Origin: an uncultured virus (IMG/VR IMGVR_UViG_3300025653_003319)
Taxonomy: Duplodnaviria; Heunggongvirae; Uroviricota; Caudoviricetes
Length of the DNA: 64,000 nt
Reading direction: 5' to 3' (one strand)
IMG/VR virus record: IMGVR_UViG_3300025653_003319
The translations under genes and the position numbers were made by a program. Below, in pieces: positions 1 through 64,000 of this stretch. Positions within the stretch are counted from its first letter, which is position 1. Each line of letters starts with the position of its first letter. The notes under the pieces are model-generated. The model saw nothing but the letters and a program-made list of their open reading frames with translations, was not told the DNA's origin and made no database searches.

Positions 1-1
1 T

Positions 2-52
2 GCACCAATGCCAGCAGAAATGCCAGCAGATCCATTAGGAGGCGGCATATAA
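2..52 (+). CDS. 3' end of an upstream gene (partial)
   Basis: Open frame ...APMPAEMPADPLGGGI ending in TAA, which overlaps the next ATG (TAATG coupling). Confidence 0.55.
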   Translation, partial: APMPAEMPADPLGGGI

Positions 53-807
53 TGAAACATCACGACCTTGTTGATCTAGTTATTCCTAAAATCAGTTTAG
101 ATGAATTTTCACCAAAGACAGGTGATAATAAAGATGTAATTGTAGTGGGGTTTTATGTAGACGATTTGGCTCCTGCTAAAGACTTATCAAACTTTGTAGA
201 GTCAGGTGCATATGAAACATTAGATTGCGAGGCTTCCCCAGCCGCAAACGATGACGGACACTACATGGTGTTTGTAGAAATGAAAAGAGACAACCAAGTC
301 TTTGAAAAAATAGATAAAATTTTACATGATGTAGAGAACTTGTCTGGTAAACTAGCATGGACTGTAAAGCCATACTATGCAGATGAAGACTTTAAACTAC
401 ACGAAGATACATGGAAAAGTTTTGTAATAGTGGACCCAGATATGTATGTAGATAAAAAAACATTTCAACAAAATAAAGTTGAAGCACAAGAAAGCGAGTA
501 TAAAGAAAACTTAGGAAACTTTTTAATTGACAGTTTGATGTCAAACGTTAATTTAGATAAAGACACAGATAAAGATAGAATACAATTTCAAAGAGGCAAG
601 AGAGTATTTGAATTTGAATTAGTCAACTTTGGTCAAAAAGATATATTAGAAGACATTTCGTCAGAACCTATTAGAAGTATGTTAAGTGATGACTTAGCAT
701 TTGCTGATGCAATTGGCAAATCATATGTAGTCAACAATTTTAGCGAAGGTAGATTTACACTTTCTAAAGAAGGTAGCGATGATGTTTTATTATTGAGGAA
801 AATATGA
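52..807 (+). CDS. hypothetical phage protein (acidic)
   Basis: 251-aa ORF, GGAGG upstream, coupled to neighbours at both ends; no motif recognised. Confidence 0.75.
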   Translation: MKHHDLVDLVIPKISLDEFSPKTGDNKDVIVVGFYVDDLAPAKDLSNFVESGAYETLDCEASPAANDDGHYMVFVEMKRDNQVFEKIDKILHDVENLSGKLAWTVKPYYADEDFKLHEDTWKSFVIVDPDMYVDKKTFQQNKVEAQESEYKENLGNFLIDSLMSNVNLDKDTDKDRIQFQRGKRVFEFELVNFGQKDILEDISSEPIRSMLSDDLAFADAIGKSYVVNNFSEGRFTLSKEGSDDVLLLRKI

Positions 808-1034
808 GAGTAGAAATTTTAGAAGTATTAGAATCACATTTTGGTAAAGACAAAGGCATTACACAAGATAGTCATATGATGGACGACTTAGGTGGTGACG
901 AATTTGATATAGTTGACGTGTTTGTTCAAATAGAATCCAAACTAGGTATTTCCATACCAGAAGAAGAAACATTTGATATTATGACTGTGTCTGCACTATG
1001 TGAAGTAGTAGAGAGACATGTTGGGTCAAATTAA
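804..1034 (+). CDS. acyl-carrier-protein-like protein lacking the phosphopantetheinylated Ser
   Basis: 76 aa, acidic; DDLGGDEFDIVDVFVQIESKLGISIPEEETFDIMTV aligns with ACP DDLGADSLDxVE...F.I.IPDE.AEKI.TV, with Glu at the Ser position. Confidence 0.8.
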   Translation: MRVEILEVLESHFGKDKGITQDSHMMDDLGGDEFDIVDVFVQIESKLGISIPEEETFDIMTVSALCEVVERHVGSN

Positions 1035-1503
1035 ACTAGTTTTCTTTTTTATGTTGTTATCAGGAGCCGCTGGAGGCTTGTGGTATGTGCAACATCTAAA
1101 AGCAGAAAACGAAATCCTTACACTTAACAATGAGAAACTAAATGGTGCTGTAGAACAACAGCAGGCACTCATACAGCAACAGTTAAGAGATATAGAGTCT
1201 AAGACCGCAATCAATAAAGTATTAAGTGAAAATAATGCTAAACTAACAGCAGACTTAAACTTAGCAAATGAAAAGTTTAACAAAGTAAATGCATCAGGTG
1301 AAAGAAGAGACGTAGGTAACTTGGCTCTAAGTAAACCTAGAAGCATAGAAAGAATAGAACGTAAAAGAGAATCACAAAGAGCAAGGTGTTTTGAAATAGC
1401 ACAAGGCTCGCCACTAACGGAGGAGGAATTAAATGCAACCAAGAAGTCACAGATCAATGCTGAATGTACTAATATTGCCAATCCTAACTATACTCCTTAT
1501 TAG
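1018..1503 (+). CDS. inner-membrane spanin (Rz-like)
   Basis: N-terminal TM helix then a long coiled coil; two C-terminal Cys; 3' end overlaps a lipoprotein gene. Confidence 0.7.
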   Translation: MLGQIKLVFFFMLLSGAAGGLWYVQHLKAENEILTLNNEKLNGAVEQQQALIQQQLRDIESKTAINKVLSENNAKLTADLNLANEKFNKVNASGERRDVGNLALSKPRSIERIERKRESQRARCFEIAQGSPLTEEELNATKKSQINAECTNIANPNYTPY

Positions 1504-1882
1504 TGGATGTAGTACAACTAAGTCATTAGAAATTTTTACTAAAGAAGTAGAGAGAATGCCTCTTAACTTAGAACTACCACCAGTAGAAACATTAGAGCAA
1601 GTAAATGTTATTATTGTAACAAGCAAGAACCAAGAAGAAGTGTTTGCTAAAATGAAAGAAGCAAATATTGATCCTGTGGTATTTGGTTACAGTGATGAAG
1701 ATTGGGAACTTGTAACTAAAAACAATGTAAGAATGCGTAACCAAATTGTAAAACTTAGAGCAATTATAGAAGCATACAAAGAATATTACGAGCCTGAAGA
1801 GCAAGAAGGCAAGAGTAATATGTTTAAAGACTTTGGCACTGACAAAGAGTTTGCGCCAAAAACGTTTAATAAAGACGATTAA
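1457..1882 (+). CDS. outer-membrane lipoprotein spanin (Rz1-like)
   Basis: Signal peptide with lipobox LISG-C (MLNVLILPILTILLISGC); overlaps the i-spanin in another frame; start could be 1433. Confidence 0.7.
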   Translation: MLNVLILPILTILLISGCSTTKSLEIFTKEVERMPLNLELPPVETLEQVNVIIVTSKNQEEVFAKMKEANIDPVVFGYSDEDWELVTKNNVRMRNQIVKLRAIIEAYKEYYEPEEQEGKSNMFKDFGTDKEFAPKTFNKDD

Positions 1883-1885
1883 TAC

Positions 1886-1914
1886 TTGACATTCCTGTCA
1901 TATCTCTGTATAAT
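1886..1914 (+). promoter_or_regulatory. sigma70-type promoter, leaderless (ATG 6 nt after -10)
   Basis: TTGACA-17 nt-TATAAT, then TAGACA and ATG at 1921; no SD. Confidence 0.8.
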
Positions 1915-1920
1915 TAGACA

Positions 1921-2724
1921 ATGGATCACTACCAAACATTGGGGGTAGGCCGCGATGCTGACGCCTCCACTATCAAAAAAGCATATCGCAAATTAGCAAG
2001 TAAGCATCATCCTGACAAAGGTGGTAATCCAGAGGAATTCAAAAGAGTACAAGAAGCATACGATACACTTAGTGACCCAAACAAACGTAATCAGTATGAT
2101 AATCCTAATCCTTTTGAAGGTTTTGGACAAGGCTTTGGCGGAGCCAGTCCTTTTGGAGACATATTTAGAGATATATTTGGACAAAGAGGACAACAACGCA
2201 GAGAGCAAAATTTTGATGCACAAACTGATATACTATTATCATTAGAAGATGTATATAACGGTTCCACACAACGAATCAATGTAGGCACTGGTATGTTAGA
2301 TTTAAAAATACCAAAAGGTGTACAAGAAGGTACACGGTTTACTGTACACGGCAAAGGTCCACAGCAAGACCCAAACCTGCCGCCAGGTGATTTATTTATA
2401 AGAGTAAGATATCGACCACATCCAGAATTTGCAAAAAACGGAAATGATCTTATTGGTATTATACAAATAGATTACCTTGATGCATTAACTGGTGCAACTA
2501 TAGATGTTAGGCACATTAGCGGAAGAATGTTGGCAGTTCATATACCGCCACTTACTGAACCAAATAGCAGACTGAAACTTAGAGGGGAAGGATTTACAGA
2601 TCCTCGCAGTAGCATAGTTGGTAACTTTTTATTACAAGTAGAAGTTATGCCACCTGATTCATTGAGTCATGAGCATGTTCATCTTATACAAAGAATTAAA
2701 CAAGAACGCAGGAGAAACAATTAA
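1921..2724 (+). CDS. DnaJ-class (CbpA-like, no Zn finger) co-chaperone
   Basis: J-domain (DHYQTLGV...[15 protein letters not shown]), G/F-rich linker, DnaJ C-terminal domain. Confidence 0.93.
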
Positions 2725-2732
2725 ATACTATT

Positions 2733-4910
2733 ATGAATGTTGAAGGAATTATAGAAAAGGCTTACGAAATATCTAATCAATTTAGTCATGAGTATATGAC
2801 TCTTGAACATGTTGCATTAGCACTTATTAACGATAGAGAAATCAAAAAAGTGCTAGGTGAATGCAATGTTGATATTAAGCAACTAGAAGCAGATATTGTT
2901 ACATATTTAAATGACGACGAATTTAATAATTTAAAGTCAGAAGGAGGCAACACAGGCAAACCTAAAAAAACAGTAGCAGTTGAAAGAGTATTTCAAAGAG
3001 CATTTGCACAAAGTATTTTTAATGGCAGAGACAAAATATCTGCTATAGATTTACTAGTAAGTATCACCAATGAAGATAACTCGCATAGTGCATACTTTCT
3101 AGCAGTAAACGGATGCCATAGAGAAAACTTATTAGATGTATTAGGCGACGTACACGAAGGCGAATTAGTAGAAGAGTCAGCAGATTACATTAAAAACTTA
3201 AACGAAGAAGCAATGAATGGTAGCATAGATCCACTTATTGGTAGAAGCGAAGAAGTAAATGATGTTGTCGAAATACTTGCAAGGCGTAAAAAGAATAACG
3301 TATGTTTAGTTGGCGAGCCTGGTGTAGGTAAAACTGCTATTGCAGAAGGCATGGCATGGAAGATTATTAACAAGCAAGTTCCTAAAACATTAGAAGATAA
3401 AATTGTGTATCAAATAGACGTTGGTACAATGTTAGCAGGTACAAAATTTAGAGGAGACTTTGAAGAGCGTCTTAAAACGGTATTAGATCAAATTGAAAAA
3501 GATGACAAGGCTATTTTGTTTATTGATGAAATACATATGATCATGGGAGCCGGTAGTGCTGGTAGTAGTCAAGTAGATGCGGCAAACATGTTAAAGCCAT
3601 TGTTAGGTAAAGGTAAACTATTGTGTATTGGTGCAACTACACCAGATGAATTTGCAAGTACATTTGAAAAAGACAGAGCATTGATGCGTAGATTTGCTAG
3701 ACTTGATATAGAAGAAACCACACTTAAAGATACAATTAAGATATGCGAAGGCCTACAACCATACTACGAAGAGTTTCACAAAGTCAAGTATGAAAAAGGT
3801 GCTATAGAAAAAGCATGTGAACTGGCAGATAGATATATTAAAAACAAATACTTTCCTGACAAGGCATTAGACATTGTGGATGCCGCAGGTGCAGTTTCTA
3901 AAGTATTAGGAAAAAAAGTTGTAAATCTTGATTCAGTAGTAACACAGGTATCAAAGATTGCTAAGATTAAAAAAGATGTAGTTGACGTTAAAGACACAAA
4001 AGGCTTTAGTAAATTAGATAGAAAGATTAAAAAGAAAGTGTTTGGTCAAGACGAAGCAGTAGATAAACTTGTAGAAAGTATTCTTGTTAGTAAAGCAGGA
4101 CTTAGAGAGCCTAATAAACCAATTGGTACATTCCTATTTGTAGGACCAACAGGTGTAGGTAAAACAGAAACAGCAAGAGCATTAGCAGACGAATTAGATA
4201 TTAAACTAGTTAAGTTTGACATGTCAGAGTATATGGAAAGACATAGTGTCAGCAAACTTATTGGTGCTCCTCCAGGTTACGTTGGACACGCAGAAGGAGA
4301 ACTAGGACAAGGCATGTTGCTATCTGAAATAGATAAGAATCCTAATTGTGTATTGCTACTAGACGAAGTAGAGAAAGCCGCACCAGAAGTATTACAAGTA
4401 TTGTTACAAGTAATGGATGATGGCAGGCTTACAGGTGCTACAGGTAAAACTGTAGACTTTAGTAATGTTACACTTATAATGACAAGTAACTTAGGTGCCG
4501 CAAAGTCAGAAACAAGTAAAATTGGTTTTGGCGAAACAACACACACTGATACAGATATCAAAGCAGTTAAAAGTTTCTTCACACCAGAGTTTAGAAATAG
4601 AATAGACTCTTATGTTAAGTTTAATAAACTTGGCATGAAAGAAGTTAATCTTATCATTGACAAAATTGTTAAAGAAACAAATGAATTACTACTAAGTAAT
4701 GACAGCAAAATTAGTATAGAACTAACCAAAGCGGCTAAGAAGTATATTGCAGACAATGGATTTGAACCTAGCATGGGAGCAAGGCCGTTGAAAAGACTGT
4801 TTGAAGATGTAGTTAAAAAACCTATCAGTAAAAAAATACTGTTTGATAAAATAGAAGAAGGCGTTGTACTTGTAGATTATATTGAGCAGTTTGAATTTAC
4901 AGTTAAATGA
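2733..4910 (+). CDS. clpA: ATP-dependent Clp protease ATP-binding subunit ClpA
   Basis: Clp N-domain; two AAA+ modules (GEPGVGKT/FIDEIH and GPTGVGKT/LLDEVEKA); GAPPGYVG; ClpP-binding IGF loop; no ClpB coiled coil. Confidence 0.93.
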   Translation: MNVEGIIEKAYEISNQFSHEYMTLEHVALALINDREIKKVLGECNVDIKQLEADIVTYLNDDEFNNLKSEGGNTGKPKKTVAVERVFQRAFAQSIFNGRDKISAIDLLVSITNEDNSHSAYFLAVNGCHRENLLDVLGDVHEGELVEESADYIKNLNEEAMNGSIDPLIGRSEEVNDVVEILARRKKNNVCLVGEPGVGKTAIAEGMAWKIINKQVPKTLEDKIVYQIDVGTMLAGTKFRGDFEERLKTVLDQIEKDDKAILFIDEIHMIMGAGSAGSSQVDAANMLKPLLGKGKLLCIGATTPDEFASTFEKDRALMRRFARLDIEETTLKDTIKICEGLQPYYEEFHKVKYEKGAIEKACELADRYIKNKYFPDKALDIVDAAGAVSKVLGKKVVNLDSVVTQVSKIAKIKKDVVDVKDTKGFSKLDRKIKKKVFGQDEAVDKLVESILVSKAGLREPNKPIGTFLFVGPTGVGKTETARALADELDIKLVKFDMSEYMERHSVSKLIGAPPGYVGHAEGELGQGMLLSEIDKNPNCVLLLDEVEKAAPEVLQVLLQVMDDGRLTGATGKTVDFSNVTLIMTSNLGAAKSETSKIGFGETTHTDTDIKAVKSFFTPEFRNRIDSYVKFNKLGMKEVNLIIDKIVKETNELLLSNDSKISIELTKAAKKYIADNGFEPSMGARPLKRLFEDVVKKPISKKILFDKIEEGVVLVDYIEQFEFTVK

Positions 4911-5458
4911 ATTTAGGAAAACGTATTGCAGGCATAGATATACAGCCGTCTTTTAAACTTTGGTGGAACAAATACCATATCAAAATATCAGTTAAAGGCA
5001 ATTGGTTAATACACGATGCTATGGTATTAAACGATATCTATAATTTTCAAAATATGTACTGCTGGGACACAATGAAGTTTGCATGGCATAAGGACTTTAC
5101 TATATATTTCTCAGACAGCAAAGTTGCTAAAAAATTTATAAAACAATTTAAAGATAGTGTTATTAGTGCAGAAGGTGTACGTTCGCAAGAAGAATACAAT
5201 GTAATTGCATCAAACAATAAGATATTAAGACGACAACTATTTTTTAATAAATATAGATATGTAACATATAAGTACTGGCCAAACGATGTTTGGGTAAAAA
5301 AGGTTAATAAACTTAATATGGATGCAAAAGTTTCTCATACTGGAGAAGGTTGGAAAAGTACAGTATACTTAGGCAGTAAAAAAGATGTTGCCAAGATGCA
5401 ATTAGCAACAGGCCGTAGTGAAGAAATATTTAAAGTAGTCACACTAGAGGAAATATAA
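4907..5458 (+). CDS. hypothetical protein
   Basis: 183-aa basic ORF coupled to clpA (ATGA overlap). Confidence 0.7.
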   Translation: MNLGKRIAGIDIQPSFKLWWNKYHIKISVKGNWLIHDAMVLNDIYNFQNMYCWDTMKFAWHKDFTIYFSDSKVAKKFIKQFKDSVISAEGVRSQEEYNVIASNNKILRRQLFFNKYRYVTYKYWPNDVWVKKVNKLNMDAKVSHTGEGWKSTVYLGSKKDVAKMQLATGRSEEIFKVVTLEEI

Positions 5459-5602
5459 ATGTCTGATAAAGAAACAGAAAAGCATTTAAAAGATATCACA
5501 AAAATTAACAAAGAAGATCTACGTTTAACTGATAAGGATGAAGCAAAGTTAAAAGAAAAGATCGAAGAATTAAGAAAAAAAGATCCTTTCGTATACAGAT
5601 GA
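5459..5602 (+). CDS. small protein ending ELRKKDPFVYR (not in ORF track)
   Basis: 47 aa MSDKETEKHL...KIEELRKKDPFVYR; fills the gap between neighbours; paralogous C-terminus at 62095-62271. Confidence 0.7.
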   Translation: MSDKETEKHLKDITKINKEDLRLTDKDEAKLKEKIEELRKKDPFVYR

Positions 5603-6354
5603 AAAATATTTATGTAAATGGATGTAGTTTCTCTGCTGGTCACAAAGCATTAGAAAACCGCAATGGAAAACCATGGCCCAGTTTATTTGATAATAATATA
5701 AATGTTATTAATGATTCTCTAAATGGTGGTAGTTCTTTTAGAGCATTGCGTATGTGCATAGAAGCAGTCTCTCAAGAAGGCAATAATATAGATACGGTTA
5801 TTTGTCAACTGTCTGAAATACATAGAGGCGAAATGGTTTTAAAGAAAGGTCAATTTGAATCGTATGATAATGACATATATGTAAACTATAACCCTCGTAA
5901 ATTTGTTTTAGATTATACTTCTAATCAACAAGATATTATGGAAGGAGAAGGGTTCAAACTGCAAAAAGATTTTACATACCTAAATGACGAAAGTCAAACA
6001 ATTGAGGACAAGTATTATCATAAACTAAGAATTTACAACGACCAAATGCTTTCAAGTTCTGCAGACAGAGACATGCATATATTAGGACTATGTAATAACT
6101 TAAAAAGTTTATGTAAAGCAAAAGGTATAAAGTTACTGTTAATGGCAATGAGTGAAAAATGTATTCCACAGTATGAACACATTACTCCATATTTTGCAAA
6201 ACCCTTGTGTAATATTATAGGCGATCCAGAATTAACTGCTAGTGGTCATCTAGTAGAGGGTAATGGTGATGACCATCCTAATGAAGCAGGTCATGAAGAA
6301 ATTTATAAATACATACTAAGTGAATTAGAACAAATCACAACAGAGGAATTATAA
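5599..6354 (+). CDS. SGNH/GDSL-hydrolase-like protein
   Basis: N-terminal GCSFS (block I) and C-terminal DDHPNEAGH (DxxH-like block V). Confidence 0.7.
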   Translation: MKNIYVNGCSFSAGHKALENRNGKPWPSLFDNNINVINDSLNGGSSFRALRMCIEAVSQEGNNIDTVICQLSEIHRGEMVLKKGQFESYDNDIYVNYNPRKFVLDYTSNQQDIMEGEGFKLQKDFTYLNDESQTIEDKYYHKLRIYNDQMLSSSADRDMHILGLCNNLKSLCKAKGIKLLLMAMSEKCIPQYEHITPYFAKPLCNIIGDPELTASGHLVEGNGDDHPNEAGHEEIYKYILSELEQITTEEL

Positions 6355-6827
6355 TGGGATTATTTGGAAGAGACACAAAGTTAGATAGAGATGCTGTATT
6401 TGAGCAACTCAAAATAGATGAAGGAGTAGTCAATGAAGTCTACCTCGACCACTTGGGATACCCGACTTTCGGAGTGGGCCATTTGGTCCTCGACACCGAT
6501 CCAGAGCATGGAGCGGAGGTTGGCACACCAGTATCAGAAGAACGTGTTAAAGAATGTTTTGAAAGAGACCTCGACACAGCAATATCTGAGTGTGAGTTGC
6601 TATACGAAGAAGGGGTATTTGGAGACTTACCAGACGAAGTCCAGCAAATCTTGGTTAATATGATGTTCAATATGGGCAGAACAAGACTTAGTAAGTTTAA
6701 AAAAATGCATGCCGCAATCGTAGAAGGCGATTGGAAAACTGCCGCAGTAGAAGGTAGAGATAGTAGATGGCATAAACAAGTTACTAACCGTGCTGAACGT
6801 TTAATGGAAAGATTAGAACAAGTTTAG
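6354..6827 (+). CDS. T4-type lysozyme (GH24 endolysin)
   Basis: DEG...YLDHLGYPTFGVGHL catalytic signature; NMMFNMG, SRWHKQVTNRA. Confidence 0.92.
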   Translation: MGLFGRDTKLDRDAVFEQLKIDEGVVNEVYLDHLGYPTFGVGHLVLDTDPEHGAEVGTPVSEERVKECFERDLDTAISECELLYEEGVFGDLPDEVQQILVNMMFNMGRTRLSKFKKMHAAIVEGDWKTAAVEGRDSRWHKQVTNRAERLMERLEQV

Positions 6828-6876
6828 CAACATTCTCATAACAGCCTTATTGAGATAAATACAATTGAGGCTACTT

Positions 6877-7236
6877 ATGAGAAGAACATTAGAAATGCTA
6901 GGAAACTCCAGTGATAATATGGATTTAACTGGCAACAATATCAAAGCAGACAGTTATTTCGGTTACACGGACGGTATTCATTCCGTTAGTGTAAAATTAA
7001 ATGCTTTTGTAGGTAAGATTAAACTACAAGGTACACTATCATTAACACCAGGATCAGCCGATTGGGGTGATATTAAGTTAATTGAAAAGACATCTGCAAC
7101 CACAGGCACAGAAATTCACACATTCAAAGGTAACTATGTATACCTAAGAGCCGTTCTTGATAGAGCAGGAGTCGGCGATGGCAGTACATATGACTTATCA
7201 TACGGTAGTATCTCACAAATTTTATTAAGCAATTAA
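6877..7236 (+). CDS. hypothetical (probable virion) protein
   Basis: TAAATA at 6856 and GAGG precede ATG 6877; beta-rich; lies ahead of the fibre genes. Confidence 0.7.
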   Translation: MRRTLEMLGNSSDNMDLTGNNIKADSYFGYTDGIHSVSVKLNAFVGKIKLQGTLSLTPGSADWGDIKLIEKTSATTGTEIHTFKGNYVYLRAVLDRAGVGDGSTYDLSYGSISQILLSN

Positions 7237-7287
7237 ATCAACTTTGTTGATAAATACATTATAATTGCAAATTAGAATAGGAATACT

Positions 7288-10200
7288 ATGCCAAATGTAA
7301 CAGGAGATAATTTAACTTTTAATATAGACGGGATCACCGATAATCAGATCCTAGTTTACGATTCTACGCAAGGAATTTTTGTAGCACAAGATAGTGTTTC
7401 TGCAGATGCAAACGCCGCCGTTACAGGTGGTAGCAATGTAGGTGCTTCTGGAATAGGCTTATTCTCAGCAAAAGACGGTTCACAATTAAACTTTAAAAAG
7501 ATACAAGGCTCAGGTGCAACTACTGTAACTGAATCTGCAAACGTTATTACTGTTTCCTCAACAGCATATACACTACCAACACCATTAAGCATTCACAATG
7601 TGAATGGCAATACAAATATCTTCTCAGGTAGAAACTTTGGTGATAATGCTAATATCACAGCATACGCAGGTGTATTAAATAACGCAAACTATCCTACACA
7701 CAGTCAAAGTGCAGGATTTGATTCTAAAACAAGATTTGTTATTAGTTCAAACGATGCCGCAGATGTAGAACTTAGTTCACAACATAGTTTATTATTACAA
7801 ACAAAAAGCAGTGATGGACATATAGAAGTTAGAAGTGCAAACAGTACTGTATTTTATGTAGGTAGTGCAAGTAGCACAACACCTGCATTAAAGATAAACC
7901 AAAACAGAAGTTTAACAGTTGCAAATGTATTTACATTACCGACTTCAGATGGTACAAACGGGCAAGTACTTGTAACCAATGGTTCAGGTGCAGTTAGTTG
8001 GACTACTCTAAATACAGGTGGTATAAGTGCAAGTCAACTTAGTGCCAACTTAGCAAATTATATTCCTAAGAGTGCCACAAGTGCACCAGATACCACAATG
8101 TCATATGACATTGGAAACAGCAATTACAAATATTTAAATATATTTGCAAACAGATTTAGAGGAACAGCAGATGCGGCCATTAGATTAGAAGATGGCTCAA
8201 CTATTATTACAGCGGCAACATTAGCCAACGCAGTTATTAAAACAAATAATTTAAGTGACTTACCAAATGCCGCAACAGCAAGAACAAATTTAGGTGTTTA
8301 CAGCAAAGCAGAAGTTGATGCCAATATTGCATCAGCACAATTACAAAATGCTATAAGCACAGTTACTAGTGTTGGTTCAGCAAACACAATCAGTGCCGCA
8401 AGTGCCACCCACGCAATTAGATTTGAAGGTGGAACAGGTATTGGTATAAATCAATATACTGCTAACAATACTATACAGATTTCAAAAACAGATGCTATCA
8501 CAGGTGTATTTAAAAACGTTAGTGCAGATGGCACTCTTCTTATTGCAGACAATAATAACGATACACTTAATTTAGTTAGCGGTAGTAATGTAAGTTTTAC
8601 TGCTAACCCAGGTACAGATACAATTACAATAGATGCTACACTAAACGACAGTAGCATTGACAAGTATACTAAAGCAGAAGTTAATACAGCAATTAGTTCT
8701 AATGTATCTGCATTAAGATATTATAAGAGTTTTACAGGCGATTCAGGTTCTACAGATGCTAGTGCCAAAGACGATACATTTAATATTGTTGGTGGCACAG
8801 GAATAACAACAGTAGTCACTGGCGATACAGTAACAATTAATAATACTCAATTAAATGACGGTATATTTAAAAATATCAGTGTTGCTGGTCAAGATTTAAT
8901 TATTGCAGAAAACAATCAAGATACATTAAACATTGCGGCAGGTAGTGGCATTTCAATTACTGCTGATGCAAGTACTGATACTATTACAATTAATAACACA
9001 GGTTCAGGTGGCGGTGGCGGTAGTGTCAGCGAAGCATTTAAAACTGTTAGTGTACAAGGTGGTAATAGTGTAGTAGCAAATGTAGCCGCAGACCAATTAA
9101 CATTTATAGCAGGTGCTAATGCAACAATATCAGCAGATAGCAATGCACAAACAATTACAATCGATGCTACTGGGGGCGGTGGCGCAGGCGTTAAAGGCGA
9201 TACTGGAGCAACTGGTCCAGCAGGTAGTGACGGAGCAAAAGGACAAAAAGGTGAAGTAGGAGTTGCTGGCGCAACAGGAGCCACTGGACCACAAGGTACT
9301 ATAGGTAATACTGGTCCAGCAGGAGCAGATGGAGCCGCAGGTCAAAAGGGTGACCAAGGAGCACAAGGTGTTGCTGGTAATACTGGAGATAAAGGTGCTC
9401 AAGGCAATACAGGTGCTACAGGCCCAACTGGTGCAACTGGACCAGCAGGTAGCGATGGAGCAAAAGGCGAAATTGGACCACAAGGAAATGTAGGTAGCGA
9501 TGGAGCAAAAGGCGAAGTTGGTGTAACTGGACCACAAGGCGCAACTGGACCAACAGGACCACAAGGACCAACAGGACCTCAAGGTGATAAAGGACAACAA
9601 GGAGCCACTGGTGCTGATAGTAGTGTAGCAGGTCCAACTGGACCAGCAGGACCACAAGGAGACAAAGGAGATACTGGTGCTGATAGTACAGTAGCAGGAC
9701 CACAAGGTCCAGCAGGAGCAAAAGGCGAAGTTGGTGTAACTGGACCAGCAGGACCACAAGGAGACAAAGGAGATACTGGTGCTGATAGTACAGTAGCAGG
9801 ACCAACAGGACCACAAGGAGCCACTGGAGACAAAGGTGCCACAGGACCACAAGGCCCACAGGGTGATGCTGGTAATGATGGTGCAAAAGGACAAAAAGGA
9901 GAATTAGGACCTCAAGGTGCTACTGGACCACAAGGTGGACAGGGTACTAAGGGTGAGGTAGGACCACAAGGAACAGTTGGAGCAACTGGACCAACAGGAC
10001 CTCAAGGAAATGTAGGTGGTACTGGTCCAACAGGAAGTAAGGGCGACAAAGGTGAATTAGGTGGCCCAACAGGACCCACAGGTGATAAAGGACAAAAAGG
10101 TGATACTGGACCACAGGGTTCAGCAGGTGCAGATGGTTCTACAGGATCAGATGGTGCACAAGGACCAGCAGGTGATAAAGGACAAAAAGGTGAAGCAAGT

Positions 10201-10803
10201 ACAGTAGCAGGTCCAACAGGACCAGCAGGTGCAACTGGACCAACAGGACCAGCAGGTAGTGGTAGTGCTATTACTGTACAAGACGAAGGTTCATCATTAG
10301 CAACAGCGGCTTCAACTCTTAATTTTGTAGGTTCGGGTGTTGTTGCATCTGGATCAGGCGCAACTAAAACAATTACAATTAGCGGTGGCGGTGGCGGCGC
10401 AGTAACACGTGGTAACACATACGAAAGATTAAAATTAAATTATAACACATCAGGCGAATTAACAAGTATATCAAATGTCACAGCAGGCATTAATGCTACA
10501 ACAATTACAAGTGCCGCAGGTGCTGAATTAGAAGTTCAATTCACAGGATTTGATTATCCGCCAGTAGCAATTATGGCTCATGGTTATCAGTATGCTTCAA
10601 ACAAGTATAGCATGAACGCAGTAAGCGGAGACTGGACTACTAGAACTGTAGACGGTGGTGGAAGTAGCGGATCACCAACAGCATTTGGTAGTTTCTCTAC
10701 AGATGCTAATGTTGACTTAAAAGTATCAGAAGCCATTACAGGAGCAAGTAGATCGTTTGGAACAAGCACCCATGCTTGGATAACGTTTGTGATGGCGGAG
10801 TAA
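7288..10803 (+). CDS. collagen-like tail/virion fibre protein
   Basis: 1171 aa, G/S/T/A-rich; [12 protein letters not shown] motif; repeated 'DTLNxxxGxxxxxTAxxxTDTITI' units; long Gly-X-Y tract. Confidence 0.85.
9181..10260 (+). repeat. Gly-X-Y collagen-like coding repeat with internal duplications
   Basis: Continuous GGN-NNN-NNN periodicity; near-exact ~60-nt duplication (ggaccagcaggaccacaaggagacaaaggagatactggtgctgatagtacagtagcaggacca) at about 9640 and 9742. Confidence 0.9.
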
Positions 10804-10807
10804 TACT

Positions 10808-12820
10808 ATGTCTTATAAGACTAGTCAAATAGAACTCAATGTACCCAACAAAGTTTTAGGTGTTAATGTAACAAGTATTACTGGTAAGACACTATGGGCA
10901 CACGCAAATGGCTCAGCAGACAGATGGTACTCAGGTGGTTCATCACCAAAAAATTATCAATGGACTATTACATTTACTGTTACATCACAAGCACATGGTT
11001 CTCACTTAACAAGAAAAGACAGAGAGTTTAACGGACTTGATGTTACTGTCGGCGACTGGATAGCAGGAGCAACATCTGGACAATGTCTTAAAATTATTTC
11101 AGTAACTTCTAAAAGTTCTACAAGTGTTACATGCGAAGTAGAAGATGTTGCACGTTATAACACATTTAAAAGTAATACAGGTAACGGTATATTTAATACT
11201 GGTAGTTGTGTTATATTCACATTAAACGAAAGTGGACATCCAATGTTAGATCCACTACCAAGTGGCATAGTTAGTTCAGACTTCTATGCTAACGTTAATA
11301 GCAGATTTCAATACTTAAACCCACAATTAAATTACTTACTAGAAAAGACAGCACATGGTTTTTCTATAGGTGATGTTATTGCTGTTAGTGATACCGGTTC
11401 ATTTGTTAAGGCTAATGCCGCTCTTGTTAGTAAGAGTTTTGGTGTTGTAGTTGAAAGCGGACCGGGTCCAGATGCGTTTATGGTATCACCTAACAATAGA
11501 ATTATAGACTTTGTACCAGCAATACCTGGTTCAGCAGGAGACTTTATTTACGCAGATACGGATGGAGATTTAACTACATCCGATACAGGTAAAATAATGT
11601 TCTTAAAGATTGCTAATGCTGTAGAAACAAGCACAATTGGTACAGCAATCAATCCAACAGTACCAGACGGTACAGTAGTTAAATTTAATGGTGTCAGTCA
11701 TACATTTAATGGTGCAGGATTTAGTAGTACATTAGCAGAAACTGTTAGCCAAATTAATGGACTAAGTGGAACAAGTATAGTAGCAAGTGAATCACCAGCA
11801 CCAACAACTGTGACTTCGAGTGCTAGTGGAACAGCATACGGACTAGTTGGCGGTTATACAACCTTTAGTGCTATTTTTAATGGCGGTAGTGGTAATACAA
11901 CAGTAAACTTTACTACTAATGCCGCAGGGCAGGCCGCTTACGGTATAGCAGTTGCTATTCCAGAAGACATGGCAACAGATATAAATGCCGCAAGTATTCC
12001 TAATTTGACTGCTACATTTACTAGTAGTGAATTAACACTGAGTGAAGCAAACGGTAATGCTATAAACATTTTTGCTAATACCAATGACAGCAATGGTAAT
12101 CCTTATGTGGGTTCAAGTAATGTGTCAGGACTGCCTTCATTTACATCAGCAAGTACAGGTAGCAAATTAAAACTTACTAGGACAGATGGTGGCCCAATTG
12201 ATATATTTGATAGCACAGGTAATTTTGAAAACAATGCAGGTATATTCAGTGTACACAATGGTATGTTTCCATTAGCAATGAATGTTGAACAAGGTATTAG
12301 AAGTGCTAGTGTTACAGTTGTTTCAGATATAAGTTCAAGAAATTCATTATCACCTACAACAGGTGACCAAGCATACGTTATTGATAACGGTGTAGGTGAA
12401 TGGGCATTGTATTTATGGGATGGTAGTGCCTGGACTAAGGTAAGTGATCAGGATAGTGCTAATACCGACGCACAGACGCTCACATACAATGTAACAGCAC
12501 CTATAGGAGGATTTGGTAACAGTACAAATTATGACTTAGGTAATGTATCACCCGGTGGTAAAATACAAAGTGTTAGTGTAGAAGTACACACAGCATTTAC
12601 AGGTGGTTCACAAGAAACCACAATGGAAGTTGGTACCACAGTAGATACAGATTTCCTACATGGACAGGACGACAATGATCCTGGCTCAGCAGGTGGATAC
12701 ATAACAAATCCAGAATATGTATGGCCTTCTTCTAATACAGATGAATTAGAAGTAAACTTCAGAATCAATCATTACGGTGCAACAGCCGGTAATGCTACTG
12801 TAAAAGTCACATACGTTTAA
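10808..12820 (+). CDS. virion structural protein (fibre/baseplate-associated)
   Basis: 670 aa, S/T/G/N-rich, beta-rich, ALYLWDGSAW motif; lies between fibre genes. Confidence 0.7.
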   Translation: MSYKTSQIELNVPNKVLGVNVTSITGKTLWAHANGSADRWYSGGSSPKNYQWTITFTVTSQAHGSHLTRKDREFNGLDVTVGDWIAGATSGQCLKIISVTSKSSTSVTCEVEDVARYNTFKSNTGNGIFNTGSCVIFTLNESGHPMLDPLPSGIVSSDFYANVNSRFQYLNPQLNYLLEKTAHGFSIGDVIAVSDTGSFVKANAALVSKSFGVVVESGPGPDAFMVSPNNRIIDFVPAIPGSAGDFIYADTDGDLTTSDTGKIMFLKIANAVETSTIGTAINPTVPDGTVVKFNGVSHTFNGAGFSSTLAETVSQINGLSGTSIVASESPAPTTVTSSASGTAYGLVGGYTTFSAIFNGGSGNTTVNFTTNAAGQAAYGIAVAIPEDMATDINAASIPNLTATFTSSELTLSEANGNAINIFANTNDSNGNPYVGSSNVSGLPSFTSASTGSKLKLTRTDGGPIDIFDSTGNFENNAGIFSVHNGMFPLAMNVEQGIRSASVTVVSDISSRNSLSPTTGDQAYVIDNGVGEWALYLWDGSAWTKVSDQDSANTDAQTLTYNVTAPIGGFGNSTNYDLGNVSPGGKIQSVSVEVHTAFTGGSQETTMEVGTTVDTDFLHGQDDNDPGSAGGYITNPEYVWPSSNTDELEVNFRINHYGATAGNATVKVTYV

Positions 12821-12977
12821 AAAAAAGCACATAAATTAATAGAGTATTTACAGCCATAAATATTGGCTGTAAGATAAATACTATTACAAAACACATCAGT
12901 ACACATTATTCCGGAACAATGTAAAAATTGAAAGGGGGATATGAATACCCTCAAAAAACTCTCAGGGAGAATACAAA

Positions 12978-14750
12978 ATGGCAGATGTAAAGAATTTTGG
13001 TCTAAAAGGTATTTCCAATGACGTTCAACTTGGTAAAGGTGGCGGAAGATTTAAGTGGGTGAGTGCGAGTGATCGTTACGAATTTACTGGATCAGACGGG
13101 TCAACACTGAAGGCTATTAGAGCCGCCAACGTAGACGTACAAGGAAGTTTGCTTTCGAATGACATCACATCAACAAGTATTTCCATTAACGGCGATGCCA
13201 CCATCACTGGTGACTTAACTGTTAACGGTTCTACAACCACTGTTTCTTCAACGAACACAACTATTGCTGACTCATTGCTAGAACTAGCAACGGGTACAAC
13301 TGGTACACCATCAAACGATGTCGGTTTAATTATCGAACGTGGTGACAGCAATAACGTATTCATTGGATGGGACGAATCAGAAGATAAAGTTGTAGCAGGA
13401 ACAGGAACCTTCACAGGTTCTAGTACTGGTGCATTAACTATCACAGCGGCAGACTTTCAAGCGGCGGCGATTGATGGTACAGACATTACTGGCTCAGGCA
13501 CAGTACAGTTTGGATCTTTATCAGATGGTACAGTAACAATAACAGATATTGCTGATGAAGACAATATGGCTTCAGATAGTGCTACTAAACTAGCAACACA
13601 ACAAAGTATTAAGGCTTTTGTTGATGGTGAAGTATCAACACTAAATACAGCAATTACAACAGCAAATAGTAACATGTTAACCTACGTTAATACTGCAAAT
13701 ACTAATATGAAAGCATACGTCGATGGCTTAGACAGAGACGATGACTTAGGTATAGCAGGTGACAGTGGAACTGGAACAGTAGATTTAGACACTCAGTCTA
13801 TTACTATTTCAGGTGACACAGGTATTACTACTACAGCATCAGGACAAACAATTAGTGTTGATCTTGATGACACAGCAGTAACTCCAGGTTCATATGGTGA
13901 CGCTTCTACAGTACCAACTTTTACAGTTGATCAACAAGGTAGAATTACAGCGGCAGGTACAGCAAGTATCACAACATCATTAACTATTCAGTCAGATGAT
14001 GCGGCAGATAACGTTGTAGCATTAGCAAGTGACAAACTTAAACTATTAGGTGGATTAAACATTACTTCAAGTAACTCAGCAGATGACGTTACTTTTGCGA
14101 TGGATACTACACTTACTGGTATGACAGCAGGTACATTTAGTGGTCAAGTACAAGCAGGTACATTAACAGACGGAACTGCTTCTATCAGTTCAGGTAGTGC
14201 TACTGGATTAGTAAATGTCACAGCATCAGGAATTGTATCATTTGGTACATTAACTGACAGTGGTGAAAGCATTGCAATCACTAAGTTTGTTGACGAAGCA
14301 GATGGAATTGGCAGTAACGATAACGATACTACTATTCCAACTTCAGCGGCAGTTGTTGACTATGTAGAAAATAACGGTGGTGATGGCCTTACATTAAGAG
14401 CAAGTTTCACAGCAAACAGCAGTGATTCAACTTTTGATATAGGTACAGTACCTAACGTTGCAGGAAGAACTTATTACGCAAGTAGAGTTATTCTAAATGT
14501 AACTACATTATTAGCAGGTGGCTCAGTAGACGGTATGTTAGTTAAAGATAATGCAGGTGCTGGTAATACACTAGCGGCGGCAACTACTAACGATATCGCT
14601 GTTGGAACTTATGTTGTTGACTTACCTTTTGCAAGTTCACTAACCAAGAATGCGGCAGTTGAAGTTGCGTTTGTACAAGCAGACGGATCTACAGCGGCTA
14701 CACCAACTGGTGGTGTTGTAACAGGTGTTGTTGAATACAAATATGTATAA
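12978..14750 (+). CDS. virion structural/tail-fibre-like protein
   Basis: ITGDLTVNGSTTTV...DVGLIIERG...IGWDES and VTPGSYG...TVDQQGRITAA motifs typical of phage fibres; GGGAGA SD. Confidence 0.75.
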   Translation: MADVKNFGLKGISNDVQLGKGGGRFKWVSASDRYEFTGSDGSTLKAIRAANVDVQGSLLSNDITSTSISINGDATITGDLTVNGSTTTVSSTNTTIADSLLELATGTTGTPSNDVGLIIERGDSNNVFIGWDESEDKVVAGTGTFTGSSTGALTITAADFQAAAIDGTDITGSGTVQFGSLSDGTVTITDIADEDNMASDSATKLATQQSIKAFVDGEVSTLNTAITTANSNMLTYVNTANTNMKAYVDGLDRDDDLGIAGDSGTGTVDLDTQSITISGDTGITTTASGQTISVDLDDTAVTPGSYGDASTVPTFTVDQQGRITAAGTASITTSLTIQSDDAADNVVALASDKLKLLGGLNITSSNSADDVTFAMDTTLTGMTAGTFSGQVQAGTLTDGTASISSGSATGLVNVTASGIVSFGTLTDSGESIAITKFVDEADGIGSNDNDTTIPTSAAVVDYVENNGGDGLTLRASFTANSSDSTFDIGTVPNVAGRTYYASRVILNVTTLLAGGSVDGMLVKDNAGAGNTLAAATTNDIAVGTYVVDLPFASSLTKNAAVEVAFVQADGSTAATPTGGVVTGVVEYKYV

Positions 14751-14787
14751 TATCATTTGAATAGTTTAGGCTAATCAAAAACAACTT

Positions 14788-14816
14788 AGAAAAGCGACTT
14801 CGGTCGCTTTTCTTTT
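14788..14816 (+). terminator. intrinsic terminator with cUUCGg tetraloop
   Basis: AGAAAAGCGAC-TTCG-GTCGCTTTTCT then TTT, after the structural genes. Confidence 0.9.
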
Positions 14817-14819
14817 GAC

Positions 14820-14848
14820 TTGACACAGAGGATAAAAGAATGTATAAT
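14820..14848 (+). promoter_or_regulatory. sigma70-type promoter, leaderless
   Basis: TTGACA-17-TATAAT; ATG at 14855 is 6 nt downstream; no SD. Confidence 0.8.
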
Positions 14849-14854
14849 ACATGT

Positions 14855-15451
14855 ATGAAAAATAAAATTATATTAACAGATTGCGATGGCGTAGTATTGG
14901 ACTGGGAGTTTGCATTCCATAATTGGATGGAACACAGAGGACACTTTCCAGTAGAAAATCACAGGTTACATTACAGCATTAGAGAAAAGTTTGATCTAAG
15001 AAACGACTCTACTGGTGATCAAGTAATTAAAAACTTTAATGAAAGTGCGGCAATAGGATTTCTTCCTCCACTTCGTGATGCTCAATACTTTGTTAAGAAG
15101 TTACACGAGCAACATCAATATCAATTTGTAGCAATTACAAGTTTGAGTTTAGACCCTTACGCACAAGAACTTAGAACTAAGAACTTAAATAAACTGTTTG
15201 GTGATGACTGTTTTAAAGAAGTTATTTGTTTAGACACAGGCGCAGACAAAGACCAAATACTGTTAGAATTTGGTAAAAAGTATCCAGGAGCATACTGGAT
15301 AGAAGACAAACCACAGAACGTAGATTGGGGTATTGATGCCGGTCTAAAAGGTATCTTAGTTGAGCATGGACACAATATGCACTATGATGGTACTGCAAAT
15401 GTGTGCAAAACTTGGGAAGAAATATACAATTTAATTGTAGATAAAGGTTGA
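14855..15451 (+). CDS. HAD-superfamily phosphatase/5'-nucleotidase (T4 gp30.2-like)
   Basis: ILTDCDGV (DxDG motif I), ITS, K, IEDK motif IV; start moved to 14855 because the ATG at 14840 lies within the promoter. Confidence 0.8.
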   Translation: MKNKIILTDCDGVVLDWEFAFHNWMEHRGHFPVENHRLHYSIREKFDLRNDSTGDQVIKNFNESAAIGFLPPLRDAQYFVKKLHEQHQYQFVAITSLSLDPYAQELRTKNLNKLFGDDCFKEVICLDTGADKDQILLEFGKKYPGAYWIEDKPQNVDWGIDAGLKGILVEHGHNMHYDGTANVCKTWEEIYNLIVDKG

Positions 15452-15510
15452 CCTCGACCCTATAATTTGCTATAATATATACATAATTTAGCAAACACAG
15501 ACGGTAGGAG
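15448..15510 (+). promoter_or_regulatory. early-class sigma70 promoter plus GTAGGAG RBS
   Basis: (AGG)TTGACC-17-TATAAT at 15448-15476; GTAGGAG at 15504-15510. Confidence 0.8.
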
Positions 15511-15516
15511 GTCTTT

Positions 15517-15897
15517 ATGCAAAACTTAAACACAACTAACCAAAACAAGGACAAAATTGTATCTGTACCAGGATATCATATTGGTTCTTTTACTTGCTAT
15601 AATGCCAACGAAGATGACGGCAAGTCAGTAAATATCCAACTAACTAGTTTAGAAGAAATGTGGTATGGTCATGAAGAGAACATTGATCATCCAGAAGGTT
15701 CAGAATACCCTGTAAGTATAAATGTCCCTCACATGAAAGTGATGAGAGACAGAGTAATTGATAGTGTTCTTAACAGAACTGGTATTGATATTAGAGATTT
15801 TGACAGCATTATACATGCTACAACATCTCCTGGTAGAGATAAGCAAGGTAACATTATCGAACATGGCAATGATAAAAATTTAGTGAGGAATGTGTAA
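15517..15897 (+). CDS. hypothetical protein
   Basis: 126 aa with its own promoter and RBS. Confidence 0.75.
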   Translation: MQNLNTTNQNKDKIVSVPGYHIGSFTCYNANEDDGKSVNIQLTSLEEMWYGHEENIDHPEGSEYPVSINVPHMKVMRDRVIDSVLNRTGIDIRDFDSIIHATTSPGRDKQGNIIEHGNDKNLVRNV

Positions 15898-16154
15898 TGG
15901 AACTTTTAGCAATTAAACAAGAAATCAAAAACGGTAACTTTAGTTTGTCAGAACTTAACGAACTAAGTGCATTTACTAATTCTGTTAAAACACTTAATGC
16001 TAAAGCAAGTCTAAGTGTTGGTGACAATGTATTTGTTGTTCAAAAAACAAAACGCACACCTGGTATTATTACCAAAGTGAATGTTAAGAAGGCCATTGTA
16101 GATATGCGAGGTCGTTCATATAGTGTTCCACTTTCAATGATAGAGGCCGCTTAA
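15897..16154 (+). CDS. hypothetical protein (SH3/KOW-like C-terminus)
   Basis: LSVGDNVFV...GIITKVNVKKAIV pattern; coupled to neighbours. Confidence 0.65.
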   Translation: MELLAIKQEIKNGNFSLSELNELSAFTNSVKTLNAKASLSVGDNVFVVQKTKRTPGIITKVNVKKAIVDMRGRSYSVPLSMIEAA

Positions 16155-16897
16155 TGAATATACAAAAAGCAAAAACAGGTAAATGGTTTGAGGATCAGTA
16201 TAGTCTTACTGATCTTCTTTCATTGTCAGTAGCAGTAAACAGAGTTAATGGTGGTTACATCAAAAAAGATGCTAACATTGAATCTGATGCAGATGATGTT
16301 CAAATAAAACTACCTAACCTTTTTATAATCAATAACCATCTAGGTATTGAGAAATTTAAAACAAATAGTATTAAAAGCACTTTATCTAAATATTATAAAG
16401 ATGTCGAAGTTATTGATTCTGATAGTGACAATGTTGCTCACATGATTAAATACTTCAAAGGTCTAAGTCTTAAAGCAATTAAAAGAGATATCAGTGACTT
16501 TGAAAGAACCATACTTGGTCTTATTAACAAAGAGTTTGTGCAATATAAAGATATTGGTATTATTGCTAGTTTGCCTAGTGTTTATGAAAATGGGCAGAAA
16601 CAACGTGCATTTAATAAAATGGAAAAAGAACTTGCACAACACAGTCGGTATGTTGGAACGTTACATGATCGTGAAACATTTAATCTTGAAATACTTCACA
16701 AGAAATTTATATGGAGAAGTAACAGTTACTTGTATGTTGCCAAAGAAGGTGATCACAATATTGTAAAATTCTTTTCATCTACTAACGGTCCTGAGGTAGG
16801 CGATAGTGTATCACTTACAGGGTATGTTAAAGATCATACACAAGGCAAGATGTCACGTGGTAAAGAAACTTACTTGAATAGAGTTAAGTTTTCCTAA
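16154..16897 (+). CDS. hypothetical protein, possible C-terminal OB fold
   Basis: 247 aa; C-terminal VGDSVSLTGYVK...TYLNRVK. Confidence 0.65.
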   Translation: MNIQKAKTGKWFEDQYSLTDLLSLSVAVNRVNGGYIKKDANIESDADDVQIKLPNLFIINNHLGIEKFKTNSIKSTLSKYYKDVEVIDSDSDNVAHMIKYFKGLSLKAIKRDISDFERTILGLINKEFVQYKDIGIIASLPSVYENGQKQRAFNKMEKELAQHSRYVGTLHDRETFNLEILHKKFIWRSNSYLYVAKEGDHNIVKFFSSTNGPEVGDSVSLTGYVKDHTQGKMSRGKETYLNRVKFS

Positions 16898-17552
16898 GAG
16901 TAGCAATTAAATAAACCATAACCCTTTGCATAGTATCTGGCTCTACTGTTAGGTCCGGACAACTATGCCAACCTTTACTGCTTCTTGGTAGTATATATGC
17001 CCTATTAGGTATGTAAGGCATTTGGTGCCCCATTCGTACTAATGTACTGTCTTCTCCAAAAGTTGGATCTAGACCTTCATCGATTGCCCGATCATACGCA
17101 CAATCAACCTCCCAAAACATTGTACCAGTATGTGCAAATTCATCGTTGTCTGCTAATGAATGCTGAACTGTATAATAATAGGAAGGGTGGTCTACATGCA
17201 CATCATGAACAGAATTTTTGTTTGTGTCCATCCACATAAAAGGTTGATTAATGTTTACATTACTTGACATATTCATAACATTACCTATTGCATCTAAAAC
17301 CTCTTGGTTATTATATACATATTCTGTGGCTATTTGTAATGCTTCTTGCGATTCATCTGGACTAATATGATAGCCGTGTCTGCCTGGTAATTCTTCGTTT
17401 TGCCAATTATTCCATGGTATGCAATTTTGTACCTGTGCGTACAAATCTGGATGCATAAAGTTATCAACATCCATTACATGTAGTTTGTCTGTTTCTATTG
17501 GTGCTGTATCAAGTATCCTATCTACAGTCCATTTAGTATATTCTGTACTCAT
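16884..17552 (-). CDS. 2OG-Fe(II) oxygenase-like protein
   Basis: HVD...GT.FW...PYIPNRAYI...WHS...R arrangement (HxD...H...R); fills the gap between + strand genes; TATAAATA 5 nt upstream on the - strand. Confidence 0.7.
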   Translation of the reverse strand: MSTEYTKWTVDRILDTAPIETDKLHVMDVDNFMHPDLYAQVQNCIPWNNWQNEELPGRHGYHISPDESQEALQIATEYVYNNQEVLDAIGNVMNMSSNVNINQPFMWMDTNKNSVHDVHVDHPSYYYTVQHSLADNDEFAHTGTMFWEVDCAYDRAIDEGLDPTFGEDSTLVRMGHQMPYIPNRAYILPRSSKGWHSCPDLTVEPDTMQRVMVYLIATLRKT

Positions 17553-17664
17553 ACATATATTTATAAAAAAGATAAATATAGTTAAGTCCTAATAGGATTT
17601 GACTACATGTTTACATGTAGACTAGCAGAATGCTAGACAAGTACATATTGGAGAGCAGTAACGA

Positions 17665-19746
17665 ATGGCAATCATAATGAATGCCAAAGGTACCTCGCAA
17701 AGCAGTTTTAGAATAGGCAAACGCGGTTCTAGACTGTACGGGACATCTGACGCACCCAGTGACGTCAATAATATCTCGACAGGTGATCTTTGGTTCGATT
17801 CAAGCAATACACTAATAAAAATTGCAACGGTAAGTGAAGGTTCTGTAGCATGGAGCAAACTAACTGTAGGCGATGCTGATACACTAGATGGTATCAATAG
17901 TACAAGTTTTGCCAGAGTCGATACAGATAATACGTTTACAAATGATGTTACCATAACAGGTAATTTAATTGTAAACGGTACTCAATCTATAATCAATACA
18001 GAAACTCTCAATATTGCTGACAATGAAATAGTTTTAAACAGCGACCTTCCTTCCAACCAACCCGCAACTGCTAACGCAGGAATATTAGTAAACAGAGGTA
18101 ACGAAAGTAATGTGTACCTTCGTTGGGACGAAGATGAAGGCGAATGGACAGTTAATGGTCAAACATTTAGTGCTGGTGCTTTTGTTGGTAACCTAAGTGG
18201 TAATGTAACAGGAAGTATAGCACCCAATGGAGCACCTAATGTTGTTAGAGCAAACACACTAATTGTAAACGGCTCTTACACTATGCCAACATCAGATGGT
18301 ACTGCTGGACAGTTTTTACAAACTGATGGCAGTGGTGGCTTAACATTCTCAAATGAATTTACAGATTTAAGCATCACAGGAACAGCAACATACAATACTG
18401 TTGAATTCCAAAATTCAAACATAATGAAGTTTAACCAGAGATACACTGGTGCTTCAAATGGTAGTTACTTTAGTAATGGTGAATATCAAAAAGTAGTAAC
18501 AATTATACCAAGTGGTGCCAGCCAGAACTATCAAGTGGTTGGTCGTATGACGGCTCAAAATGCTGGTGAAACTCACACAGTTTATTTTAATGCCGCATTG
18601 AGAAGTAACACATTACCAGATCTCAACTGGACTATAACCTATGATGAAGAATACAATGGTGCTAGATATCTAGATCCTCAACTGTGGACCAAAGAAACAA
18701 CCACAGCAGGATTTATTTTTGCATTCAAAACATTAGGCACAATTTATGGGTCTGTTACAATTGATATGGAAGTTATTCCAAGAGCCAGTTCACAAAAAGA
18801 CAATGTAACTGTGAACACAGTTGTAAACAGTGAGCAATCCAGTGTTGATGCAGGATATACTGCTAATGATATGGTGTTGGTCACAAGAAAACAAGGAACC
18901 ACATTCAGTGTAAAAGATGTAAGCATAACAGGTAATATTGTTCCCACAGCAAACGAAGTTTACGATTTAGGAACAAGTTCAAACAGATTTAATGATTTAT
19001 ACCTAAGTGGTAGTACTATCAATATAGGCACAACAGCAATTAGTGTGACATCAGATAATGAAATAGATTTCTCAGATAGTGCAAACACCAGTATTAAAAG
19101 AAAACTTGTTGTAGATGAAATTGAATTAGGAACAGGCAACGACAAAGTTGTTTTGAGAAAAGGAGCAGGCGGTAAGTTTGAGCAAAAAGCATTAGCCAAA
19201 GATACAAAATCAGAAAGTGGAGTAAAAGTTGATTTAGATGATAACAATTCAGACGATTTATCAGAAGGTTCAACAAATTTATACTACACTGATGCTAGAG
19301 TTACTTCTGTATTAGCAACACAAGATTCAGATGATATCAAAGAAGGTTCAACTAATCTTTACTACACTGATGCTAGAGCAAATAGTGCCATAGATGCGAA
19401 ACTTACTGGCAATTTAACATTCGGTGAAGTTGATGCAAGTATTGTATCATCGCCTATATTTGAAACAGTAAGCGATTACGGATTGATTACTAGTTCAACA
19501 ACAAACACAATCGACTACGGTTTATTAACTGATACCGTTGTAGCATTAGTAAATAGTGATTACGGTGTAGTTGAAACAAGTGGAGGACCAGTTGAGTTTC
19601 CACGATATGCAGTACTATCAGTACCTGATGCATCTGCATACATTGGGCATATGATTTATGTAACCAATGACACAGGGGGTCCAGTAATGGCATTTAGTGA
19701 TGGCACTAACTGGAGAAGAGTAACAGACAGAGCAGTCATAAGTTAG
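17665..19746 (+). CDS. tail-fibre-like virion protein
   Basis: GDLWFD, DADTLDG, ITGNLIVNGT...AGILVNRG, YDLGTSSNRFNDLYL; twice-repeated SDD.xEGSTNLYYTDAR; C-terminal FSDGTNWRRV. Confidence 0.8.
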   Translation: MAIIMNAKGTSQSSFRIGKRGSRLYGTSDAPSDVNNISTGDLWFDSSNTLIKIATVSEGSVAWSKLTVGDADTLDGINSTSFARVDTDNTFTNDVTITGNLIVNGTQSIINTETLNIADNEIVLNSDLPSNQPATANAGILVNRGNESNVYLRWDEDEGEWTVNGQTFSAGAFVGNLSGNVTGSIAPNGAPNVVRANTLIVNGSYTMPTSDGTAGQFLQTDGSGGLTFSNEFTDLSITGTATYNTVEFQNSNIMKFNQRYTGASNGSYFSNGEYQKVVTIIPSGASQNYQVVGRMTAQNAGETHTVYFNAALRSNTLPDLNWTITYDEEYNGARYLDPQLWTKETTTAGFIFAFKTLGTIYGSVTIDMEVIPRASSQKDNVTVNTVVNSEQSSVDAGYTANDMVLVTRKQGTTFSVKDVSITGNIVPTANEVYDLGTSSNRFNDLYLSGSTINIGTTAISVTSDNEIDFSDSANTSIKRKLVVDEIELGTGNDKVVLRKGAGGKFEQKALAKDTKSESGVKVDLDDNNSDDLSEGSTNLYYTDARVTSVLATQDSDDIKEGSTNLYYTDARANSAIDAKLTGNLTFGEVDASIVSSPIFETVSDYGLITSSTTNTIDYGLLTDTVVALVNSDYGVVETSGGPVEFPRYAVLSVPDASAYIGHMIYVTNDTGGPVMAFSDGTNWRRVTDRAVIS

Positions 19747-19759
19747 TAGGAGAACATAA

Positions 19760-20086
19760 ATGGCAGACGAAAGTAATACAGCAATACACCATCCGGCTGA
19801 TACAAATGGAGATGGAAAGGTTTCAAAAGCAGAAGAGCAAATGTACCTAGAGTTCAAAAGAAAAGAACTGGAAGATTTAGATGCAATGAGAGATGCTCAA
19901 CGTAGCATGGCTTGGTTTGCACTAAGTGGTATGTTGTTATATCCTTTTGCAGTAGTAATAGCAGTATTGGCTGGCTTAAATCAAGCAAGTGAAATACTAG
20001 GTGACATGGCCGCTACATACTTTGTAGCAGTAGCAGGTATTGTTGCCGCCTTCTTTGGTGCTCAAGCATTTAGTAAAGGTAAGTAA
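19760..20086 (+). CDS. small two-TM membrane protein with EF-hand-like loop (holin candidate)
   Basis: DTNGDGKVSKAE N-terminus, two hydrophobic helices, basic C-terminus. Confidence 0.6.
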   Translation: MADESNTAIHHPADTNGDGKVSKAEEQMYLEFKRKELEDLDAMRDAQRSMAWFALSGMLLYPFAVVIAVLAGLNQASEILGDMAATYFVAVAGIVAAFFGAQAFSKGK

Positions 20087-20091
20087 TTACT

Positions 20092-20397
20092 ATGGTAGAT
20101 AAGGTAAGAAAACATTTTGTAAGAATAGTCGTAGAGGATGAAATATCACGTGATGATATTGTAGACTTCTTTGACATAGTACAAAGTGTTGTTCCAACCA
20201 AAGTATTTTCATCATTTGATGGCAGTGGCAACAAAGTAAAAGCAGAAGTTGTCCACTATGAATCAGATGATGTTCAAGTATATGAGGTATTAACACAAGA
20301 TGACATTAGTGCAGAAGAAGGTACGCAGATTGCGAAAATTCTTGCAGAGGAATTAGATGTACCTGATTGGGACTTTGAGGCCAGTACTGAATATTAG
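20092..20397 (+). CDS. hypothetical acidic protein
   Basis: 101-aa ORF in the gene string. Confidence 0.7.
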   Translation: MVDKVRKHFVRIVVEDEISRDDIVDFFDIVQSVVPTKVFSSFDGSGNKVKAEVVHYESDDVQVYEVLTQDDISAEEGTQIAKILAEELDVPDWDFEASTEY

Positions 20398-20400
20398 TAC

Positions 20401-20429
20401 TTGACCACATTACTTATTTCTAGTATAAT
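20401..20429 (+). promoter_or_regulatory. sigma70-type promoter
   Basis: TTGACC-17-TATAAT upstream of 20466. Confidence 0.75.
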
Positions 20430-20465
20430 ACTTTAGATAATTATTAACATACACACAGGATTTAT

Positions 20466-20732
20466 ATGGCGTTCAACAAAACATTCAATCAAGAAGAAGT
20501 CGCAAGACTTAAAAAACTAGTTCAGGAAGGAGACCAAGTCCTTTATGAAGTAGAATCACTCCAAGTTGGTTTAAGAGAAACCGTTAAGGCAATAGCAGAA
20601 GAAATGGATATTAAACCAGCAGTCCTTATGAAAGCAGTTAAAGTTGCTCATAAGGCATCATTTACCGATGAAACAGATAAGTTTGATGCACTAGAAACTA
20701 TTCTAGCCGCAGTTGGTAAAGACCACTTATAA
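20466..20732 (+). CDS. dsDNA-binding protein, T4 DsbA/GapR-like
   Basis: 88 aa, helical; LKKLVQEG...LRETVKAIAEEMDIKPAVLMKAVKVAHK resembles T4 DsbA; sits ahead of the DNA polymerase. Confidence 0.6.
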   Translation: MAFNKTFNQEEVARLKKLVQEGDQVLYEVESLQVGLRETVKAIAEEMDIKPAVLMKAVKVAHKASFTDETDKFDALETILAAVGKDHL

Positions 20733-20758
20733 AACAGGACCAATAAACTAAAAACAGG

Positions 20759-20786
20759 TTGACAATATAGTTCTATCTGTTATACT
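20759..20786 (+). promoter_or_regulatory. sigma70-type promoter, leaderless
   Basis: TTGACA-16-TATACT with extended TG; ATG 20793 is 6 nt downstream. Confidence 0.7.
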
Positions 20787-20792
20787 ACTAAT

Positions 20793-21053
20793 ATGAGTCT
20801 GACTATAGAAAAGGTATATTTATTTGACATGCAATGGACAGATGATGCTGACTATGAGCACATCTTTGAAGATAGGTTGCATGACACAATGATTCCTTTC
20901 TTTGCATTTGGTGAAGAAGCAACCTTTTCTAAAGAAGTAGACTTTGAAAGCAGTTATAAACCAGTTGCAAAAGTATATGCAAAGTTTATAACAGAGGCAA
21001 GCAAATATAAATTTATGTTAAAATATTCGGACAAATTAAATGAGTTACGTTGA
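20793..21053 (+). CDS. hypothetical protein
   Basis: 86-aa ORF overlapping the polymerase start. Confidence 0.65.
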   Translation: MSLTIEKVYLFDMQWTDDADYEHIFEDRLHDTMIPFFAFGEEATFSKEVDFESSYKPVAKVYAKFITEASKYKFMLKYSDKLNELR

Positions 21054-23745
21054 CGCAGTTTTTGAACAGAACAAAGGCATAGTAAGAGTAGTCGAGCGAA
21101 CAAAAGAAGGCGAACGTAAGATCATTGATCACCCTATGCGGTACTACTTTTATGTAGATGATCCAAAAGGCAAACAGCATAGTGTATTCGGTGACCCAGT
21201 TAGCAAGATTACAGCAAACAACTGGAAAGACTTTAAACGCAATGTAGCACTATATCAAAACAAACAAACATACGAAAGCGACCTAAAGCCTGTTAATAGA
21301 GTATTAGCAGATCATTACTTGGGTGTTGATGCACCAGACTTACACAAATGCTTTTTTGATATTGAGGTAGACTTTGACCCTGAAAGAGGTTATAGTTCTC
21401 CTGAAGATGCATTTATGCCTATCACTAGTATCAGTGTTTACTTAGACTGGATGGATAAAATAGTATGTTTAGCAGTTCCACCTAAAACACTTAATTGGGA
21501 ACAAGCACAAAAGATTGCAGATAATGTAGGCGATACAATACTATTTGGTGGCGAGAAAGCAATGTTAGATGCTTTCCTTAGCCTCATTGATGATGCTGAT
21601 ATACTAAGTGGTTGGAACAGTGAAGGTTATGATATTCCTTATACCGTAAACAGAATTATCAAAGTACTAGGTAAAAGCGAAACAAGGCGTCTGTGTTTAC
21701 TTGATAAGAATATTGTTAAAAGAGAATACATCAATCACGGTAGAGAAACACAAACATATGATCTAGTAGGTCGTGTGCATTTAGACTATATGCAACTGTA
21801 TAGAAAATACAACTACGAAGAACGCCATAGTTATAGACTAGACTACATTGGCGAAATGGAAGTAGGTGAAAAGAAGGTTGTATATGATGGTTCGCTTGAT
21901 AGACTTTACAATCATGACTTTGAATTGTTTTTAGAATACAATATTCAAGACACAATGCTACTTAAAAAGTTAGACGACAAGTTACAATTTATTAGTCTTG
22001 CTAGTGAGATTGCTCATCAGAATACAGTATTACTTCCAGTAACAATGGGAGCGGTACAAACAATTGACTCTGCTATTATCAATGAAGCACACAGACGCGG
22101 TATGGTTATACCAGATAGAAAGCGAAACAAAGATTCTGAGAATCCATGGGGGAATACAGTTGCAGGTGCCTATGTGGCATTTCCTAAGAAAGGTATGCAT
22201 GAATGGATAGGATCAATGGATATAAACAGTCTGTATCCAAGTGTTATTAGAGCACTGAATATGGCTCCTGAAACTATTGTTGGGCAACTAAGACAAGAGT
22301 ACACAGACAAAGAAATTACAGAAAAAATGCAAATTGAGAAGAAGTCATTTGCAGATGCCTGGGCAGGTAAGTTCGGTACAAATGAATATGAAATGGTAAT
22401 GGCTAAAGATATTGATAAGCCACTTATATTAGATTTAGAAGATAAAAGAGAAGTTAGTGTCAAAGGTGCTGATGTATATAACATGCTGTTTAACAGTGAT
22501 GAGCCTTGGTGCATTAGTGCAAATGGTACTATATACAGAACAGATGTACAAGGTATTATACCAGGACTATTGGAGAGATGGTATGCAGAAAGACAAGAGT
22601 TACAGGCTAAAAAGAAAAAAGCAACAACGCCAGAAGACATAGCATTTTGGGATAAGCGACAGTTAGTCAGAAAGATTCTACTTAACAGTACATATGGTGC
22701 TATTTGTAATCCAGGTAGTAGGTTCTTTGACCACAGGATAGGTCAAAGTACTACACTTACTGGTCGTGCAATCACTAGACACATGGGAGCAGAGACAAAC
22801 AAAATGCTCACAGGCGAGTATGATCATACTGGAGATACAATAGTATATGGTGATACTGACTCAGTGTATTTTAGTGCTCATGAGATTAGTAAAAAGCAAG
22901 ACATTGAATTAGACATGGATAGTGCAATTAAATTATATGATACTATATCAGATACCGTTAGTGATTCTTTCCCTTTATTTGCAAAAAATTCATTTAACAT
23001 TTCAACTAGCCAAGGTAATATACTTAAAGCCGGCAGAGAAGTAGTTGGTAGAGCCGGCATCTTTATTACAAAGAAAAGATATGCTATTAATGTATTAGAT
23101 TTAGAAGGGTATCAACCCGAAGGTGGTAAACTTAAAGTAATGGGGTTAGACCTTAAGAGGTCAGATACTCCAGAGTTTGTGCAAGACTTTTTATCAGACA
23201 TATTAGGGCAAACACTAAATGGCGATGGTGAAACAAAGGTTTTAGCAAATGTTAGAGAGTTTAAGAAAGAGTTTAAAGCAATGGACCCTTGGCGTAAAGG
23301 TATGCCAAAACGTGTAAACAACTTAACATACTACACAGAAGCATATAATAAAGCATTTAGTATGAACAAAAGTGCTAGTTTATACAAGTTAGAAAAACTC
23401 AAAGACGAAAAGAAAATAATGATCCCCGGGCATGTTAGAGCAAGTATTAATTGGAATAATATGCTAAAAGCAAATAGCGATCAATACAGTATGCAAATAA
23501 CAGATGGTATGAAAGTTATTGTATGCAGGCTTAAAAGTAATGCTATGGGATATACTAGTATTGCATATCCAACAGATGAAATGCATATACCAGAATGGTT
23601 TAAACAACTACCCTTTGATGAAGATTCAATGGAAGAAGCAGTTGTTGATAAGAAAGTAGAAAACTTATTGAATGTACTTAAATGGGATTTGTCAGCAACA
23701 GATACCAGCAATACATTCCATAGTTTATTTAATTTTAATGATTAA
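21040..23745 (+). CDS. DNA polymerase, family B (T4 gp43-like) with 3'-5' exonuclease
   Basis: ExoI FFDIEVD, ExoII GWNSEGYD, motif A SMDINSLYPS, motif B KILLNSTYG, motif C YGDTDS. Confidence 0.96.
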   Translation: MSYVDAVFEQNKGIVRVVERTKEGERKIIDHPMRYYFYVDDPKGKQHSVFGDPVSKITANNWKDFKRNVALYQNKQTYESDLKPVNRVLADHYLGVDAPDLHKCFFDIEVDFDPERGYSSPEDAFMPITSISVYLDWMDKIVCLAVPPKTLNWEQAQKIADNVGDTILFGGEKAMLDAFLSLIDDADILSGWNSEGYDIPYTVNRIIKVLGKSETRRLCLLDKNIVKREYINHGRETQTYDLVGRVHLDYMQLYRKYNYEERHSYRLDYIGEMEVGEKKVVYDGSLDRLYNHDFELFLEYNIQDTMLLKKLDDKLQFISLASEIAHQNTVLLPVTMGAVQTIDSAIINEAHRRGMVIPDRKRNKDSENPWGNTVAGAYVAFPKKGMHEWIGSMDINSLYPSVIRALNMAPETIVGQLRQEYTDKEITEKMQIEKKSFADAWAGKFGTNEYEMVMAKDIDKPLILDLEDKREVSVKGADVYNMLFNSDEPWCISANGTIYRTDVQGIIPGLLERWYAERQELQAKKKKATTPEDIAFWDKRQLVRKILLNSTYGAICNPGSRFFDHRIGQSTTLTGRAITRHMGAETNKMLTGEYDHTGDTIVYGDTDSVYFSAHEISKKQDIELDMDSAIKLYDTISDTVSDSFPLFAKNSFNISTSQGNILKAGREVVGRAGIFITKKRYAINVLDLEGYQPEGGKLKVMGLDLKRSDTPEFVQDFLSDILGQTLNGDGETKVLANVREFKKEFKAMDPWRKGMPKRVNNLTYYTEAYNKAFSMNKSASLYKLEKLKDEKKIMIPGHVRASINWNNMLKANSDQYSMQITDGMKVIVCRLKSNAMGYTSIAYPTDEMHIPEWFKQLPFDEDSMEEAVVDKKVENLLNVLKWDLSATDTSNTFHSLFNFND

Positions 23746-23835
23746 CTTGGTCGTTAGGTATCAAACGGCCAGGATTTATAAACTTTTTAGGTGTAAAGGC
23801 CTAAATAATAACTTTAATGTAAGAGGTGACAACAT

Positions 23836-24579
23836 ATGATAAAAGATATATTTAAAGACATTCTAAGGCACACCCACGCCTTAGGCTTTATTGAACAGGT
23901 TAAAATTAGTGGTACTGCTGAAAGTACAACTATAGAGGCCATGGATGCAGACAAAACTGTTATCCTGCAAGGTAAACTACACAATCCTGTAGCAGACTTT
24001 GTAGACCAAACAGTAGGTCTTAGTAGAATGAGTGTACTAGATGGATACTTAAAGTTTCCAGGATTTGTAGATGAAGGTTCTACTGTAAATGTAGAAACAC
24101 AAAGCAGGAATGGAGACGATATTCCTGTACAGATTAGTTTCACAAGTGCAGAAGGACACACAGGTAGTTATAGATTTATGTTAGCAGATGTTATTAATCA
24201 GCAACTAAAATCTGTTACAATGAAAGAGATACCATGGGACGTTACTATTACACCGTCACAGAAGAACTTAAAAGACTTAGGTTACTTCAATGGTGTGTTA
24301 GGTGGCTTTGAACCAGTGTTTTCTCCAAGTACAGAAGATGGTGCTTTATATTTTAGCATTGGTGAAGGTGCCGGTGATAAAGGTAAACTTCCTATTAATA
24401 ATAATGTCGAAGGCGAACTGTCTGGCAACTGGAAATGGGAAATAGACAAAGCATTAAGTATTCTAAGACTAAGCGATAGTGCAAATTGTACTGTTAGTTT
24501 TGCTAACGCAGGAGCAATGCAAATTGTGATTGACAGTGGCTTAGGCGAATACAAATATATATTACCTGCTAAGAGTTAA
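23836..24579 (+). CDS. sliding-clamp-like protein (gp45/PCNA-like)
   Basis: 247 aa, acidic, directly after polB; alternating beta/alpha pattern ending YKYILPA. Confidence 0.6.
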   Translation: MIKDIFKDILRHTHALGFIEQVKISGTAESTTIEAMDADKTVILQGKLHNPVADFVDQTVGLSRMSVLDGYLKFPGFVDEGSTVNVETQSRNGDDIPVQISFTSAEGHTGSYRFMLADVINQQLKSVTMKEIPWDVTITPSQKNLKDLGYFNGVLGGFEPVFSPSTEDGALYFSIGEGAGDKGKLPINNNVEGELSGNWKWEIDKALSILRLSDSANCTVSFANAGAMQIVIDSGLGEYKYILPAKS

Positions 24580-24581
24580 AC

Positions 24582-26123
24582 ATGACAGAAGATTTAGGAA
24601 AGAAGCACCAGGATTGGGCAGTTTACCTGCCCGCCATTAGTGGGTTCTATGTAACGCAATTACAGAAAATGGATGCTAATCCAAGTGAATGGAGATGCCC
24701 TGAAGGCTTTGAAAAAGGCACACAAGGTATGAACTTCCTTGATCCTGAGAACAGTTATTATCATTACCCATGGGGTCTTTACTCAGGTGGACATGCTCAC
24801 TTAGATCCTGTTAAAAGCGATGAACGTGAGCCAATGATACAAGGTAGAGATCGTAGTAAAACTATGATACTAGGAGACTCAGGTGGTTTCCAACTTGCCA
24901 CAGGTGTTATTAAAATGGACTGGAGCAATGCTAAAGATCCTAATGATCCTGTAAGAACAGCATTTTGTAATAAGATACTTACATGGTTAGAGCATACAGC
25001 AGACTGGAGTATGACATTAGATGTTCCTGCTTTTGCGGCAGTTGGTAAACTAAGCGAAAGGACAGGACTTACAGAATTTCAAGACACACTAGATATCAGT
25101 CTACTTAATTTAGACTATTTTATGAGGAACAGAACACCAGGTGCTACTAAGTTTTTAAATGTGTTAAGTGGTAGTAACGAAGAGAATAGCAAAATATGGT
25201 ATGATGCAGTAAAGCATTTTTCCAATAAAAGTTTTGTGCAAGAAGCATACGGTGATGAGAATAGAACCTTAGAGGGTTACGCATTCGCTGGTATCAATAT
25301 GAAGCACATGTATAGTGTGCTAAGTAGATTGTTGGATCTTAGAGAAGACGGTTTACTTGAAGGCAAGGATTGGATACACTTCTTAGGTACTGGACGCCTT
25401 AATTGGGCATGTCACCTCACTAGTATCCAAAGACAGTTGAGAAAGCACGACAATCCTAATATAACACTTTCATTTGATGCGGCATCGCCTTTTGTTAATA
25501 CAGCATATGGCCAGACTTACACACATAATGAGTACAGAGCCAAGCGATTTGGATACTTTATGGATAGAGCATTCGATAACAAAGACATGAAAGGATCAAA
25601 GATGCCTATGCCTTTTGCACATTCCCCTATAATGAGTAGACTAACTGTTGGTGATATCTGTGTTTTAGGACATGGAGATACAAACAGGAATGGTAAAGAA
25701 TGCACAACTAGTTGGGACACACTAAGTTATGCTCTTTACATGGGTCATAGTGTTTATAATCATATTACAGCAACGCAAGAAGCAAATAGACTTGCTGATA
25801 TGGAAAAATATAGAACACCTACACATTGGAAGAACTGGAAGAAGGTAAAAGGTAGTAGTGTAAGCAATGAAACTTCACCTTATGTACCTGGTACTATTTT
25901 AATGTTTGATAGTTTTGCAGAAGAAGTGTTAGATCCTAATAACACAAATGCAAGGCAAATGTTAGAAGATAACAAAGAGTTTTTAAAAGAGATTAGTTTC
26001 TCAGATGGTAGTGCGGAACAATCTACATTTGGTGCTTTATTTGAAACTGACGAATACGAGTCAGGTGACAGTGAAGCAGATATGCAAGAAGACATAATGA
26101 GGGCAGATTTCGATGGCGAATAA
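24582..26123 (+). CDS. tRNA-guanine-transglycosylase-like (DpdA-like) base-exchange enzyme
   Basis: ILGDSGGFQ, TLDVP, WIHFLG and SFDAASP match the catalytic segments of the TGT fold; FolE, QueD and QueE genes nearby. Confidence 0.75.
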   Translation: MTEDLGKKHQDWAVYLPAISGFYVTQLQKMDANPSEWRCPEGFEKGTQGMNFLDPENSYYHYPWGLYSGGHAHLDPVKSDEREPMIQGRDRSKTMILGDSGGFQLATGVIKMDWSNAKDPNDPVRTAFCNKILTWLEHTADWSMTLDVPAFAAVGKLSERTGLTEFQDTLDISLLNLDYFMRNRTPGATKFLNVLSGSNEENSKIWYDAVKHFSNKSFVQEAYGDENRTLEGYAFAGINMKHMYSVLSRLLDLREDGLLEGKDWIHFLGTGRLNWACHLTSIQRQLRKHDNPNITLSFDAASPFVNTAYGQTYTHNEYRAKRFGYFMDRAFDNKDMKGSKMPMPFAHSPIMSRLTVGDICVLGHGDTNRNGKECTTSWDTLSYALYMGHSVYNHITATQEANRLADMEKYRTPTHWKNWKKVKGSSVSNETSPYVPGTILMFDSFAEEVLDPNNTNARQMLEDNKEFLKEISFSDGSAEQSTFGALFETDEYESGDSEADMQEDIMRADFDGE

Positions 26124-26307
26124 AGCATACAGTGGCACATACACATACGAAGGACATGATGTACAATTTCATATACTAGAGAATGGTGCTGAAATGGAAA
26201 TACTAGAGACTAAAGATGGTAAAACTACACCTACTAAAGTTGTAAACATTGATGAAGGTGCAGATTATCAAGATCAATTAATTAAGTGGGGTTATACGAG
26301 TTACTAA
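26113..26307 (+). CDS. hypothetical protein
   Basis: 64-aa ORF overlapping its neighbours. Confidence 0.6.
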   Translation: MANKAYSGTYTYEGHDVQFHILENGAEMEILETKDGKTTPTKVVNIDEGADYQDQLIKWGYTSY

Positions 26308-26813
26308 TGAATAGAGAAGGTCACGAGGATACAAAGTTTTTTATAGGCACTGAAGTAGAGCATACGCCTGCTTATAGTCAAAAGACTTTGTTTGTAGTTG
26401 GGTATCAACCAAAAGAGGAAATACTTGCTAGGGCACTTAATAGCGGTTGTCCGCACATTTATCTAGGTGCTAACCAAAGTTTTAATCCACCAACTGAAAA
26501 AGATTGGCAGGGGTGGGACAAACTAGTTACAAGTCTTTTAAAAGATGATATTTGGATTACACTAGACTTTGATGTAACTTTAGCAGAACAAGTATTAGAA
26601 TGTGGTTGGACTGAGTATAGTACATTTATACCAATGATAAGTGTTAAGTTGCCTTACATTAATCAATTCAATTACAATGCGACACTCAAACTAGATGACA
26701 AAGACTTTAAAGCAACTAATCCAGGAGTGTGGTGTCATAGTTTACATGAACTACAAGACAGGAAGGCTTTCACAGACTGGACCAAATATACCAAAGACGA
26801 GGTGATAGATTGA
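26307..26813 (+). CDS. hypothetical protein linked to the TGT-like gene
   Basis: FFIGTEVEHTPAY...HIYLGANQSF...TNPGVWCH; start probably the ATG at 26307 (TAATG coupling) rather than GTG 26286. Confidence 0.7.
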   Translation: MNREGHEDTKFFIGTEVEHTPAYSQKTLFVVGYQPKEEILARALNSGCPHIYLGANQSFNPPTEKDWQGWDKLVTSLLKDDIWITLDFDVTLAEQVLECGWTEYSTFIPMISVKLPYINQFNYNATLKLDDKDFKATNPGVWCHSLHELQDRKAFTDWTKYTKDEVID

Positions 26814-26815
26814 GG

Positions 26816-26844
26816 TTGACATTGGCCACAAAATATGATATAAT
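26816..26844 (+). promoter_or_regulatory. sigma70-type promoter
   Basis: TTGACA-17-TATAAT upstream of the glycosyltransferase. Confidence 0.8.
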
Positions 26845-26864
26845 TAACATTATGGAGAATCTAT

Positions 26865-28088
26865 ATGAGTGATGGAGTTTATGATATAAACATGCGTAAA
26901 CTGTTCTACATGGGACTAGAGTCTTATGAAGCAAGGTATACATTACAATTACAAGAATGGAACGAGCGTGTTTTTAAAGAGCATGGCATTGATTATGAAA
27001 TTATCGAAGGCGAAGAATTAGATAACAGCAAAGCAATCGTTACAGGTAGTGTGTTAGACGCACATGGTAGAAGTTATTACAGTCTAAGTCAAACAATGAA
27101 CTTAGTACAGAAAATGAAGAACGGTGAAATTACTAGCGATGATGTTATCTTTTATGAAGATATGTTTACACCAGGCTTAGAATGTTTGCCTTACATAATG
27201 GATCAATCTCCACCTGAATACAGACCTAAAGTATTCTTAAGATTCTTAGCACAAACAACAGACCCAGATGACTTCCTTATTAGAGAAGGCATGTTTGATT
27301 GGATGCGTAGATACGAGCAAATGGTAGATGAATTTGTTACAGGTATATGTGTAGCAAGTGAAGAATTTGTTGCACACTTAAGAACAGCAGGATTTAAAAA
27401 GCCTATATATGTAACAGGTTTGCCGTTTGGTAAAAGCGAAGTACAAGAGCGGGTTCCTAATCCTAAGCCATTGAAAGAAAGAACAAAGAGAGTTGGTTTT
27501 GCGGCACGTTGGGATGATGAGAAGCAACCACACTTTTATATGGACTTAGCAGAAGCCTATTACAAAATAGATCCTGAAGTTGAGTTTGCTATATTTTGTG
27601 GACACCCAGAACTAAAAAGTTCAGATCAAGAGTATGTTGATAGAGCATTAGAATTACAAGCAGGCAATACTGCTAACTTTAAGATCTACACAGGCTTAAA
27701 GAAAAACGATTACTATAACTTACTAGCAGACAGTCAAGTATTATTTAATTGTGCCTTGCAAGACTGGGTAAGCAATACAGTAAGCGAAGCAGATACATTA
27801 GGTACACTTACATTATATCCAGCATATAGAAGTTTCCCAGAAGTGTTTGCTAACAATGGCAGACACTTGTACGTTCCTTGGAGCATGGAAGACTGTATTA
27901 GTAAACTGTCTAATATGTTTGATGATATTAATACAGATAACCTAAGCGAATATAGTTTAGGTAAGATAAGCGATTATCAAAATGGTACAATAGAAAGAAC
28001 ACTTAAAGTAATATCTGGTTTAGGTCTAGAGCAACAAAGAGACAGACAGCATTACAGAAGACAAGTAGCAAAGGCAAAATATGATTGA
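26865..28088 (+). CDS. GT-B fold glycosyltransferase (GT4-like)
   Basis: VGFAARWDDEKQP and FNCALQDWVSNTVSEA...YRSFPEV resemble the GT4 R...K and E-x7-E regions. Confidence 0.75.
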   Translation: MSDGVYDINMRKLFYMGLESYEARYTLQLQEWNERVFKEHGIDYEIIEGEELDNSKAIVTGSVLDAHGRSYYSLSQTMNLVQKMKNGEITSDDVIFYEDMFTPGLECLPYIMDQSPPEYRPKVFLRFLAQTTDPDDFLIREGMFDWMRRYEQMVDEFVTGICVASEEFVAHLRTAGFKKPIYVTGLPFGKSEVQERVPNPKPLKERTKRVGFAARWDDEKQPHFYMDLAEAYYKIDPEVEFAIFCGHPELKSSDQEYVDRALELQAGNTANFKIYTGLKKNDYYNLLADSQVLFNCALQDWVSNTVSEADTLGTLTLYPAYRSFPEVFANNGRHLYVPWSMEDCISKLSNMFDDINTDNLSEYSLGKISDYQNGTIERTLKVISGLGLEQQRDRQHYRRQVAKAKYD

Positions 28089-28281
28089 GATTATCCAGAT
28101 AGCATTTGGTATAGTATTTCTTTGCTTCATGGCATATGGCTGTTGGATTAGTAGTGTTATGTTAAGTGAAAGAAGTATTCTAAGAAAGTATACTGGCGAA
28201 TATTATGACTTTGATATAGATGAAAAATTAAAAGAAATGGGTACTACTAGACAAGAAGTATTAAGAAGGGATTCACAATGA
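28081..28281 (+). CDS. small membrane protein
   Basis: 66 aa with an N-terminal TM helix. Confidence 0.6.
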   Translation: MIEIIQIAFGIVFLCFMAYGCWISSVMLSERSILRKYTGEYYDFDIDEKLKEMGTTRQEVLRRDSQ

Positions 28282-28940
28282 GTAACATTAAAAAGGCTGT
28301 ATTATTTTTTATTTTAGCAATAGGATTATTGCTGATAACGTTACCAGCAAATGCAACAGGCAATGCCAAGTTTGGTTGGACACAGATTAATAGTGATACA
28401 ACTACATTAAAATTCAGTGTAGATCACGAGTGGGATAATCCTATTATTGACTATGTAGTTGAAACTGACTATGTTTACAAAGAACAAGAAGATGTAGTTA
28501 AAATGGATAAGTTTAGCATAATTGGTAAAGCAAATAAAGACATCACATCTAAGTATTATGCATTCAGTGTAACAAGTTATGACAGTGATAAATTAAGAGC
28601 ATCTGGAGATAGAATAGTAACTGGTGGTGGCCTTGGTATAAAAGTTTTTAGAAATGACAATTGGAAAATAAGTCACGAAACGTCAGTTGCATACTTAACT
28701 ACTGATGAAGTGGACGAAGCAATACTTAGAAATAGTTTATGGATATTTTATAAACTAAATGACAGTTTAAATATTACCAACAAACTACTTAATGAAACTG
28801 GAACAGATACATATTTGCGTAATGAAACAGCAATCAATTACAGTTTAAATGATAAAGTGTCGCTGGGATTTAGTAATACATACACTGAAGACCCGGTTAA
28901 CAATAATGTATTAAGTGTTACAATAGGTGTTAAGTGGTAA
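28278..28940 (+). CDS. outer-membrane beta-barrel protein (DUF481/YdiY-like)
   Basis: Sec signal ending ANA; amphipathic beta strands; GGGLG; C-terminal aromatic residue (SVTIGVKW). Confidence 0.75.
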   Translation: MSNIKKAVLFFILAIGLLLITLPANATGNAKFGWTQINSDTTTLKFSVDHEWDNPIIDYVVETDYVYKEQEDVVKMDKFSIIGKANKDITSKYYAFSVTSYDSDKLRASGDRIVTGGGLGIKVFRNDNWKISHETSVAYLTTDEVDEAILRNSLWIFYKLNDSLNITNKLLNETGTDTYLRNETAINYSLNDKVSLGFSNTYTEDPVNNNVLSVTIGVKW

Positions 28941-29042
28941 TAATATTAATTAAAGAACATAGTCCAATTGGACATGTAGTTTTGAAGGAAGTACCTTTAG
29001 AATTAAACAACGAAGGTAATACTTCATAACGAGGAAGAAAGA

Positions 29043-29240
29043 ATGGCGACAGGAAAAGTAAAATGGTTTGATACCAGCAAAGGTTTTGGATTTATCACAC
29101 CAGACGATGGCAGTAAAGATGTGTTTGCACATCATACAGCAATACAAGGTGAGGGATATAAATCTCTATCAGAGAACCAAGAAGTAACATTTGATGTTGA
29201 GCAAGGTGCGAAAGGACCACAGGCAACAAATATAGTATAA
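29043..29240 (+). CDS. csp: cold-shock protein (CspA family)
   Basis: [25 protein letters not shown] (RNP1/RNP2)...[10 protein letters not shown]. Confidence 0.96.
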
Positions 29241-29250
29241 GGAGTATTGT

Positions 29251-29688
29251 ATGAGAAGTATTTGGGTAACATTTAGTAAAGAAGGTATACATAAGTATCC
29301 TGCGGCATTAGAAGATCCTAATCTAGCAACTGGCGACGAGTATGACGTTAGTTTTCTAGGTTATCCTCATAGACACACATTCCACTTTAAAGTGTGGATT
29401 GAGGTGTTTCATGATGACAGAGACATTGAATTCATACAATTTAAGAGATGGTTGGAGAATCAGTATAGAGATGCTATTCTTCAACTTGATTTTAAGTCAT
29501 GCGAAATGATAGCAGATGACTTAGCAGAAACGATACAGGACAAATATCCTGGTCGTTACATAAAGATTTCAGTAGCCGAAGATAATGAAAACGGTTGCGA
29601 AATGGAGTATCCATTAGAAGATGTGGATGGTCCATACTTTGGAGATACAGACGCAATAGACGATGTATTTGATAATTTGTTGAAATGA
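29251..29688 (+). CDS. queD: QueD/PTPS-like T-fold protein
   Basis: H...HRH metal ligands, DRDIEF, SCEMIA and VAEDNENG match the 6-carboxytetrahydropterin synthase layout; FolE and QueE nearby. Confidence 0.65.
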   Translation: MRSIWVTFSKEGIHKYPAALEDPNLATGDEYDVSFLGYPHRHTFHFKVWIEVFHDDRDIEFIQFKRWLENQYRDAILQLDFKSCEMIADDLAETIQDKYPGRYIKISVAEDNENGCEMEYPLEDVDGPYFGDTDAIDDVFDNLLK

Positions 29689-30260
29689 ATAGTGTAATTG
29701 GTATTAATGGTTCTATACATCCGCTATACAGCGGTGCTTATATAGAAAGAAATAATCTTGGTATTTTACATTTACCAAAAAATGCTTCTTCGTCAATAAA
29801 ACGTGCATTAAAACCAATTACTAATAAAACCGAAATAATTTTAAAAGATTTTACTATAGATAAATTTTGTGTAATATTAAGAGATCCAGTAGAACGATTT
29901 ATAAGTGCTGTAAATATGTATTTGCACCCTAGAACGATTACATCTAATTATGTAGATATTAGAAAAGAGGATAACAAATATAGTATATTTAAAAGCAACG
30001 ATGCCCACTTTTTTTCGCAAAATACTTTTATTGAGGGTTTAGATAAAAGTAAAATTGATTTCTTTTGGCTAAACAATAATATAATCAATGATTTAAATGA
30101 TTTTTATGATTTAAATATGGAGCAAAATTACATAAATCGATTTAGTAAAATAATAAAAAGTGTTGACATTGACATTATCAAAGATGTCTATGTAAAAGAT
30201 TATGAGTTAATTGATTCTGTTAAGTTTGTTAATAAGGTAGACAATGGAAACATCAATTGA
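29685..30260 (+). CDS. sulfotransferase-family-2-like protein
   Basis: HLPKNASSS (5'-PSB), LRDPVERFISA (3'-PB), DAHF..Q, Y..DY.L. Confidence 0.7.
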   Translation: MNSVIGINGSIHPLYSGAYIERNNLGILHLPKNASSSIKRALKPITNKTEIILKDFTIDKFCVILRDPVERFISAVNMYLHPRTITSNYVDIRKEDNKYSIFKSNDAHFFSQNTFIEGLDKSKIDFFWLNNNIINDLNDFYDLNMEQNYINRFSKIIKSVDIDIIKDVYVKDYELIDSVKFVNKVDNGNIN

Positions 30261-30834
30261 TAACAAATATACAAATTGTATGCCAGGTGATTGTGTATAC
30301 AACAAAAAAGAGGACATTGCATTCTTGTTAGTACCTAAATGTGCTACAAGTGTAATTAGAGATTTTGAAAAAACAAACAACGACTGGACTAGAATTACAT
30401 TATGGGAAGAAGAAAAATGCCCAAGTAGGTTTATTGTGATATTAAGAGATCCAATAGAAAGATTTATCAGTACTGTTAATATGTATTTAGGTTGGAGAGA
30501 AGTAGAACCTCAGACAAACTATGTTACTTTTAATTTTAGTGATGAAGGATTTTATTTAGAATCTAACGATGCACATTTTAAGCCACAAAAAAGTTTCTTA
30601 ATTGATATGTTTGACATTATAAAAAAATATAATGCCAATCCTATCATAGATTATTTTTATTATAACAAAAATATTTATAATCAAATCAATGATGAATATG
30701 GTTTCAACATTGACGCAACAAAACGTTTGATGCAATCAATAGATATTGTTAATAACGTTAATGAATCAGTAGTTAGGCAGGCATATAGAGCCGATTACGA
30801 TTTAATTAAATCTGTACAATTTAAAAACATATAG
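30244..30834 (+). CDS. sulfotransferase-family-2-like protein (tandem paralog)
   Basis: LVPKCATSV, LRDPIERFIST, SNDAHFKPQ, YRADYDLI; clearly paralogous to 29685-30260. Confidence 0.7.
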   Translation: METSIDNKYTNCMPGDCVYNKKEDIAFLLVPKCATSVIRDFEKTNNDWTRITLWEEEKCPSRFIVILRDPIERFISTVNMYLGWREVEPQTNYVTFNFSDEGFYLESNDAHFKPQKSFLIDMFDIIKKYNANPIIDYFYYNKNIYNQINDEYGFNIDATKRLMQSIDIVNNVNESVVRQAYRADYDLIKSVQFKNI

Positions 30835-30843
30835 GAGATAATT

Positions 30844-31026
30844 ATGACAGAGACACATTTAAAAATCAAAGCACTCTTTGAAGAGTATGTAAGTGAAAAC
30901 GAAAAATTTAAAGAAGGCCAAGGCGTAAAAGCATCGGCAACAAGAGCAAGGAAGGCATTAATGGAAATTACTAAACTAGCGAAAGTTAGAAGAGGTGAGA
31001 TTCAAGACGCAAAAAATAATGCCTAA
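30844..31026 (+). CDS. small basic histone-H1-like (Hc1-family) DNA-binding protein
   Basis: EKF.EG.GVKASATRARKALMEITKLAKVRR; AGGAG SD. Confidence 0.7.
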   Translation: MTETHLKIKALFEEYVSENEKFKEGQGVKASATRARKALMEITKLAKVRRGEIQDAKNNA

Positions 31027-31183
31027 CATTAAACGTATTCCTTTCACTGAAAAGAGAGGAAACAAGGAAACAGTAATTCAACCTACTAACTCCAAACCAG
31101 CAGGATCTTTAACAGATGTTGTTGATGAGGTAGAAGATTGGGGAGGATTACTAGATCCAAAGGAGGAAAATAAAGATGAGTGA
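31019..31183 (+). CDS. hypothetical small protein
   Basis: 54 aa from ATG 31019, overlapping both neighbours. Confidence 0.5.
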   Translation: MPNIKRIPFTEKRGNKETVIQPTNSKPAGSLTDVVDEVEDWGGLLDPKEENKDE

Positions 31184-32171
31184 TAAACCAACAGTTGTTA
31201 TTACAGGTGGTCTTGGTTTTATTGGTGCACAGGTAAGTAAAACTTTTGCTAACAATGGATATGACGTAATTGTTATAGATTCCAATACGAGTAGGAAGTG
31301 GGCATTACCAGAAGGTGCTACTTTATTTCCACATGAATTTCAGGCTACAACTACGGCAGGCATATTAGAAATGATGAAACCACAAGCGGTTATTCATTTA
31401 GCGGCAAGCCATGTTGTTCCTGATAGTATAATTGATCCTGGCAAGTATTATAAAAATAATGTGTCAGGTACTCAAACATTACTAGATATGTGTGTTAAAG
31501 CAGGAGTTAAGAACTTTATCTTTAGCGGTTCTAGTAGTGTGTATGGTGAAAGAGAAAGCAGAGAACCATTTGCTGAGACTCTTACACCAATGCCAATGAG
31601 TCCGTATGCAATGAGTAAGTACATGACAGAACTTATGTTAGAAGATTACAGCAAAGCATACGGGTTAAATTATATCAGTACAAGATATTTTAATGCCGCT
31701 GGTGCAGACCCAGAAGGTAAAAATGGTTATACACAAGAACCAGCAACTCATGTAATGCCTATCATTATTGATAAAATTACAAATGACGAGGTATTTAATA
31801 TTTGTGGCGATGATTACGATACTAAAGACGGTACTTGCATTAGAGATTACTGTCATATACAAGACATAGCAAATGCTAAACTAAAAGCAGTAGAGCATTT
31901 AAGCAATGACGGTGAAAGTGGTATTGTAAACTTAGGCTCTGGTACAGGATTTAGTATTCATGATTTAATAATTTCAGCACAAAACGTTGTTGGAAAAAGT
32001 TTAAAATATGAAGTAGGTCCTAGAAGAGCAGGAGACCCATCGTACTTATGTGGAGATATTTCTAAAGCCAAAACATTATTAGATTGGGAACCAACATATT
32101 CATTAGATGATATGTTTGCACATTCTAAGTTTTGGGTAGACAATAAAAATAAGGTTATTAAGAATAAATGA
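31176..32171 (+). CDS. galE: UDP-glucose 4-epimerase
   Basis: TGGLGFIG, HLAA, SPYAMSK (YxxxK), RYFNAAGA, DGTCIRDYCH, NLGSGTG, RRAGDP. Confidence 0.92.
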   Translation: MSDKPTVVITGGLGFIGAQVSKTFANNGYDVIVIDSNTSRKWALPEGATLFPHEFQATTTAGILEMMKPQAVIHLAASHVVPDSIIDPGKYYKNNVSGTQTLLDMCVKAGVKNFIFSGSSSVYGERESREPFAETLTPMPMSPYAMSKYMTELMLEDYSKAYGLNYISTRYFNAAGADPEGKNGYTQEPATHVMPIIIDKITNDEVFNICGDDYDTKDGTCIRDYCHIQDIANAKLKAVEHLSNDGESGIVNLGSGTGFSIHDLIISAQNVVGKSLKYEVGPRRAGDPSYLCGDISKAKTLLDWEPTYSLDDMFAHSKFWVDNKNKVIKNK

Positions 32172-32740
32172 TAGGAAAACGTAAATCTGTAAATGTTATT
32201 AATAGAACAGGCACCCCAGTTATGGCAGTTGTGGGTGCGATCGGTAAAGGCGATGAGTTAAATTTAATTAAAAAGAAATTTCCTATAACCGACAAGGAAA
32301 TAATAGATGTTATACATTTCTTTTGCAATAACGTAGATTTTGACCAAAGTCATTTATCTGTGTTCAAAGCAGTTGAATTTGATACTGATAAAATATCAGT
32401 GCAACTTGACGAGATATCTGCAGAATTTTACTTAAGAATGTTAAACAGATATATTTTTAAATATAAGAAACTAACTGACTTTGATGATATGCTGGCAGAC
32501 GGTCTTAAAATGACATTTGGTGTTGTTTTAAAACTAAGCAATAAGTTACTTGACGAAACATATAATATATCAGGAGATAGCGATGTGTTAAATCCTGTAT
32601 TAGATGCTGGTTTCTATAAAGAACTTAAATTGTTTTTAGAGTTTACTAAGAGAAACATAGTTGAAGAAGCCGCTAAAATTAACTTAAATGATTTTGATAA
32701 AGTAGAATTTATCCTATTAGAAAATGATTTTGAAAGATAG
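32168..32740 (+). CDS. hypothetical protein with DUF433-like N-terminal HTH
   Basis: TGTPVMAVV..IGKG....IKKKFPITDKEIIDVIHF resembles DUF433. Confidence 0.5.
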   Translation: MIGKRKSVNVINRTGTPVMAVVGAIGKGDELNLIKKKFPITDKEIIDVIHFFCNNVDFDQSHLSVFKAVEFDTDKISVQLDEISAEFYLRMLNRYIFKYKKLTDFDDMLADGLKMTFGVVLKLSNKLLDETYNISGDSDVLNPVLDAGFYKELKLFLEFTKRNIVEEAAKINLNDFDKVEFILLENDFER

Positions 32741-32741
32741 G

Positions 32742-32770
32742 TTGACTTCAACCAGAAAAAGTGGTATAAT
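32742..32770 (+). promoter_or_regulatory. sigma70-type promoter, leaderless
   Basis: TTGACT-17-TATAAT with TG extension; ATG 32777 is 6 nt downstream. Confidence 0.75.
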
Positions 32771-32776
32771 AAAAGC

Positions 32777-33265
32777 ATGGAAAAACTATATTATAGTTGG
32801 GACGATTTAAACAGAGATTGTAGAATTATTGTGCGAGAAATGGCACACGAAAGTTACAAGCCTGAAGTTATTATTGGTCCCGGTAGAGGAGCATATCCGT
32901 TTGGAGTAATGATGAGTCATTACTTCGAAGTGCCATTCGAAGCATTCAGATGGCAAACAAGAGACGGAGCAATCGAAGATTCAGAGACATTAAGACACAT
33001 TTTATCTAAATACAATGATAAACGTGTTTTAGTCGTAGATGATATTAATGATACAGGAACAACACTACAAGGTATTGACAATGTTATCAGAAACTATGTA
33101 GCAGATAATAGCAACATGATGCAACATGCACATCAAGATATTATGTTTTCTACATTGTTTGATAAAGAATCTAGTAGTTTTAATAACGTTGAATTTACTG
33201 CTAATAATGTATTACCAGATCAAGAACGTTGGATAGTGTTTCCGTATGAGGAGTGGTGGAGATGA
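32777..33265 (+). CDS. type I phosphoribosyltransferase (Gpt/xanthine-guanine PRT-like)
   Basis: PRPP-binding VLVVDDINDTGTT; N-terminal YSWDD; C-terminal WIVFPYE as in Gpt. Confidence 0.88.
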   Translation: MEKLYYSWDDLNRDCRIIVREMAHESYKPEVIIGPGRGAYPFGVMMSHYFEVPFEAFRWQTRDGAIEDSETLRHILSKYNDKRVLVVDDINDTGTTLQGIDNVIRNYVADNSNMMQHAHQDIMFSTLFDKESSSFNNVEFTANNVLPDQERWIVFPYEEWWR

Positions 33266-33456
33266 GAACAGCAGAAATAGTAAACATTGATGGTACTGGT
33301 TATATAGTACATCTGTTAAAGAACGGTAATGCATTTGGTAAGATTGATGTTAGAGATAAATCAATTCACTATGCACAAGACGTAGCAGAGAATTGGGAAA
33401 ATGGAATTTTGAGGGACGACAATGAGTACATTAAAAAGCCTGAGCAATCATCTTAA
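33262..33456 (+). CDS. hypothetical protein
   Basis: Short ORF coupled to the PRTase gene (ATGA). Confidence 0.55.
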   Translation: MRTAEIVNIDGTGYIVHLLKNGNAFGKIDVRDKSIHYAQDVAENWENGILRDDNEYIKKPEQSS

Positions 33457-33622
33457 AGTCTTAGAAACAAGACACAGAGAGTTAGATAAAAAAATTGCTG
33501 ATGATTACGATCATCATATGGATGATACAGCATTAGCAAACGAAAAGATTGAAAAACTTAATCTTAAAAGAGAAATTGAAGAACTGAAGGAACAAATTAA
33601 GGAGTTAGAAGATGGCAGTTAG
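33422..33622 (+). CDS. DUF465/YdcH-like coiled-coil protein
   Basis: L..L...HRELDKKI...KIEKLNLKREI. Confidence 0.7.
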   Translation: MSTLKSLSNHLKVLETRHRELDKKIADDYDHHMDDTALANEKIEKLNLKREIEELKEQIKELEDGS

Positions 33623-34301
33623 TGATACAATTAAACAAAGGCTACAGGAAGCCGGCGATAGGTTTTGGGCAGGAGATAATATCTCAGCACATATTAAAGA
33701 AGGTGAGAAAGAACAACTGATTGACGAACTTGCAGTTAAGTTTGAAGATGTCTTGCAAGGTCTTGTTATTGATACTGAGAACGATCCTAACAGCAACGGT
33801 ACAGGCAGACGCCTTGCTAAGATGTATATCAACGAACTAATGAGTGGTAGGTATGAAACTATACCAGCCGCTACTGCTTTCCCTAATGACAGCGAAGATA
33901 GATACGAAGGCATGTTGGTTGTGCGTAGTGAACTTACAAGTATGTGTTCACATCATCACCAGATTGTTAGAGGTGTAGCATACATTGGTATTATTGCCGC
34001 AGACAAACTAATTGGATTAAGCAAGTACACAAGAATCGCACAATGGTGTGCGAGTAGAGGTACACTACAAGAAGAACTTGCTAACGACATTGTTAGAGAA
34101 ATACAAAAGGCAACTGGTGCCGATCACTTAGGTGTTTATGTACAAGCCACACACGGTTGTGTAGAGAACAGAGGTGTTAAGGCACATAGCAGTCTTACAC
34201 AAACAACTGTTCTTAAAGGTGCGTTCAAAGATGACGCAGGTACAAAGAAAGAGTTTATGGACAACATCAAATTACAACAACAATATTCTTGCGATAAGTA
34301 A
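33612..34301 (+). CDS. folE: GTP cyclohydrolase I
   Basis: T..RLAKMY, SMCSHH, LIGLSK..R, LQEEL, ATHGCVENRGV. Confidence 0.93.
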   Translation: MAVSDTIKQRLQEAGDRFWAGDNISAHIKEGEKEQLIDELAVKFEDVLQGLVIDTENDPNSNGTGRRLAKMYINELMSGRYETIPAATAFPNDSEDRYEGMLVVRSELTSMCSHHHQIVRGVAYIGIIAADKLIGLSKYTRIAQWCASRGTLQEELANDIVREIQKATGADHLGVYVQATHGCVENRGVKAHSSLTQTTVLKGAFKDDAGTKKEFMDNIKLQQQYSCDK

Positions 34302-35191
34302 TGACATTAAAGTATAGCGAAACATTTTATTCAGCACAAGGGGAAGGCCAGTATGTAGGTATCCCTAGTCTGTGGATGAGATTCTTCCTATGCAATTTAC
34401 AATGTAATGGTTTTGGTCAAAGCGATCCTACTGATCCTAGCACATATGATTTACCATATGAGAAGTTAGATATCACAGACATTACTAATGTATTTGATTT
34501 GCCTGTGTTTGAAAAAGGTTGTGACAGCAGTTATACTTGGAGCAAGAAATATAAGCATTTGATTACTGATAAGACTGTAGACGAGGCTGTAGACGAACTT
34601 ACAGCACTACTACCGCATGGTAAGTTTGTACACCCAGTTACACAACAAAACGCACACATGGTCTTTACAGGCGGCGAGCCAATGCTTAAAAACACACAGC
34701 CTGGTATGATGCAAGTTATAGAAGAATTTAAACGCAGAAACAATCAACCTATGAATGTTACTGTGGAAACAAATGGCACAAAGCCTATTACAGACGAGTT
34801 TGCTGAATACATACAACGTGAATATCCAGCATGGGCTAATGGTTCTGAATGGTACTGGAGTTTAAGTCCTAAACTGTGGAGTACTGCTGGTGAGAAGAAC
34901 AAGAAAGCAATCAAGCCAGAAGTAATAGGCAGATATGCTGAAGTAAGTCCACATGGTCAATTGAAGTATGTGGTAAATGGCACAGATGAAAGTTGGAGAG
35001 AAGTAGAAGAACACACTAAAGCATTTAGAGATGCCGGTTGCGACTTCCCTGTATGGATTATGGGAGTTGGCGGCACCTTTGAAGGCCTAGTACAAACAGA
35101 GGCAAGTATAGCCGACGAAGCCATACAACGTGGCTACAATTATACAAGCAGAGTTCACGTACACATATACGGTAACGCAATAGGAAAATAG
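34301..35191 (+). CDS. queE: 7-carboxy-7-deazaguanine synthase (radical SAM)
   Basis: SETFYSAQGEG, R...CNLQC...CDSSY, FTGGEP, VETNGT, LSPK, RVHV. Confidence 0.9.
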   Translation: MTLKYSETFYSAQGEGQYVGIPSLWMRFFLCNLQCNGFGQSDPTDPSTYDLPYEKLDITDITNVFDLPVFEKGCDSSYTWSKKYKHLITDKTVDEAVDELTALLPHGKFVHPVTQQNAHMVFTGGEPMLKNTQPGMMQVIEEFKRRNNQPMNVTVETNGTKPITDEFAEYIQREYPAWANGSEWYWSLSPKLWSTAGEKNKKAIKPEVIGRYAEVSPHGQLKYVVNGTDESWREVEEHTKAFRDAGCDFPVWIMGVGGTFEGLVQTEASIADEAIQRGYNYTSRVHVHIYGNAIGK

Positions 35192-35192
35192 A

Positions 35193-35609
35193 ATGGAAGA
35201 GTTTTTTCACAAACATATTATTAAATTTACAATTATAGTCACATTACCTTTATGGGTAGCATGGGCATTTGCAGATGACACAGTTATAGGATATACTGAG
35301 CACGGTATTCCTGTTACTAAAGATGCTTTAGAAATTAACACATTTAATTACACAAGAGTTAGAGGTTGGGAATACAATGATGAGGAAAATATACTAACTC
35401 TAAGATTTGCAAATAACAAAAAAATAGATGTAGGATTTTACAATAGATGCTGGGACATAAAGTATGCTTCGGCCTTGCAATTCAATTCATGGGTAGGAAC
35501 TACTACTACTTTTATTGGTAAGGGAGATAAAATTACACCTTTAGGCTGGACAAATAGAGGAAAATATCCTTGTACAATTAAAAGCATGTACTTGGCTGTA
35601 GAGGAATAA
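35193..35609 (+). CDS. hypothetical exported protein
   Basis: Hydrophobic N-terminus ending AFA; two Cys. Confidence 0.6.
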   Translation: MEEFFHKHIIKFTIIVTLPLWVAWAFADDTVIGYTEHGIPVTKDALEINTFNYTRVRGWEYNDEENILTLRFANNKKIDVGFYNRCWDIKYASALQFNSWVGTTTTFIGKGDKITPLGWTNRGKYPCTIKSMYLAVEE

Positions 35610-35614
35610 TATTT

Positions 35615-35758
35615 ATGTATCAGTGTTTTATTTGCAGTGAGATAGTAAACTTTTTAGATATAAAATATCATACTGCTGATAAAACTAAAATATTCTGTGG
35701 TGCTAGTTGTAGCCTAACATACCACCAACAATTAAAGGAGAAAGAAGATGGCGAATAA
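35615..35758 (+). CDS. small Cys-rich (TRASH/YHS-like) Zn-binding protein (not in ORF track)
   Basis: 47 aa MYQCFICSE...IFCGASCSL; GAGGA upstream. Confidence 0.55.
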   Translation: MYQCFICSEIVNFLDIKYHTADKTKIFCGASCSLTYHQQLKEKEDGE

Positions 35759-36155
35759 ATTTAAAGATATGATGGACCCTAAGTTATGGTTCAAGAGTGA
35801 AAAGGATAGGCGTATTGCTATTGCAAATCGTGACCTTACAGGTGGCGAGTTAGAAAAAGAACTAGCAACAATTGACGATAAACCATATGTAAACGTATTA
35901 CAAATGGATGTCGATCCAATTAATCCTAAAAAAGGCTTTGTTGAACTTGACTTTAACGAGCAATTTGTTACAATGTTACAAACAAACGGATACACTGGTA
36001 AAAGCGATGACGACATTGTAAACAGTTGGTTTAACGATTTATGCAGAACTATACTACAACAAGAAATGGCTGATATGGACTTTGGTATGGAACAAGCCGT
36101 ACCAGGTGCTGATGTTATAACAGTAAGAGACGAAGACAAAGAAGCGAAGAAATAA
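35748..36155 (+). CDS. hypothetical protein
   Basis: 135 aa, AAGGAG SD, coupled to the RNase H gene. Confidence 0.75.
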   Translation: MANKFKDMMDPKLWFKSEKDRRIAIANRDLTGGELEKELATIDDKPYVNVLQMDVDPINPKKGFVELDFNEQFVTMLQTNGYTGKSDDDIVNSWFNDLCRTILQQEMADMDFGMEQAVPGADVITVRDEDKEAKK

Positions 36156-37147
36156 TGAAATATATCTTAGTTGACACACTTAACATGTTTTTTAGAGCAA
36201 AGCATGTAACTGCTCGTACAAGCGACATTGATATGAAAGTTGGTATGGCAATGCACATTATGTTTAATAGTGTTAAGAAAGTGTGGAGAGAGTTTGACGG
36301 TGATCATGTTGTATTTTGCTTAGAAGGCAGAAGTTGGCGTAAAGACTTCTATGAGCCTTATAAGAAGAATAGAAAGGTTACTATGGATCAAAGGTCTCCT
36401 AATCAACAAGAAGAAGACGAAATATTCTTTGAAGCATACGAACACTTTATTGAATACTTAAAAACTAAAACTAATTGTACTGTATTAAGACAACCAGAAT
36501 CAGAAGCAGATGACTTAATTGCAATGTGGACACAAGAACACCCAAATGACGAACATATTATTGTTAGCACAGACAGTGACTTTTATCAACTTATAAGCAA
36601 TAACATTAGTCAGTATAATGGTGTAACAGATCAAATAGTAAAGATAGATGGCATATACGAAGCAAAGACTATGAAACGTGCTATTGATAAAAAGACACAA
36701 GAGCCTAAAGCAGTACCAGATCCTAAATGGTTACTGTTTGAAAAGTGTGTAAGAGGCGATACATCAGATAATATATTTAGTGCATTTCCAGGTGCTAGAA
36801 AGAAAGGCAGTAAGAACAAAACAGGTATGTTAGAAGCATTTGCTGATATGGATCGCGGTGGGTTTGATTACAATAACTTTATGTTACAACGATGGGTAGA
36901 TCACAATGAAGAAGAGCACAGAGTAATTGATGACTATGAACGCAATAAGATACTTATTGATCTTACACAACAACCAGATGAGATTAAAACTGCTATCAAA
37001 GAAGTATTTGTAGAATCAGCAGATAAAGAAAAAGTAGCAAACGTAGGTATTCATTTTATGAAGTTTTGTAACAAATGGAATATGCCTAAACTTACAGATG
37101 CCGCAACAGAATTTGGAGAAATACTTAACGCATGTCAGAAACAATAA
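36155..37147 (+). CDS. rnh: 5'-3' exonuclease / T4 RNase H (FEN family)
   Basis: ILVDT.N, SWRK..Y..YKKNR, EADDLIA, STDSDF.QL, GDTSDNI. Confidence 0.9.
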   Translation: MKYILVDTLNMFFRAKHVTARTSDIDMKVGMAMHIMFNSVKKVWREFDGDHVVFCLEGRSWRKDFYEPYKKNRKVTMDQRSPNQQEEDEIFFEAYEHFIEYLKTKTNCTVLRQPESEADDLIAMWTQEHPNDEHIIVSTDSDFYQLISNNISQYNGVTDQIVKIDGIYEAKTMKRAIDKKTQEPKAVPDPKWLLFEKCVRGDTSDNIFSAFPGARKKGSKNKTGMLEAFADMDRGGFDYNNFMLQRWVDHNEEEHRVIDDYERNKILIDLTQQPDEIKTAIKEVFVESADKEKVANVGIHFMKFCNKWNMPKLTDAATEFGEILNACQKQ

Positions 37148-37314
37148 GAAAGATATGGGATGCCATTAAGTACGGACCAGAAGAGAAGTTAATTACATTT
37201 GAATCACCTGATAAAGGTAAAACAGTATTCCAGTGTACTTCAACTACAAATAAAAGAACAGGACGGATAACAAGACAACGAGAGTTGATTAAAGAAGGAG
37301 AATGTGATGAATAA
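37132..37314 (+). CDS. hypothetical protein
   Basis: 60 aa; FESPDKGKTVF. Confidence 0.55.
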   Translation: MSETIRKIWDAIKYGPEEKLITFESPDKGKTVFQCTSTTNKRTGRITRQRELIKEGECDE

Positions 37315-37828
37315 GAAAGCAACAATTAAAAAGGTAGATGATGCTAGTTGGTTAGTAATAGATCAGCACCGCGGAAACGTAGGTGTATTGTATCAAAATA
37401 TACAAGGTGATTACGAATATCTCGCCAGTGATATCAAAGAAAAATTTAAAAGTGATAAAGCAGTAGAAAAATACTTTGGTGCTAGAGTGTTTCAACAGAA
37501 AACTGTTGAAAGTGCAATACAACCAGATAAGATGTTTATTGCTGGATTTGAAATACCGTTTCCATCGCCAGAACTTATATCACCTGATCACCCTGAGTAT
37601 ACTAGAGATATTCCATTATTCAGTAAAACAGCAAACAGTGATGTATTGTATGCCGCAGGTTGGTATGCTATTAACTTTGAGAAAGGTTGGAAACATGGTT
37701 ACTGTCCTAAAGCAAGTACATTATTTCAATATGGTTATGAAGGACCATTCAATACCAAAGACGAGTTAAGATTCAGACTCAAAGAACTTAATAAGATCAA
37801 ACGTAATGAAATTAAATACTCTGATTGA
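37304..37828 (+). CDS. hypothetical protein
   Basis: 174 aa, AAGGAG SD. Confidence 0.7.
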   Translation: MMNKKATIKKVDDASWLVIDQHRGNVGVLYQNIQGDYEYLASDIKEKFKSDKAVEKYFGARVFQQKTVESAIQPDKMFIAGFEIPFPSPELISPDHPEYTRDIPLFSKTANSDVLYAAGWYAINFEKGWKHGYCPKASTLFQYGYEGPFNTKDELRFRLKELNKIKRNEIKYSD

Positions 37829-37976
37829 AAATCTCAAATACTATAAGTCTATTGGAAGTACTCAAGTAACATTAGATATCAGTGATTTACTAGAAGCATT
37901 AAATGATGTATCTAAAGTAGACGAAATAAAGCCGAAGAAAAGTTTAACATTAGATGCTGACGGTGGCAAATTTTAA
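37806..37976 (+). CDS. hypothetical small protein (not in ORF track)
   Basis: 56 aa MKLNTLIENL...LDADGGKF filling the gap. Confidence 0.55.
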   Translation: MKLNTLIENLKYYKSIGSTQVTLDISDLLEALNDVSKVDEIKPKKSLTLDADGGKF

Positions 37977-38256
37977 AGGTTATACATTGACTGAGCAACA
38001 CGGAAAGTCTGGATTTGAAATAGGCCAGTACAATGCCAAGTATAAATACAATTACCAAATGCCAAGTTACGGCATTGGGCATGGACACTTGCAATGGTGC
38101 GAGAATAACATACTAAATGGTTATGGTTGGTGGTTTAAACGTACTGTACCGTATGTGACTGAACCACACAAAGACGACAGAGCCTATGTTAGTTTTAAAA
38201 CCAAAGAGGATCATGCTAAATTTGTATGGTATATGCTTAAACAAGATGAAAATTGA
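37954..38256 (+). CDS. hypothetical protein
   Basis: About 100-aa ORF; start uncertain. Confidence 0.55.
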   Translation: MLTVANFKGYTLTEQHGKSGFEIGQYNAKYKYNYQMPSYGIGHGHLQWCENNILNGYGWWFKRTVPYVTEPHKDDRAYVSFKTKEDHAKFVWYMLKQDEN

Positions 38257-38476
38257 TATTTACACAAAAACAACATGTCCTTATAGCACAATGGCTAAAC
38301 AAGTATTAGAACTTAATGGCTATGAATTCAAAGAAACAGTACTAGATGACAATGATAAACGCACACAATTTTATGAAAGTTGTGGAGAAAACGTTAATAC
38401 TGTACCACAAATATTTGTAGACGGAGAAAGAATAGGCGGTTTCCAGCATCTTCTGACATCAAATTTAATTAGTTAA
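38246..38476 (+). CDS. glutaredoxin (CPYS active site)
   Basis: IYTKTTCPYS, TVPQIFVDGERIGGF. Confidence 0.88.
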   Translation: MKIDIYTKTTCPYSTMAKQVLELNGYEFKETVLDDNDKRTQFYESCGENVNTVPQIFVDGERIGGFQHLLTSNLIS

Positions 38477-38524
38477 AGTATGTTTTAACTGTATTTTTGA
38501 TAAATAAAAGTACAGGAGACATAC

Positions 38525-38839
38525 ATGAGTAGACCAAAACCAAAAGTAATTTTAGAGCATCACGACACTACAAATTATAAAACTGAGCAGGTACTAGCGG
38601 CTGGAAATGTTTTTAGTGTGTTCTTTCAAGGTTCACCAATTAATCTAAGAACAATGCATTCTTACTTAGATTACCCTGGACCAAAGTATAAGAAAACTAG
38701 TTTTTCTAATCCTGGACATGCATTTAACTTAGCAGAAAGGCTTAATAGACAATTTAACACAGAAGAATTTTGTGTAGTTAAATTAGAAAGTGGACCTATA
38801 GTAAGTGAAGATGAAGTCAAAAATGGCAATTCAAAATAG
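38525..38839 (+). CDS. hypothetical protein
   Basis: TAAATA at 38501, AGGAG SD; MSRPKP...PGPKYKKTSFSNPGHAFNLA. Confidence 0.75.
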   Translation: MSRPKPKVILEHHDTTNYKTEQVLAAGNVFSVFFQGSPINLRTMHSYLDYPGPKYKKTSFSNPGHAFNLAERLNRQFNTEEFCVVKLESGPIVSEDEVKNGNSK

Positions 38840-39227
38840 TTTACAATATAAAATAGTAGATAAAATCAAACAAGAATTAGACATTAGTCAGTATTCTGTA
38901 CTTGACATAATGCCTTTGTTTTTTAAAAATCATAGGATTAGAGGTAATAAGGTTATTGGAGTTAGGCTTACTAAGTATGGTTTAACACTTATGGAAAAGA
39001 GTTTTACTTGCTATAACTTTAAACTAGACAACTTTAAACTGTCAAACAAAGCAGTAGTTAAACTAGATCAAACTATGCAATGGCCTTACTTTGTAGACAA
39101 TAAAAAGTTAGTGTTGTTTAGCGAAAAGGATTCTATTATACTTAAACTAAAAGGGCAGAACTTGGAGAAATGGTTACAAGGTCTCCGCAAACCAAAAAAT
39201 CTCAATATTGACGATTCTTCTGAGTAA
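38823..39227 (+). CDS. hypothetical protein
   Basis: Basic ORF, about 134 aa. Confidence 0.65.
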   Translation: MAIQNSLQYKIVDKIKQELDISQYSVLDIMPLFFKNHRIRGNKVIGVRLTKYGLTLMEKSFTCYNFKLDNFKLSNKAVVKLDQTMQWPYFVDNKKLVLFSEKDSIILKLKGQNLEKWLQGLRKPKNLNIDDSSE

Positions 39228-39277
39228 ATATTAATGTACAATAACGTACAAACACACTGACACACAAGGAGAAAATT

Positions 39278-39490
39278 ATGTCAAATAGTAAAAGTGGGTT
39301 CGAACTACGAACCGATATTCTAGGTATGGCGATGGGACTGTTAGAAAATAACAGAGAACAAGTCACCAATTCCTTTCATGCAATGAGCGATAACGATAGA
39401 CAAGGCAAAACAGCACCTATCATCGATATCTCACCTGAGGAAGTAATCAATACTGCCAAAGACCTTTACGCATTCGTTAACGAAAAGTAA
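39278..39490 (+). CDS. hypothetical protein
   Basis: 70 aa, AAGGAG SD, TAAATA at 39225. Confidence 0.7.
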   Translation: MSNSKSGFELRTDILGMAMGLLENNREQVTNSFHAMSDNDRQGKTAPIIDISPEEVINTAKDLYAFVNEK

Positions 39491-39507
39491 GTACAGGTTC
39501 TGTATAG

Positions 39508-39537
39508 AAAAAAAAGGGTCCACGAGGACCCTTTTTT
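39508..39537. terminator. bidirectional intrinsic terminator
   Basis: A8-GGGTCC-ACGA-GGACCC-T6 between convergent ORFs. Confidence 0.88.
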
Positions 39538-39549
39538 AGTGACTCGAAT

Positions 39550-39681
39550 TTAATAAACTTGATGTAATATGTTTTCCATAGTACCAGTTTTCATTAATGA
39601 GTCGAATTTTTTAAAGTAGTCAGATGCCGTGCCAATCGTTTGATTAGTGAACCTGGCTACTATTCCTAATGGATTCGCCAT
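39550..39681 (-). CDS. small protein (43 aa, not in ORF track)
   Basis: MANPLGIVARFTNQTIGTASDYFKKFDSLMKTGTMENILHQVY; AAGGAG SD; TAAATA upstream at 39792-39797 (-); ends at the bidirectional terminator. Confidence 0.65.
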   Translation of the reverse strand: MANPLGIVARFTNQTIGTASDYFKKFDSLMKTGTMENILHQVY

Positions 39682-39836
39682 AGTATTCTCCTTTTGTAAT
39701 AACCTAACTGCTAGTAGGTTTGCAATAACTTCATCCCTAATGGGCTCTGTTACAGACTATCAAACTCTATGTTACAATTATGTTACAAATGTATTTATCA
39801 TTTGTGCGAAAATCATACAATTTTTACGGAAATAGG

Positions 39837-39893
39837 TTGACCATACCCACAAAATTTAGTATAATATATGCATAATTTGTAAAAAGGTAGGAG
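39837..39893 (+). promoter_or_regulatory. early-class sigma70 promoter plus GTAGGAG RBS
   Basis: TTGACC-17-TATAAT at 39837-39865; GTAGGAG at 39887-39893. Confidence 0.82.
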
Positions 39894-39898
39894 TTTTT

Positions 39899-40372
39899 AT
39901 GTATAAAGTATTTCAAATCAAGTTAAGTGACGAAGTAACAGACTTTGTTAATTCTAATGACAATGGTCATTCAGGTGGTGAAGCCAAGTATCCAGAGTAT
40001 GCGGCACACATGGCCGTGATGCACAAAGGTGCAGAAGGTTTCAAAGGTGAGATGTTCAATCATTACAGCCAAGTATGTGAAGTTGCTCACTTTGAAGACA
40101 GCAACTTAGAAGAAGTATTCAAAATTTTGAATGGTTACTATTTTGATGATGACACTGGTTTAGATCAGTGGTTCGATGCACTTGTTAGTGGTTTCAAAAT
40201 GAAAACAATCACTAGGAAAGATGGTGAAGTTGTTACATATCGTGACATGCATTCTCTTTCAGTTGGCGACATTGTTTTTGATTCAGTAGATGATTCATAT
40301 CACATTGTTGATCGATGGGGTTTCAAGGACATCACTTCAGATGTTCTTTCAGGAGTTCAACAAGTAGCATAA
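39899..40372 (+). CDS. hypothetical protein with YodL-like C-terminus
   Basis: HSLSVGDIV...YHIVDRWGF. Confidence 0.65.
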   Translation: MYKVFQIKLSDEVTDFVNSNDNGHSGGEAKYPEYAAHMAVMHKGAEGFKGEMFNHYSQVCEVAHFEDSNLEEVFKILNGYYFDDDTGLDQWFDALVSGFKMKTITRKDGEVVTYRDMHSLSVGDIVFDSVDDSYHIVDRWGFKDITSDVLSGVQQVA

Positions 40373-40587
40373 TGGAATACGTTGAGTCTTTGGATTATAA
40401 ACTTCGCTATTTAGATAAGTTCAGTGCTAGGGCAGGTAAACATAATTGGTTATCTGACCCTAAGATCTATTCTGATAGCGATGTATTCCTTAGGTTAGAA
40501 CAGTTGCAAGAACTAGGCTATTTGGTTGAATTAACTTTTAATTTGAAAAATACTAAAGAAAAGGTTGACCTTGGTCATGATTTTTAG
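40372..40587 (+). CDS. hypothetical protein
   Basis: MEYVESLDY..., coupled by TAATG. Confidence 0.5.
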   Translation: MEYVESLDYKLRYLDKFSARAGKHNWLSDPKIYSDSDVFLRLEQLQELGYLVELTFNLKNTKEKVDLGHDF

Positions 40588-40621
40588 TATAATAGTTGTA
40601 TATTAAATAATTTCGTAGGAG
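40565..40621 (+). promoter_or_regulatory. early-class sigma70 promoter plus GTAGGAG RBS
   Basis: TTGACC-17-TATAAT at 40565-40593; GTAGGAG at 40615-40621. Confidence 0.82.
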
Positions 40622-40628
40622 TAATTAT

Positions 40629-41708
40629 ATGTCAGATAACATTCGAACAGTAAAACTAAGCAGGGCAAAGAGCCACATCAAACGTGCTTTTAATAAAAAA
40701 CGTCCTGTATTTATTTGGGGTCCTCCAGGAGTTGGTAAGTCCGACGTACTGGCTCAGATCGCTGAAGAAGGTAACAACCTTTTAATTGATTTGAGAATGG
40801 CTTTGCTAGACCCAACAGATATCAAAGGGTATCCTTACAGAGATGAGGACACTAACAAAATGATGTGGGCGGCACCTGCCGAACTACCATCAGAAGAACT
40901 TGCTAGCCAGTATGAGACTGTCTTCTTGTTCTTAGATGAACTTAACTCTGCACCTCCAAGTGTGCAGGCAACTGCTTACCAGTTGATCCTTAACCGTAGG
41001 GTTGGACAATATGTATTACCAGATAACGTGGTAATTGCGGCGGCTGGTAACAGAGACACTGATAAAGGTGTTACTTACAGGATGCCAAGTCCTTTAGCAA
41101 ACAGATTCCTTCACTTAGAAGTTGAAGTTAATCATGACGATTGGCAGTCTTGGGCAGTTGATAACGACATCAATCCAGATGTTGTTGGTTACTTGGCTTT
41201 TGCTAAACAAGACCTTTTTGACTTTGATCCAAAAAGTTCAAGTAGGAGTTTTGCTACTCCTAGGTCTTGGGCATTCGTTAGCCAAATGCTAGAAGACAGT
41301 GACATGACTCATGAAGAGGAAATGGACATTGTTACTGGTTTGGTTGGTGAAGGCATGGCAATCAAGTTTATGAATCACAAGAAGAATGCTTCTAAACTTC
41401 CTAAGCCATCTGAAATCCTTTCAGGTAAGGTCAAAGAGTTGAAGAAGTTAGAAATTTCTTCCAAGTATGCTCTTACTGTAGGTATGAGTTACGAATTAAA
41501 AGGTATCCAAGATAATGGTGATGAGAAAGAACTTACAAGTTCATTCAATAACTTCATCAACTTCTTAATGGATAACTTTGAACCTGAGATGTGTGTATTA
41601 GGTTGTAAAATTGCATTGAGCGAATACGATATTGATGTCGACTTTGCTGATGTAAAACGTATCGATGAATGGGTTGACAGATACGGAAAATACATGAACA
41701 TTGACTAG
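40629..41708 (+). CDS. MoxR-like AAA+ ATPase
   Basis: WGPPGVGKS, LFLDELN, AAGNR, PLANRF, TPRSW. Confidence 0.88.
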   Translation: MSDNIRTVKLSRAKSHIKRAFNKKRPVFIWGPPGVGKSDVLAQIAEEGNNLLIDLRMALLDPTDIKGYPYRDEDTNKMMWAAPAELPSEELASQYETVFLFLDELNSAPPSVQATAYQLILNRRVGQYVLPDNVVIAAAGNRDTDKGVTYRMPSPLANRFLHLEVEVNHDDWQSWAVDNDINPDVVGYLAFAKQDLFDFDPKSSSRSFATPRSWAFVSQMLEDSDMTHEEEMDIVTGLVGEGMAIKFMNHKKNASKLPKPSEILSGKVKELKKLEISSKYALTVGMSYELKGIQDNGDEKELTSSFNNFINFLMDNFEPEMCVLGCKIALSEYDIDVDFADVKRIDEWVDRYGKYMNID

Positions 41709-41715
41709 TTAGTTC

Positions 41716-41756
41716 CTGTGTCGCCAGTTACTCCTACAACCTACATAGCGGCACAG
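41716..41756 (+). ncRNA. putative anti-RBS stem-loop RNA element (candidate 3'-UTR sRNA)
   Basis: Stem CTGTGTCGC/GCGGCACAG encloses a 23-nt loop containing TTACTCCTACAA, complementary to the early-gene GTAGGAG RBS. Confidence 0.45.
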
Positions 41757-41761
41757 ACTAA

Positions 41762-41793
41762 GGGGGGATCTAAACAGGTCCCCCCACCTTTTT
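41762..41793 (+). terminator. intrinsic terminator
   Basis: GGGGGGATC-TAAACA-GGTCCCCCC followed by ACCTTTTT. Confidence 0.75.
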
Positions 41794-41807
41794 CCCAAAA
41801 TAATAGG

Positions 41808-41856
41808 TTGACCACACCCAGTTTTTTTAGTATAATATAAGTATAGTTTGTAGGAG
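41808..41856 (+). promoter_or_regulatory. early-class sigma70 promoter plus GTAGGAG RBS
   Basis: TTGACC-17-TATAAT at 41808-41836; GTAGGAG at 41850-41856. Confidence 0.82.
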
Positions 41857-41864
41857 AACACACA

Positions 41865-43091
41865 ATGAACAATTTAGCACAAAAAACAGATCAAGTAGTT
41901 AAGGACAGATTAATAACTGCTAGAGTGCAATTACTTCTTAAGAATGGTTTCTTTGGTAACTTAGCAACTAGGTTACAATTACAAGAAGCATCCGATTGGT
42001 GCCCGACTGCCGCAACAGATGGCAGATACTTTTTTTATAATACAGAATTTATCCAGTCATTAGATGATGACGAACTTATCTTTTTAATGGGTCATGAGGT
42101 TCTCCATAATGTTTATGATCACATGGATAGACGTGGTAATAGAGATCCTCGTCTTTGGAACATAGCAAATGACTATGTTGTGAACATGGACTTAGTTGAA
42201 AATAATATTGGTAAGAGAATTACCAAAGTTAATATCTGTTTTGACTACAAATATCAAAACTGGATTTCAGATGAGATATACGACGACTTGTACGAGAACG
42301 CAGAAAAGATTACTGAAGAAACACTTGACATGCATTTAGACTTCAGTAATGAAGATGGTGACGGTCAAGGTGCTGAAGGTAAAGGTGAAGGTGGTGATCA
42401 ACAAGACGGGCCACCAAAGTATTCTAAAGAAGAAAGACAACAGATCAATGACGAAGTAAAAGAAGCCGTAATGAATGCGGCCAAAGGTGCTGGTAACAAA
42501 GATCTTCCTAATGGCGTTAGAAAGATGATTAAGGATCTTACTAATCCTGAGTTAGATTGGAGAGAGTTACTTGCTACCAATATTCAAAGTGTTGTAAAGA
42601 ATGACTTTACATTTATGAGACCTGCTAGAAAAGGTATTGCTGAACACGTTTACCTTCCTGGTATGGACTACGACACAGACTTAGATGTGTTCTGCTTTAT
42701 TGATAGTTCCGGTTCTATGTCAGATGAAATGCTTAGAGACCTTCTAAGCGAAGTAAAAGGTTGCATGGAGCAATACACTAACTTCAAACTTAGACTTTGT
42801 TTCTTTGACACATCTACATACACTATTCATGAGTTTGATTCTACTAACGTAGATGACATTTATGATATTGAAATTGAAGGCGGTGGCGGTACTGAGTTTG
42901 ATTGTATGTTTGATAGACTCAAAGAGGAAGACATTGTACCACAGAAGTTAATTGTATTCACAGATGGTTACCCATGGGGTAGTTGGGGCGATGAAACATA
43001 CTGTGATACATTGTTTATAATTCATGGTTCTGGCTACGGTGGCAGAACTCCAGAAGCACCATACGGTGTATCGGTAAAATATAAAGCATGA
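41865..43091 (+). CDS. metallopeptidase-like + VWA domain protein (DUF2201-type MoxR partner)
   Basis: TAATDG, HEVLH (HExxH), WNIANDY.VN; MIDAS DSSGSM...GGGT...FTDG. Confidence 0.88.
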   Translation: MNNLAQKTDQVVKDRLITARVQLLLKNGFFGNLATRLQLQEASDWCPTAATDGRYFFYNTEFIQSLDDDELIFLMGHEVLHNVYDHMDRRGNRDPRLWNIANDYVVNMDLVENNIGKRITKVNICFDYKYQNWISDEIYDDLYENAEKITEETLDMHLDFSNEDGDGQGAEGKGEGGDQQDGPPKYSKEERQQINDEVKEAVMNAAKGAGNKDLPNGVRKMIKDLTNPELDWRELLATNIQSVVKNDFTFMRPARKGIAEHVYLPGMDYDTDLDVFCFIDSSGSMSDEMLRDLLSEVKGCMEQYTNFKLRLCFFDTSTYTIHEFDSTNVDDIYDIEIEGGGGTEFDCMFDRLKEEDIVPQKLIVFTDGYPWGSWGDETYCDTLFIIHGSGYGGRTPEAPYGVSVKYKA

Positions 43092-43423
43092 AGATTCACG
43101 TAAGTAAAAAATTAGGCACAGGTGAACTAGAAGGTTTAAAAGGTACTCTAACCTATGAGAACCTAATGAAAAACAAAATCTGCATTTATTCTAATACAAT
43201 GGAAGACGATACTATATTTGATTTAGTATCGCACTTCGATGAGTATGGACAAGGTTTACTCTATATGTCTACACTTGGTAGCGACAATATATGGAGAATT
43301 TACTTTGAGAACACCGGTGACATGCTTACATTTATAGAGTTAGCCAGAGCACCCAGCAAAAAACCAGATAATATAGGCACAATTGAGTCAGTAGTAGTAA
43401 ATACTACACATGACGCAGAATAA
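43088..43423 (+). CDS. hypothetical protein
   Basis: 111 aa, coupled to the VWA gene. Confidence 0.6.
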   Translation: MKIHVSKKLGTGELEGLKGTLTYENLMKNKICIYSNTMEDDTIFDLVSHFDEYGQGLLYMSTLGSDNIWRIYFENTGDMLTFIELARAPSKKPDNIGTIESVVVNTTHDAE

Positions 43424-44483
43424 CATTCTATGGTCCTGTAATGAATGGGATCCCCTCAAAGAAGTAATAATAGGAACGGCCGTAGACGCCAATATTCCAA
43501 ACGGCGACCTTTCGCACCATGCAACCAACTATGCTAATCTAAGTGCTGAACAGTATGCACAAATGCCTAAGGGTAGATACCCAGAGCATGTATATCATGA
43601 AGCAGAAGAGGATTTAGACGCATTGTGTAACGTTCTAAGCAACGATTTCGGTGTAAAGGTACATAGGCCTAACCTAAATGCTGTAGACTTTACAGCGAAC
43701 GTTAGCAACGGCTTATGGGACACAGACCAATACGAAGCATACTGTCCACGTGATAGTGTTACTGTGATAGGTGACAAAATCATAGAAGGTGCTATGAGTT
43801 TGAGAGCAAGGTATCACGAAACCTTTCTATTCAGAGACCTATTCCAAGAGAAGATGATGGGTGGTGCTAATTGGTTACAAATGCCTAAGCCACGTTTAGA
43901 TGACAGTTTATTTAAAATACAGCCAGGCAGAGACCCAAGTGTAAATAACAACGAACCTATACTAGACCCTGCTAACCTCATACGCATGGGTTACGATATA
44001 CTATACTTGATATCCAATACGGGTAACGAGATGGGTGCTAAGTGGTTACAGAACGCCCTAGGCCCCGACTTTAGAATACATACCATGCATGACTTATATA
44101 GTTGGGCTCATGTAGACAGCACTATTATGCCGTTGAGGCCTGGACTAGTTATATTAAATGCTAGTAGGGTTGATAAGGATAAGGTTCCTGAGATATATAA
44201 AAATTGGGACAAGATTTGGTACACAGAAGAAATGTGTGTTGGCCAACCGTGTTTAGAAGATTATGCTCCAGCAAGTAGTTGGATAGGCATGAATGTACTA
44301 AGTGTGGATCCACAGCATGTACTTGTACCAGATGACGAAATACATTTAATGAAAGCAATGGAACAGAATGGAATAACACCTGTACCTGTCCAAATGCGTC
44401 ATATGAGAACACTAGCAGGTGGTCCACATTGTGTGAGCCAAGACTTAGTTAGAGAAGGCAAGTTAGAAAGTTACTGGAAATAG
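43410..44483 (+). CDS. amidinotransferase (pentein family; glycine/inosamine-phosphate amidinotransferase-like)
   Basis: NEWDPLKEVIIG, CPRD, LDPAN, GN..GA.WL, HVDST, GGPHC (catalytic Asp/His/Cys). Confidence 0.9.
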   Translation: MTQNNILWSCNEWDPLKEVIIGTAVDANIPNGDLSHHATNYANLSAEQYAQMPKGRYPEHVYHEAEEDLDALCNVLSNDFGVKVHRPNLNAVDFTANVSNGLWDTDQYEAYCPRDSVTVIGDKIIEGAMSLRARYHETFLFRDLFQEKMMGGANWLQMPKPRLDDSLFKIQPGRDPSVNNNEPILDPANLIRMGYDILYLISNTGNEMGAKWLQNALGPDFRIHTMHDLYSWAHVDSTIMPLRPGLVILNASRVDKDKVPEIYKNWDKIWYTEEMCVGQPCLEDYAPASSWIGMNVLSVDPQHVLVPDDEIHLMKAMEQNGITPVPVQMRHMRTLAGGPHCVSQDLVREGKLESYWK

Positions 44484-44486
44484 TCA

Positions 44487-44543
44487 TTGACTTGCACCCT
44501 TATTTTTAGTATAATATATGTGTATTAAGTAGTTGAGTAGGAG
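44487..44543 (+). promoter_or_regulatory. early-class sigma70 promoter plus GTAGGAG RBS
   Basis: TTGACT-17-TATAAT at 44487-44515; GTAGGAG at 44537-44543. Confidence 0.8.
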
Positions 44544-44545
44544 TT

Positions 44546-45316
44546 ATGGAACTTAATTTAGAAAGTTATAAAGGTATACTTGTAGTGGGCGATGTTCACT
44601 CAGTATTCTCTGACTTTGCTACTTCATATTCATATGCTCGTAAACACAATTTATATTACCTGCAATTAGGTGATATATTAGATTACGGTCCAAAGCCTTT
44701 AGAAACCATGCTGTTAGCAAAAGAAATAATTGATGCTGGGCACGGTACTATTTTACAAGGTAACCACGATAACAAACTTTTTCGTTGGGCAAAAGGCAAT
44801 GATGTTAAGTTAGGTAAACCTCAAAGAGATACTCTAGCAAGAGTTGACTTTGGTATAGACTTATTTAGAGATCTTGTATTGTACGTTGGTTCACAACAAC
44901 CATTTTATGCTAGTTACAAAAACTTTTTCTTTACACATGGTGGGGTACATCCTGAGTTTTGGGAAACCAAAAAAATAACTAAGAAGTCTATGGAAAGTGT
45001 ATTCTTATACGGGCAAGTAGATAACTCAAAACAAGTCGAGTGGAAGGGTCAAATGTATGCTCATAGAGTATATGATTGGGCAGAAGCAATACCCAAAGGG
45101 CAAATTGTATTTGTTGGACACGACAGATCACCGTTAAAAAGTGAACCTGATTTCGAAGACAACTTAAAAATGCCTTTAGTATATTACACCAAGAAAGAAG
45201 AAAGAGTAATATTCTTAGATACTGGCAGTGGTAAAGGTGGCACACTAAGTGGTGCCAAAATGACCTTTAATAACTACAATCAACTAGGAATTGAGACCTT
45301 TTTATCGTTCACATAA
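44546..45316 (+). CDS. calcineurin-like metallophosphoesterase
   Basis: GDVH, GDILDYGP, GNHD, THGG, VGH, LDTG. Confidence 0.9.
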   Translation: MELNLESYKGILVVGDVHSVFSDFATSYSYARKHNLYYLQLGDILDYGPKPLETMLLAKEIIDAGHGTILQGNHDNKLFRWAKGNDVKLGKPQRDTLARVDFGIDLFRDLVLYVGSQQPFYASYKNFFFTHGGVHPEFWETKKITKKSMESVFLYGQVDNSKQVEWKGQMYAHRVYDWAEAIPKGQIVFVGHDRSPLKSEPDFEDNLKMPLVYYTKKEERVIFLDTGSGKGGTLSGAKMTFNNYNQLGIETFLSFT

Positions 45317-45364
45317 AAACATCAGTTAATAAATAATACTTGTAAATTACCATTGGAGGAAAAA

Positions 45365-45667
45365 ATGGCAGATACAGAAAACACAGAGATTGTAAACGAT
45401 GAAGTTGAGCAATCAGTAGAAGGGGATGCACCTGAGCAACAACAGGCTTCACTAAGCCTAGAGGAACTCAATGCATTATTACAAATCGTTGATTTAGCAG
45501 TAAGCAGAGGAGCATTCAGAGGTGCAGAAGCATCGCAAGTAGGTGCTGTCTTTGATAGGTTAAACAACTTTTTAAACATAGTTGCACAGAGTCAACAAGC
45601 AGAGGCTGAAGTAGCCAACAATGCAACAACAGAAGCAGAGGCAGAGGCTCCTGCCGAAGGAGAATAA
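45365..45667 (+). CDS. hypothetical acidic protein
   Basis: GGAGG SD, TAAATA at 45330; LQIVDLAVSRGAFRGAE core. Confidence 0.7.
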   Translation: MADTENTEIVNDEVEQSVEGDAPEQQQASLSLEELNALLQIVDLAVSRGAFRGAEASQVGAVFDRLNNFLNIVAQSQQAEAEVANNATTEAEAEAPAEGE

Positions 45668-45668
45668 T

Positions 45669-46301
45669 ATGCCAAGTATAACAAAACACGTTGCTAAATG
45701 GAACGAAAGAAAGTGTCTAGTGCTATTTAGAGAAGTTCCGGGTGAACCAGAAAATGCTCTATTAATTATGTCAGGCGAACTTAGTGCTACTCAACATGAT
45801 GAATTAATTTCAGTTGTAGATAGCGATGAAGCACAGACAAATAGCGATTTAGCACAGGTCCTAAACGGCAGAAACTTTAGCGATGGTAGAGTAATGTTAC
45901 AGGCCTTACACGCAGATGGTATGATTACCAAAGCACCTGTAAGCGAAGTTATAATGTTACCTACTCCAAAAGACGAAGTACCATTAACTGATCTTAATGA
46001 TTCAATTGCAACAATCGAAGCAGGTAAAGAAGCAGATAAACCTAATCTTGCCGATACATCTGAGATTGATGCTATTAATCAAGTTGAAAGACCTAGACAA
46101 TTATCAGAAAGAGAAGCAGAAGAACAATTAGGTATTGCAAAGGGTTTATTGGAACAGGCTAATATGATTGAGCAGGATGTTGAAAGAGTTCAACAGCAAA
46201 TGATTGCAGATGCTAATAGTAAAAGAGAAGAAGCATACGCAAGAGCACCTGAATTAAGGCCAAAGCCAAAACCAGGCAGACCAAAAAAGTCAGCAATATA
46301 G
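45669..46301 (+). CDS. hypothetical protein with basic C-terminal tail
   Basis: AGGAG SD before ATG 45669; ends KPKPGRPKK (AT-hook-like). Confidence 0.7.
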   Translation: MPSITKHVAKWNERKCLVLFREVPGEPENALLIMSGELSATQHDELISVVDSDEAQTNSDLAQVLNGRNFSDGRVMLQALHADGMITKAPVSEVIMLPTPKDEVPLTDLNDSIATIEAGKEADKPNLADTSEIDAINQVERPRQLSEREAEEQLGIAKGLLEQANMIEQDVERVQQQMIADANSKREEAYARAPELRPKPKPGRPKKSAI

Positions 46302-46310
46302 AAGGGAGCA

Positions 46311-46628
46311 ATGAGCAAAAGGAAATTAATCCTTACTCACAATTCCCAACTTAGCAACTTCGACAAATTGTTGAAAGATATCTTTACGACAGAGATACCT
46401 AGTGTTTTTGTCGACAAGATTGTTTTGACTGATAAGAATGGTAACATAAGTGAGCAAACAGGACAACAGATAAATGGACCAATACCATTAAATCCGAGTG
46501 TAGCATCACCTCTCTCAAAAATATGGAACCAAGAAACAACATCTGTAGAAGTTTTTCTTAACATTAAAAAAGTAGAAAAATTTGTTACAGGTGAAACAAA
46601 AAAATTATTAGATAGATTTGAAGATTAA
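46311..46628 (+). CDS. hypothetical protein
   Basis: 105 aa, GGGAG SD. Confidence 0.65.
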   Translation: MSKRKLILTHNSQLSNFDKLLKDIFTTEIPSVFVDKIVLTDKNGNISEQTGQQINGPIPLNPSVASPLSKIWNQETTSVEVFLNIKKVEKFVTGETKKLLDRFED

Positions 46629-47530
46629 TGTTTTACCTACCAGAACAAGATTTACTTTTTGTACACATACCTAGGACAGGCGGAACCTCTTATAAAAGGT
46701 TTTTAGAAAACTATGGAACTAACACAGACATAGAATTATTTGATAATCATAGTCCTGTACAAACTGCATGTTACTTTTTAGATAATGTAGATGCAAATAC
46801 AAAATTTTCTATTGTAAGAAATCCTTATAGTAGAGAAGTTAGTTTATGGAGATGGGGCAGAGCAGGAGTATTAGCGGCCTCTGATATGAGTTTTGAATAC
46901 TGGTGCAAATGGAGATTTGAAGGTACACCAAAAGATGCATCTAACTTATTAACATACCTCGATCCTGTAACTGTAACAAGTTTATGGGGTATGCACAAAA
47001 CACCTCAGATACTTTACCTAGTAGACGAAAATGCAAATTTAAGAGTAGACTACATAGGATGTTATGAACGTTACGAAGACATTTATAATTTTACTAGAAA
47101 GAAGTTTCATGAAGAGTATGGTTATGTAAAACATGTTGCTATGCAAAATACTACACCTTGGACTAGAAAACTTAATCAAAGCGAAATGGATTGGCGACTA
47201 ATTTATGAGCAACAAGATAATACACAAGAAGTATTAGATATGGTGTATAACTTTTATGATTGGGATTTTGAAACATTTGGTTATAATAGAGATTGGATGG
47301 CTGAAGATGATTCCCCAAGTCGTAATGTTGGTCATTTACCAAAACCTAGTTCTGATGCCTATATAGATATAATGCAGAACTGGCCACTCAAACAGTTTTA
47401 TGGCAATAGAAAAATACTACTTGCTGATGCATTAAGTTATAGATTTATGCCAGAAGGCAAAAATAGAGGTGTATTTTTACAAAATACTATTGGTCTTAAA
47501 ATAGGCGATGTTACTCTAAGAGGCGACTAG
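46628..47530 (+). CDS. sulfotransferase-family-2-like protein
   Basis: FVHIPRTGGTS, VRNPYSREVS, DYIG.YE, DFETFGY. Confidence 0.8.
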   Translation: MFYLPEQDLLFVHIPRTGGTSYKRFLENYGTNTDIELFDNHSPVQTACYFLDNVDANTKFSIVRNPYSREVSLWRWGRAGVLAASDMSFEYWCKWRFEGTPKDASNLLTYLDPVTVTSLWGMHKTPQILYLVDENANLRVDYIGCYERYEDIYNFTRKKFHEEYGYVKHVAMQNTTPWTRKLNQSEMDWRLIYEQQDNTQEVLDMVYNFYDWDFETFGYNRDWMAEDDSPSRNVGHLPKPSSDAYIDIMQNWPLKQFYGNRKILLADALSYRFMPEGKNRGVFLQNTIGLKIGDVTLRGD

Positions 47531-47763
47531 TGCCACAAGCCTACGATCCAACCGAACCTAGATATTCACAATGGCATAAAGTATTTGCATGGAAACCACG
47601 CAAATTATCTAATGGTAAAACAATATGGTTAAAGTTTTTATATAAAAGAAGCATTACTATAGACTGGATGCCACCTACATATCCTGCTAAAAAGTACTTC
47701 AAAACGCAATACACTGACATAGATGGTGTAATAAAAGACAAATTAATCCAGAAAAACCGGTAA
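47530..47763 (+). CDS. hypothetical protein
   Basis: 77 aa from GTG; WHKVFAWKP...IWLK. Confidence 0.6.
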   Translation: MPQAYDPTEPRYSQWHKVFAWKPRKLSNGKTIWLKFLYKRSITIDWMPPTYPAKKYFKTQYTDIDGVIKDKLIQKNR

Positions 47764-47769
47764 AAAAGG

Positions 47770-47824
47770 TTGACCTTGACCCAGTATTTTAGTATAATAG
47801 TTGTATAAATTAAAAAGGTAGGAG
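47770..47824 (+). promoter_or_regulatory. early-class sigma70 promoter plus GTAGGAG RBS
   Basis: TTGACC-17-TATAAT at 47770-47798; GTAGGAG at 47818-47824. Confidence 0.82.
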
Positions 47825-47833
47825 AGTTTAATT

Positions 47834-48349
47834 ATGCAAACATTAGTAATACAAACCCAGTACAGAGAAAACTATGCCGCACATGACAGTGGTTATGAGC
47901 ATGGCGTAAGCGAAGCACACTGGAAGTACAAAGGTGGTTGCACTTATTTCGTAACTGATCTTACTCCTGGGCAAATCAACAAGATTGCTCATAAAGGTAT
48001 TCCAACTTTAACCAAACTTATTGAAAGCAAAAACGAGGCTTTTGAAGAATATATCCTGGATTGGGAGATCCGTGAACTTGGTAAAAATGGCGACGGCAAG
48101 GGTCCAATTTGTGAGCCTTGGGAAACACCCGTAGAGTTCTTTTATAAGGACGGGTGGAAATGTCGTACCCATCACACTCCCAGTCCTGAATATACTCATT
48201 TTGCTCCAAGCATTATTGGTAAGGCTGAGCAATGGACACCTGGTTTTGGTAACACTAGGACTGACTATGCATGTCAGTTTAAAACTGCTAATGGCTGGTT
48301 TGATCAGAAAGATCCGCAACTGTTAAAACAAGTTCAGGAGGTGGCGTAA
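47834..48349 (+). CDS. hypothetical phage protein
   Basis: IQTQYRENYAAHD...HWKYKGG.TY; own promoter and RBS. Confidence 0.75.
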   Translation: MQTLVIQTQYRENYAAHDSGYEHGVSEAHWKYKGGCTYFVTDLTPGQINKIAHKGIPTLTKLIESKNEAFEEYILDWEIRELGKNGDGKGPICEPWETPVEFFYKDGWKCRTHHTPSPEYTHFAPSIIGKAEQWTPGFGNTRTDYACQFKTANGWFDQKDPQLLKQVQEVA

Positions 48350-48711
48350 TGATTAAACAAAGAAATACAACTGTCCTTTCAAGTGACTATCAAAGCACAG
48401 AGCAACTCAAGAAGTTCCTTGTACATTGTACAGGTGCTAAGTTAATTCCGGTTGCTAATAACACTGATGCTTTTTGGATCAGAGGTGATAGTAGAGGAGA
48501 CTTCTACGAGCAGAAGTACTTTAAGGTAGTGTTCGGAAATGTTACTGAAGAGTTCAGACATGGTAAGCCAACCAAGTCAGGTTATGGATTCGACATTCAA
48601 GCAACAGGCGATTACAGAGCATGGGCATTGATGGGTGATTTTCGTAAAATGATCAGTGAAGCAATGGCTAACTACAAGGCCAAAACAACACCAGAAAATG
48701 TGGCAAAATAG
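48349..48711 (+). CDS. hypothetical protein
   Basis: AGGAGG SD, TAATG coupling. Confidence 0.7.
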   Translation: MIKQRNTTVLSSDYQSTEQLKKFLVHCTGAKLIPVANNTDAFWIRGDSRGDFYEQKYFKVVFGNVTEEFRHGKPTKSGYGFDIQATGDYRAWALMGDFRKMISEAMANYKAKTTPENVAK

Positions 48712-48712
48712 G

Positions 48713-48766
48713 TTGACCATTAGTACCTTTTTTAGTATAATAGTTATATAATTAAAAAGGTAGGAG
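48713..48766 (+). promoter_or_regulatory. early-class sigma70 promoter plus GTAGGAG RBS
   Basis: TTGACC-17-TATAAT at 48713-48741; GTAGGAG at 48760-48766. Confidence 0.82.
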
Positions 48767-48771
48767 TTTTT

Positions 48772-50043
48772 ATGAAACCATGGAATGTTATACAAGAGTT
48801 AGAGAGCAACAATAGTTCTTTATTCAAGCAAGACGTACTAGCACAAAACATTGATAACAAAGAGTTCATTGATGGTGCTACAAAGTGTCTTGACCCATTA
48901 ATTACTTTTGGTGTTAAACAAGTACCGTTTAGTGAGCAAGATGGTGAAGGCATTACTTTTGATGAATTCAATGACCTTACTACAGACTTAGAGTTTAGAC
49001 TATTAACAGGACATGCGGCTCGTGATGCCATCCAGGCACTTTGCGATAAAGCAACTAACGAACAATGGAACGATTGGTACAGACGTATCTTAATCAAAGA
49101 CCTTCGTTGTGGCACTGGTGCTAAACTGTTTAACAAAGTACAAAAAGATATTATACCACTGTTCGGTTGTATGTTAGCACATGATGGTGCTAAACATCCT
49201 AAGAAGATCACAGGCGAATGCTTTATCGAATACAAGTATGATGGCGTAAGAGTTATTGCTATTGTGAGAAACGGTGATGCTACATTGTATTCACGTAATG
49301 GCAAACTGTTAGAAAACTTTCCACACATTAACGAAGCATTAAGTAAACCAGAGTTTGAAGGACTTGTATTTGATGGCGAGGTGATGTCAGAAGACTTCCA
49401 AACACTTATGAAGCAAGTACACAGAAAAGAAGGTGCTCAAACTGAGGATAGTTACCTTGCTGTATTTGACATGCTAACACTAGCAGAGTTTAATGCTGGT
49501 TACACACCAATGACAGCATTTGAAAGACGTGAGCGTTTGATTAGTCAACAGTCTAATTTTAATAACAGAATTACACTTGTTCAAGCAATCAATTTAGATT
49601 TAGACAGTGAACAAGGCCAAGCAAGTTTCAAAGCAATGAACAAACAGGCACTTGAAGAAGGCTATGAGGGTTTAATGATTAAACCTATACACGAAGGCTA
49701 TAAGTGTAAACGTAGTCATGCTTGGTTAAAGATCAAACCTTTCATTGAAGTAACCTTAAGTGTTGTTGCACTAGAAGAAGGCACAGGCAAGAACGAAGGC
49801 TTACTTGGTGCCCTTGTTGTAGAAGGTGAGGATGACGGTAAGTTCTTCCACCTTAATGTTGGTAGTGGACTAACAGATGAAAACAGAGAGCAAATTTGGG
49901 CAAACCAAGATGCTGTTATTGGTCAGTTAGTTGAGATTAGAGCAGATGCGGCAACACAAAGTCAAGACGCTGATGATGTATGGAGCCTAAGGTTCCCAAG
50001 GTTTAAGACCTTTAGAGGTTTTGAGTTAGGAGAGAAATTGTAA
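48772..50043 (+). CDS. ATP-dependent DNA ligase
   Basis: EYKYDGVR (KxDG), SRNGK, FDGEV, EGLMIK, WLKIK, VGSG, SLRFPRF. Confidence 0.94.
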   Translation: MKPWNVIQELESNNSSLFKQDVLAQNIDNKEFIDGATKCLDPLITFGVKQVPFSEQDGEGITFDEFNDLTTDLEFRLLTGHAARDAIQALCDKATNEQWNDWYRRILIKDLRCGTGAKLFNKVQKDIIPLFGCMLAHDGAKHPKKITGECFIEYKYDGVRVIAIVRNGDATLYSRNGKLLENFPHINEALSKPEFEGLVFDGEVMSEDFQTLMKQVHRKEGAQTEDSYLAVFDMLTLAEFNAGYTPMTAFERRERLISQQSNFNNRITLVQAINLDLDSEQGQASFKAMNKQALEEGYEGLMIKPIHEGYKCKRSHAWLKIKPFIEVTLSVVALEEGTGKNEGLLGALVVEGEDDGKFFHLNVGSGLTDENREQIWANQDAVIGQLVEIRADAATQSQDADDVWSLRFPRFKTFRGFELGEKL

Positions 50044-50216
50044 TGTACGATAAGATTGAAAACAGACAACTGTCTAGAAGGGAAAGGATTTTACTTGACC
50101 CACTAGGTGCAAGTGAAAAAAGCGATAAGGCTAAACGAACTAAAGACGAGAAAGAAGGTTCGTTTTATGGCTACAACGAAAAAGCGGATAACTACTACCC
50201 AGGACTAGACGACTAA
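50043..50216 (+). CDS. hypothetical small protein (not in ORF track)
   Basis: 57 aa MYDKIENRQL...YPGLDD; TAATG coupling at both ends. Confidence 0.55.
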   Translation: MYDKIENRQLSRRERILLDPLGASEKSDKAKRTKDEKEGSFYGYNEKADNYYPGLDD

Positions 50217-50752
50217 TGCCTAATTGGTGTAGTAATCATATTGTAATAGAAGGACCTACAGATAAGGTCGAAGCAATATGGAGTAAAGCAAGTGATGAAT
50301 CTGATGAAGGATTATTAAGTGCCTTACACCCAATCGGAGAATGGGATTATCATAAAGCAGTTGATGAATGGGGTACTAAATGGGACGTACCTATAACTGA
50401 TAGTAATTTAGAATTTGAAAAAATCAATGACAGCACTTCTGCTATTGTTGGTTACTTTGAAAGTGCCTGGTCCCCACCTTTAAATGCTATCATGAATTAC
50501 GAACAGGCTAATCCAGATGTTGATATACATTGTATGTATTATGAACCTGCAAATGACTTTGTTGGTTCTAATCACTATGGTGATTTTGAAATATCTAGTC
50601 AACCTAGAAGTTTTTGGGAAACAGATTCAGCAGGACAAGATTTAGATGGTACTTTTTATGTATTAGAAATGCTAGACGAGTATCAAGACGAATTAGAAGA
50701 TGAGCATCTAGATGATGATACACTGGTCGACCCGGAGAAGTTACCAGAATGA
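50216..50752 (+). CDS. DUF1281/YubB-like protein
   Basis: MPNWCSN, WGTKWD, FESAWSPP, YYEP. Confidence 0.75.
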   Translation: MPNWCSNHIVIEGPTDKVEAIWSKASDESDEGLLSALHPIGEWDYHKAVDEWGTKWDVPITDSNLEFEKINDSTSAIVGYFESAWSPPLNAIMNYEQANPDVDIHCMYYEPANDFVGSNHYGDFEISSQPRSFWETDSAGQDLDGTFYVLEMLDEYQDELEDEHLDDDTLVDPEKLPE

Positions 50753-51063
50753 AAAAGTGGGAAGAATTTTTAGAAAGTGATACAAGGCATCATTTAGGTG
50801 GTCGCCAACGTATATACAAATTTCCAAATGGGTTTGGTGCAAGTGTAATACCAGAATACGAATTCACAGAAGACAACGAGCATGATGAACACCTTGACCC
50901 AGAAGATACTAATAAAATGAAACCCATGAAGGGTTGGTATGAAATTGCTGTTTTAGATTATGATGGTGAATTATGTTATAATACCGAAGTCACAGACGAT
51001 GTACTTAGACACCAGTGTGATCCAGATGTAGATAACATACTAGGACAAATAAGTAGATTATGA
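50749..51063 (+). CDS. hypothetical phage protein
   Basis: YKFPNGFGASVI...YEIAVL...TDDV. Confidence 0.7.
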   Translation: MKKWEEFLESDTRHHLGGRQRIYKFPNGFGASVIPEYEFTEDNEHDEHLDPEDTNKMKPMKGWYEIAVLDYDGELCYNTEVTDDVLRHQCDPDVDNILGQISRL

Positions 51064-51333
51064 AAAAGGTAGCAGAATGGTTAGAAATATGTAAAGTGCA
51101 TTGGAAAGAAATCTTTGCACTTTCGTTTATATTGCATTTTGTATTCGATGGTTTTATTTTAATAATAGGTATAATAATAGGAGCAAATCTTAAATGAAAA
51201 AACTCAAAAGTCCAGTGAGTACTTTAACACACACCACAAGAGAAGTTGCGTTACATTTCTTAAAATGGAGAGAGCAACAAAAGAAAAATTCTTTAATTGG
51301 GCACAATGGTGGCCCTAAAATATAAATATTATT

Positions 51334-51606
51334 ATGGGACAATACGACGAAGTAGTAGAAAGGCAAAGGCAATTACTTGCCGCGGAGGAATGGGCAAAAG
51401 GTGTTAAATCCATACATGCTCATAGTTTAAGTTCAATGTGGTACGACGATCATCCGGAGCATACATCAGAAGGCAAGTATGTAACCGATGTCGAATACAA
51501 TAACGGAGTAGTTGAAAGACTTCTATCAGATGGTACAAAACACTTATTTGGCAAAGCACTAACAGGTGACTATCTAATACAAGAGTATACAAGACACTCT
51601 GCATGA
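51334..51606 (+). CDS. hypothetical protein
   Basis: 90 aa; TATAAATA lies 5 nt upstream of the ATG. Confidence 0.65.
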   Translation: MGQYDEVVERQRQLLAAEEWAKGVKSIHAHSLSSMWYDDHPEHTSEGKYVTDVEYNNGVVERLLSDGTKHLFGKALTGDYLIQEYTRHSA

Positions 51607-52844
51607 AAGAAATCCTAGTAATACCTTATTGGGAAGACTTTGATGATATACTAGGAAAATCTCGTCCTGCTAGGCTTTGCAATAGAGCATTAGAACACCC
51701 AATATCACAAGATGCCACTCAAAACTTGGTTTTAATGAGATCAATTGAACAGTTAGAACAACTCATTGAATCTGGAGAGAACAATCTTACTATCCAGTTT
51801 GGATTGCACATGAGGCCACAGTTAGATTATGAAACAGGTAATAAATTATTTGACATTGTAGAGCGTCTATCTAAATGTAAAAATTTTCATAATCTCAAAT
51901 GGCGATTTGCTAATGGCTGGGATATTTATAATTTAGATGAAGAAGCAAGACGCAATTGGTTAATAGATCAAACTAGATTAATTAAACAAGAAAATATCAG
52001 TATCCATATAAACAATTTTTTTACAGTAAAAGATTATAAAAAAGTTTTACCAAATGCAGATATACAATTCCATAATGTATATTACAATAGAGTATACTCC
52101 AATAATGAAAAACTTAATTTTCAGCCTTCCAAAAACAAACGCCAAAAACATTGCGTATCATTCAATGGAAGAATATGTTGGCACAGAGATCAAATTGTAA
52201 ATCACATAGAAAGTAACTATAGAGATAAATGTCATTATAGTTATATTGAAAAGAGTATTTCATTAGGCACTCAAATTTCAGAAGATACCGATACTGGTAC
52301 AAAACTTCATAGAGAAATGTTTAATAGAAATTTTGAAGATTGGATGATGAAACCATCGTATAATGTATTAAATGATTCGTATGCACAGATTGTAACTGAA
52401 ACATTCTTTGAGCCTAATTCTATTGCAGTAGCATTTAACGGTATAGATCCAAACGGAAATGATGATATAAATATCAAAGCAATTGGAGAAGCAAACGGAT
52501 TGATAACGGAAAAAATATATAAAACATTTTTTTTCGAGCAACCGTTATTAGTTGTTGCTTTTCCGCACACATTAAAAATACTTAAAGAAATAGGCTACAA
52601 AACATTTCCTGAATTTTTTAATGAGGAGTATGATGCTGAGGAAAATCATCATATTAGAATGCAAAAAGTAATTAACAGCATAGACGAATTTATGAAAATG
52701 GATATCAACGAAGTCCATGAACTGTATCATAGTGATTCTGTCCAAGAAAAACTAAAACACAATAAAAAATTGTTATTAAAAAACACTATTGAATCTCCAA
52801 TAAACAAATGGATAATACCTAACAAACAATACCAACTATCCTAA
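51603..52844 (+). CDS. putative glycosyltransferase-like protein (GT10-like 'TEK' family), paralog 1
   Basis: SFN.R...HR, IVTET...ITEKIYK...P...LK.IGYKTF.....EEYD, shared with 59131 and 60498. Confidence 0.55.
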   Translation: MKEILVIPYWEDFDDILGKSRPARLCNRALEHPISQDATQNLVLMRSIEQLEQLIESGENNLTIQFGLHMRPQLDYETGNKLFDIVERLSKCKNFHNLKWRFANGWDIYNLDEEARRNWLIDQTRLIKQENISIHINNFFTVKDYKKVLPNADIQFHNVYYNRVYSNNEKLNFQPSKNKRQKHCVSFNGRICWHRDQIVNHIESNYRDKCHYSYIEKSISLGTQISEDTDTGTKLHREMFNRNFEDWMMKPSYNVLNDSYAQIVTETFFEPNSIAVAFNGIDPNGNDDINIKAIGEANGLITEKIYKTFFFEQPLLVVAFPHTLKILKEIGYKTFPEFFNEEYDAEENHHIRMQKVINSIDEFMKMDINEVHELYHSDSVQEKLKHNKKLLLKNTIESPINKWIIPNKQYQLS

Positions 52845-52910
52845 AAAGCAAAACAAATCTCTGATAAATATGAGTGTACTAGAAATTAGTACCGAGACAT
52901 AAAACAGGAG

Positions 52911-54239
52911 ATGAAAATGGCCTCAATCGGATTCATCGGAGTAGGTAAGTTAGGACAAGCCTGCGCCGAAATGGTCGCCGAGGTCCATGATGTTGTCGGT
53001 TATGACGTTAACCCTGTAGAGCCTGAAAACTTTACAATGGTTGACAATATGGAAGATGCTGTACGAGGACAAGATATTGTCTTTATTGCTGTACCTACTC
53101 CACATGATCCACAGTATGATGGAAAGGCACCTACCAGCCATTTACCAAACAAGGACTTTGATTATAGAATAGTCAAAGACATTCTTAGTAAAGTAAATGC
53201 TGTAGCGACCCAAGAACAATTAATAGTCCTTATATCAACAGTACTTCCAGGTACTGTTAGAAGAGAATTTATTCCATTAATTACCAACACAAGATTTGTG
53301 TATAATCCATACTTAATTGCTATGGGTACAGTAAAGTGGGATATGGTAAATCCAGAAATGGTAATGATTGGAACAGAAGATGGAAGTGAAACAGGTGATG
53401 CAAAAGAACTTGTGGACTTCTACAAAACAATAATGCAAAACGATCCTAAGTACATTATAGGTACATGGGACGAATGCGAATGTATTAAAGTTTTTTATAA
53501 TACATTTATATCAGCAAAAGTAAGTTTAGTAAATATGATACAAGATGTTGCAGAAAAGCAAGGCAACATTAATGCAGAAGTAGTATGTGATGCACTTGCA
53601 AACTCAGACAGACGTATTATGGGACCAGGTTATATGAAACCAGGTATGGGCGATGGCGGTGCTTGTCACCCCAGAGATAACATTGCTCTACGTTGGATGG
53701 CAGAGGACTTGGATTTAGGATATGATCTATTTGATGCTGTAATGCTTTCAAGAGAAGTACAAGCAGAGAATATGGCAAAACGTTTAATGGAACTTGCAGG
53801 GGATCAACACCCAGCATTTGGTTTAGTACCAAGCATGCCTATTATCATTGTTGGTAAAGCATACAAGCCATTAGTACCATATGAAACAGGTTCTAGTAGT
53901 ATGCTAGTAGGTCACTACATTGATAAAGCAGGTTATGATTTACATTACTATGATGAACAAACAGGCGATGTTCCGCCTAGCGACATACTTAGTAATCCTG
54001 CAGTTTATTTGTTAGCACATAATCCAGAAGTAACGTACGGTGACCAATTAGATACTGTACCAAATTGGTATGGCGAGCATAATGTTACTGACTGTGATGA
54101 AGCATTGAGTGTGAAAACAGGCAATGGTTCAGAACTTAGTTTTGCACCAAACAGTATTGTAGTAGACCCATGGCGTAAGACACCTGACATTGATGGTGTC
54201 TCAGTTATACATTACGGAAATACTAGAGGAGTCAAATGA
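52911..54239 (+). CDS. UDP-glucose/GDP-mannose dehydrogenase family protein
   Basis: GVGKLG, IAVPTP, STVLPGT, YNP, K.FYN, GGACHPRD, GKAYKP. Confidence 0.9.
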   Translation: MKMASIGFIGVGKLGQACAEMVAEVHDVVGYDVNPVEPENFTMVDNMEDAVRGQDIVFIAVPTPHDPQYDGKAPTSHLPNKDFDYRIVKDILSKVNAVATQEQLIVLISTVLPGTVRREFIPLITNTRFVYNPYLIAMGTVKWDMVNPEMVMIGTEDGSETGDAKELVDFYKTIMQNDPKYIIGTWDECECIKVFYNTFISAKVSLVNMIQDVAEKQGNINAEVVCDALANSDRRIMGPGYMKPGMGDGGACHPRDNIALRWMAEDLDLGYDLFDAVMLSREVQAENMAKRLMELAGDQHPAFGLVPSMPIIIVGKAYKPLVPYETGSSSMLVGHYIDKAGYDLHYYDEQTGDVPPSDILSNPAVYLLAHNPEVTYGDQLDTVPNWYGEHNVTDCDEALSVKTGNGSELSFAPNSIVVDPWRKTPDIDGVSVIHYGNTRGVK

Positions 54240-55030
54240 ACATAGATCAACAAATACTTGATCACTTATTCCATAAGTGGGGTAGTGACAGTGAAAAACT
54301 TGCACTAAACGAGCAGTATCGCTATACCCCTCCCTACCCTACTTTGGCTTTAGATGATTTTATACCTTATAATGTAGCAAAATTACTTTACGAGGAAAGC
54401 CAAACCATACCTAAAAAGTATTGGACAACATTTACAAGAGCAGACAGTTATATGGAAGAGTGTAAAGACTTAACTGAGGCTCCTGTAGCACGTGGTGTTG
54501 TTAGTGCATTACACAGCAGAGAGTTTTTAACATGGCTCAGCCAAGTGTGTGATGTACAACATCTATTACCAGACCCATACTTAACTGGTGCTGGTTATAT
54601 GAAAAGTTACAAAGGCGACAGTTTAAAAATACACTCAGACTTTAATTGGAACGAAGAGTGCCAAACACACAGAGCATTAAGTTTAATATTATACTTCACA
54701 CCAGACTGGGATGAAGCATGGCACGGTGATTTACAGTTTTGGGATTTTGATAAAACAGAAAAGATAGTAAGTTATCCACCTAAGATGGGCAACGTGGTTG
54801 TGTGGAAATATCACAAACGTGGTTTCCATGGACACCCAAATCCAATTGAATGTCCTGAGGATAAATTTAGAGTTGGCTTTAGAACATTTTATTATATAGC
54901 AGACAGTAAACACGATTGGAGAGATCCTCCACACAAAAGTTTATACTGGTATGACAAAGAAAAGAATCAACCTTACCATTTAGAAAACGAATACGGACAC
55001 GGTAAATTGGATGACAACGGTGAAAAATAA
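54236..55030 (+). CDS. 2OG-Fe(II) oxygenase (prolyl-hydroxylase-like)
   Basis: PYP...DDF, LKIHSDFN (HxD), W...WHGDLQFW, FHGH...R. Confidence 0.85.
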   Translation: MNIDQQILDHLFHKWGSDSEKLALNEQYRYTPPYPTLALDDFIPYNVAKLLYEESQTIPKKYWTTFTRADSYMEECKDLTEAPVARGVVSALHSREFLTWLSQVCDVQHLLPDPYLTGAGYMKSYKGDSLKIHSDFNWNEECQTHRALSLILYFTPDWDEAWHGDLQFWDFDKTEKIVSYPPKMGNVVVWKYHKRGFHGHPNPIECPEDKFRVGFRTFYYIADSKHDWRDPPHKSLYWYDKEKNQPYHLENEYGHGKLDDNGEK

Positions 55031-55946
55031 TTACACTTATCAAGGACCGCTTAATGGCGGTTATGCTATACAGGACAAAGCCATTACATCAGAACTTAGA
55101 GACTTTTGTGAAAGCACATACGAGTGGCGAGACTTCTTTGCCGCTGATGGTGTTACAGATCACAGAGAAAAGTTTATTGAGATATTCGGTAGATGGATTC
55201 GCAGTAGTGAATTAAATACCATCGACGGATTAGATGCTTTCTCTCATGTTACTCAAACTAATGGTACCAGCGAAGCATTCAGTATGTTTATGCAACGTCA
55301 TATAGACAAGAACTTTAAATTTTTTAAAGGCGACTTTATGATGCACAAAGTTGCTTGTAATAATATGAATGCTAACTGGGAATGGATTTATAACTATGGA
55401 CAAATTACAGAAGGTGACGCAGTAATTATTAGTTGTCCTTTTAGTGACACAGGCAGATTAAAAGAAGACATGCACGAGTTGTTAGAGTGGTGCACAATTA
55501 ATAACGTACCAGTACTAATAGATATGGCCTACTTTGGTATGTGCTACGGTTTAAATATAAATGTTGATCAGCCATGTGTAGAAGAAGTTACATTTAGTTT
55601 AGGTAAAACATTTCCTTTAATAGGTGCTAGAGCAGGCATACGTTTACAACGTAAAGAAATAGATGATGCTGTACTATTTGCTAACCAACATGGTATAGTA
55701 AATAACTTTGGTGCTATGATAGGCGAGTTTGCCATGAGTGCTTGGGGACCAGACTATATACCTAACAAGTACATGAAAACACAATGGGTAGTTTGCAATA
55801 AATTAAAATTAAAACCAACTAGTTGTATTATTTTTGCCCAAAGCAATCGCACAGAGCACGACCAGTTTAATAGAGGAAACGATCTTACAAGACTTTGTAT
55901 ATCAAAATTACTAGTAGAGGAATATGAACGAACCAAAGCATTGTAG
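55011..55946 (+). CDS. PLP-dependent transferase (fold type I)-like protein
   Basis: TNGTSEAF, P...TG, VLIDMAY, FSLGKTF...RAG (PLP lysine). Confidence 0.7.
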   Translation: MTTVKNNYTYQGPLNGGYAIQDKAITSELRDFCESTYEWRDFFAADGVTDHREKFIEIFGRWIRSSELNTIDGLDAFSHVTQTNGTSEAFSMFMQRHIDKNFKFFKGDFMMHKVACNNMNANWEWIYNYGQITEGDAVIISCPFSDTGRLKEDMHELLEWCTINNVPVLIDMAYFGMCYGLNINVDQPCVEEVTFSLGKTFPLIGARAGIRLQRKEIDDAVLFANQHGIVNNFGAMIGEFAMSAWGPDYIPNKYMKTQWVVCNKLKLKPTSCIIFAQSNRTEHDQFNRGNDLTRLCISKLLVEEYERTKAL

Positions 55947-57150
55947 TTTACTGTGGACACACCTCAGTAACGAACCAGGCGGAACTTGTAGAAGTTGCTG
56001 TATTGCTCGTGAAAGAATTTCACGACCAGATGGTTCAGACTACACGTTAGGGGAAGATTCAATAAGGGACATTTTTCATAGTGATTATATGAAAAATTTA
56101 AGGCAGGAAATTCGCGAAGGCAAGACGCCGGATAATTGTGCTACATGTTGGATAGATGAAGACAATGGTAAAGAGTCTAAGCGACAGTTATACAACGGAT
56201 ACGCAGAATGGAGATACCCAGATGGAATAGATTACGAGGCTGAACCCGATATGCCGCGGGACTATCAACTTATATTAGGAAACGCATGTAATTTGAAATG
56301 TAGAACTTGTAATGCAAATTACAGCAGTAAATGGAGAAAAGAATCTATAGATAGAAACATAGAATTCTGGGAACCACCCTCTAAGATAGATTTACACGAC
56401 TTAGAACAATCTCAGTTTTGGCTAGACATAGAGGATTGGTTACCCCATGTTAGAGTTTTAGAAATAATGGGTGGCGAGCCTTTCTATATGAAAGAGTTTC
56501 GCAAACTCATTGACAAGTTAGTGGACATGGGAGTAAGCAAAAATATAATGATTACTCTCAGCACTAACGGCACATTCTACAATGACAAACTAATAGATAA
56601 AATTGTAGGCAACTTTGAGAACTTAGGGTTCAACATAAGTTTAGATGGCATAGAGCAAAAGTTTGATTATCTACGCCATGGAGATAGTTGGAATAATGTA
56701 GTAGAGAACTTAGATAAGTTTTATAAGTTACACACAGAGCACGATCATGTTAATATAAATGTGACACATACTGTGAGTGTGTGGAATTTCTTTTATCTAA
56801 GAGAGTTTCATCATTATTTTGAAACAGTTTATCCTGAATTTTTAATTTGGAATAACCTAGTACACTTTCCAGAATGGTGCGAAGCAAATGTTGTTCCGTC
56901 ACCAGCAAAAGAACAAATTATAGATAAAGTACGCAATCCTGAAAAATACGGTTTGCCTGCTTGGGAACAAACAAAGTATAATAAAGACATAGCACCGTTA
57001 GTTGCTCATGCTGGTACTGACAGCACAGAAGAACATTGGCAAAAATTTATAGAACAAGTCAATGCTGGTGATGTGTATAGGAGCGAAAGTTTTGAAGAAA
57101 CATTTACAGAACTTTATAATGTAGTAAAGGGAGACATGATAAGTATATAA
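55924..57150 (+). CDS. radical SAM protein with N-terminal SPASM/twitch-like Cys domain
   Basis: CNLKCRTC, GGEP, TNG, SLDG; N-terminal C...CRSCC...CATC. Confidence 0.88.
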   Translation: MNEPKHCSLLWTHLSNEPGGTCRSCCIARERISRPDGSDYTLGEDSIRDIFHSDYMKNLRQEIREGKTPDNCATCWIDEDNGKESKRQLYNGYAEWRYPDGIDYEAEPDMPRDYQLILGNACNLKCRTCNANYSSKWRKESIDRNIEFWEPPSKIDLHDLEQSQFWLDIEDWLPHVRVLEIMGGEPFYMKEFRKLIDKLVDMGVSKNIMITLSTNGTFYNDKLIDKIVGNFENLGFNISLDGIEQKFDYLRHGDSWNNVVENLDKFYKLHTEHDHVNINVTHTVSVWNFFYLREFHHYFETVYPEFLIWNNLVHFPEWCEANVVPSPAKEQIIDKVRNPEKYGLPAWEQTKYNKDIAPLVAHAGTDSTEEHWQKFIEQVNAGDVYRSESFEETFTELYNVVKGDMISI

Positions 57151-57151
57151 C

Positions 57152-57334
57152 ATGGCAAAGAATAGTAAAAGCAAACCAGAGATAGGAGATCGCATAGAAC
57201 ACACTTGTAGTCTTAATGGCAAATTTGAAGGCAAGGTTGTAGAACTATTAGCAATGCAATTTGTATATGAGACTAAAGAAGGTCATCGTAGATTTTGCTT
57301 GTTTAGAGAATTATGGAAAAAGATAGATGAATAA
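57152..57334 (+). CDS. hypothetical protein
   Basis: 60 aa, SH3-like IGDRIEH...GKVVEL. Confidence 0.6.
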   Translation: MAKNSKSKPEIGDRIEHTCSLNGKFEGKVVELLAMQFVYETKEGHRRFCLFRELWKKIDE

Positions 57335-57480
57335 GAAAAAGAAAAAAGAATTTGATATGTCTGACCTGGGCGGTATCAGAGATGAATGGAAAAATGTTAA
57401 TTGGGATCTCGTACAACGTATGCGATTTATGAATGCTGATGCAGAAATAGATCCAGCAGATGGTTACGAATTAAAAAAGA

Positions 57481-57930
57481 GTGATGAAGACTAGATATTA
57501 CATATTAGCAGGTATAGTTTACACATTGCTTATAGGCTTTACTGCAAGTTCAATTCAACAAAGAATTACAAGTGAAGTAATTAAAGACCAATGTTTTATA
57601 GATGGCTGTACAAAAGTATATGAATTCACAGGTGAAGTCGGTGGCGAAGAATGGGAAGAATTAATTGTTATTGCTGAAGAGTACCAAGAAGAAGCAGAGA
57701 TGTGGAAAGCCGATGCTGAAGCAAAATGGGAAAGTGAAGAAAATCCGTACTACAAAGCAGGTAGTGAATCAGATGCTGACGCATACATAAATTTATTTTT
57801 TATGTTATCAGATCCAATCAATTGGGTATTCACATTGATAATTGCTACATTTATAGCAGGTTTCTATCTAGCATTTTACAGTTGTAAACTTTGGATAGAA
57901 AGATATTTTAAAGGAAACGATGATGAGTAA
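57481..57930 (+). CDS. hypothetical membrane protein
   Basis: N- and C-terminal hydrophobic helices. Confidence 0.6.
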   Translation: MMKTRYYILAGIVYTLLIGFTASSIQQRITSEVIKDQCFIDGCTKVYEFTGEVGGEEWEELIVIAEEYQEEAEMWKADAEAKWESEENPYYKAGSESDADAYINLFFMLSDPINWVFTLIIATFIAGFYLAFYSCKLWIERYFKGNDDE

Positions 57931-59140
57931 AACATACTGCCCATTACCGTTCACGCATTTAGCAACACACCCACATGGCGGGTGTACATTATGCTGTATA
58001 AGTGATCACAAAAATGGAGCAAGTAGAAGTAAAAATTACAAAGAAGACGGCGGTAACGAATGGTTAGACTTAAATAATCATAGCATAGGCGACATTATGA
58101 ATTCTGACTACTACAAAGAAGTTAGATTGCAAATGTTAAACGATGAAGAACCAGCCGCATGTACAAGGTGTTATGATGAAGAAAGAAAAGGTATTACCAG
58201 TAAACGTCAGTCAGAGTCCGAGGTATTTACGCACTTCGGCCCCGATAGAGCAAAAGAACTTACTAGAGAAGACGGCCATATTGATTTGGATCTTCGTTTT
58301 GTTGAACTTCGTCTTGGTAATCTGTGTAATGTCAGGTGTCGTACTTGCAATCCAGCAAGTTCATCTCAGTGGCGTAATGATTATAAAAAAATTGAAGCAA
58401 GCCTGGACTTCGTTACGAAATATGGTAACATAGACAAAGACGAATACAAGTGGCCTGAAGAAGATGCTTTTTGGGACGACTTATTTGATTCAGCACCCAA
58501 CTTAGAATTGGTATATATAAATGGTGGCGAACCAACACTGATTAAAAAACATTGGGAATATTTAGAAAAATTAATAGCGGCCGATAGAGCAAAGAATATG
58601 ACTCTATGGTATAATATTAACATGACAAACTTACCAGAGAAAACATTTGATATATGGAAACAGTTTGGCAAGATCCAAGTAAGTGCTAGTATAGATGATT
58701 TAGGCGACCGTAATTATTATATTAGACATCCAAGTGATTGGAAAACAGTAACAGGGCACTTAGAACAAATTATGGCTGAGGACTGGATAGAAACCAGTAT
58801 ATGTCAAACAGTCAGTGCCTACAACTATCCTTACTTAGGAGAGTTTCATAATTGGGCATCAAAAGAGTTAGGACTACATGTACATCTAAACTATGTGTAT
58901 GATCCTACATTTTTAAGTCCTAAAGTAATACACCCAGAAGCAAGAACACAAATACACTCACAGTTTAGAAAAGACTTTGGTAATCATCACGGATTAGGCA
59001 ATCTGTTATCTATGTTTGATAACGACGAGTGGGACGAGGATGGTTGGAAAAAGTTTAAAATCTATAACGATCAACTCGATAAAATTAGAGAACAAGATTG
59101 GCGAAAAGTGTTCCCTAAATTAGTCGAGTTATGCGAATGA
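57920..59140 (+). CDS. radical SAM protein with N-terminal SPASM/twitch-like Cys domain (paralog)
   Basis: CNVRCRTC, GGEP, SIDD; N-terminal CPLPF...CTLCC...CTRC. Confidence 0.88.
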   Translation: MMSKTYCPLPFTHLATHPHGGCTLCCISDHKNGASRSKNYKEDGGNEWLDLNNHSIGDIMNSDYYKEVRLQMLNDEEPAACTRCYDEERKGITSKRQSESEVFTHFGPDRAKELTREDGHIDLDLRFVELRLGNLCNVRCRTCNPASSSQWRNDYKKIEASLDFVTKYGNIDKDEYKWPEEDAFWDDLFDSAPNLELVYINGGEPTLIKKHWEYLEKLIAADRAKNMTLWYNINMTNLPEKTFDIWKQFGKIQVSASIDDLGDRNYYIRHPSDWKTVTGHLEQIMAEDWIETSICQTVSAYNYPYLGEFHNWASKELGLHVHLNYVYDPTFLSPKVIHPEARTQIHSQFRKDFGNHHGLGNLLSMFDNDEWDEDGWKKFKIYNDQLDKIREQDWRKVFPKLVELCE

Positions 59141-60516
59141 AAGTAGCAGTACACCAAAACGATCCTACAAAAGAAATTAACGAAGAGTTACAGCAACACT
59201 TCTTTAAAGAAGATTCTGTTTTTATGCAACTATGCTGGAATAGAATTATACATCAACGAACACATAGTTACTTAAAAGAACTTAACGAAGATATGATTAC
59301 TATGAATGTGTATGATGCAGATACAAAAGGCCTTGTTCCTTTTGAAATAATAGAAGAAAGTGATACTAGCAAGATAAGAGAATATGATGTTTTTGTAATT
59401 CATCCAAGTGCATTAGCACGGCTCAACACCAAGGAGATAGAATATTTAGTTAATAGTAAAAAAACTCGTGTAGTGCTAGACTACTTGTTTGAGGCAGAAA
59501 TAGATACTTATATGCCTCTTATAACAACAATAAAAGACTATATTGGTACACCTGATAACTGGATGTTGCTTGTAGGCGGCGACATTGTGTCTAATGACGA
59601 GGATTTACTACTAAGGTTCAAAGAAAAAACTTCAGTAGACTTAGGCTTTTTTAACTACTTTAGAATTAACGAAGCATGTATCGGTAAAGAAAAATTACGT
59701 GACGGAAAGTATAGTATTGATACTATACAGAAAAATTTTAGAGCACAAAAAAAATATGATTTTTTATGTTTAAATCTCAAACCAAGATTTCATAGAATAG
59801 CATTAATTAAATGGCTAAAAGAAAGAGGAATGACAAATCGAAATCTTGTTACTGCTAGATGGGGATATCAACAACCAACAAAACGAGCAGACGAGTTCTA
59901 TGAAATAAAAAATTCGCATGGATTTTTTCAAGAACTAGAATCAGGCGACTATTCAGAAAGGCTTAGAAGAGAGTGTACATTTTATAACGAAACACCTGAA
60001 ACATTGTTACAATTTGTTAAAGAAAACACAGAAGAATTAATTATTCCTGTTATGCAAGACATCTATCAGAAAAGCGACGATAGATCATTTATTAATGATG
60101 TATATAAAGATACATATTATTCTTTAGTAACCGAAACATATTACGATGATGAATTTATTAATCAGTTACCAGATATGCCAGAGGAATATAATCATAATTT
60201 AAAGAGAGCATTCGTTACTGAAAAAACATATAAGCCTCTAATGTATGGTCACCCTTACATGGTAATTGGAAATATAGACACAAATACAGTTCTAAAAAAT
60301 CAAGGATTTGAAACATTTGATAGTGAGTTCGATATAAGTTACGACACACTCAATGACAAAAACAGATATAACGCAATATTAAGTAATGCTATGACATTTG
60401 ACTATGAAAGATTTGATTACCATACACTAGGTAAAATTGTACATAACTTTCATAACTTTTACGACAATAGAAAATTACTAGAACACATGGATACATTATG
60501 GAAAATAATACAGTAA
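59131..60516 (+). CDS. putative glycosyltransferase-like protein (GT10-like 'TEK' family), paralog 2
   Basis: FLCLN...RFHR, LVTET...FVTEKTYKPLMYGHP...GFETF....DISYD. Confidence 0.55.
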   Translation: MRMKVAVHQNDPTKEINEELQQHFFKEDSVFMQLCWNRIIHQRTHSYLKELNEDMITMNVYDADTKGLVPFEIIEESDTSKIREYDVFVIHPSALARLNTKEIEYLVNSKKTRVVLDYLFEAEIDTYMPLITTIKDYIGTPDNWMLLVGGDIVSNDEDLLLRFKEKTSVDLGFFNYFRINEACIGKEKLRDGKYSIDTIQKNFRAQKKYDFLCLNLKPRFHRIALIKWLKERGMTNRNLVTARWGYQQPTKRADEFYEIKNSHGFFQELESGDYSERLRRECTFYNETPETLLQFVKENTEELIIPVMQDIYQKSDDRSFINDVYKDTYYSLVTETYYDDEFINQLPDMPEEYNHNLKRAFVTEKTYKPLMYGHPYMVIGNIDTNTVLKNQGFETFDSEFDISYDTLNDKNRYNAILSNAMTFDYERFDYHTLGKIVHNFHNFYDNRKLLEHMDTLWKIIQ

Positions 60517-62081
60517 AATTTGTAAACATAACAGGCAATGCAATACTAGAATATAAATCTCAACACCCAGAGGAAATGTATCCACCCACACATATTTTTC
60601 CTTTTACAGATCCAGGACCAGAAGCATCATGGAATGAATATCATGATTTTGATTTTGACATACTAACAGGCAACGGTGTTAAGAGATACAAATTAGATTG
60701 GCAGAATGCGTATATGATTGACCAATGGGAGTCTCAGCATTTTGCACACGAGCAAGATGGTATATTCAAAGAATTTTTAAAACACAATATGATTGTAGAA
60801 TCTATTTTAGATAGTTCTTATATTGGAAATATAGAGAATTATATAAATGATCAGGATTGTACATTAATTATAATTTTACATAGATTGTATTCGTATTCTT
60901 TGCCCTATAGTTTTTGGCGTAAGTGTCATGATATCGGTATAAAAGTAGCAATAGATAATTCGTTTGAAGCAGAAACATACAGTTTACATAAATTATTCTT
61001 TTGGCTCAACAGTTGTTTTGAAGACACAAGTTTTGTTAAATTACTTACATCACAATTTAATAATCAATTGCCAAAGGATCATAAAACTATTAAACAACAG
61101 ATCAAAGAACACTTTAAAATAGATTTAATAGAAATAGATTTTTTTATTTTACACGAACAAAACAATAAAATAGCATCAACGTCTAAACATAGTAGTCCTT
61201 TAGAATATGCTACATTCGAACCAGAAAAAATATATGTAGACAATAAACCTAAAAAGTTTTTATGTATGAATAACTATATGAAAGAGCATCGCTTTTTTAT
61301 TTTAAATCATTTAGTTAATACATTTGATAACGACGGAAATAGATTAATTGATAATTGTATTGCAAGTGCAAGATTTTCATTAGACCCTAATAAACCATTT
61401 TATAATCATGGTGTTGACAGAACCGACTACGAACATTTAAACCACCAATCAGAAATTATATTAGGTGAAAGACTTAACCAAGAAGAATTTGATAAGACAA
61501 GCGAATATTTACCTATTATTCTAGATGATGATTTAGAGGATAATAAATATGCTGTCAATCCTGACTTATTTAATAATGACAGTACATCACAGTACGAATT
61601 TAGAGATAGATGGGTTAATTGGAAATGGTATGCTAATACAGAAATAAGTTTAGTTACTGAAAGCAGTTATACTGCAAATTTAGTTTTACAAAAAGGTATA
61701 TTTCATCAGTACATACCTAAAAGCGATGGTTATCCATACTATGATCAAATACCACAAGAGATAGGATTTATAACAGAAAAAACATTGAAGCCTATTATGT
61801 ACGGTCACCCGTTCTTATTAATTACACACCCTGGTACACTAAGGCATTTAAGAAGCATAGGATTTGAAACTTTTCCAGAATGGTTTGATGAAAGTTACGA
61901 CGATATAGAACTCGATGACGAAAGATTTAAGGCTATTAAAAAACAAGTAACACACATTGCTAATACAACATTGCACATAGATGCAATCAAAGACAAGTTA
62001 GAACATAATAGACAACTGTTCTTTAATGCAAAAACCTGTGCTAGAATTTACGATAAATTAATAGATGACATTTTAAAATAG
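60498..62081 (+). CDS. putative glycosyltransferase-like protein (GT10-like 'TEK' family), paralog 3
   Basis: FLCMN....HR, LVTES...FITEKTLKPIMYGHPF...GFETFPEWFDESYD. Confidence 0.55.
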   Translation: MENNTVKFVNITGNAILEYKSQHPEEMYPPTHIFPFTDPGPEASWNEYHDFDFDILTGNGVKRYKLDWQNAYMIDQWESQHFAHEQDGIFKEFLKHNMIVESILDSSYIGNIENYINDQDCTLIIILHRLYSYSLPYSFWRKCHDIGIKVAIDNSFEAETYSLHKLFFWLNSCFEDTSFVKLLTSQFNNQLPKDHKTIKQQIKEHFKIDLIEIDFFILHEQNNKIASTSKHSSPLEYATFEPEKIYVDNKPKKFLCMNNYMKEHRFFILNHLVNTFDNDGNRLIDNCIASARFSLDPNKPFYNHGVDRTDYEHLNHQSEIILGERLNQEEFDKTSEYLPIILDDDLEDNKYAVNPDLFNNDSTSQYEFRDRWVNWKWYANTEISLVTESSYTANLVLQKGIFHQYIPKSDGYPYYDQIPQEIGFITEKTLKPIMYGHPFLLITHPGTLRHLRSIGFETFPEWFDESYDDIELDDERFKAIKKQVTHIANTTLHIDAIKDKLEHNRQLFFNAKTCARIYDKLIDDILK

Positions 62082-62094
62082 CATAAATACTGTT

Positions 62095-62271
62095 ATGAAC
62101 GACTACAAGAAAACACAGAAAGAACTCACAGAACTTAATCATGACGGCAATGAGGATCGAGACGAACACGGTAACGATACTTCGGAACAGTCAAAACTGA
62201 CAGAGAAAGAAAAACTTATACAAAAGAAGTTAGAAGAATTGAGAAAAAGAGACCCTTTTATTTACAGATAA
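62095..62271 (+). CDS. small protein ending ELRKRDPFIYR (not in ORF track)
   Basis: 58 aa; TAAATA 5 nt upstream of the ATG; stop 4 nt before the carbamoyltransferase start; paralog of 5459-5602. Confidence 0.72.
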   Translation: MNDYKKTQKELTELNHDGNEDRDEHGNDTSEQSKLTEKEKLIQKKLEELRKRDPFIYR

Positions 62272-62275
62272 TAAA

Positions 62276-63814
62276 ATGCGTATTCTCGGTTTAAGTTTTT
62301 TATTTCATGATGCCGCCGCCACCGTTGTAGAAGATGGCGAAATTCTGTATGCTTCACATTCCGAAAGATACAGCAAATTCAAAAACGACCCATACTTAAA
62401 TCACGATATGATTGCTGACTGCTTAAAGTTTGGCAAGCCAGATGTAATTGTATTACACGAAAAACCATGGGCAAAAAAACTAAGAAATATATATGCAGGT
62501 AATTGGAGAGCATTACTAGAACCAACAATGAAATCATGGATCAAAGATTTTTTCCCAGAGTTACATGGCATTCCAATTAAAACTTACTGGCATCACGAAA
62601 CACATGCCGCCGCTGGTGTATTAACTAGTGACTTTGATGAGTGTGCTGTGATATGTATTGATGCTATAGGCGAATTCGATACTGCAACTACATGGCAATG
62701 GAAGAAAGGTAATCTTAAGAAAATACACAGCACAAAATTTCCTAGCAGTCTAGGATTATTTTATAGTGCTATGACGGCCCATGTTGGTCTGAAACCAATG
62801 GAAGACGAATATGTTTTAATGGGCATGGCCGCATACGGTAAACCCATTTATGAAACTGCTATGCATCAAGAATTTTTTGTAGATGCTGATTGTAACGAAC
62901 CAGCAAATGTTATTGAAATGACAAAAAATTTGCAAAAGGGTGTGCCTGCTAATTATTTAGGCAGAGACAAATGTGCATTAATTGATGAATGGGGACATCA
63001 CAGTTTAGATTACGACATAGCCGCAAGTGCTCAGGCTGTAGCAGAAAAAAGAATATTCGAATATGCCAGACATGCCCTTGTAATGACAAATAGTAATAAC
63101 TTAGTGTTTATGGGCGGATGTGCGTTAAACTGTGTTGCTAATGGAAATTTACTTAAACTGTTTGGTAATGTACACATAATGCCTAACCCAGGTGATGCTG
63201 GAAGTAGTTTAGGTGCCGCGGCATTACATTACTACAACGAAACTAAAAAGAAAGTAAATTGGACTGGTGCATATTTAGGTAATAGTATTAGAGGCGATTA
63301 CCCTATTAAGAAATCATTAGCAAGTCTACTTAAAGGTGAAATATTTGGTATTGCTAATGGCCCTGCAGAGTTTGGCCCAAGAGCATTGGGTAACAGAACT
63401 TTGTGTGCTGACCCACGTGGTAATAAAATAAAAGACAAAGTAAACAAAATAAAACGTAGACAAGAGTTTAGACCTTTTGCACCAATTATATTAGAAGAGC
63501 ATGTACACGAATATTTTGAAATGCCAGGGCATATTAGTAATGCTCCTTATATGCAATTTGTTGCAAAATGCAAAAAGCCAAAAGAATTTCCAGCAATAGT
63601 CCATGCAGATGGTACAAGTCGAGTGCAAACAGTTAATGAATCTGAACACCCAGACTTGTATGAACTAATGACACAATTTTATAACGAGACAGGTTGCCCA
63701 ATGATACTGAATACTAGTTTAAATATCAAAGGCATGCCTATAGTCAATGATGAGAACGATGCCGCAGACTTCGAAGAAAAATATAACGTCCCAGTCCACA
63801 CTAAGGACGATTAA
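62276..63814 (+). CDS. O-carbamoyltransferase (NodU/CmcH/TobZ family)
   Basis: ILG....HDAAA, ER..K, HHETHAA, DAIGE, SLG.FY, MGMAAYG, GGCALN, EFGPRALGNR, FRPFAP, HADGTSRVQT, LNTSLN. Confidence 0.93.
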   Translation: MRILGLSFLFHDAAATVVEDGEILYASHSERYSKFKNDPYLNHDMIADCLKFGKPDVIVLHEKPWAKKLRNIYAGNWRALLEPTMKSWIKDFFPELHGIPIKTYWHHETHAAAGVLTSDFDECAVICIDAIGEFDTATTWQWKKGNLKKIHSTKFPSSLGLFYSAMTAHVGLKPMEDEYVLMGMAAYGKPIYETAMHQEFFVDADCNEPANVIEMTKNLQKGVPANYLGRDKCALIDEWGHHSLDYDIAASAQAVAEKRIFEYARHALVMTNSNNLVFMGGCALNCVANGNLLKLFGNVHIMPNPGDAGSSLGAAALHYYNETKKKVNWTGAYLGNSIRGDYPIKKSLASLLKGEIFGIANGPAEFGPRALGNRTLCADPRGNKIKDKVNKIKRRQEFRPFAPIILEEHVHEYFEMPGHISNAPYMQFVAKCKKPKEFPAIVHADGTSRVQTVNESEHPDLYELMTQFYNETGCPMILNTSLNIKGMPIVNDENDAADFEEKYNVPVHTKDD

Positions 63815-63995
63815 GAAAAAGTTACAAGGTAAGTGTACTACCTGTGGTGGAACTTTGCCGGATCATATTGGTGTATGTCCTGTATGGGGTAAACAATTAC
63901 AAGATCGTTATAACAAGATAAATGTTGAAGTACAGCATATTAGCACATTAGTACAAACAGTAGTAGACAACTTAGAAGCAGAAAGAAATGTATGA
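63747..63995 (+). CDS. hypothetical protein with CxxC...HxxxC motif
   Basis: CTTCGG...HIGVCP; start uncertain. Confidence 0.45.
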   Translation: MMRTMPQTSKKNITSQSTLRTIKKKLQGKCTTCGGTLPDHIGVCPVWGKQLQDRYNKINVEVQHISTLVQTVVDNLEAERNV

Positions 63996-64000
63996 TATTT

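Follow-up and report, generated by a model that had tools for sequence, protein, structure and literature searches.

What does a phage gene cluster with the machinery of 7-deazaguanine DNA modification make when it has no QueC, and does the glycosyltransferase (GT) encoded among these genes act on the modified base? The cluster lies in a 64,000-nucleotide stretch of viral DNA, which is called the window here. An earlier note, made from the letters of the window, had read the cluster as a DNA-directed system with sugar and possibly sulfate transfer. It was found that every ORF named there was in place on the + strand, downstream of polB and a clamp-like gene (Table 1). The calls of GalE, FolE, a Gpt-like PRTase and QueE agreed with the profile matches, QueE as a QueE-like radical SAM protein. 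The span also contains genes missing from that list, encoding a DUF481, a cold-shock, an Hc1 histone-like and a 190-aa protein; because these are interspersed, it is not a tight operon. Neighbours were counted in 40 related loci centred on DpdA and in 35 loci found from GT.

Table 1. Features of the DpdA–GT–DpdL cluster and its two upstream context genes (window coordinates)
Feature	Position	Strand	Evidence and remarks
Family B DNA polymerase (polB)	21040..23745	+	Pfam PF00136 E 9.7e-39; context gene
Putative sliding clamp	23836..24579	+	Context; Phosso homologue annotated sliding clamp beta; PHROG 12062
DpdA-type DNA guanine transglycosylase (predicted activity), 513 aa	24582..26123	+	TGT fold, without Zn site, PA5oct QCG76197 orthologue
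Conserved 168-aa protein	26307..26813	+	37/40 DpdA loci; alternative GTG start at 26286
GT-B (GT4-like) glycosyltransferase, clade I	26865..28088	+	Candidate deazaguanine glycosyltransferase; Pfam PF00534 E 0.001
DUF481 protein, passenger	28278..28940	+	Pfam PF04338 E 3.5e-18; 2/40 loci
Cold-shock protein, passenger	29043..29240	+	Pfam CSD E 5.7e-30
DpdL, predicted CDG decarboxylase (T-fold QueD paralogue)	29251..29688	+	LxxxHRHxF; 39/40 loci
Sulfotransferase-fold protein 1, accessory	29685..30260	+	Pfam PF03567 E 0.0036, under cut-off
Sulfotransferase-fold protein 2, accessory paralogue	30244..30834	+	Pfam PF03567 E 0.0026; E 2e-23 vs protein 1
Hc1 histone-H1-like protein, passenger	30844..31026	+	Pfam PF07432 E 7.4e-11
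GalE UDP-glucose 4-epimerase	31176..32171	+	TIGR01179 322 bits vs cut-off 262; candidate GT-donor supplier
190-aa protein, lineage-restricted	32168..32740	+	Without Pfam match; 8/40 loci
Gpt-like purine phosphoribosyltransferase (PRTase)	32777..33265	+	Pfam PF00156 E 3.3e-13; 27/40 loci
FolE, GTP cyclohydrolase I	33612..34301	+	Pfam PF01227 E 3.7e-37; CSHH and HGC motifs
QueE, CDG synthase, atypical Cx3Cx38C cluster motif	34301..35191	+	PHROG 2076 E 9.8e-52

The 513-aa protein had no match in Pfam, PHROG or NCBIfam profile searches. Its AlphaFold model (pLDDT 92) gave Foldseek matches which, among those listed, all belonged to the TGT family, including DpdA 7ui4 (best E 2e-6). D99 (in DSGG), H266 and D299 were invariant and D147 was at least 90% conserved in 107 homologues; D99, D147 and D299 presumably correspond to TGT D102, D156 and D280. 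The CxCxxC zinc site was absent from the protein, which has five scattered cysteines, and from all 142 homologues. The earlier description of a TGT-fold protein with intact aspartate motifs and no zinc site was thus accurate. The protein was 49.5% identical to QCG76197 of phage PA5oct, which is listed as DpdA3, with DpdL, FolE, QueD and QueE and without QueC (Cui et al. 2023, PMC10516641). It is a DpdA-type DNA guanine transglycosylase, the orthologue of QCG76197, with an activity predicted from sequence and model. By hhalign, its profile scored 96–97% to two proteins entered as DpdA2, those of ACP17 and BUDD, and 64% (83 columns) to the DpdA3 of phiST; the DpdAs of ACP17, BUDD and BUCT-ZZ01 are remote homologues (95–97%). 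A further mark of DpdA3 is full replacement of dG in virion DNA; for PA5oct, resistance was read as confined to GA/GG motifs (PMC12191111). A DpdA of the same clade occurs in Vibrio phage 2.275.O, where QueC and QueF are present and GT is absent.

The tail of DpdA shares the motif T-F-x-x-L-F with the C-terminus of polB. This motif was present in 80 of 111 polB C-termini, and a polB-like tail was observed in 89 of 133 DpdA homologues against 4.2 in shuffles. It was limited to polB and DpdA among the + strand ORFs of at least 100 aa in the window, and no such tail was seen in GT (0/133). The clamp-like protein also falls in PHROG 12062, a family of unknown function; the E value of its Phosso homologue was 3.7e-40.

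The gene at 29251–29688 had been taken for QueD-like. Its assignment as QueD was rejected, since LxxxHRHxF replaces the catalytic CxxxHGH, which was found in 0 of 148 homologues, and PF01242 was not matched. The protein matched DpdL of ACP17 (E 9e-38) and phiST (CGPG_00067, E 1e-5), and its L36–F44 motif, H14, S83, E85 and E110, which cover the metal-binding histidines and the Arg/Glu of the pocket, aligned with both; the phiST signature was kept in 144 of the 148 homologues. It is therefore regarded as DpdL, a CDG decarboxylase as predicted by Cui et al., which makes 7-deazaguanine, the decarboxylated form, a likelier base than CDG. In the phiST group, dDG and not dCDG was obtained from three phages with DpdL, and DpdL with DpdA in E. 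coli yielded no dDG (Cui et al. 2023, PMC10516641). Of the CDG-derived base proposed earlier, the QueC-less deazaguanine route was retained, and CDG itself as the base was judged less likely. Because the PA5oct orthologue is tabulated with DpdL and without QueC, this core corresponds to a published route with 7-deazaguanine (dDG) as predicted product.

QueC, QueF and canonical QueD were not found in the window (52 ORFs against Pfam; 502 six-frame segments), and ArcS had no Pfam match among the 52 ORFs; for QueC, QueF and ArcS this agrees with the earlier note. QueD was present in all six cultured genomes with GT and DpdL, and QueC above cut-off in none. Two of three near-complete uncultured relatives had QueD; one of the three, a complete genome, had a QueC-like singleton (202 aa, ∼125 kb from the cluster). 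QueE belonged to PHROG 2076 but scored under NCBIfam cut-offs; the second spacer of its cluster motif was 34–50 residues long in 68 of 69 homologues, compared with CxxxCxxC of radical SAM proteins. Together, the DpdA orthology, fold and gene set support a DNA-directed system without QueC, and a deazaguanine is very probably present in the phage DNA.

The 168-aa protein, modelled as a partial beta/alpha barrel (pLDDT 91), was the usual companion of the window-type DpdA (37/40 loci), a co-occurrence that the earlier note had put forward as a check; it was also found in the ACP17 cluster, and phiST yielded no homologue. A structural likeness to QueE was slight (Z 5.4–5.8) and gained no support from profile comparison.

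The GT-B call was confirmed: homologues in BUDD (E 6.8e-12) and BCSR5 (E 9.5e-11) passed the PF00534 cut-off, and Atlas neighbours were GT1/GT4 families (0.97–1.00). In the C-terminal nucleotide-sugar domain, R215 and K220 were invariant and E308 nearly so, with the spacing D300-x7-E308; we take the Arg and Lys to be phosphate binders and E/D-x7-E to be the motif of donor binding. The GT profile had no sequence match to solved DNA glucosyltransferases. GT adjoined DpdA in 39 of 40 related loci, the exception having GT, DpdL and FolE elsewhere in the genome. This count is partly plain synteny, because the clamp gene is equally constant in the DpdA lineage (39/40). From the GT side, DpdL was present in 35/35 loci and a DpdA in 34/35. 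GT was found in six of 12 cultured DpdL phages, phiST being among the other six, and DpdA, GT and DpdL were neighbours in ACP17, BUDD and BUCT-ZZ01. In nine alphaproteobacterial loci, GT stood by a DpdA relative, with FolE and QueE not nearby. A gene for a YhhQ/Vut_1-like transporter adjoined GT in all six of those examined, and no virion genes were seen in six scanned islands (three or four genes each). Some islands carried DpdL without QueE, and islands that lack DpdL contained GT homologues sharing the N-terminal E-x4-RYT motif. GT clades only 21–27% identical replaced one another in the same slot at least three times on the DpdA tree, and a PIG-L deacetylase adjoined GT in BCSR5 and PhiXhv-12. 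The co-occurrence of GT with the TGT-like gene expected in the earlier note thus held across related loci, unrelated phages and bacterial islands. The GT-B gene is an undescribed part of the locus, and this linkage inclines us, by a modest measure, to regard it as a candidate deazaguanine glycosyltransferase.

The earlier proposal of UDP-Gal as donor is plausible. GalE was present in 33 of 35 clade-I GT loci (18 of 40 DpdA loci), but after phylogenetic correction the link was not significant, with only three independent tree pairs (p 0.5); one GT-II genome also has GalE elsewhere. If GT acts on deazaguanine, a galacto-sugar has a little under an even chance of being the one added. The sulfotransferase-like call stood as a weak PF03567 match (E ∼0.003), and both proteins keep two conserved motifs, presumably the PAPS site. 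Sulfation found no support: a sulfotransferase was present in 2/40 DpdA loci, and among 15 relatives spanning the site with DpdA at least 94% identical, nine had two copies, three had one and three had none. A related gene lay upstream of DpdA in seven more of the 35 clade-I GT loci, and the profile genome-wide matched only one of five large contigs, so a weak association is possible. None was near the cluster in six GT-bearing cultured phages, and the window has a third sulfotransferase at a distance of 11 kb. By their distribution, the sulfotransferases are accessory passengers.

In the pathway that we propose, GTP would be converted to CDG by established chemistry, with FolE and QueE from the window and with a QueD whose gene lies elsewhere or in the host. 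CDG would then be decarboxylated by DpdL as predicted by Cui et al. DpdA, probably docked on the clamp through the tail that copies the polymerase C-terminal motif, would swap guanine in new DNA for 7-deazaguanine, consistent with its fold and catalytic residues, and the released guanine may be salvaged by the PRTase. The GT-B enzyme would then transfer a sugar from a nucleotide sugar to the deazaguanine, as the gene linkage suggests; for clade I the donor would most likely be a GalE product, e.g. UDP-galactose. The exocyclic N2 after insertion would be a likelier site than C7, because the E-x4-RYT homologues are encoded in islands that lack DpdL, and there the base put into DNA is probably occupied at C7. 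It speaks against the sugar step that 7-deazaguanine offers no hydroxyl acceptor and that no oxygenase was present in the locus. The chances of the whole model, in which a jumbo phage related to Wroclawvirus protects its DNA from restriction by modification and GT probably adds a sugar to the inserted deazaguanine, seem to us evenly balanced.

A plain dDG system, with GT and GalE decorating virion proteins or the host surface or riding along in the replication operon, would be in keeping with phiST, which has DpdL, DpdA3 and dDG without GT, with the unrelated passengers in the span, and with the other glycan or tailoring genes at 46.6–63.8 kb. We consider it unlikely, though a serious contender, given that GT keeps company with DpdA both across phage groups that are not related and in bacterial islands of three or four genes, which include a YhhQ-like gene and showed no virion genes in the six scanned, and that divergent GT alleles exchange in one slot. 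A sulfate-free form of the earlier reading, in which DpdL is no simple decarboxylase and the compound inserted or glycosylated (as free base or on its C7 substituent) is CDG or something formed with the 168-aa protein, is improbable. The DpdL activity is a prediction, CDG fits the modelled DpdL pocket, a DpdA2 inserts CDG at a low rate, the frequent 168-aa companion has no assigned role, and islands exist with DpdL and without QueE; but the phiST signature is nearly universal in DpdL homologues, and phages of that group gave dDG. An acyl glycoside would, moreover, be labile by general chemistry.

Further sulfation of the sugar or base by the two sulfotransferase-fold proteins is suggested by their PAPS-site motifs and the seven upstream relatives, but with the variable copy number and the distribution given above it is highly improbable. 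A pre-replicative route, in which the PRTase makes a deazaguanine nucleotide, polB incorporates it and DpdA is secondary, would fit the frequency of the PRTase and the kinase-like and MazG-like genes that adjoin DpdL in phiST. It is nevertheless very improbable: DpdA is intact with a polB-like tail, a Pfam scan recognised no kinase or dGTPase in the span, ACP17, BUDD and BCSR5 have no PRTase close to the cluster, and PA5oct DNA, which resisted five restriction enzymes, was read as resistant only at GA/GG motifs (PMC12191111). Action of the TGT-fold protein on tRNA instead of DNA is extremely improbable. tRNA TGTs head the Foldseek list, with DpdA 7ui4 at rank 13 and a nearly equal E-value, but the protein is 12–14% identical to them, without a zinc site or Pfam TGT match, polB-like in its tail, and orthologous to a published DpdA3 from a phage with restriction-resistant DNA.

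More broadly, a widespread phage and island GT family may add exchangeable sugars to 7-deazaguanines inserted by clamp-docked DpdA (galactose here; N-acetyl- or amino-sugars elsewhere), a proposal to which we give an equal chance of being right or wrong. In the literature we found neither a glycosylated purine in DNA nor nucleoside data for a phage that carries GT. If the proposal is true, such a purine already exists in cultured phages, e.g. PA5oct, Paride, ACP17 and BUCT-ZZ01, where it can be tested, and a sugar allele swapped among lineages would be an escape from modification-dependent nucleases.

Among known systems, Cellulophaga phage phiST has FolE, QueD, QueE, DpdL and DpdA3, and plain dDG was measured (Cui et al. 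2023, PMC10516641). It resembles the window in FolE, QueE, DpdL with LxxxHRHxF, a DpdA and the lack of QueC. It differs in a DpdA of only 259 aa that is weakly alignable, in having canonical QueD, which the window lacks, and in having neither a GT of the window's family nor the 168-aa protein. PA5oct and Paride (Wroclawvirus), DpdA3 plus DpdL in Data S1 (Cui et al. 2023, PMC10516641), share the order polB, clamp, DpdA (∼49.5% identical), GT, DpdL, GalE-like, PRTase, QueE. Their GT is of another clade (E 6e-13), and of GalE a 172-aa remnant is left; the genes for FolE, QueD and the 168-aa protein are located elsewhere, and no sulfotransferases are nearby. The PA5oct GT between dpdA and dpdL, QCG76198, is undiscussed: the main text has 0 occurrences of 'glycosyl' and the supplement 0 of 'glycosyltransferase' (Cui et al. 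2023, PMC10516641); the mass spectrometry of the END paper covered F8 and 14-1, not PA5oct (PMC12191111). Acidovorax ACP17, Xanthomonas BUDD and Burkholderia BCSR5 are DpdA2 plus DpdL in Data S1 (Cui et al. 2023, PMC10516641). Together with Synechococcus BUCT-ZZ01 they hold DpdL, a DpdA and a GT of the window's family in one cluster, with canonical QueD in the genome and no QueC above cut-off, but they are of other phage lineages with remote DpdAs. The BUCT-ZZ01 GT is 55% identical to that of the window and its genome has a full GalE; no DNA chemistry was found in the literature for these four.

In T-even phages, glucosylated 5-hydroxymethylcytosine is made by GT-B enzymes. Like the step proposed here, this is a post-replicative addition of sugar to a modified base that serves counter-defence, whereas the acceptor is a pyrimidine hydroxyl. 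In huimycin synthesis, HuiG transfers GlcNAc from UDP-GlcNAc onto a nitrogen of a 7-deazapurine, a preQ0 derivative (bioRxiv 10.64898/2026.04.15.718813). HuiG belongs to Actinomycetota, acts without DpdA and makes a free secondary metabolite, but its reaction, a sugar transfer to a 7-deazapurine nitrogen, resembles the one proposed for GT.

The GT-B glycosyltransferase (GT) gene of the region was found to travel with the deazaguanine pathway. DpdA loci (n = 106) were gathered from one scan (26) and from the best 80 of 598 of another, one being shared, together with the window; they formed 57 clusters at 90% identity, of which 40 with at least 5 kb downstream were kept and 17 were too short. 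In this best-of-list sample, GT, DpdL and the clamp were each encoded in 39 of the 40 loci, the 168-aa protein in 37, QueE in 31, FolE in 28, the PRTase in 27, GalE in 18, sulfotransferase in 2 and QueC in none. At the single GT-less locus, GT, DpdL and FolE sit together elsewhere in the same genome. For a GT-centred set, the best 80 of 408 loci were grouped into 67 clusters, and the 35 that had 5 kb on either side were used; these encoded DpdL in 35, a DpdA in 34, GalE in 33, sulfotransferase in 8 and QueC in 0. The co-occurrence of the TGT-like, 168-aa and GT genes, suggested as a check in the earlier note, was thus observed, with the counts inflated by synteny because both sets come mostly from one lineage.

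Independent support for the tie was provided by Acidovorax phage ACP17, Xanthomonas phage BUDD, Burkholderia phage BCSR5 and Synechococcus phage BUCT-ZZ01, in which DpdL, GT and a remote DpdA are clustered, and by the bacterial loci described below. A strict link is disfavoured, as 6 of 12 cultured DpdL phages, including Cellulophaga phage phiST, lack the GT genome-wide, and Vibrio phage 2.275.O has QueC and QueF alongside the window's DpdA clade, and no GT. In Xanthomonas phage PhiXhv-12, Gat-QueC, a PIG-L deacetylase, a remote GT homologue and an oxidoreductase lie in a row, a candidate set for placing an amino-sugar on an archaeosine-type base.

Coordinates of the features discussed (positions in the window unless a locus is named)
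Feature	Location	Strand	Remark
Region under study	24582..35191	+	downstream of polB and a clamp-like gene
513-aa DpdA	24582..26123	+	NVLSG at residue 197 in place of the NVLQG motif
168-aa protein	26307..26813	+
GT	26865..28088	+	clade I
DUF481, cold-shock and Hc1 histone-like proteins	28278-31026		host-like passengers within the locus
DpdL (145 aa)	29251..29688	+	predicted decarboxylase of 7-carboxy-7-deazaguanine (CDG)
QueE	34301-35191	+	38-residue insert between cluster cysteines 2 and 3 (Cx3Cx38C)
Collagen-repeat protein	7288-10803		1171 aa; probably a fibre
Second tailoring cluster	51603-63814		UDP-glucose dehydrogenase, 2OG-Fe(II) oxygenase, aminotransferase, two radical SAM/SPASM proteins, carbamoyltransferase, unknowns
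NAD synthetase of a close relative	L047, 1291-2280		phage gene; ATP-dependent carboxyl-to-amide enzyme
DpdL of Vibrio phage Bakedbeans	L038, 9215-10366		fused N-terminal region
DpdL of Chryseobacterium phage MA9V-3	L042, 9395-10276		fused N-terminal region
Gene row of phage PhiXhv-12	L168, 5821-10707

Every ORF named in the earlier note was found, on the + strand. Family libraries recognised FolE, GalE, the PRTase and a QueE-like radical SAM protein, and Pfam recognised none of the 513-aa, 168-aa and 145-aa proteins. The region additionally encodes a DUF481 protein, a cold-shock protein, an Hc1-like protein and an unknown 190-aa protein. The spacer between the QueE cluster cysteines was 34-50 residues long in 68 of 69 homologues. 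PDB sequence and profile searches gave nothing usable for the 513-aa protein, the 168-aa protein or the GT, whose best match (E 0.03) was a GT4 enzyme.

The 513-aa protein was identified as a DpdA. Among the structures listed, its model (pLDDT 92) matched the TGT family only; the catalytic aspartates were kept across 107 homologues, and the zinc motif was absent from 142 of 142, which bears out the TGT fold with intact Asp motifs and no Zn site read earlier. At the NVLQG position these 142 homologues have Gln in 111 and Ser in 28, and the NVLSG variant of the window may change the base pocket. Twenty phage records matched the protein, 11 of them from Wroclawvirus-like Pseudomonas jumbo phages at ∼49.5% identity. 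The PA5oct match, QCG76197, is entered as DpdA3 in Data S1 of Cui et al. (2023, PMC10516641), which credits PA5oct with FolE, QueD, QueE and DpdL and no QueC. For the 513-aa protein the DpdA3 label is loose, because the profile gives a better alignment with the proteins of ACP17 and BUDD, both entered as DpdA2, than with DpdA3 of phiST.

The DpdA tail, at about residues 455-500, has the motif F-x-x-[LFI]-F in 89 of 133 homologues; shuffled sequences gave 4.2, and none of eight neighbouring families gave more than 3. A matching motif ends the polB proteins in 80 of 111 cases, and among the + strand ORFs of at least 100 aa in the window it is confined to polB and DpdA. From this polB-like motif, we infer that DpdA would dock on the sliding clamp via its tail. 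The DpdA C-termini of ACP17 (L032), BUCT-ZZ01 (L034) and BUDD (L035) carry an S/T-L-D/E-x-x-F motif, which we take to resemble the T4-type clamp-binding peptide.

The gene read as QueD-like in the earlier note proved to be DpdL: it carries LxxxHRHxF, the DpdL signature according to Cui et al. (PMC10516641), and matches ACP17 DpdL and phiST CGPG_00067. Of 148 homologues, 144 keep the signature, and not one has the QueD cysteine motif. The N-terminal extensions of the fused DpdL proteins of phages Bakedbeans and MA9V-3 (∼390 and ∼290 aa) gave no Pfam match. A QueC-less core is already known as a prediction, leading to 7-deazaguanine deoxynucleoside (dDG) via DpdL; dDG replaces dG in phiST DNA, and an attempt to demonstrate DpdL activity in E. 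coli failed (PMC10516641). The published [M+H]+ of dDG is 267.109. Consistent with the absence of QueC and QueF claimed earlier, neither these nor canonical QueD gave a motif or profile match in 502 six-frame segments of the window. In the cultured genomes with DpdL and GT, canonical QueD was found in 6/6 and QueC over the cut-off in 0/6. Three near-complete uncultured relatives were also inspected, with QueD in two and a 202-aa QueC-like singleton distant from the locus in one. Weak QueC matches appeared in 4 of 14 close IMG/VR contigs (at most 25% complete); the one examined was an NAD synthetase (E 1.4e-43). That the NAD synthetase of the close relative L047 acts on CDG is speculation.

For the 168-aa protein, a Cys-less QueE paralogue was considered. 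Three QueE structures aligned over 121-128 residues with Z of 5.4-5.8, below the guide value of 8; hhalign against QueE gave 0.7%, Foldseek returned no match at E ≤ 0.001, and Atlas matches stood at 0.84, so that this reading is kept as a lead only. The protein did not match the Phosso 'glycosylase' of the same slot. The sulfation entertained in the earlier note was not supported: in the 15 site-spanning relatives whose DpdA was at least 94% identical, two sulfotransferase genes were present in 9, one in 3 and none in 3. Seven other clade-I loci (among the 35 from the best 80 of 408) have a related gene upstream of DpdA, and the profile matched in one of five large contigs searched genome-wide. 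The sulfotransferases are outside the core, with a possible weak tie to the pathway.

Across 16 diverse GTs, R24, D99, D136, E151, R215, K220 and Y283 were invariant, and an N-terminal E-x4-RYT motif was present in 15. Clade I, that of the window, has L128 and D300 where other GTs have H and E; its alleles are 21-27% identical to those of clade II (PA5oct/Paride type). On a quick DpdA tree the two clades alternate with 5 changes, at least 3 of them forced by well-supported branches. The link to GalE and UDP-Gal drawn earlier is plausible. Local GalE was found in 11/11 clade-I loci versus 7/28 clade-II loci, and BUCT-ZZ01, the sole cultured clade-I carrier, has the sole full GalE among 14 cultured genomes; its GT shares 55% identity with that of the window. 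The Fisher p of 1.9e-5 was dismissed as inflated by kinship. Galactose is a lead, because there are only 3 independent pairs (p 0.5) and one clade-II genome encodes GalE elsewhere. As the site, N2 is favoured from the gene content, because GT homologues are also found where DpdL is missing and C7 is probably taken; the TGT pocket binds N2, so the sugar would be added once the base is in the DNA. HuiG (huimycin), which N-glycosylates a 7-deazapurine, offers a GT precedent (bioRxiv 10.64898/2026.04.15.718813).

Many of the 25 loci in cellular genome records resemble binned phage contigs. In nine alphaproteobacterial loci the GT lies next to a DpdA relative, which showed 30-31% identity in the 5 compared, and FolE, QueD and QueE are all missing from the neighbourhood; DpdL is present in 4 and absent from 5. 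In the 6 of these nine that were examined, the gene adjoining the GT belongs to one family, Pfam Vut_1 being matched by 4 and above the cut-off in 3; YhhQ/Vut_1 is a carrier of preQ0/preQ1. Full QueC was found in 4 of 5 host genomes searched. Small islands of this kind (L260, L264, L265, L267, L270, L271), with a DpdA relative, a YhhQ-like gene, GT and optional DpdL, sit near integrases or resolvases, and that of L267 adjoins a GmrSD nuclease. Methylobacterium and Ochrobactrum strains are among the bearers of such islands. They possibly represent cellular or mobile-element DNA modification.

In the literature searched, which most subscription journals lay beyond, no paper on glycosylated deazaguanine in DNA was found, and the GT step, a candidate function, appears new relative to it. 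The families are abundant, with at least 5,259 DpdA and at least 7,871 GT homologues, each among 8,000 candidates scored. The GT step may account for the failure of DpdA and DpdL alone in E. coli. If true, it would provide a new DNA-labelling enzyme and give an identity to the G modification of PA5oct-like Pseudomonas jumbo phages; these phages are targets of END nucleases (PMC12191111) and under study for therapy. None of the eight deazaguanine DNA bases in Cui et al. 2023 (PMC10516641) bears a sugar, and a glycosylated deazaguanine would be a purine counterpart of the sugar-bearing phage pyrimidines.

What the first reader, a model, noticed from the sequence alone, without database searches (positions are those of the whole stretch)
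41716..41793. Candidate phage sRNA whose loop is antisense to the RBS shared by the early-class genes
Seen: the 3' UTR of the MoxR ATPase gene has a 9-bp stem (CTGTGTCGC/GCGGCACAG, one G-U) enclosing a 23-nt loop CAGTTACTCCTACAACCTACATA, followed directly by a GC-rich terminator. Seven genes behind near-identical early promoters (15517, 39899, 40629, 41865, 44546, 47834, 48772) all use the RBS GTAGGAG. Most other SD-led genes use AAGGAG, CAGGAG or TGGAG; the one other GTAGGAG start noticed is 19760. The loop's CTCCTAC is the exact complement of GTAGGAG, extending to 10 nt against the moxR RBS (GTAGGAGTAA) and 9 nt against the VWA RBS (TTGTAGGAG). Known: the usual anti-SD pairs with TAAGGAGG, so the 5' GT is not explained by ribosome pairing, and C-rich loop seeds plus a terminator are typical of base-pairing sRNAs. 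Inference: an early transcript's own 3' end may act in trans to shut off or tune translation of the whole early regulon, while leaderless and late genes escape.
Basis: partly seen in the sequence, partly recalled or inferred. Interest (0 to 1): 0.82.

Follow-up and report, generated by a model that had tools for sequence, protein, structure and literature searches.

The report
Anti-RBS hairpin on phage moxR mRNA
Just after an ATPase gene (moxR) of an uncultured giant phage lies a conserved RNA hairpin whose open loop is the mirror image of the ribosome-landing site of that gene and of its neighbour, so it probably limits their translation by base pairing.

Summary
A 9-bp stem (41716-41724 / 41748-41756) holds a 23-nt loop, followed by an intrinsic terminator (41762-41795). 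The loop is the only minus-sense GTAGGAG in the window. It complements the moxR leader over 10 nt and the next gene's leader over 9 nt.

The hairpin is a real, conserved RNA element with no Rfam match. All 41 related uncultured-phage loci with a readable moxR 3' flank carry it, down to about 52% MoxR identity. The loop core GTTACTCC is invariant. The stems differ completely but stay paired: 8 of 10 pairs show double-sided changes in one ungapped alignment.

Four further clades lack this hairpin but also place a complement of moxR's own ribosome site in the moxR 3' UTR, each with a different sequence.

Across six contigs the constant matches are moxR and the downstream VWA-like gene. Other early leaders match in four contigs, including this window (7 of 9 promoter-proximal versus 4 of 45 other SD-led genes).

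Best reading: an icaR-like anti-RBS 3' UTR acting on moxR and its neighbour. A regulon-wide sRNA remains possible here but unproven. No stable RNA, RNA end or repression was shown.

This scan reached similar readings on related DNA (e1-6081729, e1-6001215).

The parts
40565..40593 (+). Consensus sigma-70-type promoter of moxR (TTGACC, 17-nt spacer, TATAAT)
   Evidence: 11 of 12 hexamer matches. Conserved in relatives.
40615..40624 (+). moxR leader and ribosome-binding site GTAGGAGTAA, the 10-nt partner of the loop; start codon at 40629
   Evidence: Duplex with the loop -17.5 kcal/mol, target opening cost 1.8 kcal/mol.
40629..41708 (+). MoxR-like AAA+ ATPase gene (359 aa)
   Evidence: ORF. Pfam AAA_5, E 1.2e-4; 49.6% identity to the ATPase of Pseudomonas jumbo phage PA5oct.
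41716..41724 (+). 5' arm of the hairpin (CTGTGTCGC)
   Evidence: In 9 distinct close relatives, 100% of cells in this helix pair, and the 3 one-sided changes all give G-U or U-A pairs.
41725..41747 (+). 23-nt loop. TTACTCCTAC (41728-41737) is antisense to the moxR leader. CTCCTACAA (41731-41739) is antisense to the next gene's leader. A second CCTAC repeat lies at 41740-41744.
   Evidence: The stretch is predicted unpaired (p 0.36 for the 10-mer, 0.86 for the 9-mer). The core GTTACTCC is invariant in the 26 distinct relatives' sequences tabulated.
41748..41756 (+). 3' arm of the hairpin (GCGGCACAG)
41762..41795 (+). Intrinsic terminator (GGGGGGATCT / AGGTCCCCCC stem, then a T-run)
   Evidence: It is the top-listed terminator-like site, with the most pairs (10) and G-C pairs (7), on either strand in 36-54 kb. 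My own + strand scan found only one other convincing intergenic site in the window, at 14788.
41808..41836 (+). Consensus promoter of the downstream gene
   Evidence: Positions from -10 through the RBS are invariant in 9 distinct close relatives.
41848..41856 (+). Leader and RBS TTGTAGGAG of the downstream gene, the 9-nt partner of the loop
   Evidence: Duplex -17.8 kcal/mol including flanking pairs. The reverse strand of this region gives weak hits to the hairpin model in 5 of 6 close-clade loci; the sixth, L008, had a minus-strand hit overlapping the hairpin instead (E 0.011-0.13).
41865..43091 (+). Gene for a DUF2201_N metallopeptidase-like plus VWA-like (DUF2201) protein, the usual partner type of MoxR ATPases
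   Evidence: E 8e-43 and 1e-10.
39887..39893 (+). GTAGGAG leader of gene 39899 behind consensus promoter 39837 (8-nt loop complement GTAGGAGT)
44537..44543 (+). GTAGGAG leader of the Metallophos phosphoesterase gene 44546 (8-nt complement)
47818..47824 (+). GTAGGAG leader of gene 47834 (7-nt complement)
48760..48766 (+). GTAGGAG leader of the ATP-dependent DNA ligase gene 48772 (8-nt complement)
15504..15510 (+). GTAGGAG leader of gene 15517 behind consensus promoter 15448 (7-nt complement)

Best explanation
The hairpin is a conserved regulatory element at the 3' end of the phage moxR mRNA. Its stem holds open a pyrimidine-rich loop (UUACUCCUAC AACCUAC) that base-pairs with the translation-initiation leader of moxR itself. 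That pairing could be with the same molecule or with another copy. The loop also pairs with the leader of the adjacent VWA-like partner gene.

Pairing covers the Shine-Dalgarno sequence and the spacer. The most likely effect is therefore to block 30S binding, and perhaps to change mRNA decay. This would cap or balance the output of the MoxR/VWA pair once full-length moxR transcripts accumulate.

Shown here: the structure, its conservation and covariation, the complementarity, and its recurrence with different sequences in other clades.

Inferred: that pairing happens in vivo, that it represses rather than stabilises, and whether it acts in cis or in trans.
For: **1. Structure**
- Both hairpins appear in the MFE and centroid fold, z -4.5.

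**2. Family-wide conservation**
- All 16 of 16 loci with MoxR at 90% identity or more and a readable 3' flank keep the hairpin.
- All 25 of 25 loci around MoxR relatives of G002 with a 3' flank have a hairpin plus terminator with the loop core GTTACTCC. Those proteins are 64-100% identical to G002's, and G002's is itself 52% identical to the window's.
- The exact 18-mer of the loop occurs in 18 IMG/VR contigs, once each, including two (G002, G003) with only 52-53% MoxR identity.
- An unconstrained fold puts the motif in the large loop in 22 of 26 distinct sequences.

**3. Covariation**
- There are 18 distinct stems with 183 pairs, 18 of them G-U. Those would be A-C mismatches on the other strand.
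- In an ungapped MAFFT alignment of 6 sequences (5 distinct) with a 10-bp stem, 98% of cells pair and 8 of 10 pairs change on both sides.
- In the same alignment 0 of 500 shuffles reach the observed pairing or covariation score, slid controls give 14-42% pairing, and 27 of 28 loop columns are invariant.

**4. Complement to moxR's own leader recurs with different sequences**
- Window clade: GTAGGAGTAA, 10 nt.
- L023/25/26: AGAGTTAGGCT, 9-11 nt.
- L027/28: AGGAGCGCAA, 9-10 nt.
- L029/30/32: AGGAGCAAC, 7-9 nt.
- L034-37: TCCACAACA, 8-9 nt.
- Shuffle p is 0.01 or less for 20 of the 23 positive rows (0.03, 0.10 and 0.03 for L014, L029 and L030). Self pairs beat every cross-clade pair in those rows.
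- In the 79-kb contig of L028, the 10-mer and its complement each occur once, 1.1 kb apart.

**5. Two-part complementarity**
- Several moxR leaders carry two separate blocks complementary to adjacent parts of the loop (TAGGTTG near the 5' end, plus the RBS).
- 15 of 73 leader-loop pairs have two or more separate complements of at least 6 nt, against a mean of 1.7 (maximum 5) with shuffled loops.

**6. Constant partners**
- moxR and the downstream gene are the constant matches in six whole contigs.

**7. Energetics**
- Loop-leader duplexes are -17.5 (moxR) and -17.8 (next gene) kcal/mol, with opening costs of 0.1-2.6 kcal/mol.
- The same leaders give about -7 kcal/mol against a canonical 16S tail, a short motif I recalled.

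**8. Background**
- CTCCT occurs only 14 times on the + strand, against about 38 expected from base composition by my hand estimate, which no call computed. Only this copy lies in a predicted intergenic hairpin.
- Anti-SD-like sequences far from the RBS repress and are depleted in bacterial genes (PMC12697547, abstract read).
Against: - There is no direct evidence of pairing, of repression or of RNA ends. The four metatranscriptome runs are contigs only. Contigs stop at 41750/41751 in two runs and at 41780 in one, and a contig bridges the site in the fourth. The stops lie next to the polymorphic 3' part of the loop, so they may be assembly breaks.
- In L014/L015 the moxR spacer changed (GTAGGAGCAA) without a matching change in the loop (8 nt left).
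- Groups C and D carry an extra C in the loop (CUCCCUAC) that no leader mirrors.
- One clade at 54-57% MoxR identity (L020/21/22/24/33), L045 and cultured phage PA5oct show no 5'-3' complement.
- Loop pairing in cis is pseudoknot-like and only about 10 bp long. That is too short for the RNase III route described for icaR.
- Transcription start sites are inferred from promoter consensus only.
Confidence: 0.55

Rival explanations
1. The hairpin plus terminator accumulates as a 3'-UTR-derived small RNA. It acts in trans on all leaders that carry GTAGGAG, shutting off or tuning the whole early class, while leaderless and late genes escape.
For: **Class enrichment**
- SD-led genes within 110 nt of a consensus promoter have a complement of at least 7 nt to their own genome's loop in 35 of 43 distinct RBS regions. 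The figure is 6 of 74 for SD-led genes without a promoter (Fisher p 4e-16, pooled loci).
- Per whole contig: window 7/9 vs 4/45, G002 6/9 vs 8/44, G006 5/10 vs 1/26, G009 4/9 vs 1/23.

**RBS flavour tracks the loop**
- GTAGGAG where the loop reads CUCCUAC.
- (T)TAAGGAGTAAC(A) where it reads (U)GUUACUCC followed by CUCCCUAC.
- AGGTAGG where CCUACCU is used.

**Loop conservation beyond moxR's needs**
- The core GUUACUCC stays invariant in L174-L178, whose own moxR leader does not use it, while other leaders there do (TTAGGAGTAAC).

**Plausible seeds**
- Seeds of 7-8 nt with duplexes of -11.8 to -13.8 kcal/mol are in the usual sRNA range.
- 3'-UTR-derived ncRNAs are reported in phage PAK_P3 (PMC10914365, passages read).
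Against: - In G008 (3/12 vs 11/81, p 0.38) and G007 (2/4 vs 3/36) essentially only moxR and its neighbour match.
- In the clades with a linear anti-RBS, the complement fits moxR's own leader better than the neighbour's, and in the one contig checked (L028 clade) it is unique.
- The matching genes in this window form one 9-kb cluster of similar promoter-leader cassettes, so shared sequence may be by descent.
- The counts include homologous genes from related genomes and rest on about four independent groups.
- No processed RNA species is shown.
Confidence: 0.25
2. The hairpin has a function that does not depend on pairing with leaders. It could protect the 3' end, assist the terminator, or be a binding site for a protein, for example the phage's own cold-shock-domain protein. 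On this view the complementarity to ribosome sites comes from pyrimidine-rich versus purine-rich composition.
For: - Tandem hairpins at 3' ends are common.
- The phage encodes a cold-shock-domain (CSD) protein at 29043-29237.
- The extra C in group C/D loops and the uncompensated change in L014 show that the complementarity is imperfect.
Against: - A purely structural role does not explain 27 of 28 invariant loop columns beside a freely covarying stem.
- It does not explain an 18-mer kept at 52% protein identity.
- It does not explain complements that extend 4-6 nt beyond the SD core with p of 0.01 or less in five clades with different sequences.
- It does not explain the two-part match to two separate leader blocks.
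Confidence: 0.15
3. The shared GTAGGAG of the early leaders is explained apart from the hairpin. It could be a recognition site for a phage factor that acts on early mRNAs, as T4 RegB cleaves within GGAG of early messages. Or it could simply be inherited with duplicated promoter-leader cassettes.
For: - T4 RegB cleaves in GGAG of early mRNAs and needs extra sequence context (PMC1702504; only the search listing with the start of the abstract was seen).
- The seven cassettes share the -35 and -10 elements and AT-rich leaders, and six of them lie within 9 kb.
Against: - No RegB- or RegA-like family was found among 90 + strand ORFs scanned against Pfam. About half of them have no Pfam hit, so this is weak evidence.
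- This rival does not explain why the exact antisense of the motif sits in a conserved loop.
- It is compatible with the best explanation rather than exclusive of it.
Confidence: 0.2

Closest known systems
icaR mRNA 5'-UTR/3'-UTR interaction of Staphylococcus aureus (PMC3868564, abstract read)
   Same: An anti-SD motif in the 3' UTR of an mRNA pairs with the Shine-Dalgarno region of the same mRNA, which is expected to block the initiation complex.
   Different: - icaR has a long 3' UTR, and its pairing creates an RNase III substrate.
- Here the 3' UTR is about 90 nt, and the anti-SD is displayed in a 23-nt hairpin loop next to the terminator.
- The duplex is about 10 bp, and a second gene's leader is also matched.
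- It is in a phage and is untested.
hly 3' UTR pairing with the prsA2 5' UTR in Listeria (PMC8722363, abstract read), and the hbs 5'/3'-UTR pairing in B. subtilis (PMC5737220, abstract read)
   Same: The 3' UTR of a full-length mRNA pairs with a 5' leader, either its own or that of a functionally linked gene. This couples the expression of two partners.
   Different: In those cases pairing protects the mRNA from RNases and so stabilises it. Here the pairing covers the ribosome site, so repression is the more likely sign, but stabilisation is not excluded.
c4 antisense RNA of phages P1 and P7 (review PMC12197685, passages read)
   Same: A phage-encoded structured RNA presents complementary sequences in loops that bind around the ribosome-binding site of a phage mRNA and block translation.
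   Different: c4 is a processed immunity RNA of temperate phages that targets ant. There is no sequence or structure match here: no Rfam family, c4 included, reaches threshold. This element is the tail of an mRNA in a large, apparently virulent phage.
3'-UTR-derived base-pairing sRNAs of bacteria, and the 3'-UTR-derived ncRNAs seen in phage PAK_P3 (PMC10914365, passages read)
   Same: A conserved seed lies just upstream of the parent mRNA's own intrinsic terminator.
   Different: No processed species, processing site or chaperone is known here. The function of the PAK_P3 ncRNAs is itself unknown.

Membership tests
5'-3' UTR anti-SD interaction (icaR type) | The 3' UTR of the mRNA carries a sequence complementary to its own Shine-Dalgarno region | tested here: met
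   10-nt complement, with 0.3% of shuffles reaching it. It recurs with other sequences in four further clades.
5'-3' UTR anti-SD interaction (icaR type) | Pairing blocks the initiation complex and/or creates an RNase III substrate | not testable with these tools
   Needs toeprinting, reporters and RNase assays. A duplex of about 10 bp is short for RNase III.
3'-UTR-derived trans-acting sRNA | Shares the parent gene's intrinsic terminator and has a conserved single-stranded seed | tested here: met
   (loop unpaired probability 0.36-0.86).
3'-UTR-derived trans-acting sRNA | A stable short RNA species exists, made by processing or from an internal promoter | tested here: inconclusive
   RNA-library contigs cover the region but cannot show ends or levels. 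No promoter match better than 9 of 12 lies in the last 200 nt of moxR.
3'-UTR-derived trans-acting sRNA | Several mRNA targets share the seed match | tested here: inconclusive
   Enriched in 4 of 6 contigs. Essentially only moxR and its neighbour match in the other 2.
Any curated RNA family (Rfam 15, including phage c4) | Match to a covariance model at the gathering score | tested here: not met
   0 matches in the whole window. The permissive scan of 41600-41900 gave only noise, with E of 2.6 or more.
Intrinsic (Rho-independent) terminator | G+C-rich stem-loop followed by a T-run | tested here: met
   10-bp stem with 7 G-C pairs, then ACCTTTTTCC. It is conserved with variable loops in relatives.
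Conserved structured RNA (general criterion) | Base pairs are kept through compensatory changes | tested here: met
   8 of 10 pairs change on both sides, and 0 of 500 shuffles reach the observed pairing or covariation score. There are 18 distinct stems.

The most novel reading that the evidence does not exclude
The moxR tail is released as a small RNA. Its multi-repeat loop (CCUAC units with different flanks) would act as a phage-made stand-in for the ribosome's anti-SD. It would bind the distinctive leaders of a whole set of early genes and switch them off together once enough moxR transcript has been made. That would be an RNA counterpart of the protein-based early shut-off of T4 (RegA, RegB), and it would explain why early leaders in these phages carry extended, lineage-specific ribosome sites that co-vary with the loop.
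Probability: 0.25. Interest if true: 0.85.

Novelty: new variant of a known kind. Interest (0 to 1): 0.62.

Why it matters
Post-transcriptional control in large lytic phages is almost unmapped. In bacteria only a few cases are known where an mRNA's tail pairs with a ribosome site.

Here the design recurs across many uncultured jumbo-phage lineages, sometimes with the same loop and sometimes with unrelated sequences. That argues it is selected, and it offers a compact natural 'translation brake'.

It can be tested with plain reporter fusions in a laboratory host. If it works in trans it would be a new way for a phage to time its early genes, and a ready-made part for synthetic control of translation.

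Tried and rejected
- **Known phages, DNA level.** Megablast of 40600-43100 found no match. The window's own assembly is not held. The nearest record, G001, is 99% identical and uninformative for covariation.
- **tRNA or tmRNA.** None in the window.
- **Rfam.** Nothing at the gathering score or in a permissive scan.
- **Minus-strand gene using the loop's GTAGGAG as its SD.** Rejected. No ATG, GTG or TTG lies at a usable distance, and the listed minus ORFs start 30 nt away or upstream. The G-U pairs also favour the + strand.
- **Covariance model from the six close-clade sequences (R1).** It was too narrow: strong hits only in that clade and E 0.16-0.65 for groups B and D. I therefore did not use its alignment for pair counts.
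- **MAFFT alignment of 15 hairpins (A2).** It misaligned the 3' arms and was not used.
- **The 14-mer CTCCTACAACCTAC in IMG/VR.** It matched 89 stretches. Of the 80 fetched, 17 had the hairpin context and the rest were coding-sequence chance hits.
- **The 17-mer in genome contigs.** Five hits, none with a hairpin or terminator, so no clue to the host.
- **PA5oct and Phosso moxR genes.** PA5oct has no 5'-3' complement (4 nt). Phosso has 8 nt, p 0.023, which is not convincing.
- **General habit of this genome?** 8 of 90 genes have a complement of at least 9 nt to their RBS region somewhere in their own mRNA, against 3 of 90 in the reversed control. Only moxR's lies in the 3' UTR and covers a real SD.
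- **RNA-library contigs.** Places without cover and the depth step across the terminator (21-32 before, 7-11 after) cannot be read as expression or termination.
- **Internal GTAGGAG/ACTCCTA hairpin in the moxR coding region.** Not conserved.
- **Host 16S tail.** Non-promoter genes of the same phage do not use GT before AGGAG.
Full report
**What is in the window**

- Eight bases after the moxR stop codon (41706-41708) a 9-bp stem (41716-41724 with 41748-41756, one G-U pair) closes a 23-nt loop, CAGTTACTCCTACAACCTACATA.
- Five bases further on lies a G+C-rich stem-loop with a T-run (41762-41795).
- Folded as RNA, 41700-41800 gives exactly these two hairpins in both the MFE and the centroid structure. 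The energy is -35.5 kcal/mol, z is -4.5, and 0 of 200 shuffles fold as well.
- This terminator is the top-listed terminator-like site, with the most pairs and G-C pairs, in 36-54 kb. My own + strand scan finds only one other convincing intergenic terminator in the window, at 14788.
- moxR is thus a unit with its own promoter (40565-40593) and its own terminator.
- Pfam supports the gene names only in part. The 'MoxR' protein is a weak AAA_5 hit. The next gene is DUF2201_N plus the VWA-like DUF2201.
- The best cultured relative of the ATPase is in Pseudomonas jumbo phage PA5oct, at 49.6% identity.
- The nearest held record is a fragment that CheckV rates at 19% complete. The phage is therefore probably a jumbo phage of some 350 kb.

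**The GTAGGAG class**

- GTAGGAG occurs 10 times on the + strand. Its single reverse copy is the loop. The total of 11 compares with 4.6 +/- 2.2 in shuffles, and 0 of 100 shuffles reach 11.
- All 12 consensus promoters lie on the + strand, and seven of them are followed by GTAGGAG and a start codon.
- Of the other five, three have an ATG six bases after the -10 element. One has an ATG seven bases after the -10 and a GGAG-led ATG at 26865. One uses CAGGAT.
- Among 29 other-wise detected AGGAG-led starts the two preceding bases are scattered.
- The host ribosome therefore does not seem to demand GT.
- The host itself could not be identified.

**The hairpin is a conserved structured RNA**

- IMG/VR holds graded relatives. 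All 16 loci with MoxR at 90% identity or more and a readable 3' flank keep the hairpin.
- Among 9 distinct sequences, the first 20 loop positions vary at one column. The promoter spacer, the terminator loop and the 3' end of the loop vary freely.
- The three stem changes in that set all keep pairing through G-U or U-A.
- The exact 18-mer GTTACTCCTACAACCTAC was then found in two contigs (G002, G003) whose MoxR is only 52-53% identical.
- A search with that protein gave 26 more loci, at 64-100% identity to it.
- All 25 of those with a 3' flank carry a hairpin plus terminator with the loop core GTTACTCC.
- An unconstrained fold puts the motif in the large loop in 22 of 26 distinct sequences. Three others pair it instead with a GGGAG just after the stop codon, and one uses a shorter closing helix.
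- The stems differ completely between lineages. There are 18 distinct stems with 183 pairs, 18 of them G-U. Those would be mismatches on the other strand.
- In an ungapped MAFFT alignment of six group C sequences, not fitted to any structure:
  - the 10-bp stem is 98% paired, and 8 of 10 pairs change on both sides;
  - 0 of 500 shuffles reach the observed pairing or covariation score;
  - slid controls give 14-42% pairing;
  - 27 of 28 loop columns are invariant.
- No Rfam family matches.

**What the loop pairs with: its own mRNA**

I compared each moxR leader (-30 to +3) with its own 3' region.

| Clade | Complement to own leader | Length |
|---|---|---|
| Window clade | GTAGGAGTAA | 10 nt (8 in L014/L015) |
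| L023/25/26 | AGAGTTAGGCT | 9-11 nt |
| L027/28 | AGGAGCGCAA | 9-10 nt |
| L029/30/32 | AGGAGCAAC | 7-9 nt |
| L034-37 (weaker case, inside the terminator) | TCCACAACA | 8-9 nt |

- The last four clades lack this hairpin altogether.
- Shuffle p is 0.01 or less for 20 of the 23 positive rows. The exceptions are L014 (0.03), L029 (0.10) and L030 (0.03).
- In a 9 x 9 matrix the self pair is the best in each positive row. It scores 9-11 (8 for L014, tied with one cross pair) against 8 or less for cross pairs.
- In the 79-kb contig of L028 the 10-mer and its reverse complement each occur once, 1.1 kb apart.
- The complement extends 4-6 nt beyond the SD core into gene-specific spacer. That extension is what makes it improbable by chance.
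- Within the window this is not a general habit. Only moxR has such a complement in its 3' UTR over a real SD.
- In group B, and in parts of group D, the moxR leader has two blocks: TAGGTTG near the predicted 5' end, and the RBS. These are complementary to adjacent parts of the loop.
- This explains why the second half of the loop (AACCUAC) is conserved. 15 of 73 leader-loop pairs have two separate complements of at least 6 nt, against a mean of 1.7 with shuffled loops.

**What the loop pairs with: other leaders**

- The next gene's leader is also matched in all groups. The matches are TTGTAGGAG in groups A and B, GGAGTAAC(A) in group C and AGGTAGG in group D.
- The hairpin model gives weak hits on the reverse strand of that leader in 5 of 6 close-clade loci. 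In L008 the minus-strand hit overlapped the hairpin instead.
- Pooling the loci, SD-led genes close behind a consensus promoter carry a complement of at least 7 nt to their own loop in 35 of 43 distinct RBS regions. Other SD-led genes do so in 6 of 74.

On whole contigs the picture is mixed:

| Contig | Promoter-proximal SD-led genes with a complement of 7 nt or more | Other SD-led genes |
|---|---|---|
| Window | 7/9 | 4/45 |
| G002 | 6/9 | 8/44 |
| G006 | 5/10 | 1/26 |
| G009 | 4/9 | 1/23 |
| G008 | 3/12 | 11/81 |
| G007 | 2/4 | 3/36 |

- In G008 and G007 essentially only moxR and its neighbour match.
- In this window the matching genes are six neighbours within 9 kb, plus 15517. They include a phosphoesterase and a DNA ligase.
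The conserved core is moxR plus its partner gene.

**Energetics**

- The loop stretch is predicted mostly unpaired (p 0.36-0.86).
- Duplexes with the moxR and next-gene leaders are -17.5 and -17.8 kcal/mol, with opening costs of 0.1-2.6 kcal/mol.
- Other GTAGGAG leaders give -11.8 to -13.8 kcal/mol.
- The same leaders against a canonical 16S tail give about -7 to -11 kcal/mol. That tail is a short motif I recalled, so these values are only a rough yardstick.
- The loop could therefore compete with the ribosome, most clearly at moxR and its neighbour.

**Expression**

- 20 of the 21 listed public runs hold at least part of 39800-44500, and 17 of those are on record as RNA.
- Four metatranscriptome runs from four studies were laid. 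They are contigs only.
- In two runs a contig stops at 41750/41751, and in one at 41780. In the fourth a contig bridges the site.
- The stops lie next to the polymorphic 3' end of the loop and may be assembly breaks.
- This shows the region is present in RNA libraries and nothing more.

**Mechanism proposed**

- *Shown:* a + strand RNA hairpin under selection, a constrained loop, and complementarity to the moxR leader (and the neighbour's) that recurs with different sequences.
- *Inferred:* once RNA polymerase has transcribed the 3' UTR, the loop pairs with the SD and spacer of moxR, in the same molecule or another. It also pairs with the partner gene's leader. This blocks 30S binding.
- Translation would then be largely confined to the nascent transcript, or would fall as moxR RNA accumulates, keeping the ATPase and its VWA-like partner low or balanced.
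- The sign (repression versus protection from RNases, as for hbs and hly-prsA2) is open. So is the mode, cis versus trans.

**Comparison with known systems**

- The closest is the icaR 5'-3' UTR interaction (PMC3868564, abstract). The defining complementarity is met, but the biochemical features were not testable.
- The hly-prsA2 and hbs cases (PMC8722363, PMC5737220, abstracts) show 3' UTRs pairing with leaders of the same or a linked gene.
- Phage c4 RNA (PMC12197685, passages) shows loops pairing around a phage RBS.
- A 2025 preprint shows that distant anti-SD-like sequences repress and are depleted (PMC12697547, abstract).
- Searches for a described phage element of this kind listed none. 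They cover open-access papers and bioRxiv only.

**Earlier notes of this scan**

Two earlier reports on related DNA (e1-6081729, e1-6001215) reached much the same reading. I saw them after my own tests. They are AI notes and not independent evidence.

**Verdict**

- It is a new, conserved phage RNA element of a known functional kind (an anti-RBS 3' UTR) and has not been tested experimentally.
- Confidence is 0.55 for action on moxR and its neighbour, and 0.25 for class-wide action in trans.

Noticed in passing
window 1886-1923, 14820-14857, 32742-32779: Three consensus promoters are followed by an ATG only six bases after the -10 element (ATG at 1921 for a DnaJ-like gene, at 14855 and at 32777). 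These are candidate leaderless mRNAs in a phage that otherwise uses strong SD sequences.
   Followed up: partly
window 29043-29237 and 30844-31023: The phage encodes a cold-shock-domain protein (CSD, E 6e-30) and an Hc1 histone-H1-like protein (E 7e-11). The first is an RNA chaperone type that could bear on RNA-RNA pairing.
   Followed up: no
window 804-4907: Acyl-carrier-type PP-binding, DnaJ and ClpB-like (AAA_2, ClpB_D2-small) genes lie side by side. This is a chaperone set, unusual for a phage.
   Followed up: no
window 7288-10800: A 1171-aa protein with collagen triple-helix repeats (E 2.5e-43), presumably a fibre. It holds one of the two internal GTAGGAG copies, at 9256.
   Followed up: no
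L170-L173, L183, L186: first 12 nt after the moxR stop codon: Group C relatives have an SD-like GGAGAGG or GGGAGAG directly after the stop codon. It is complementary to the loop's CUCCC. In 3 of 26 folds it pairs with the loop instead of the stem forming. This is a possible switch that a terminating ribosome could flip.
   Followed up: partly
window 41797-41870 minus strand; also L005, L010, L013, L014 (L008's minus-strand hit lies elsewhere, overlapping the hairpin): The hairpin covariance model gives weak reverse-strand hits over the downstream promoter and leader (15-18 bits, E 0.011-0.13). The loop is thus antisense to more of that leader than the 9-nt exact match.
   Followed up: partly
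window 41242-41262: Inside the moxR coding region, GTAGGAGT and ACTCCTA form a small local hairpin: an internal SD-like site masked by its own anti-SD. The CTCCT there encodes a conserved Thr-Pro, but the GTAGGAG half is found only in the window (L005 has GCAGGAG), so the hairpin is not conserved.
   Followed up: yes
G006:C1:44594-44610 (+): A second near-copy of the group C loop motif (3 mismatches) lies on the strand opposite to the moxR copy. I did not examine it.
   Followed up: no
window 39833, 41804, 48709 and others: TAGGTTG, the complement of the loop's CAACCTA, also forms the upstream edge of the -35 element (aTAGGTTGACC) at several of the consensus promoters. It would be transcribed only in read-through RNA.
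   Followed up: no
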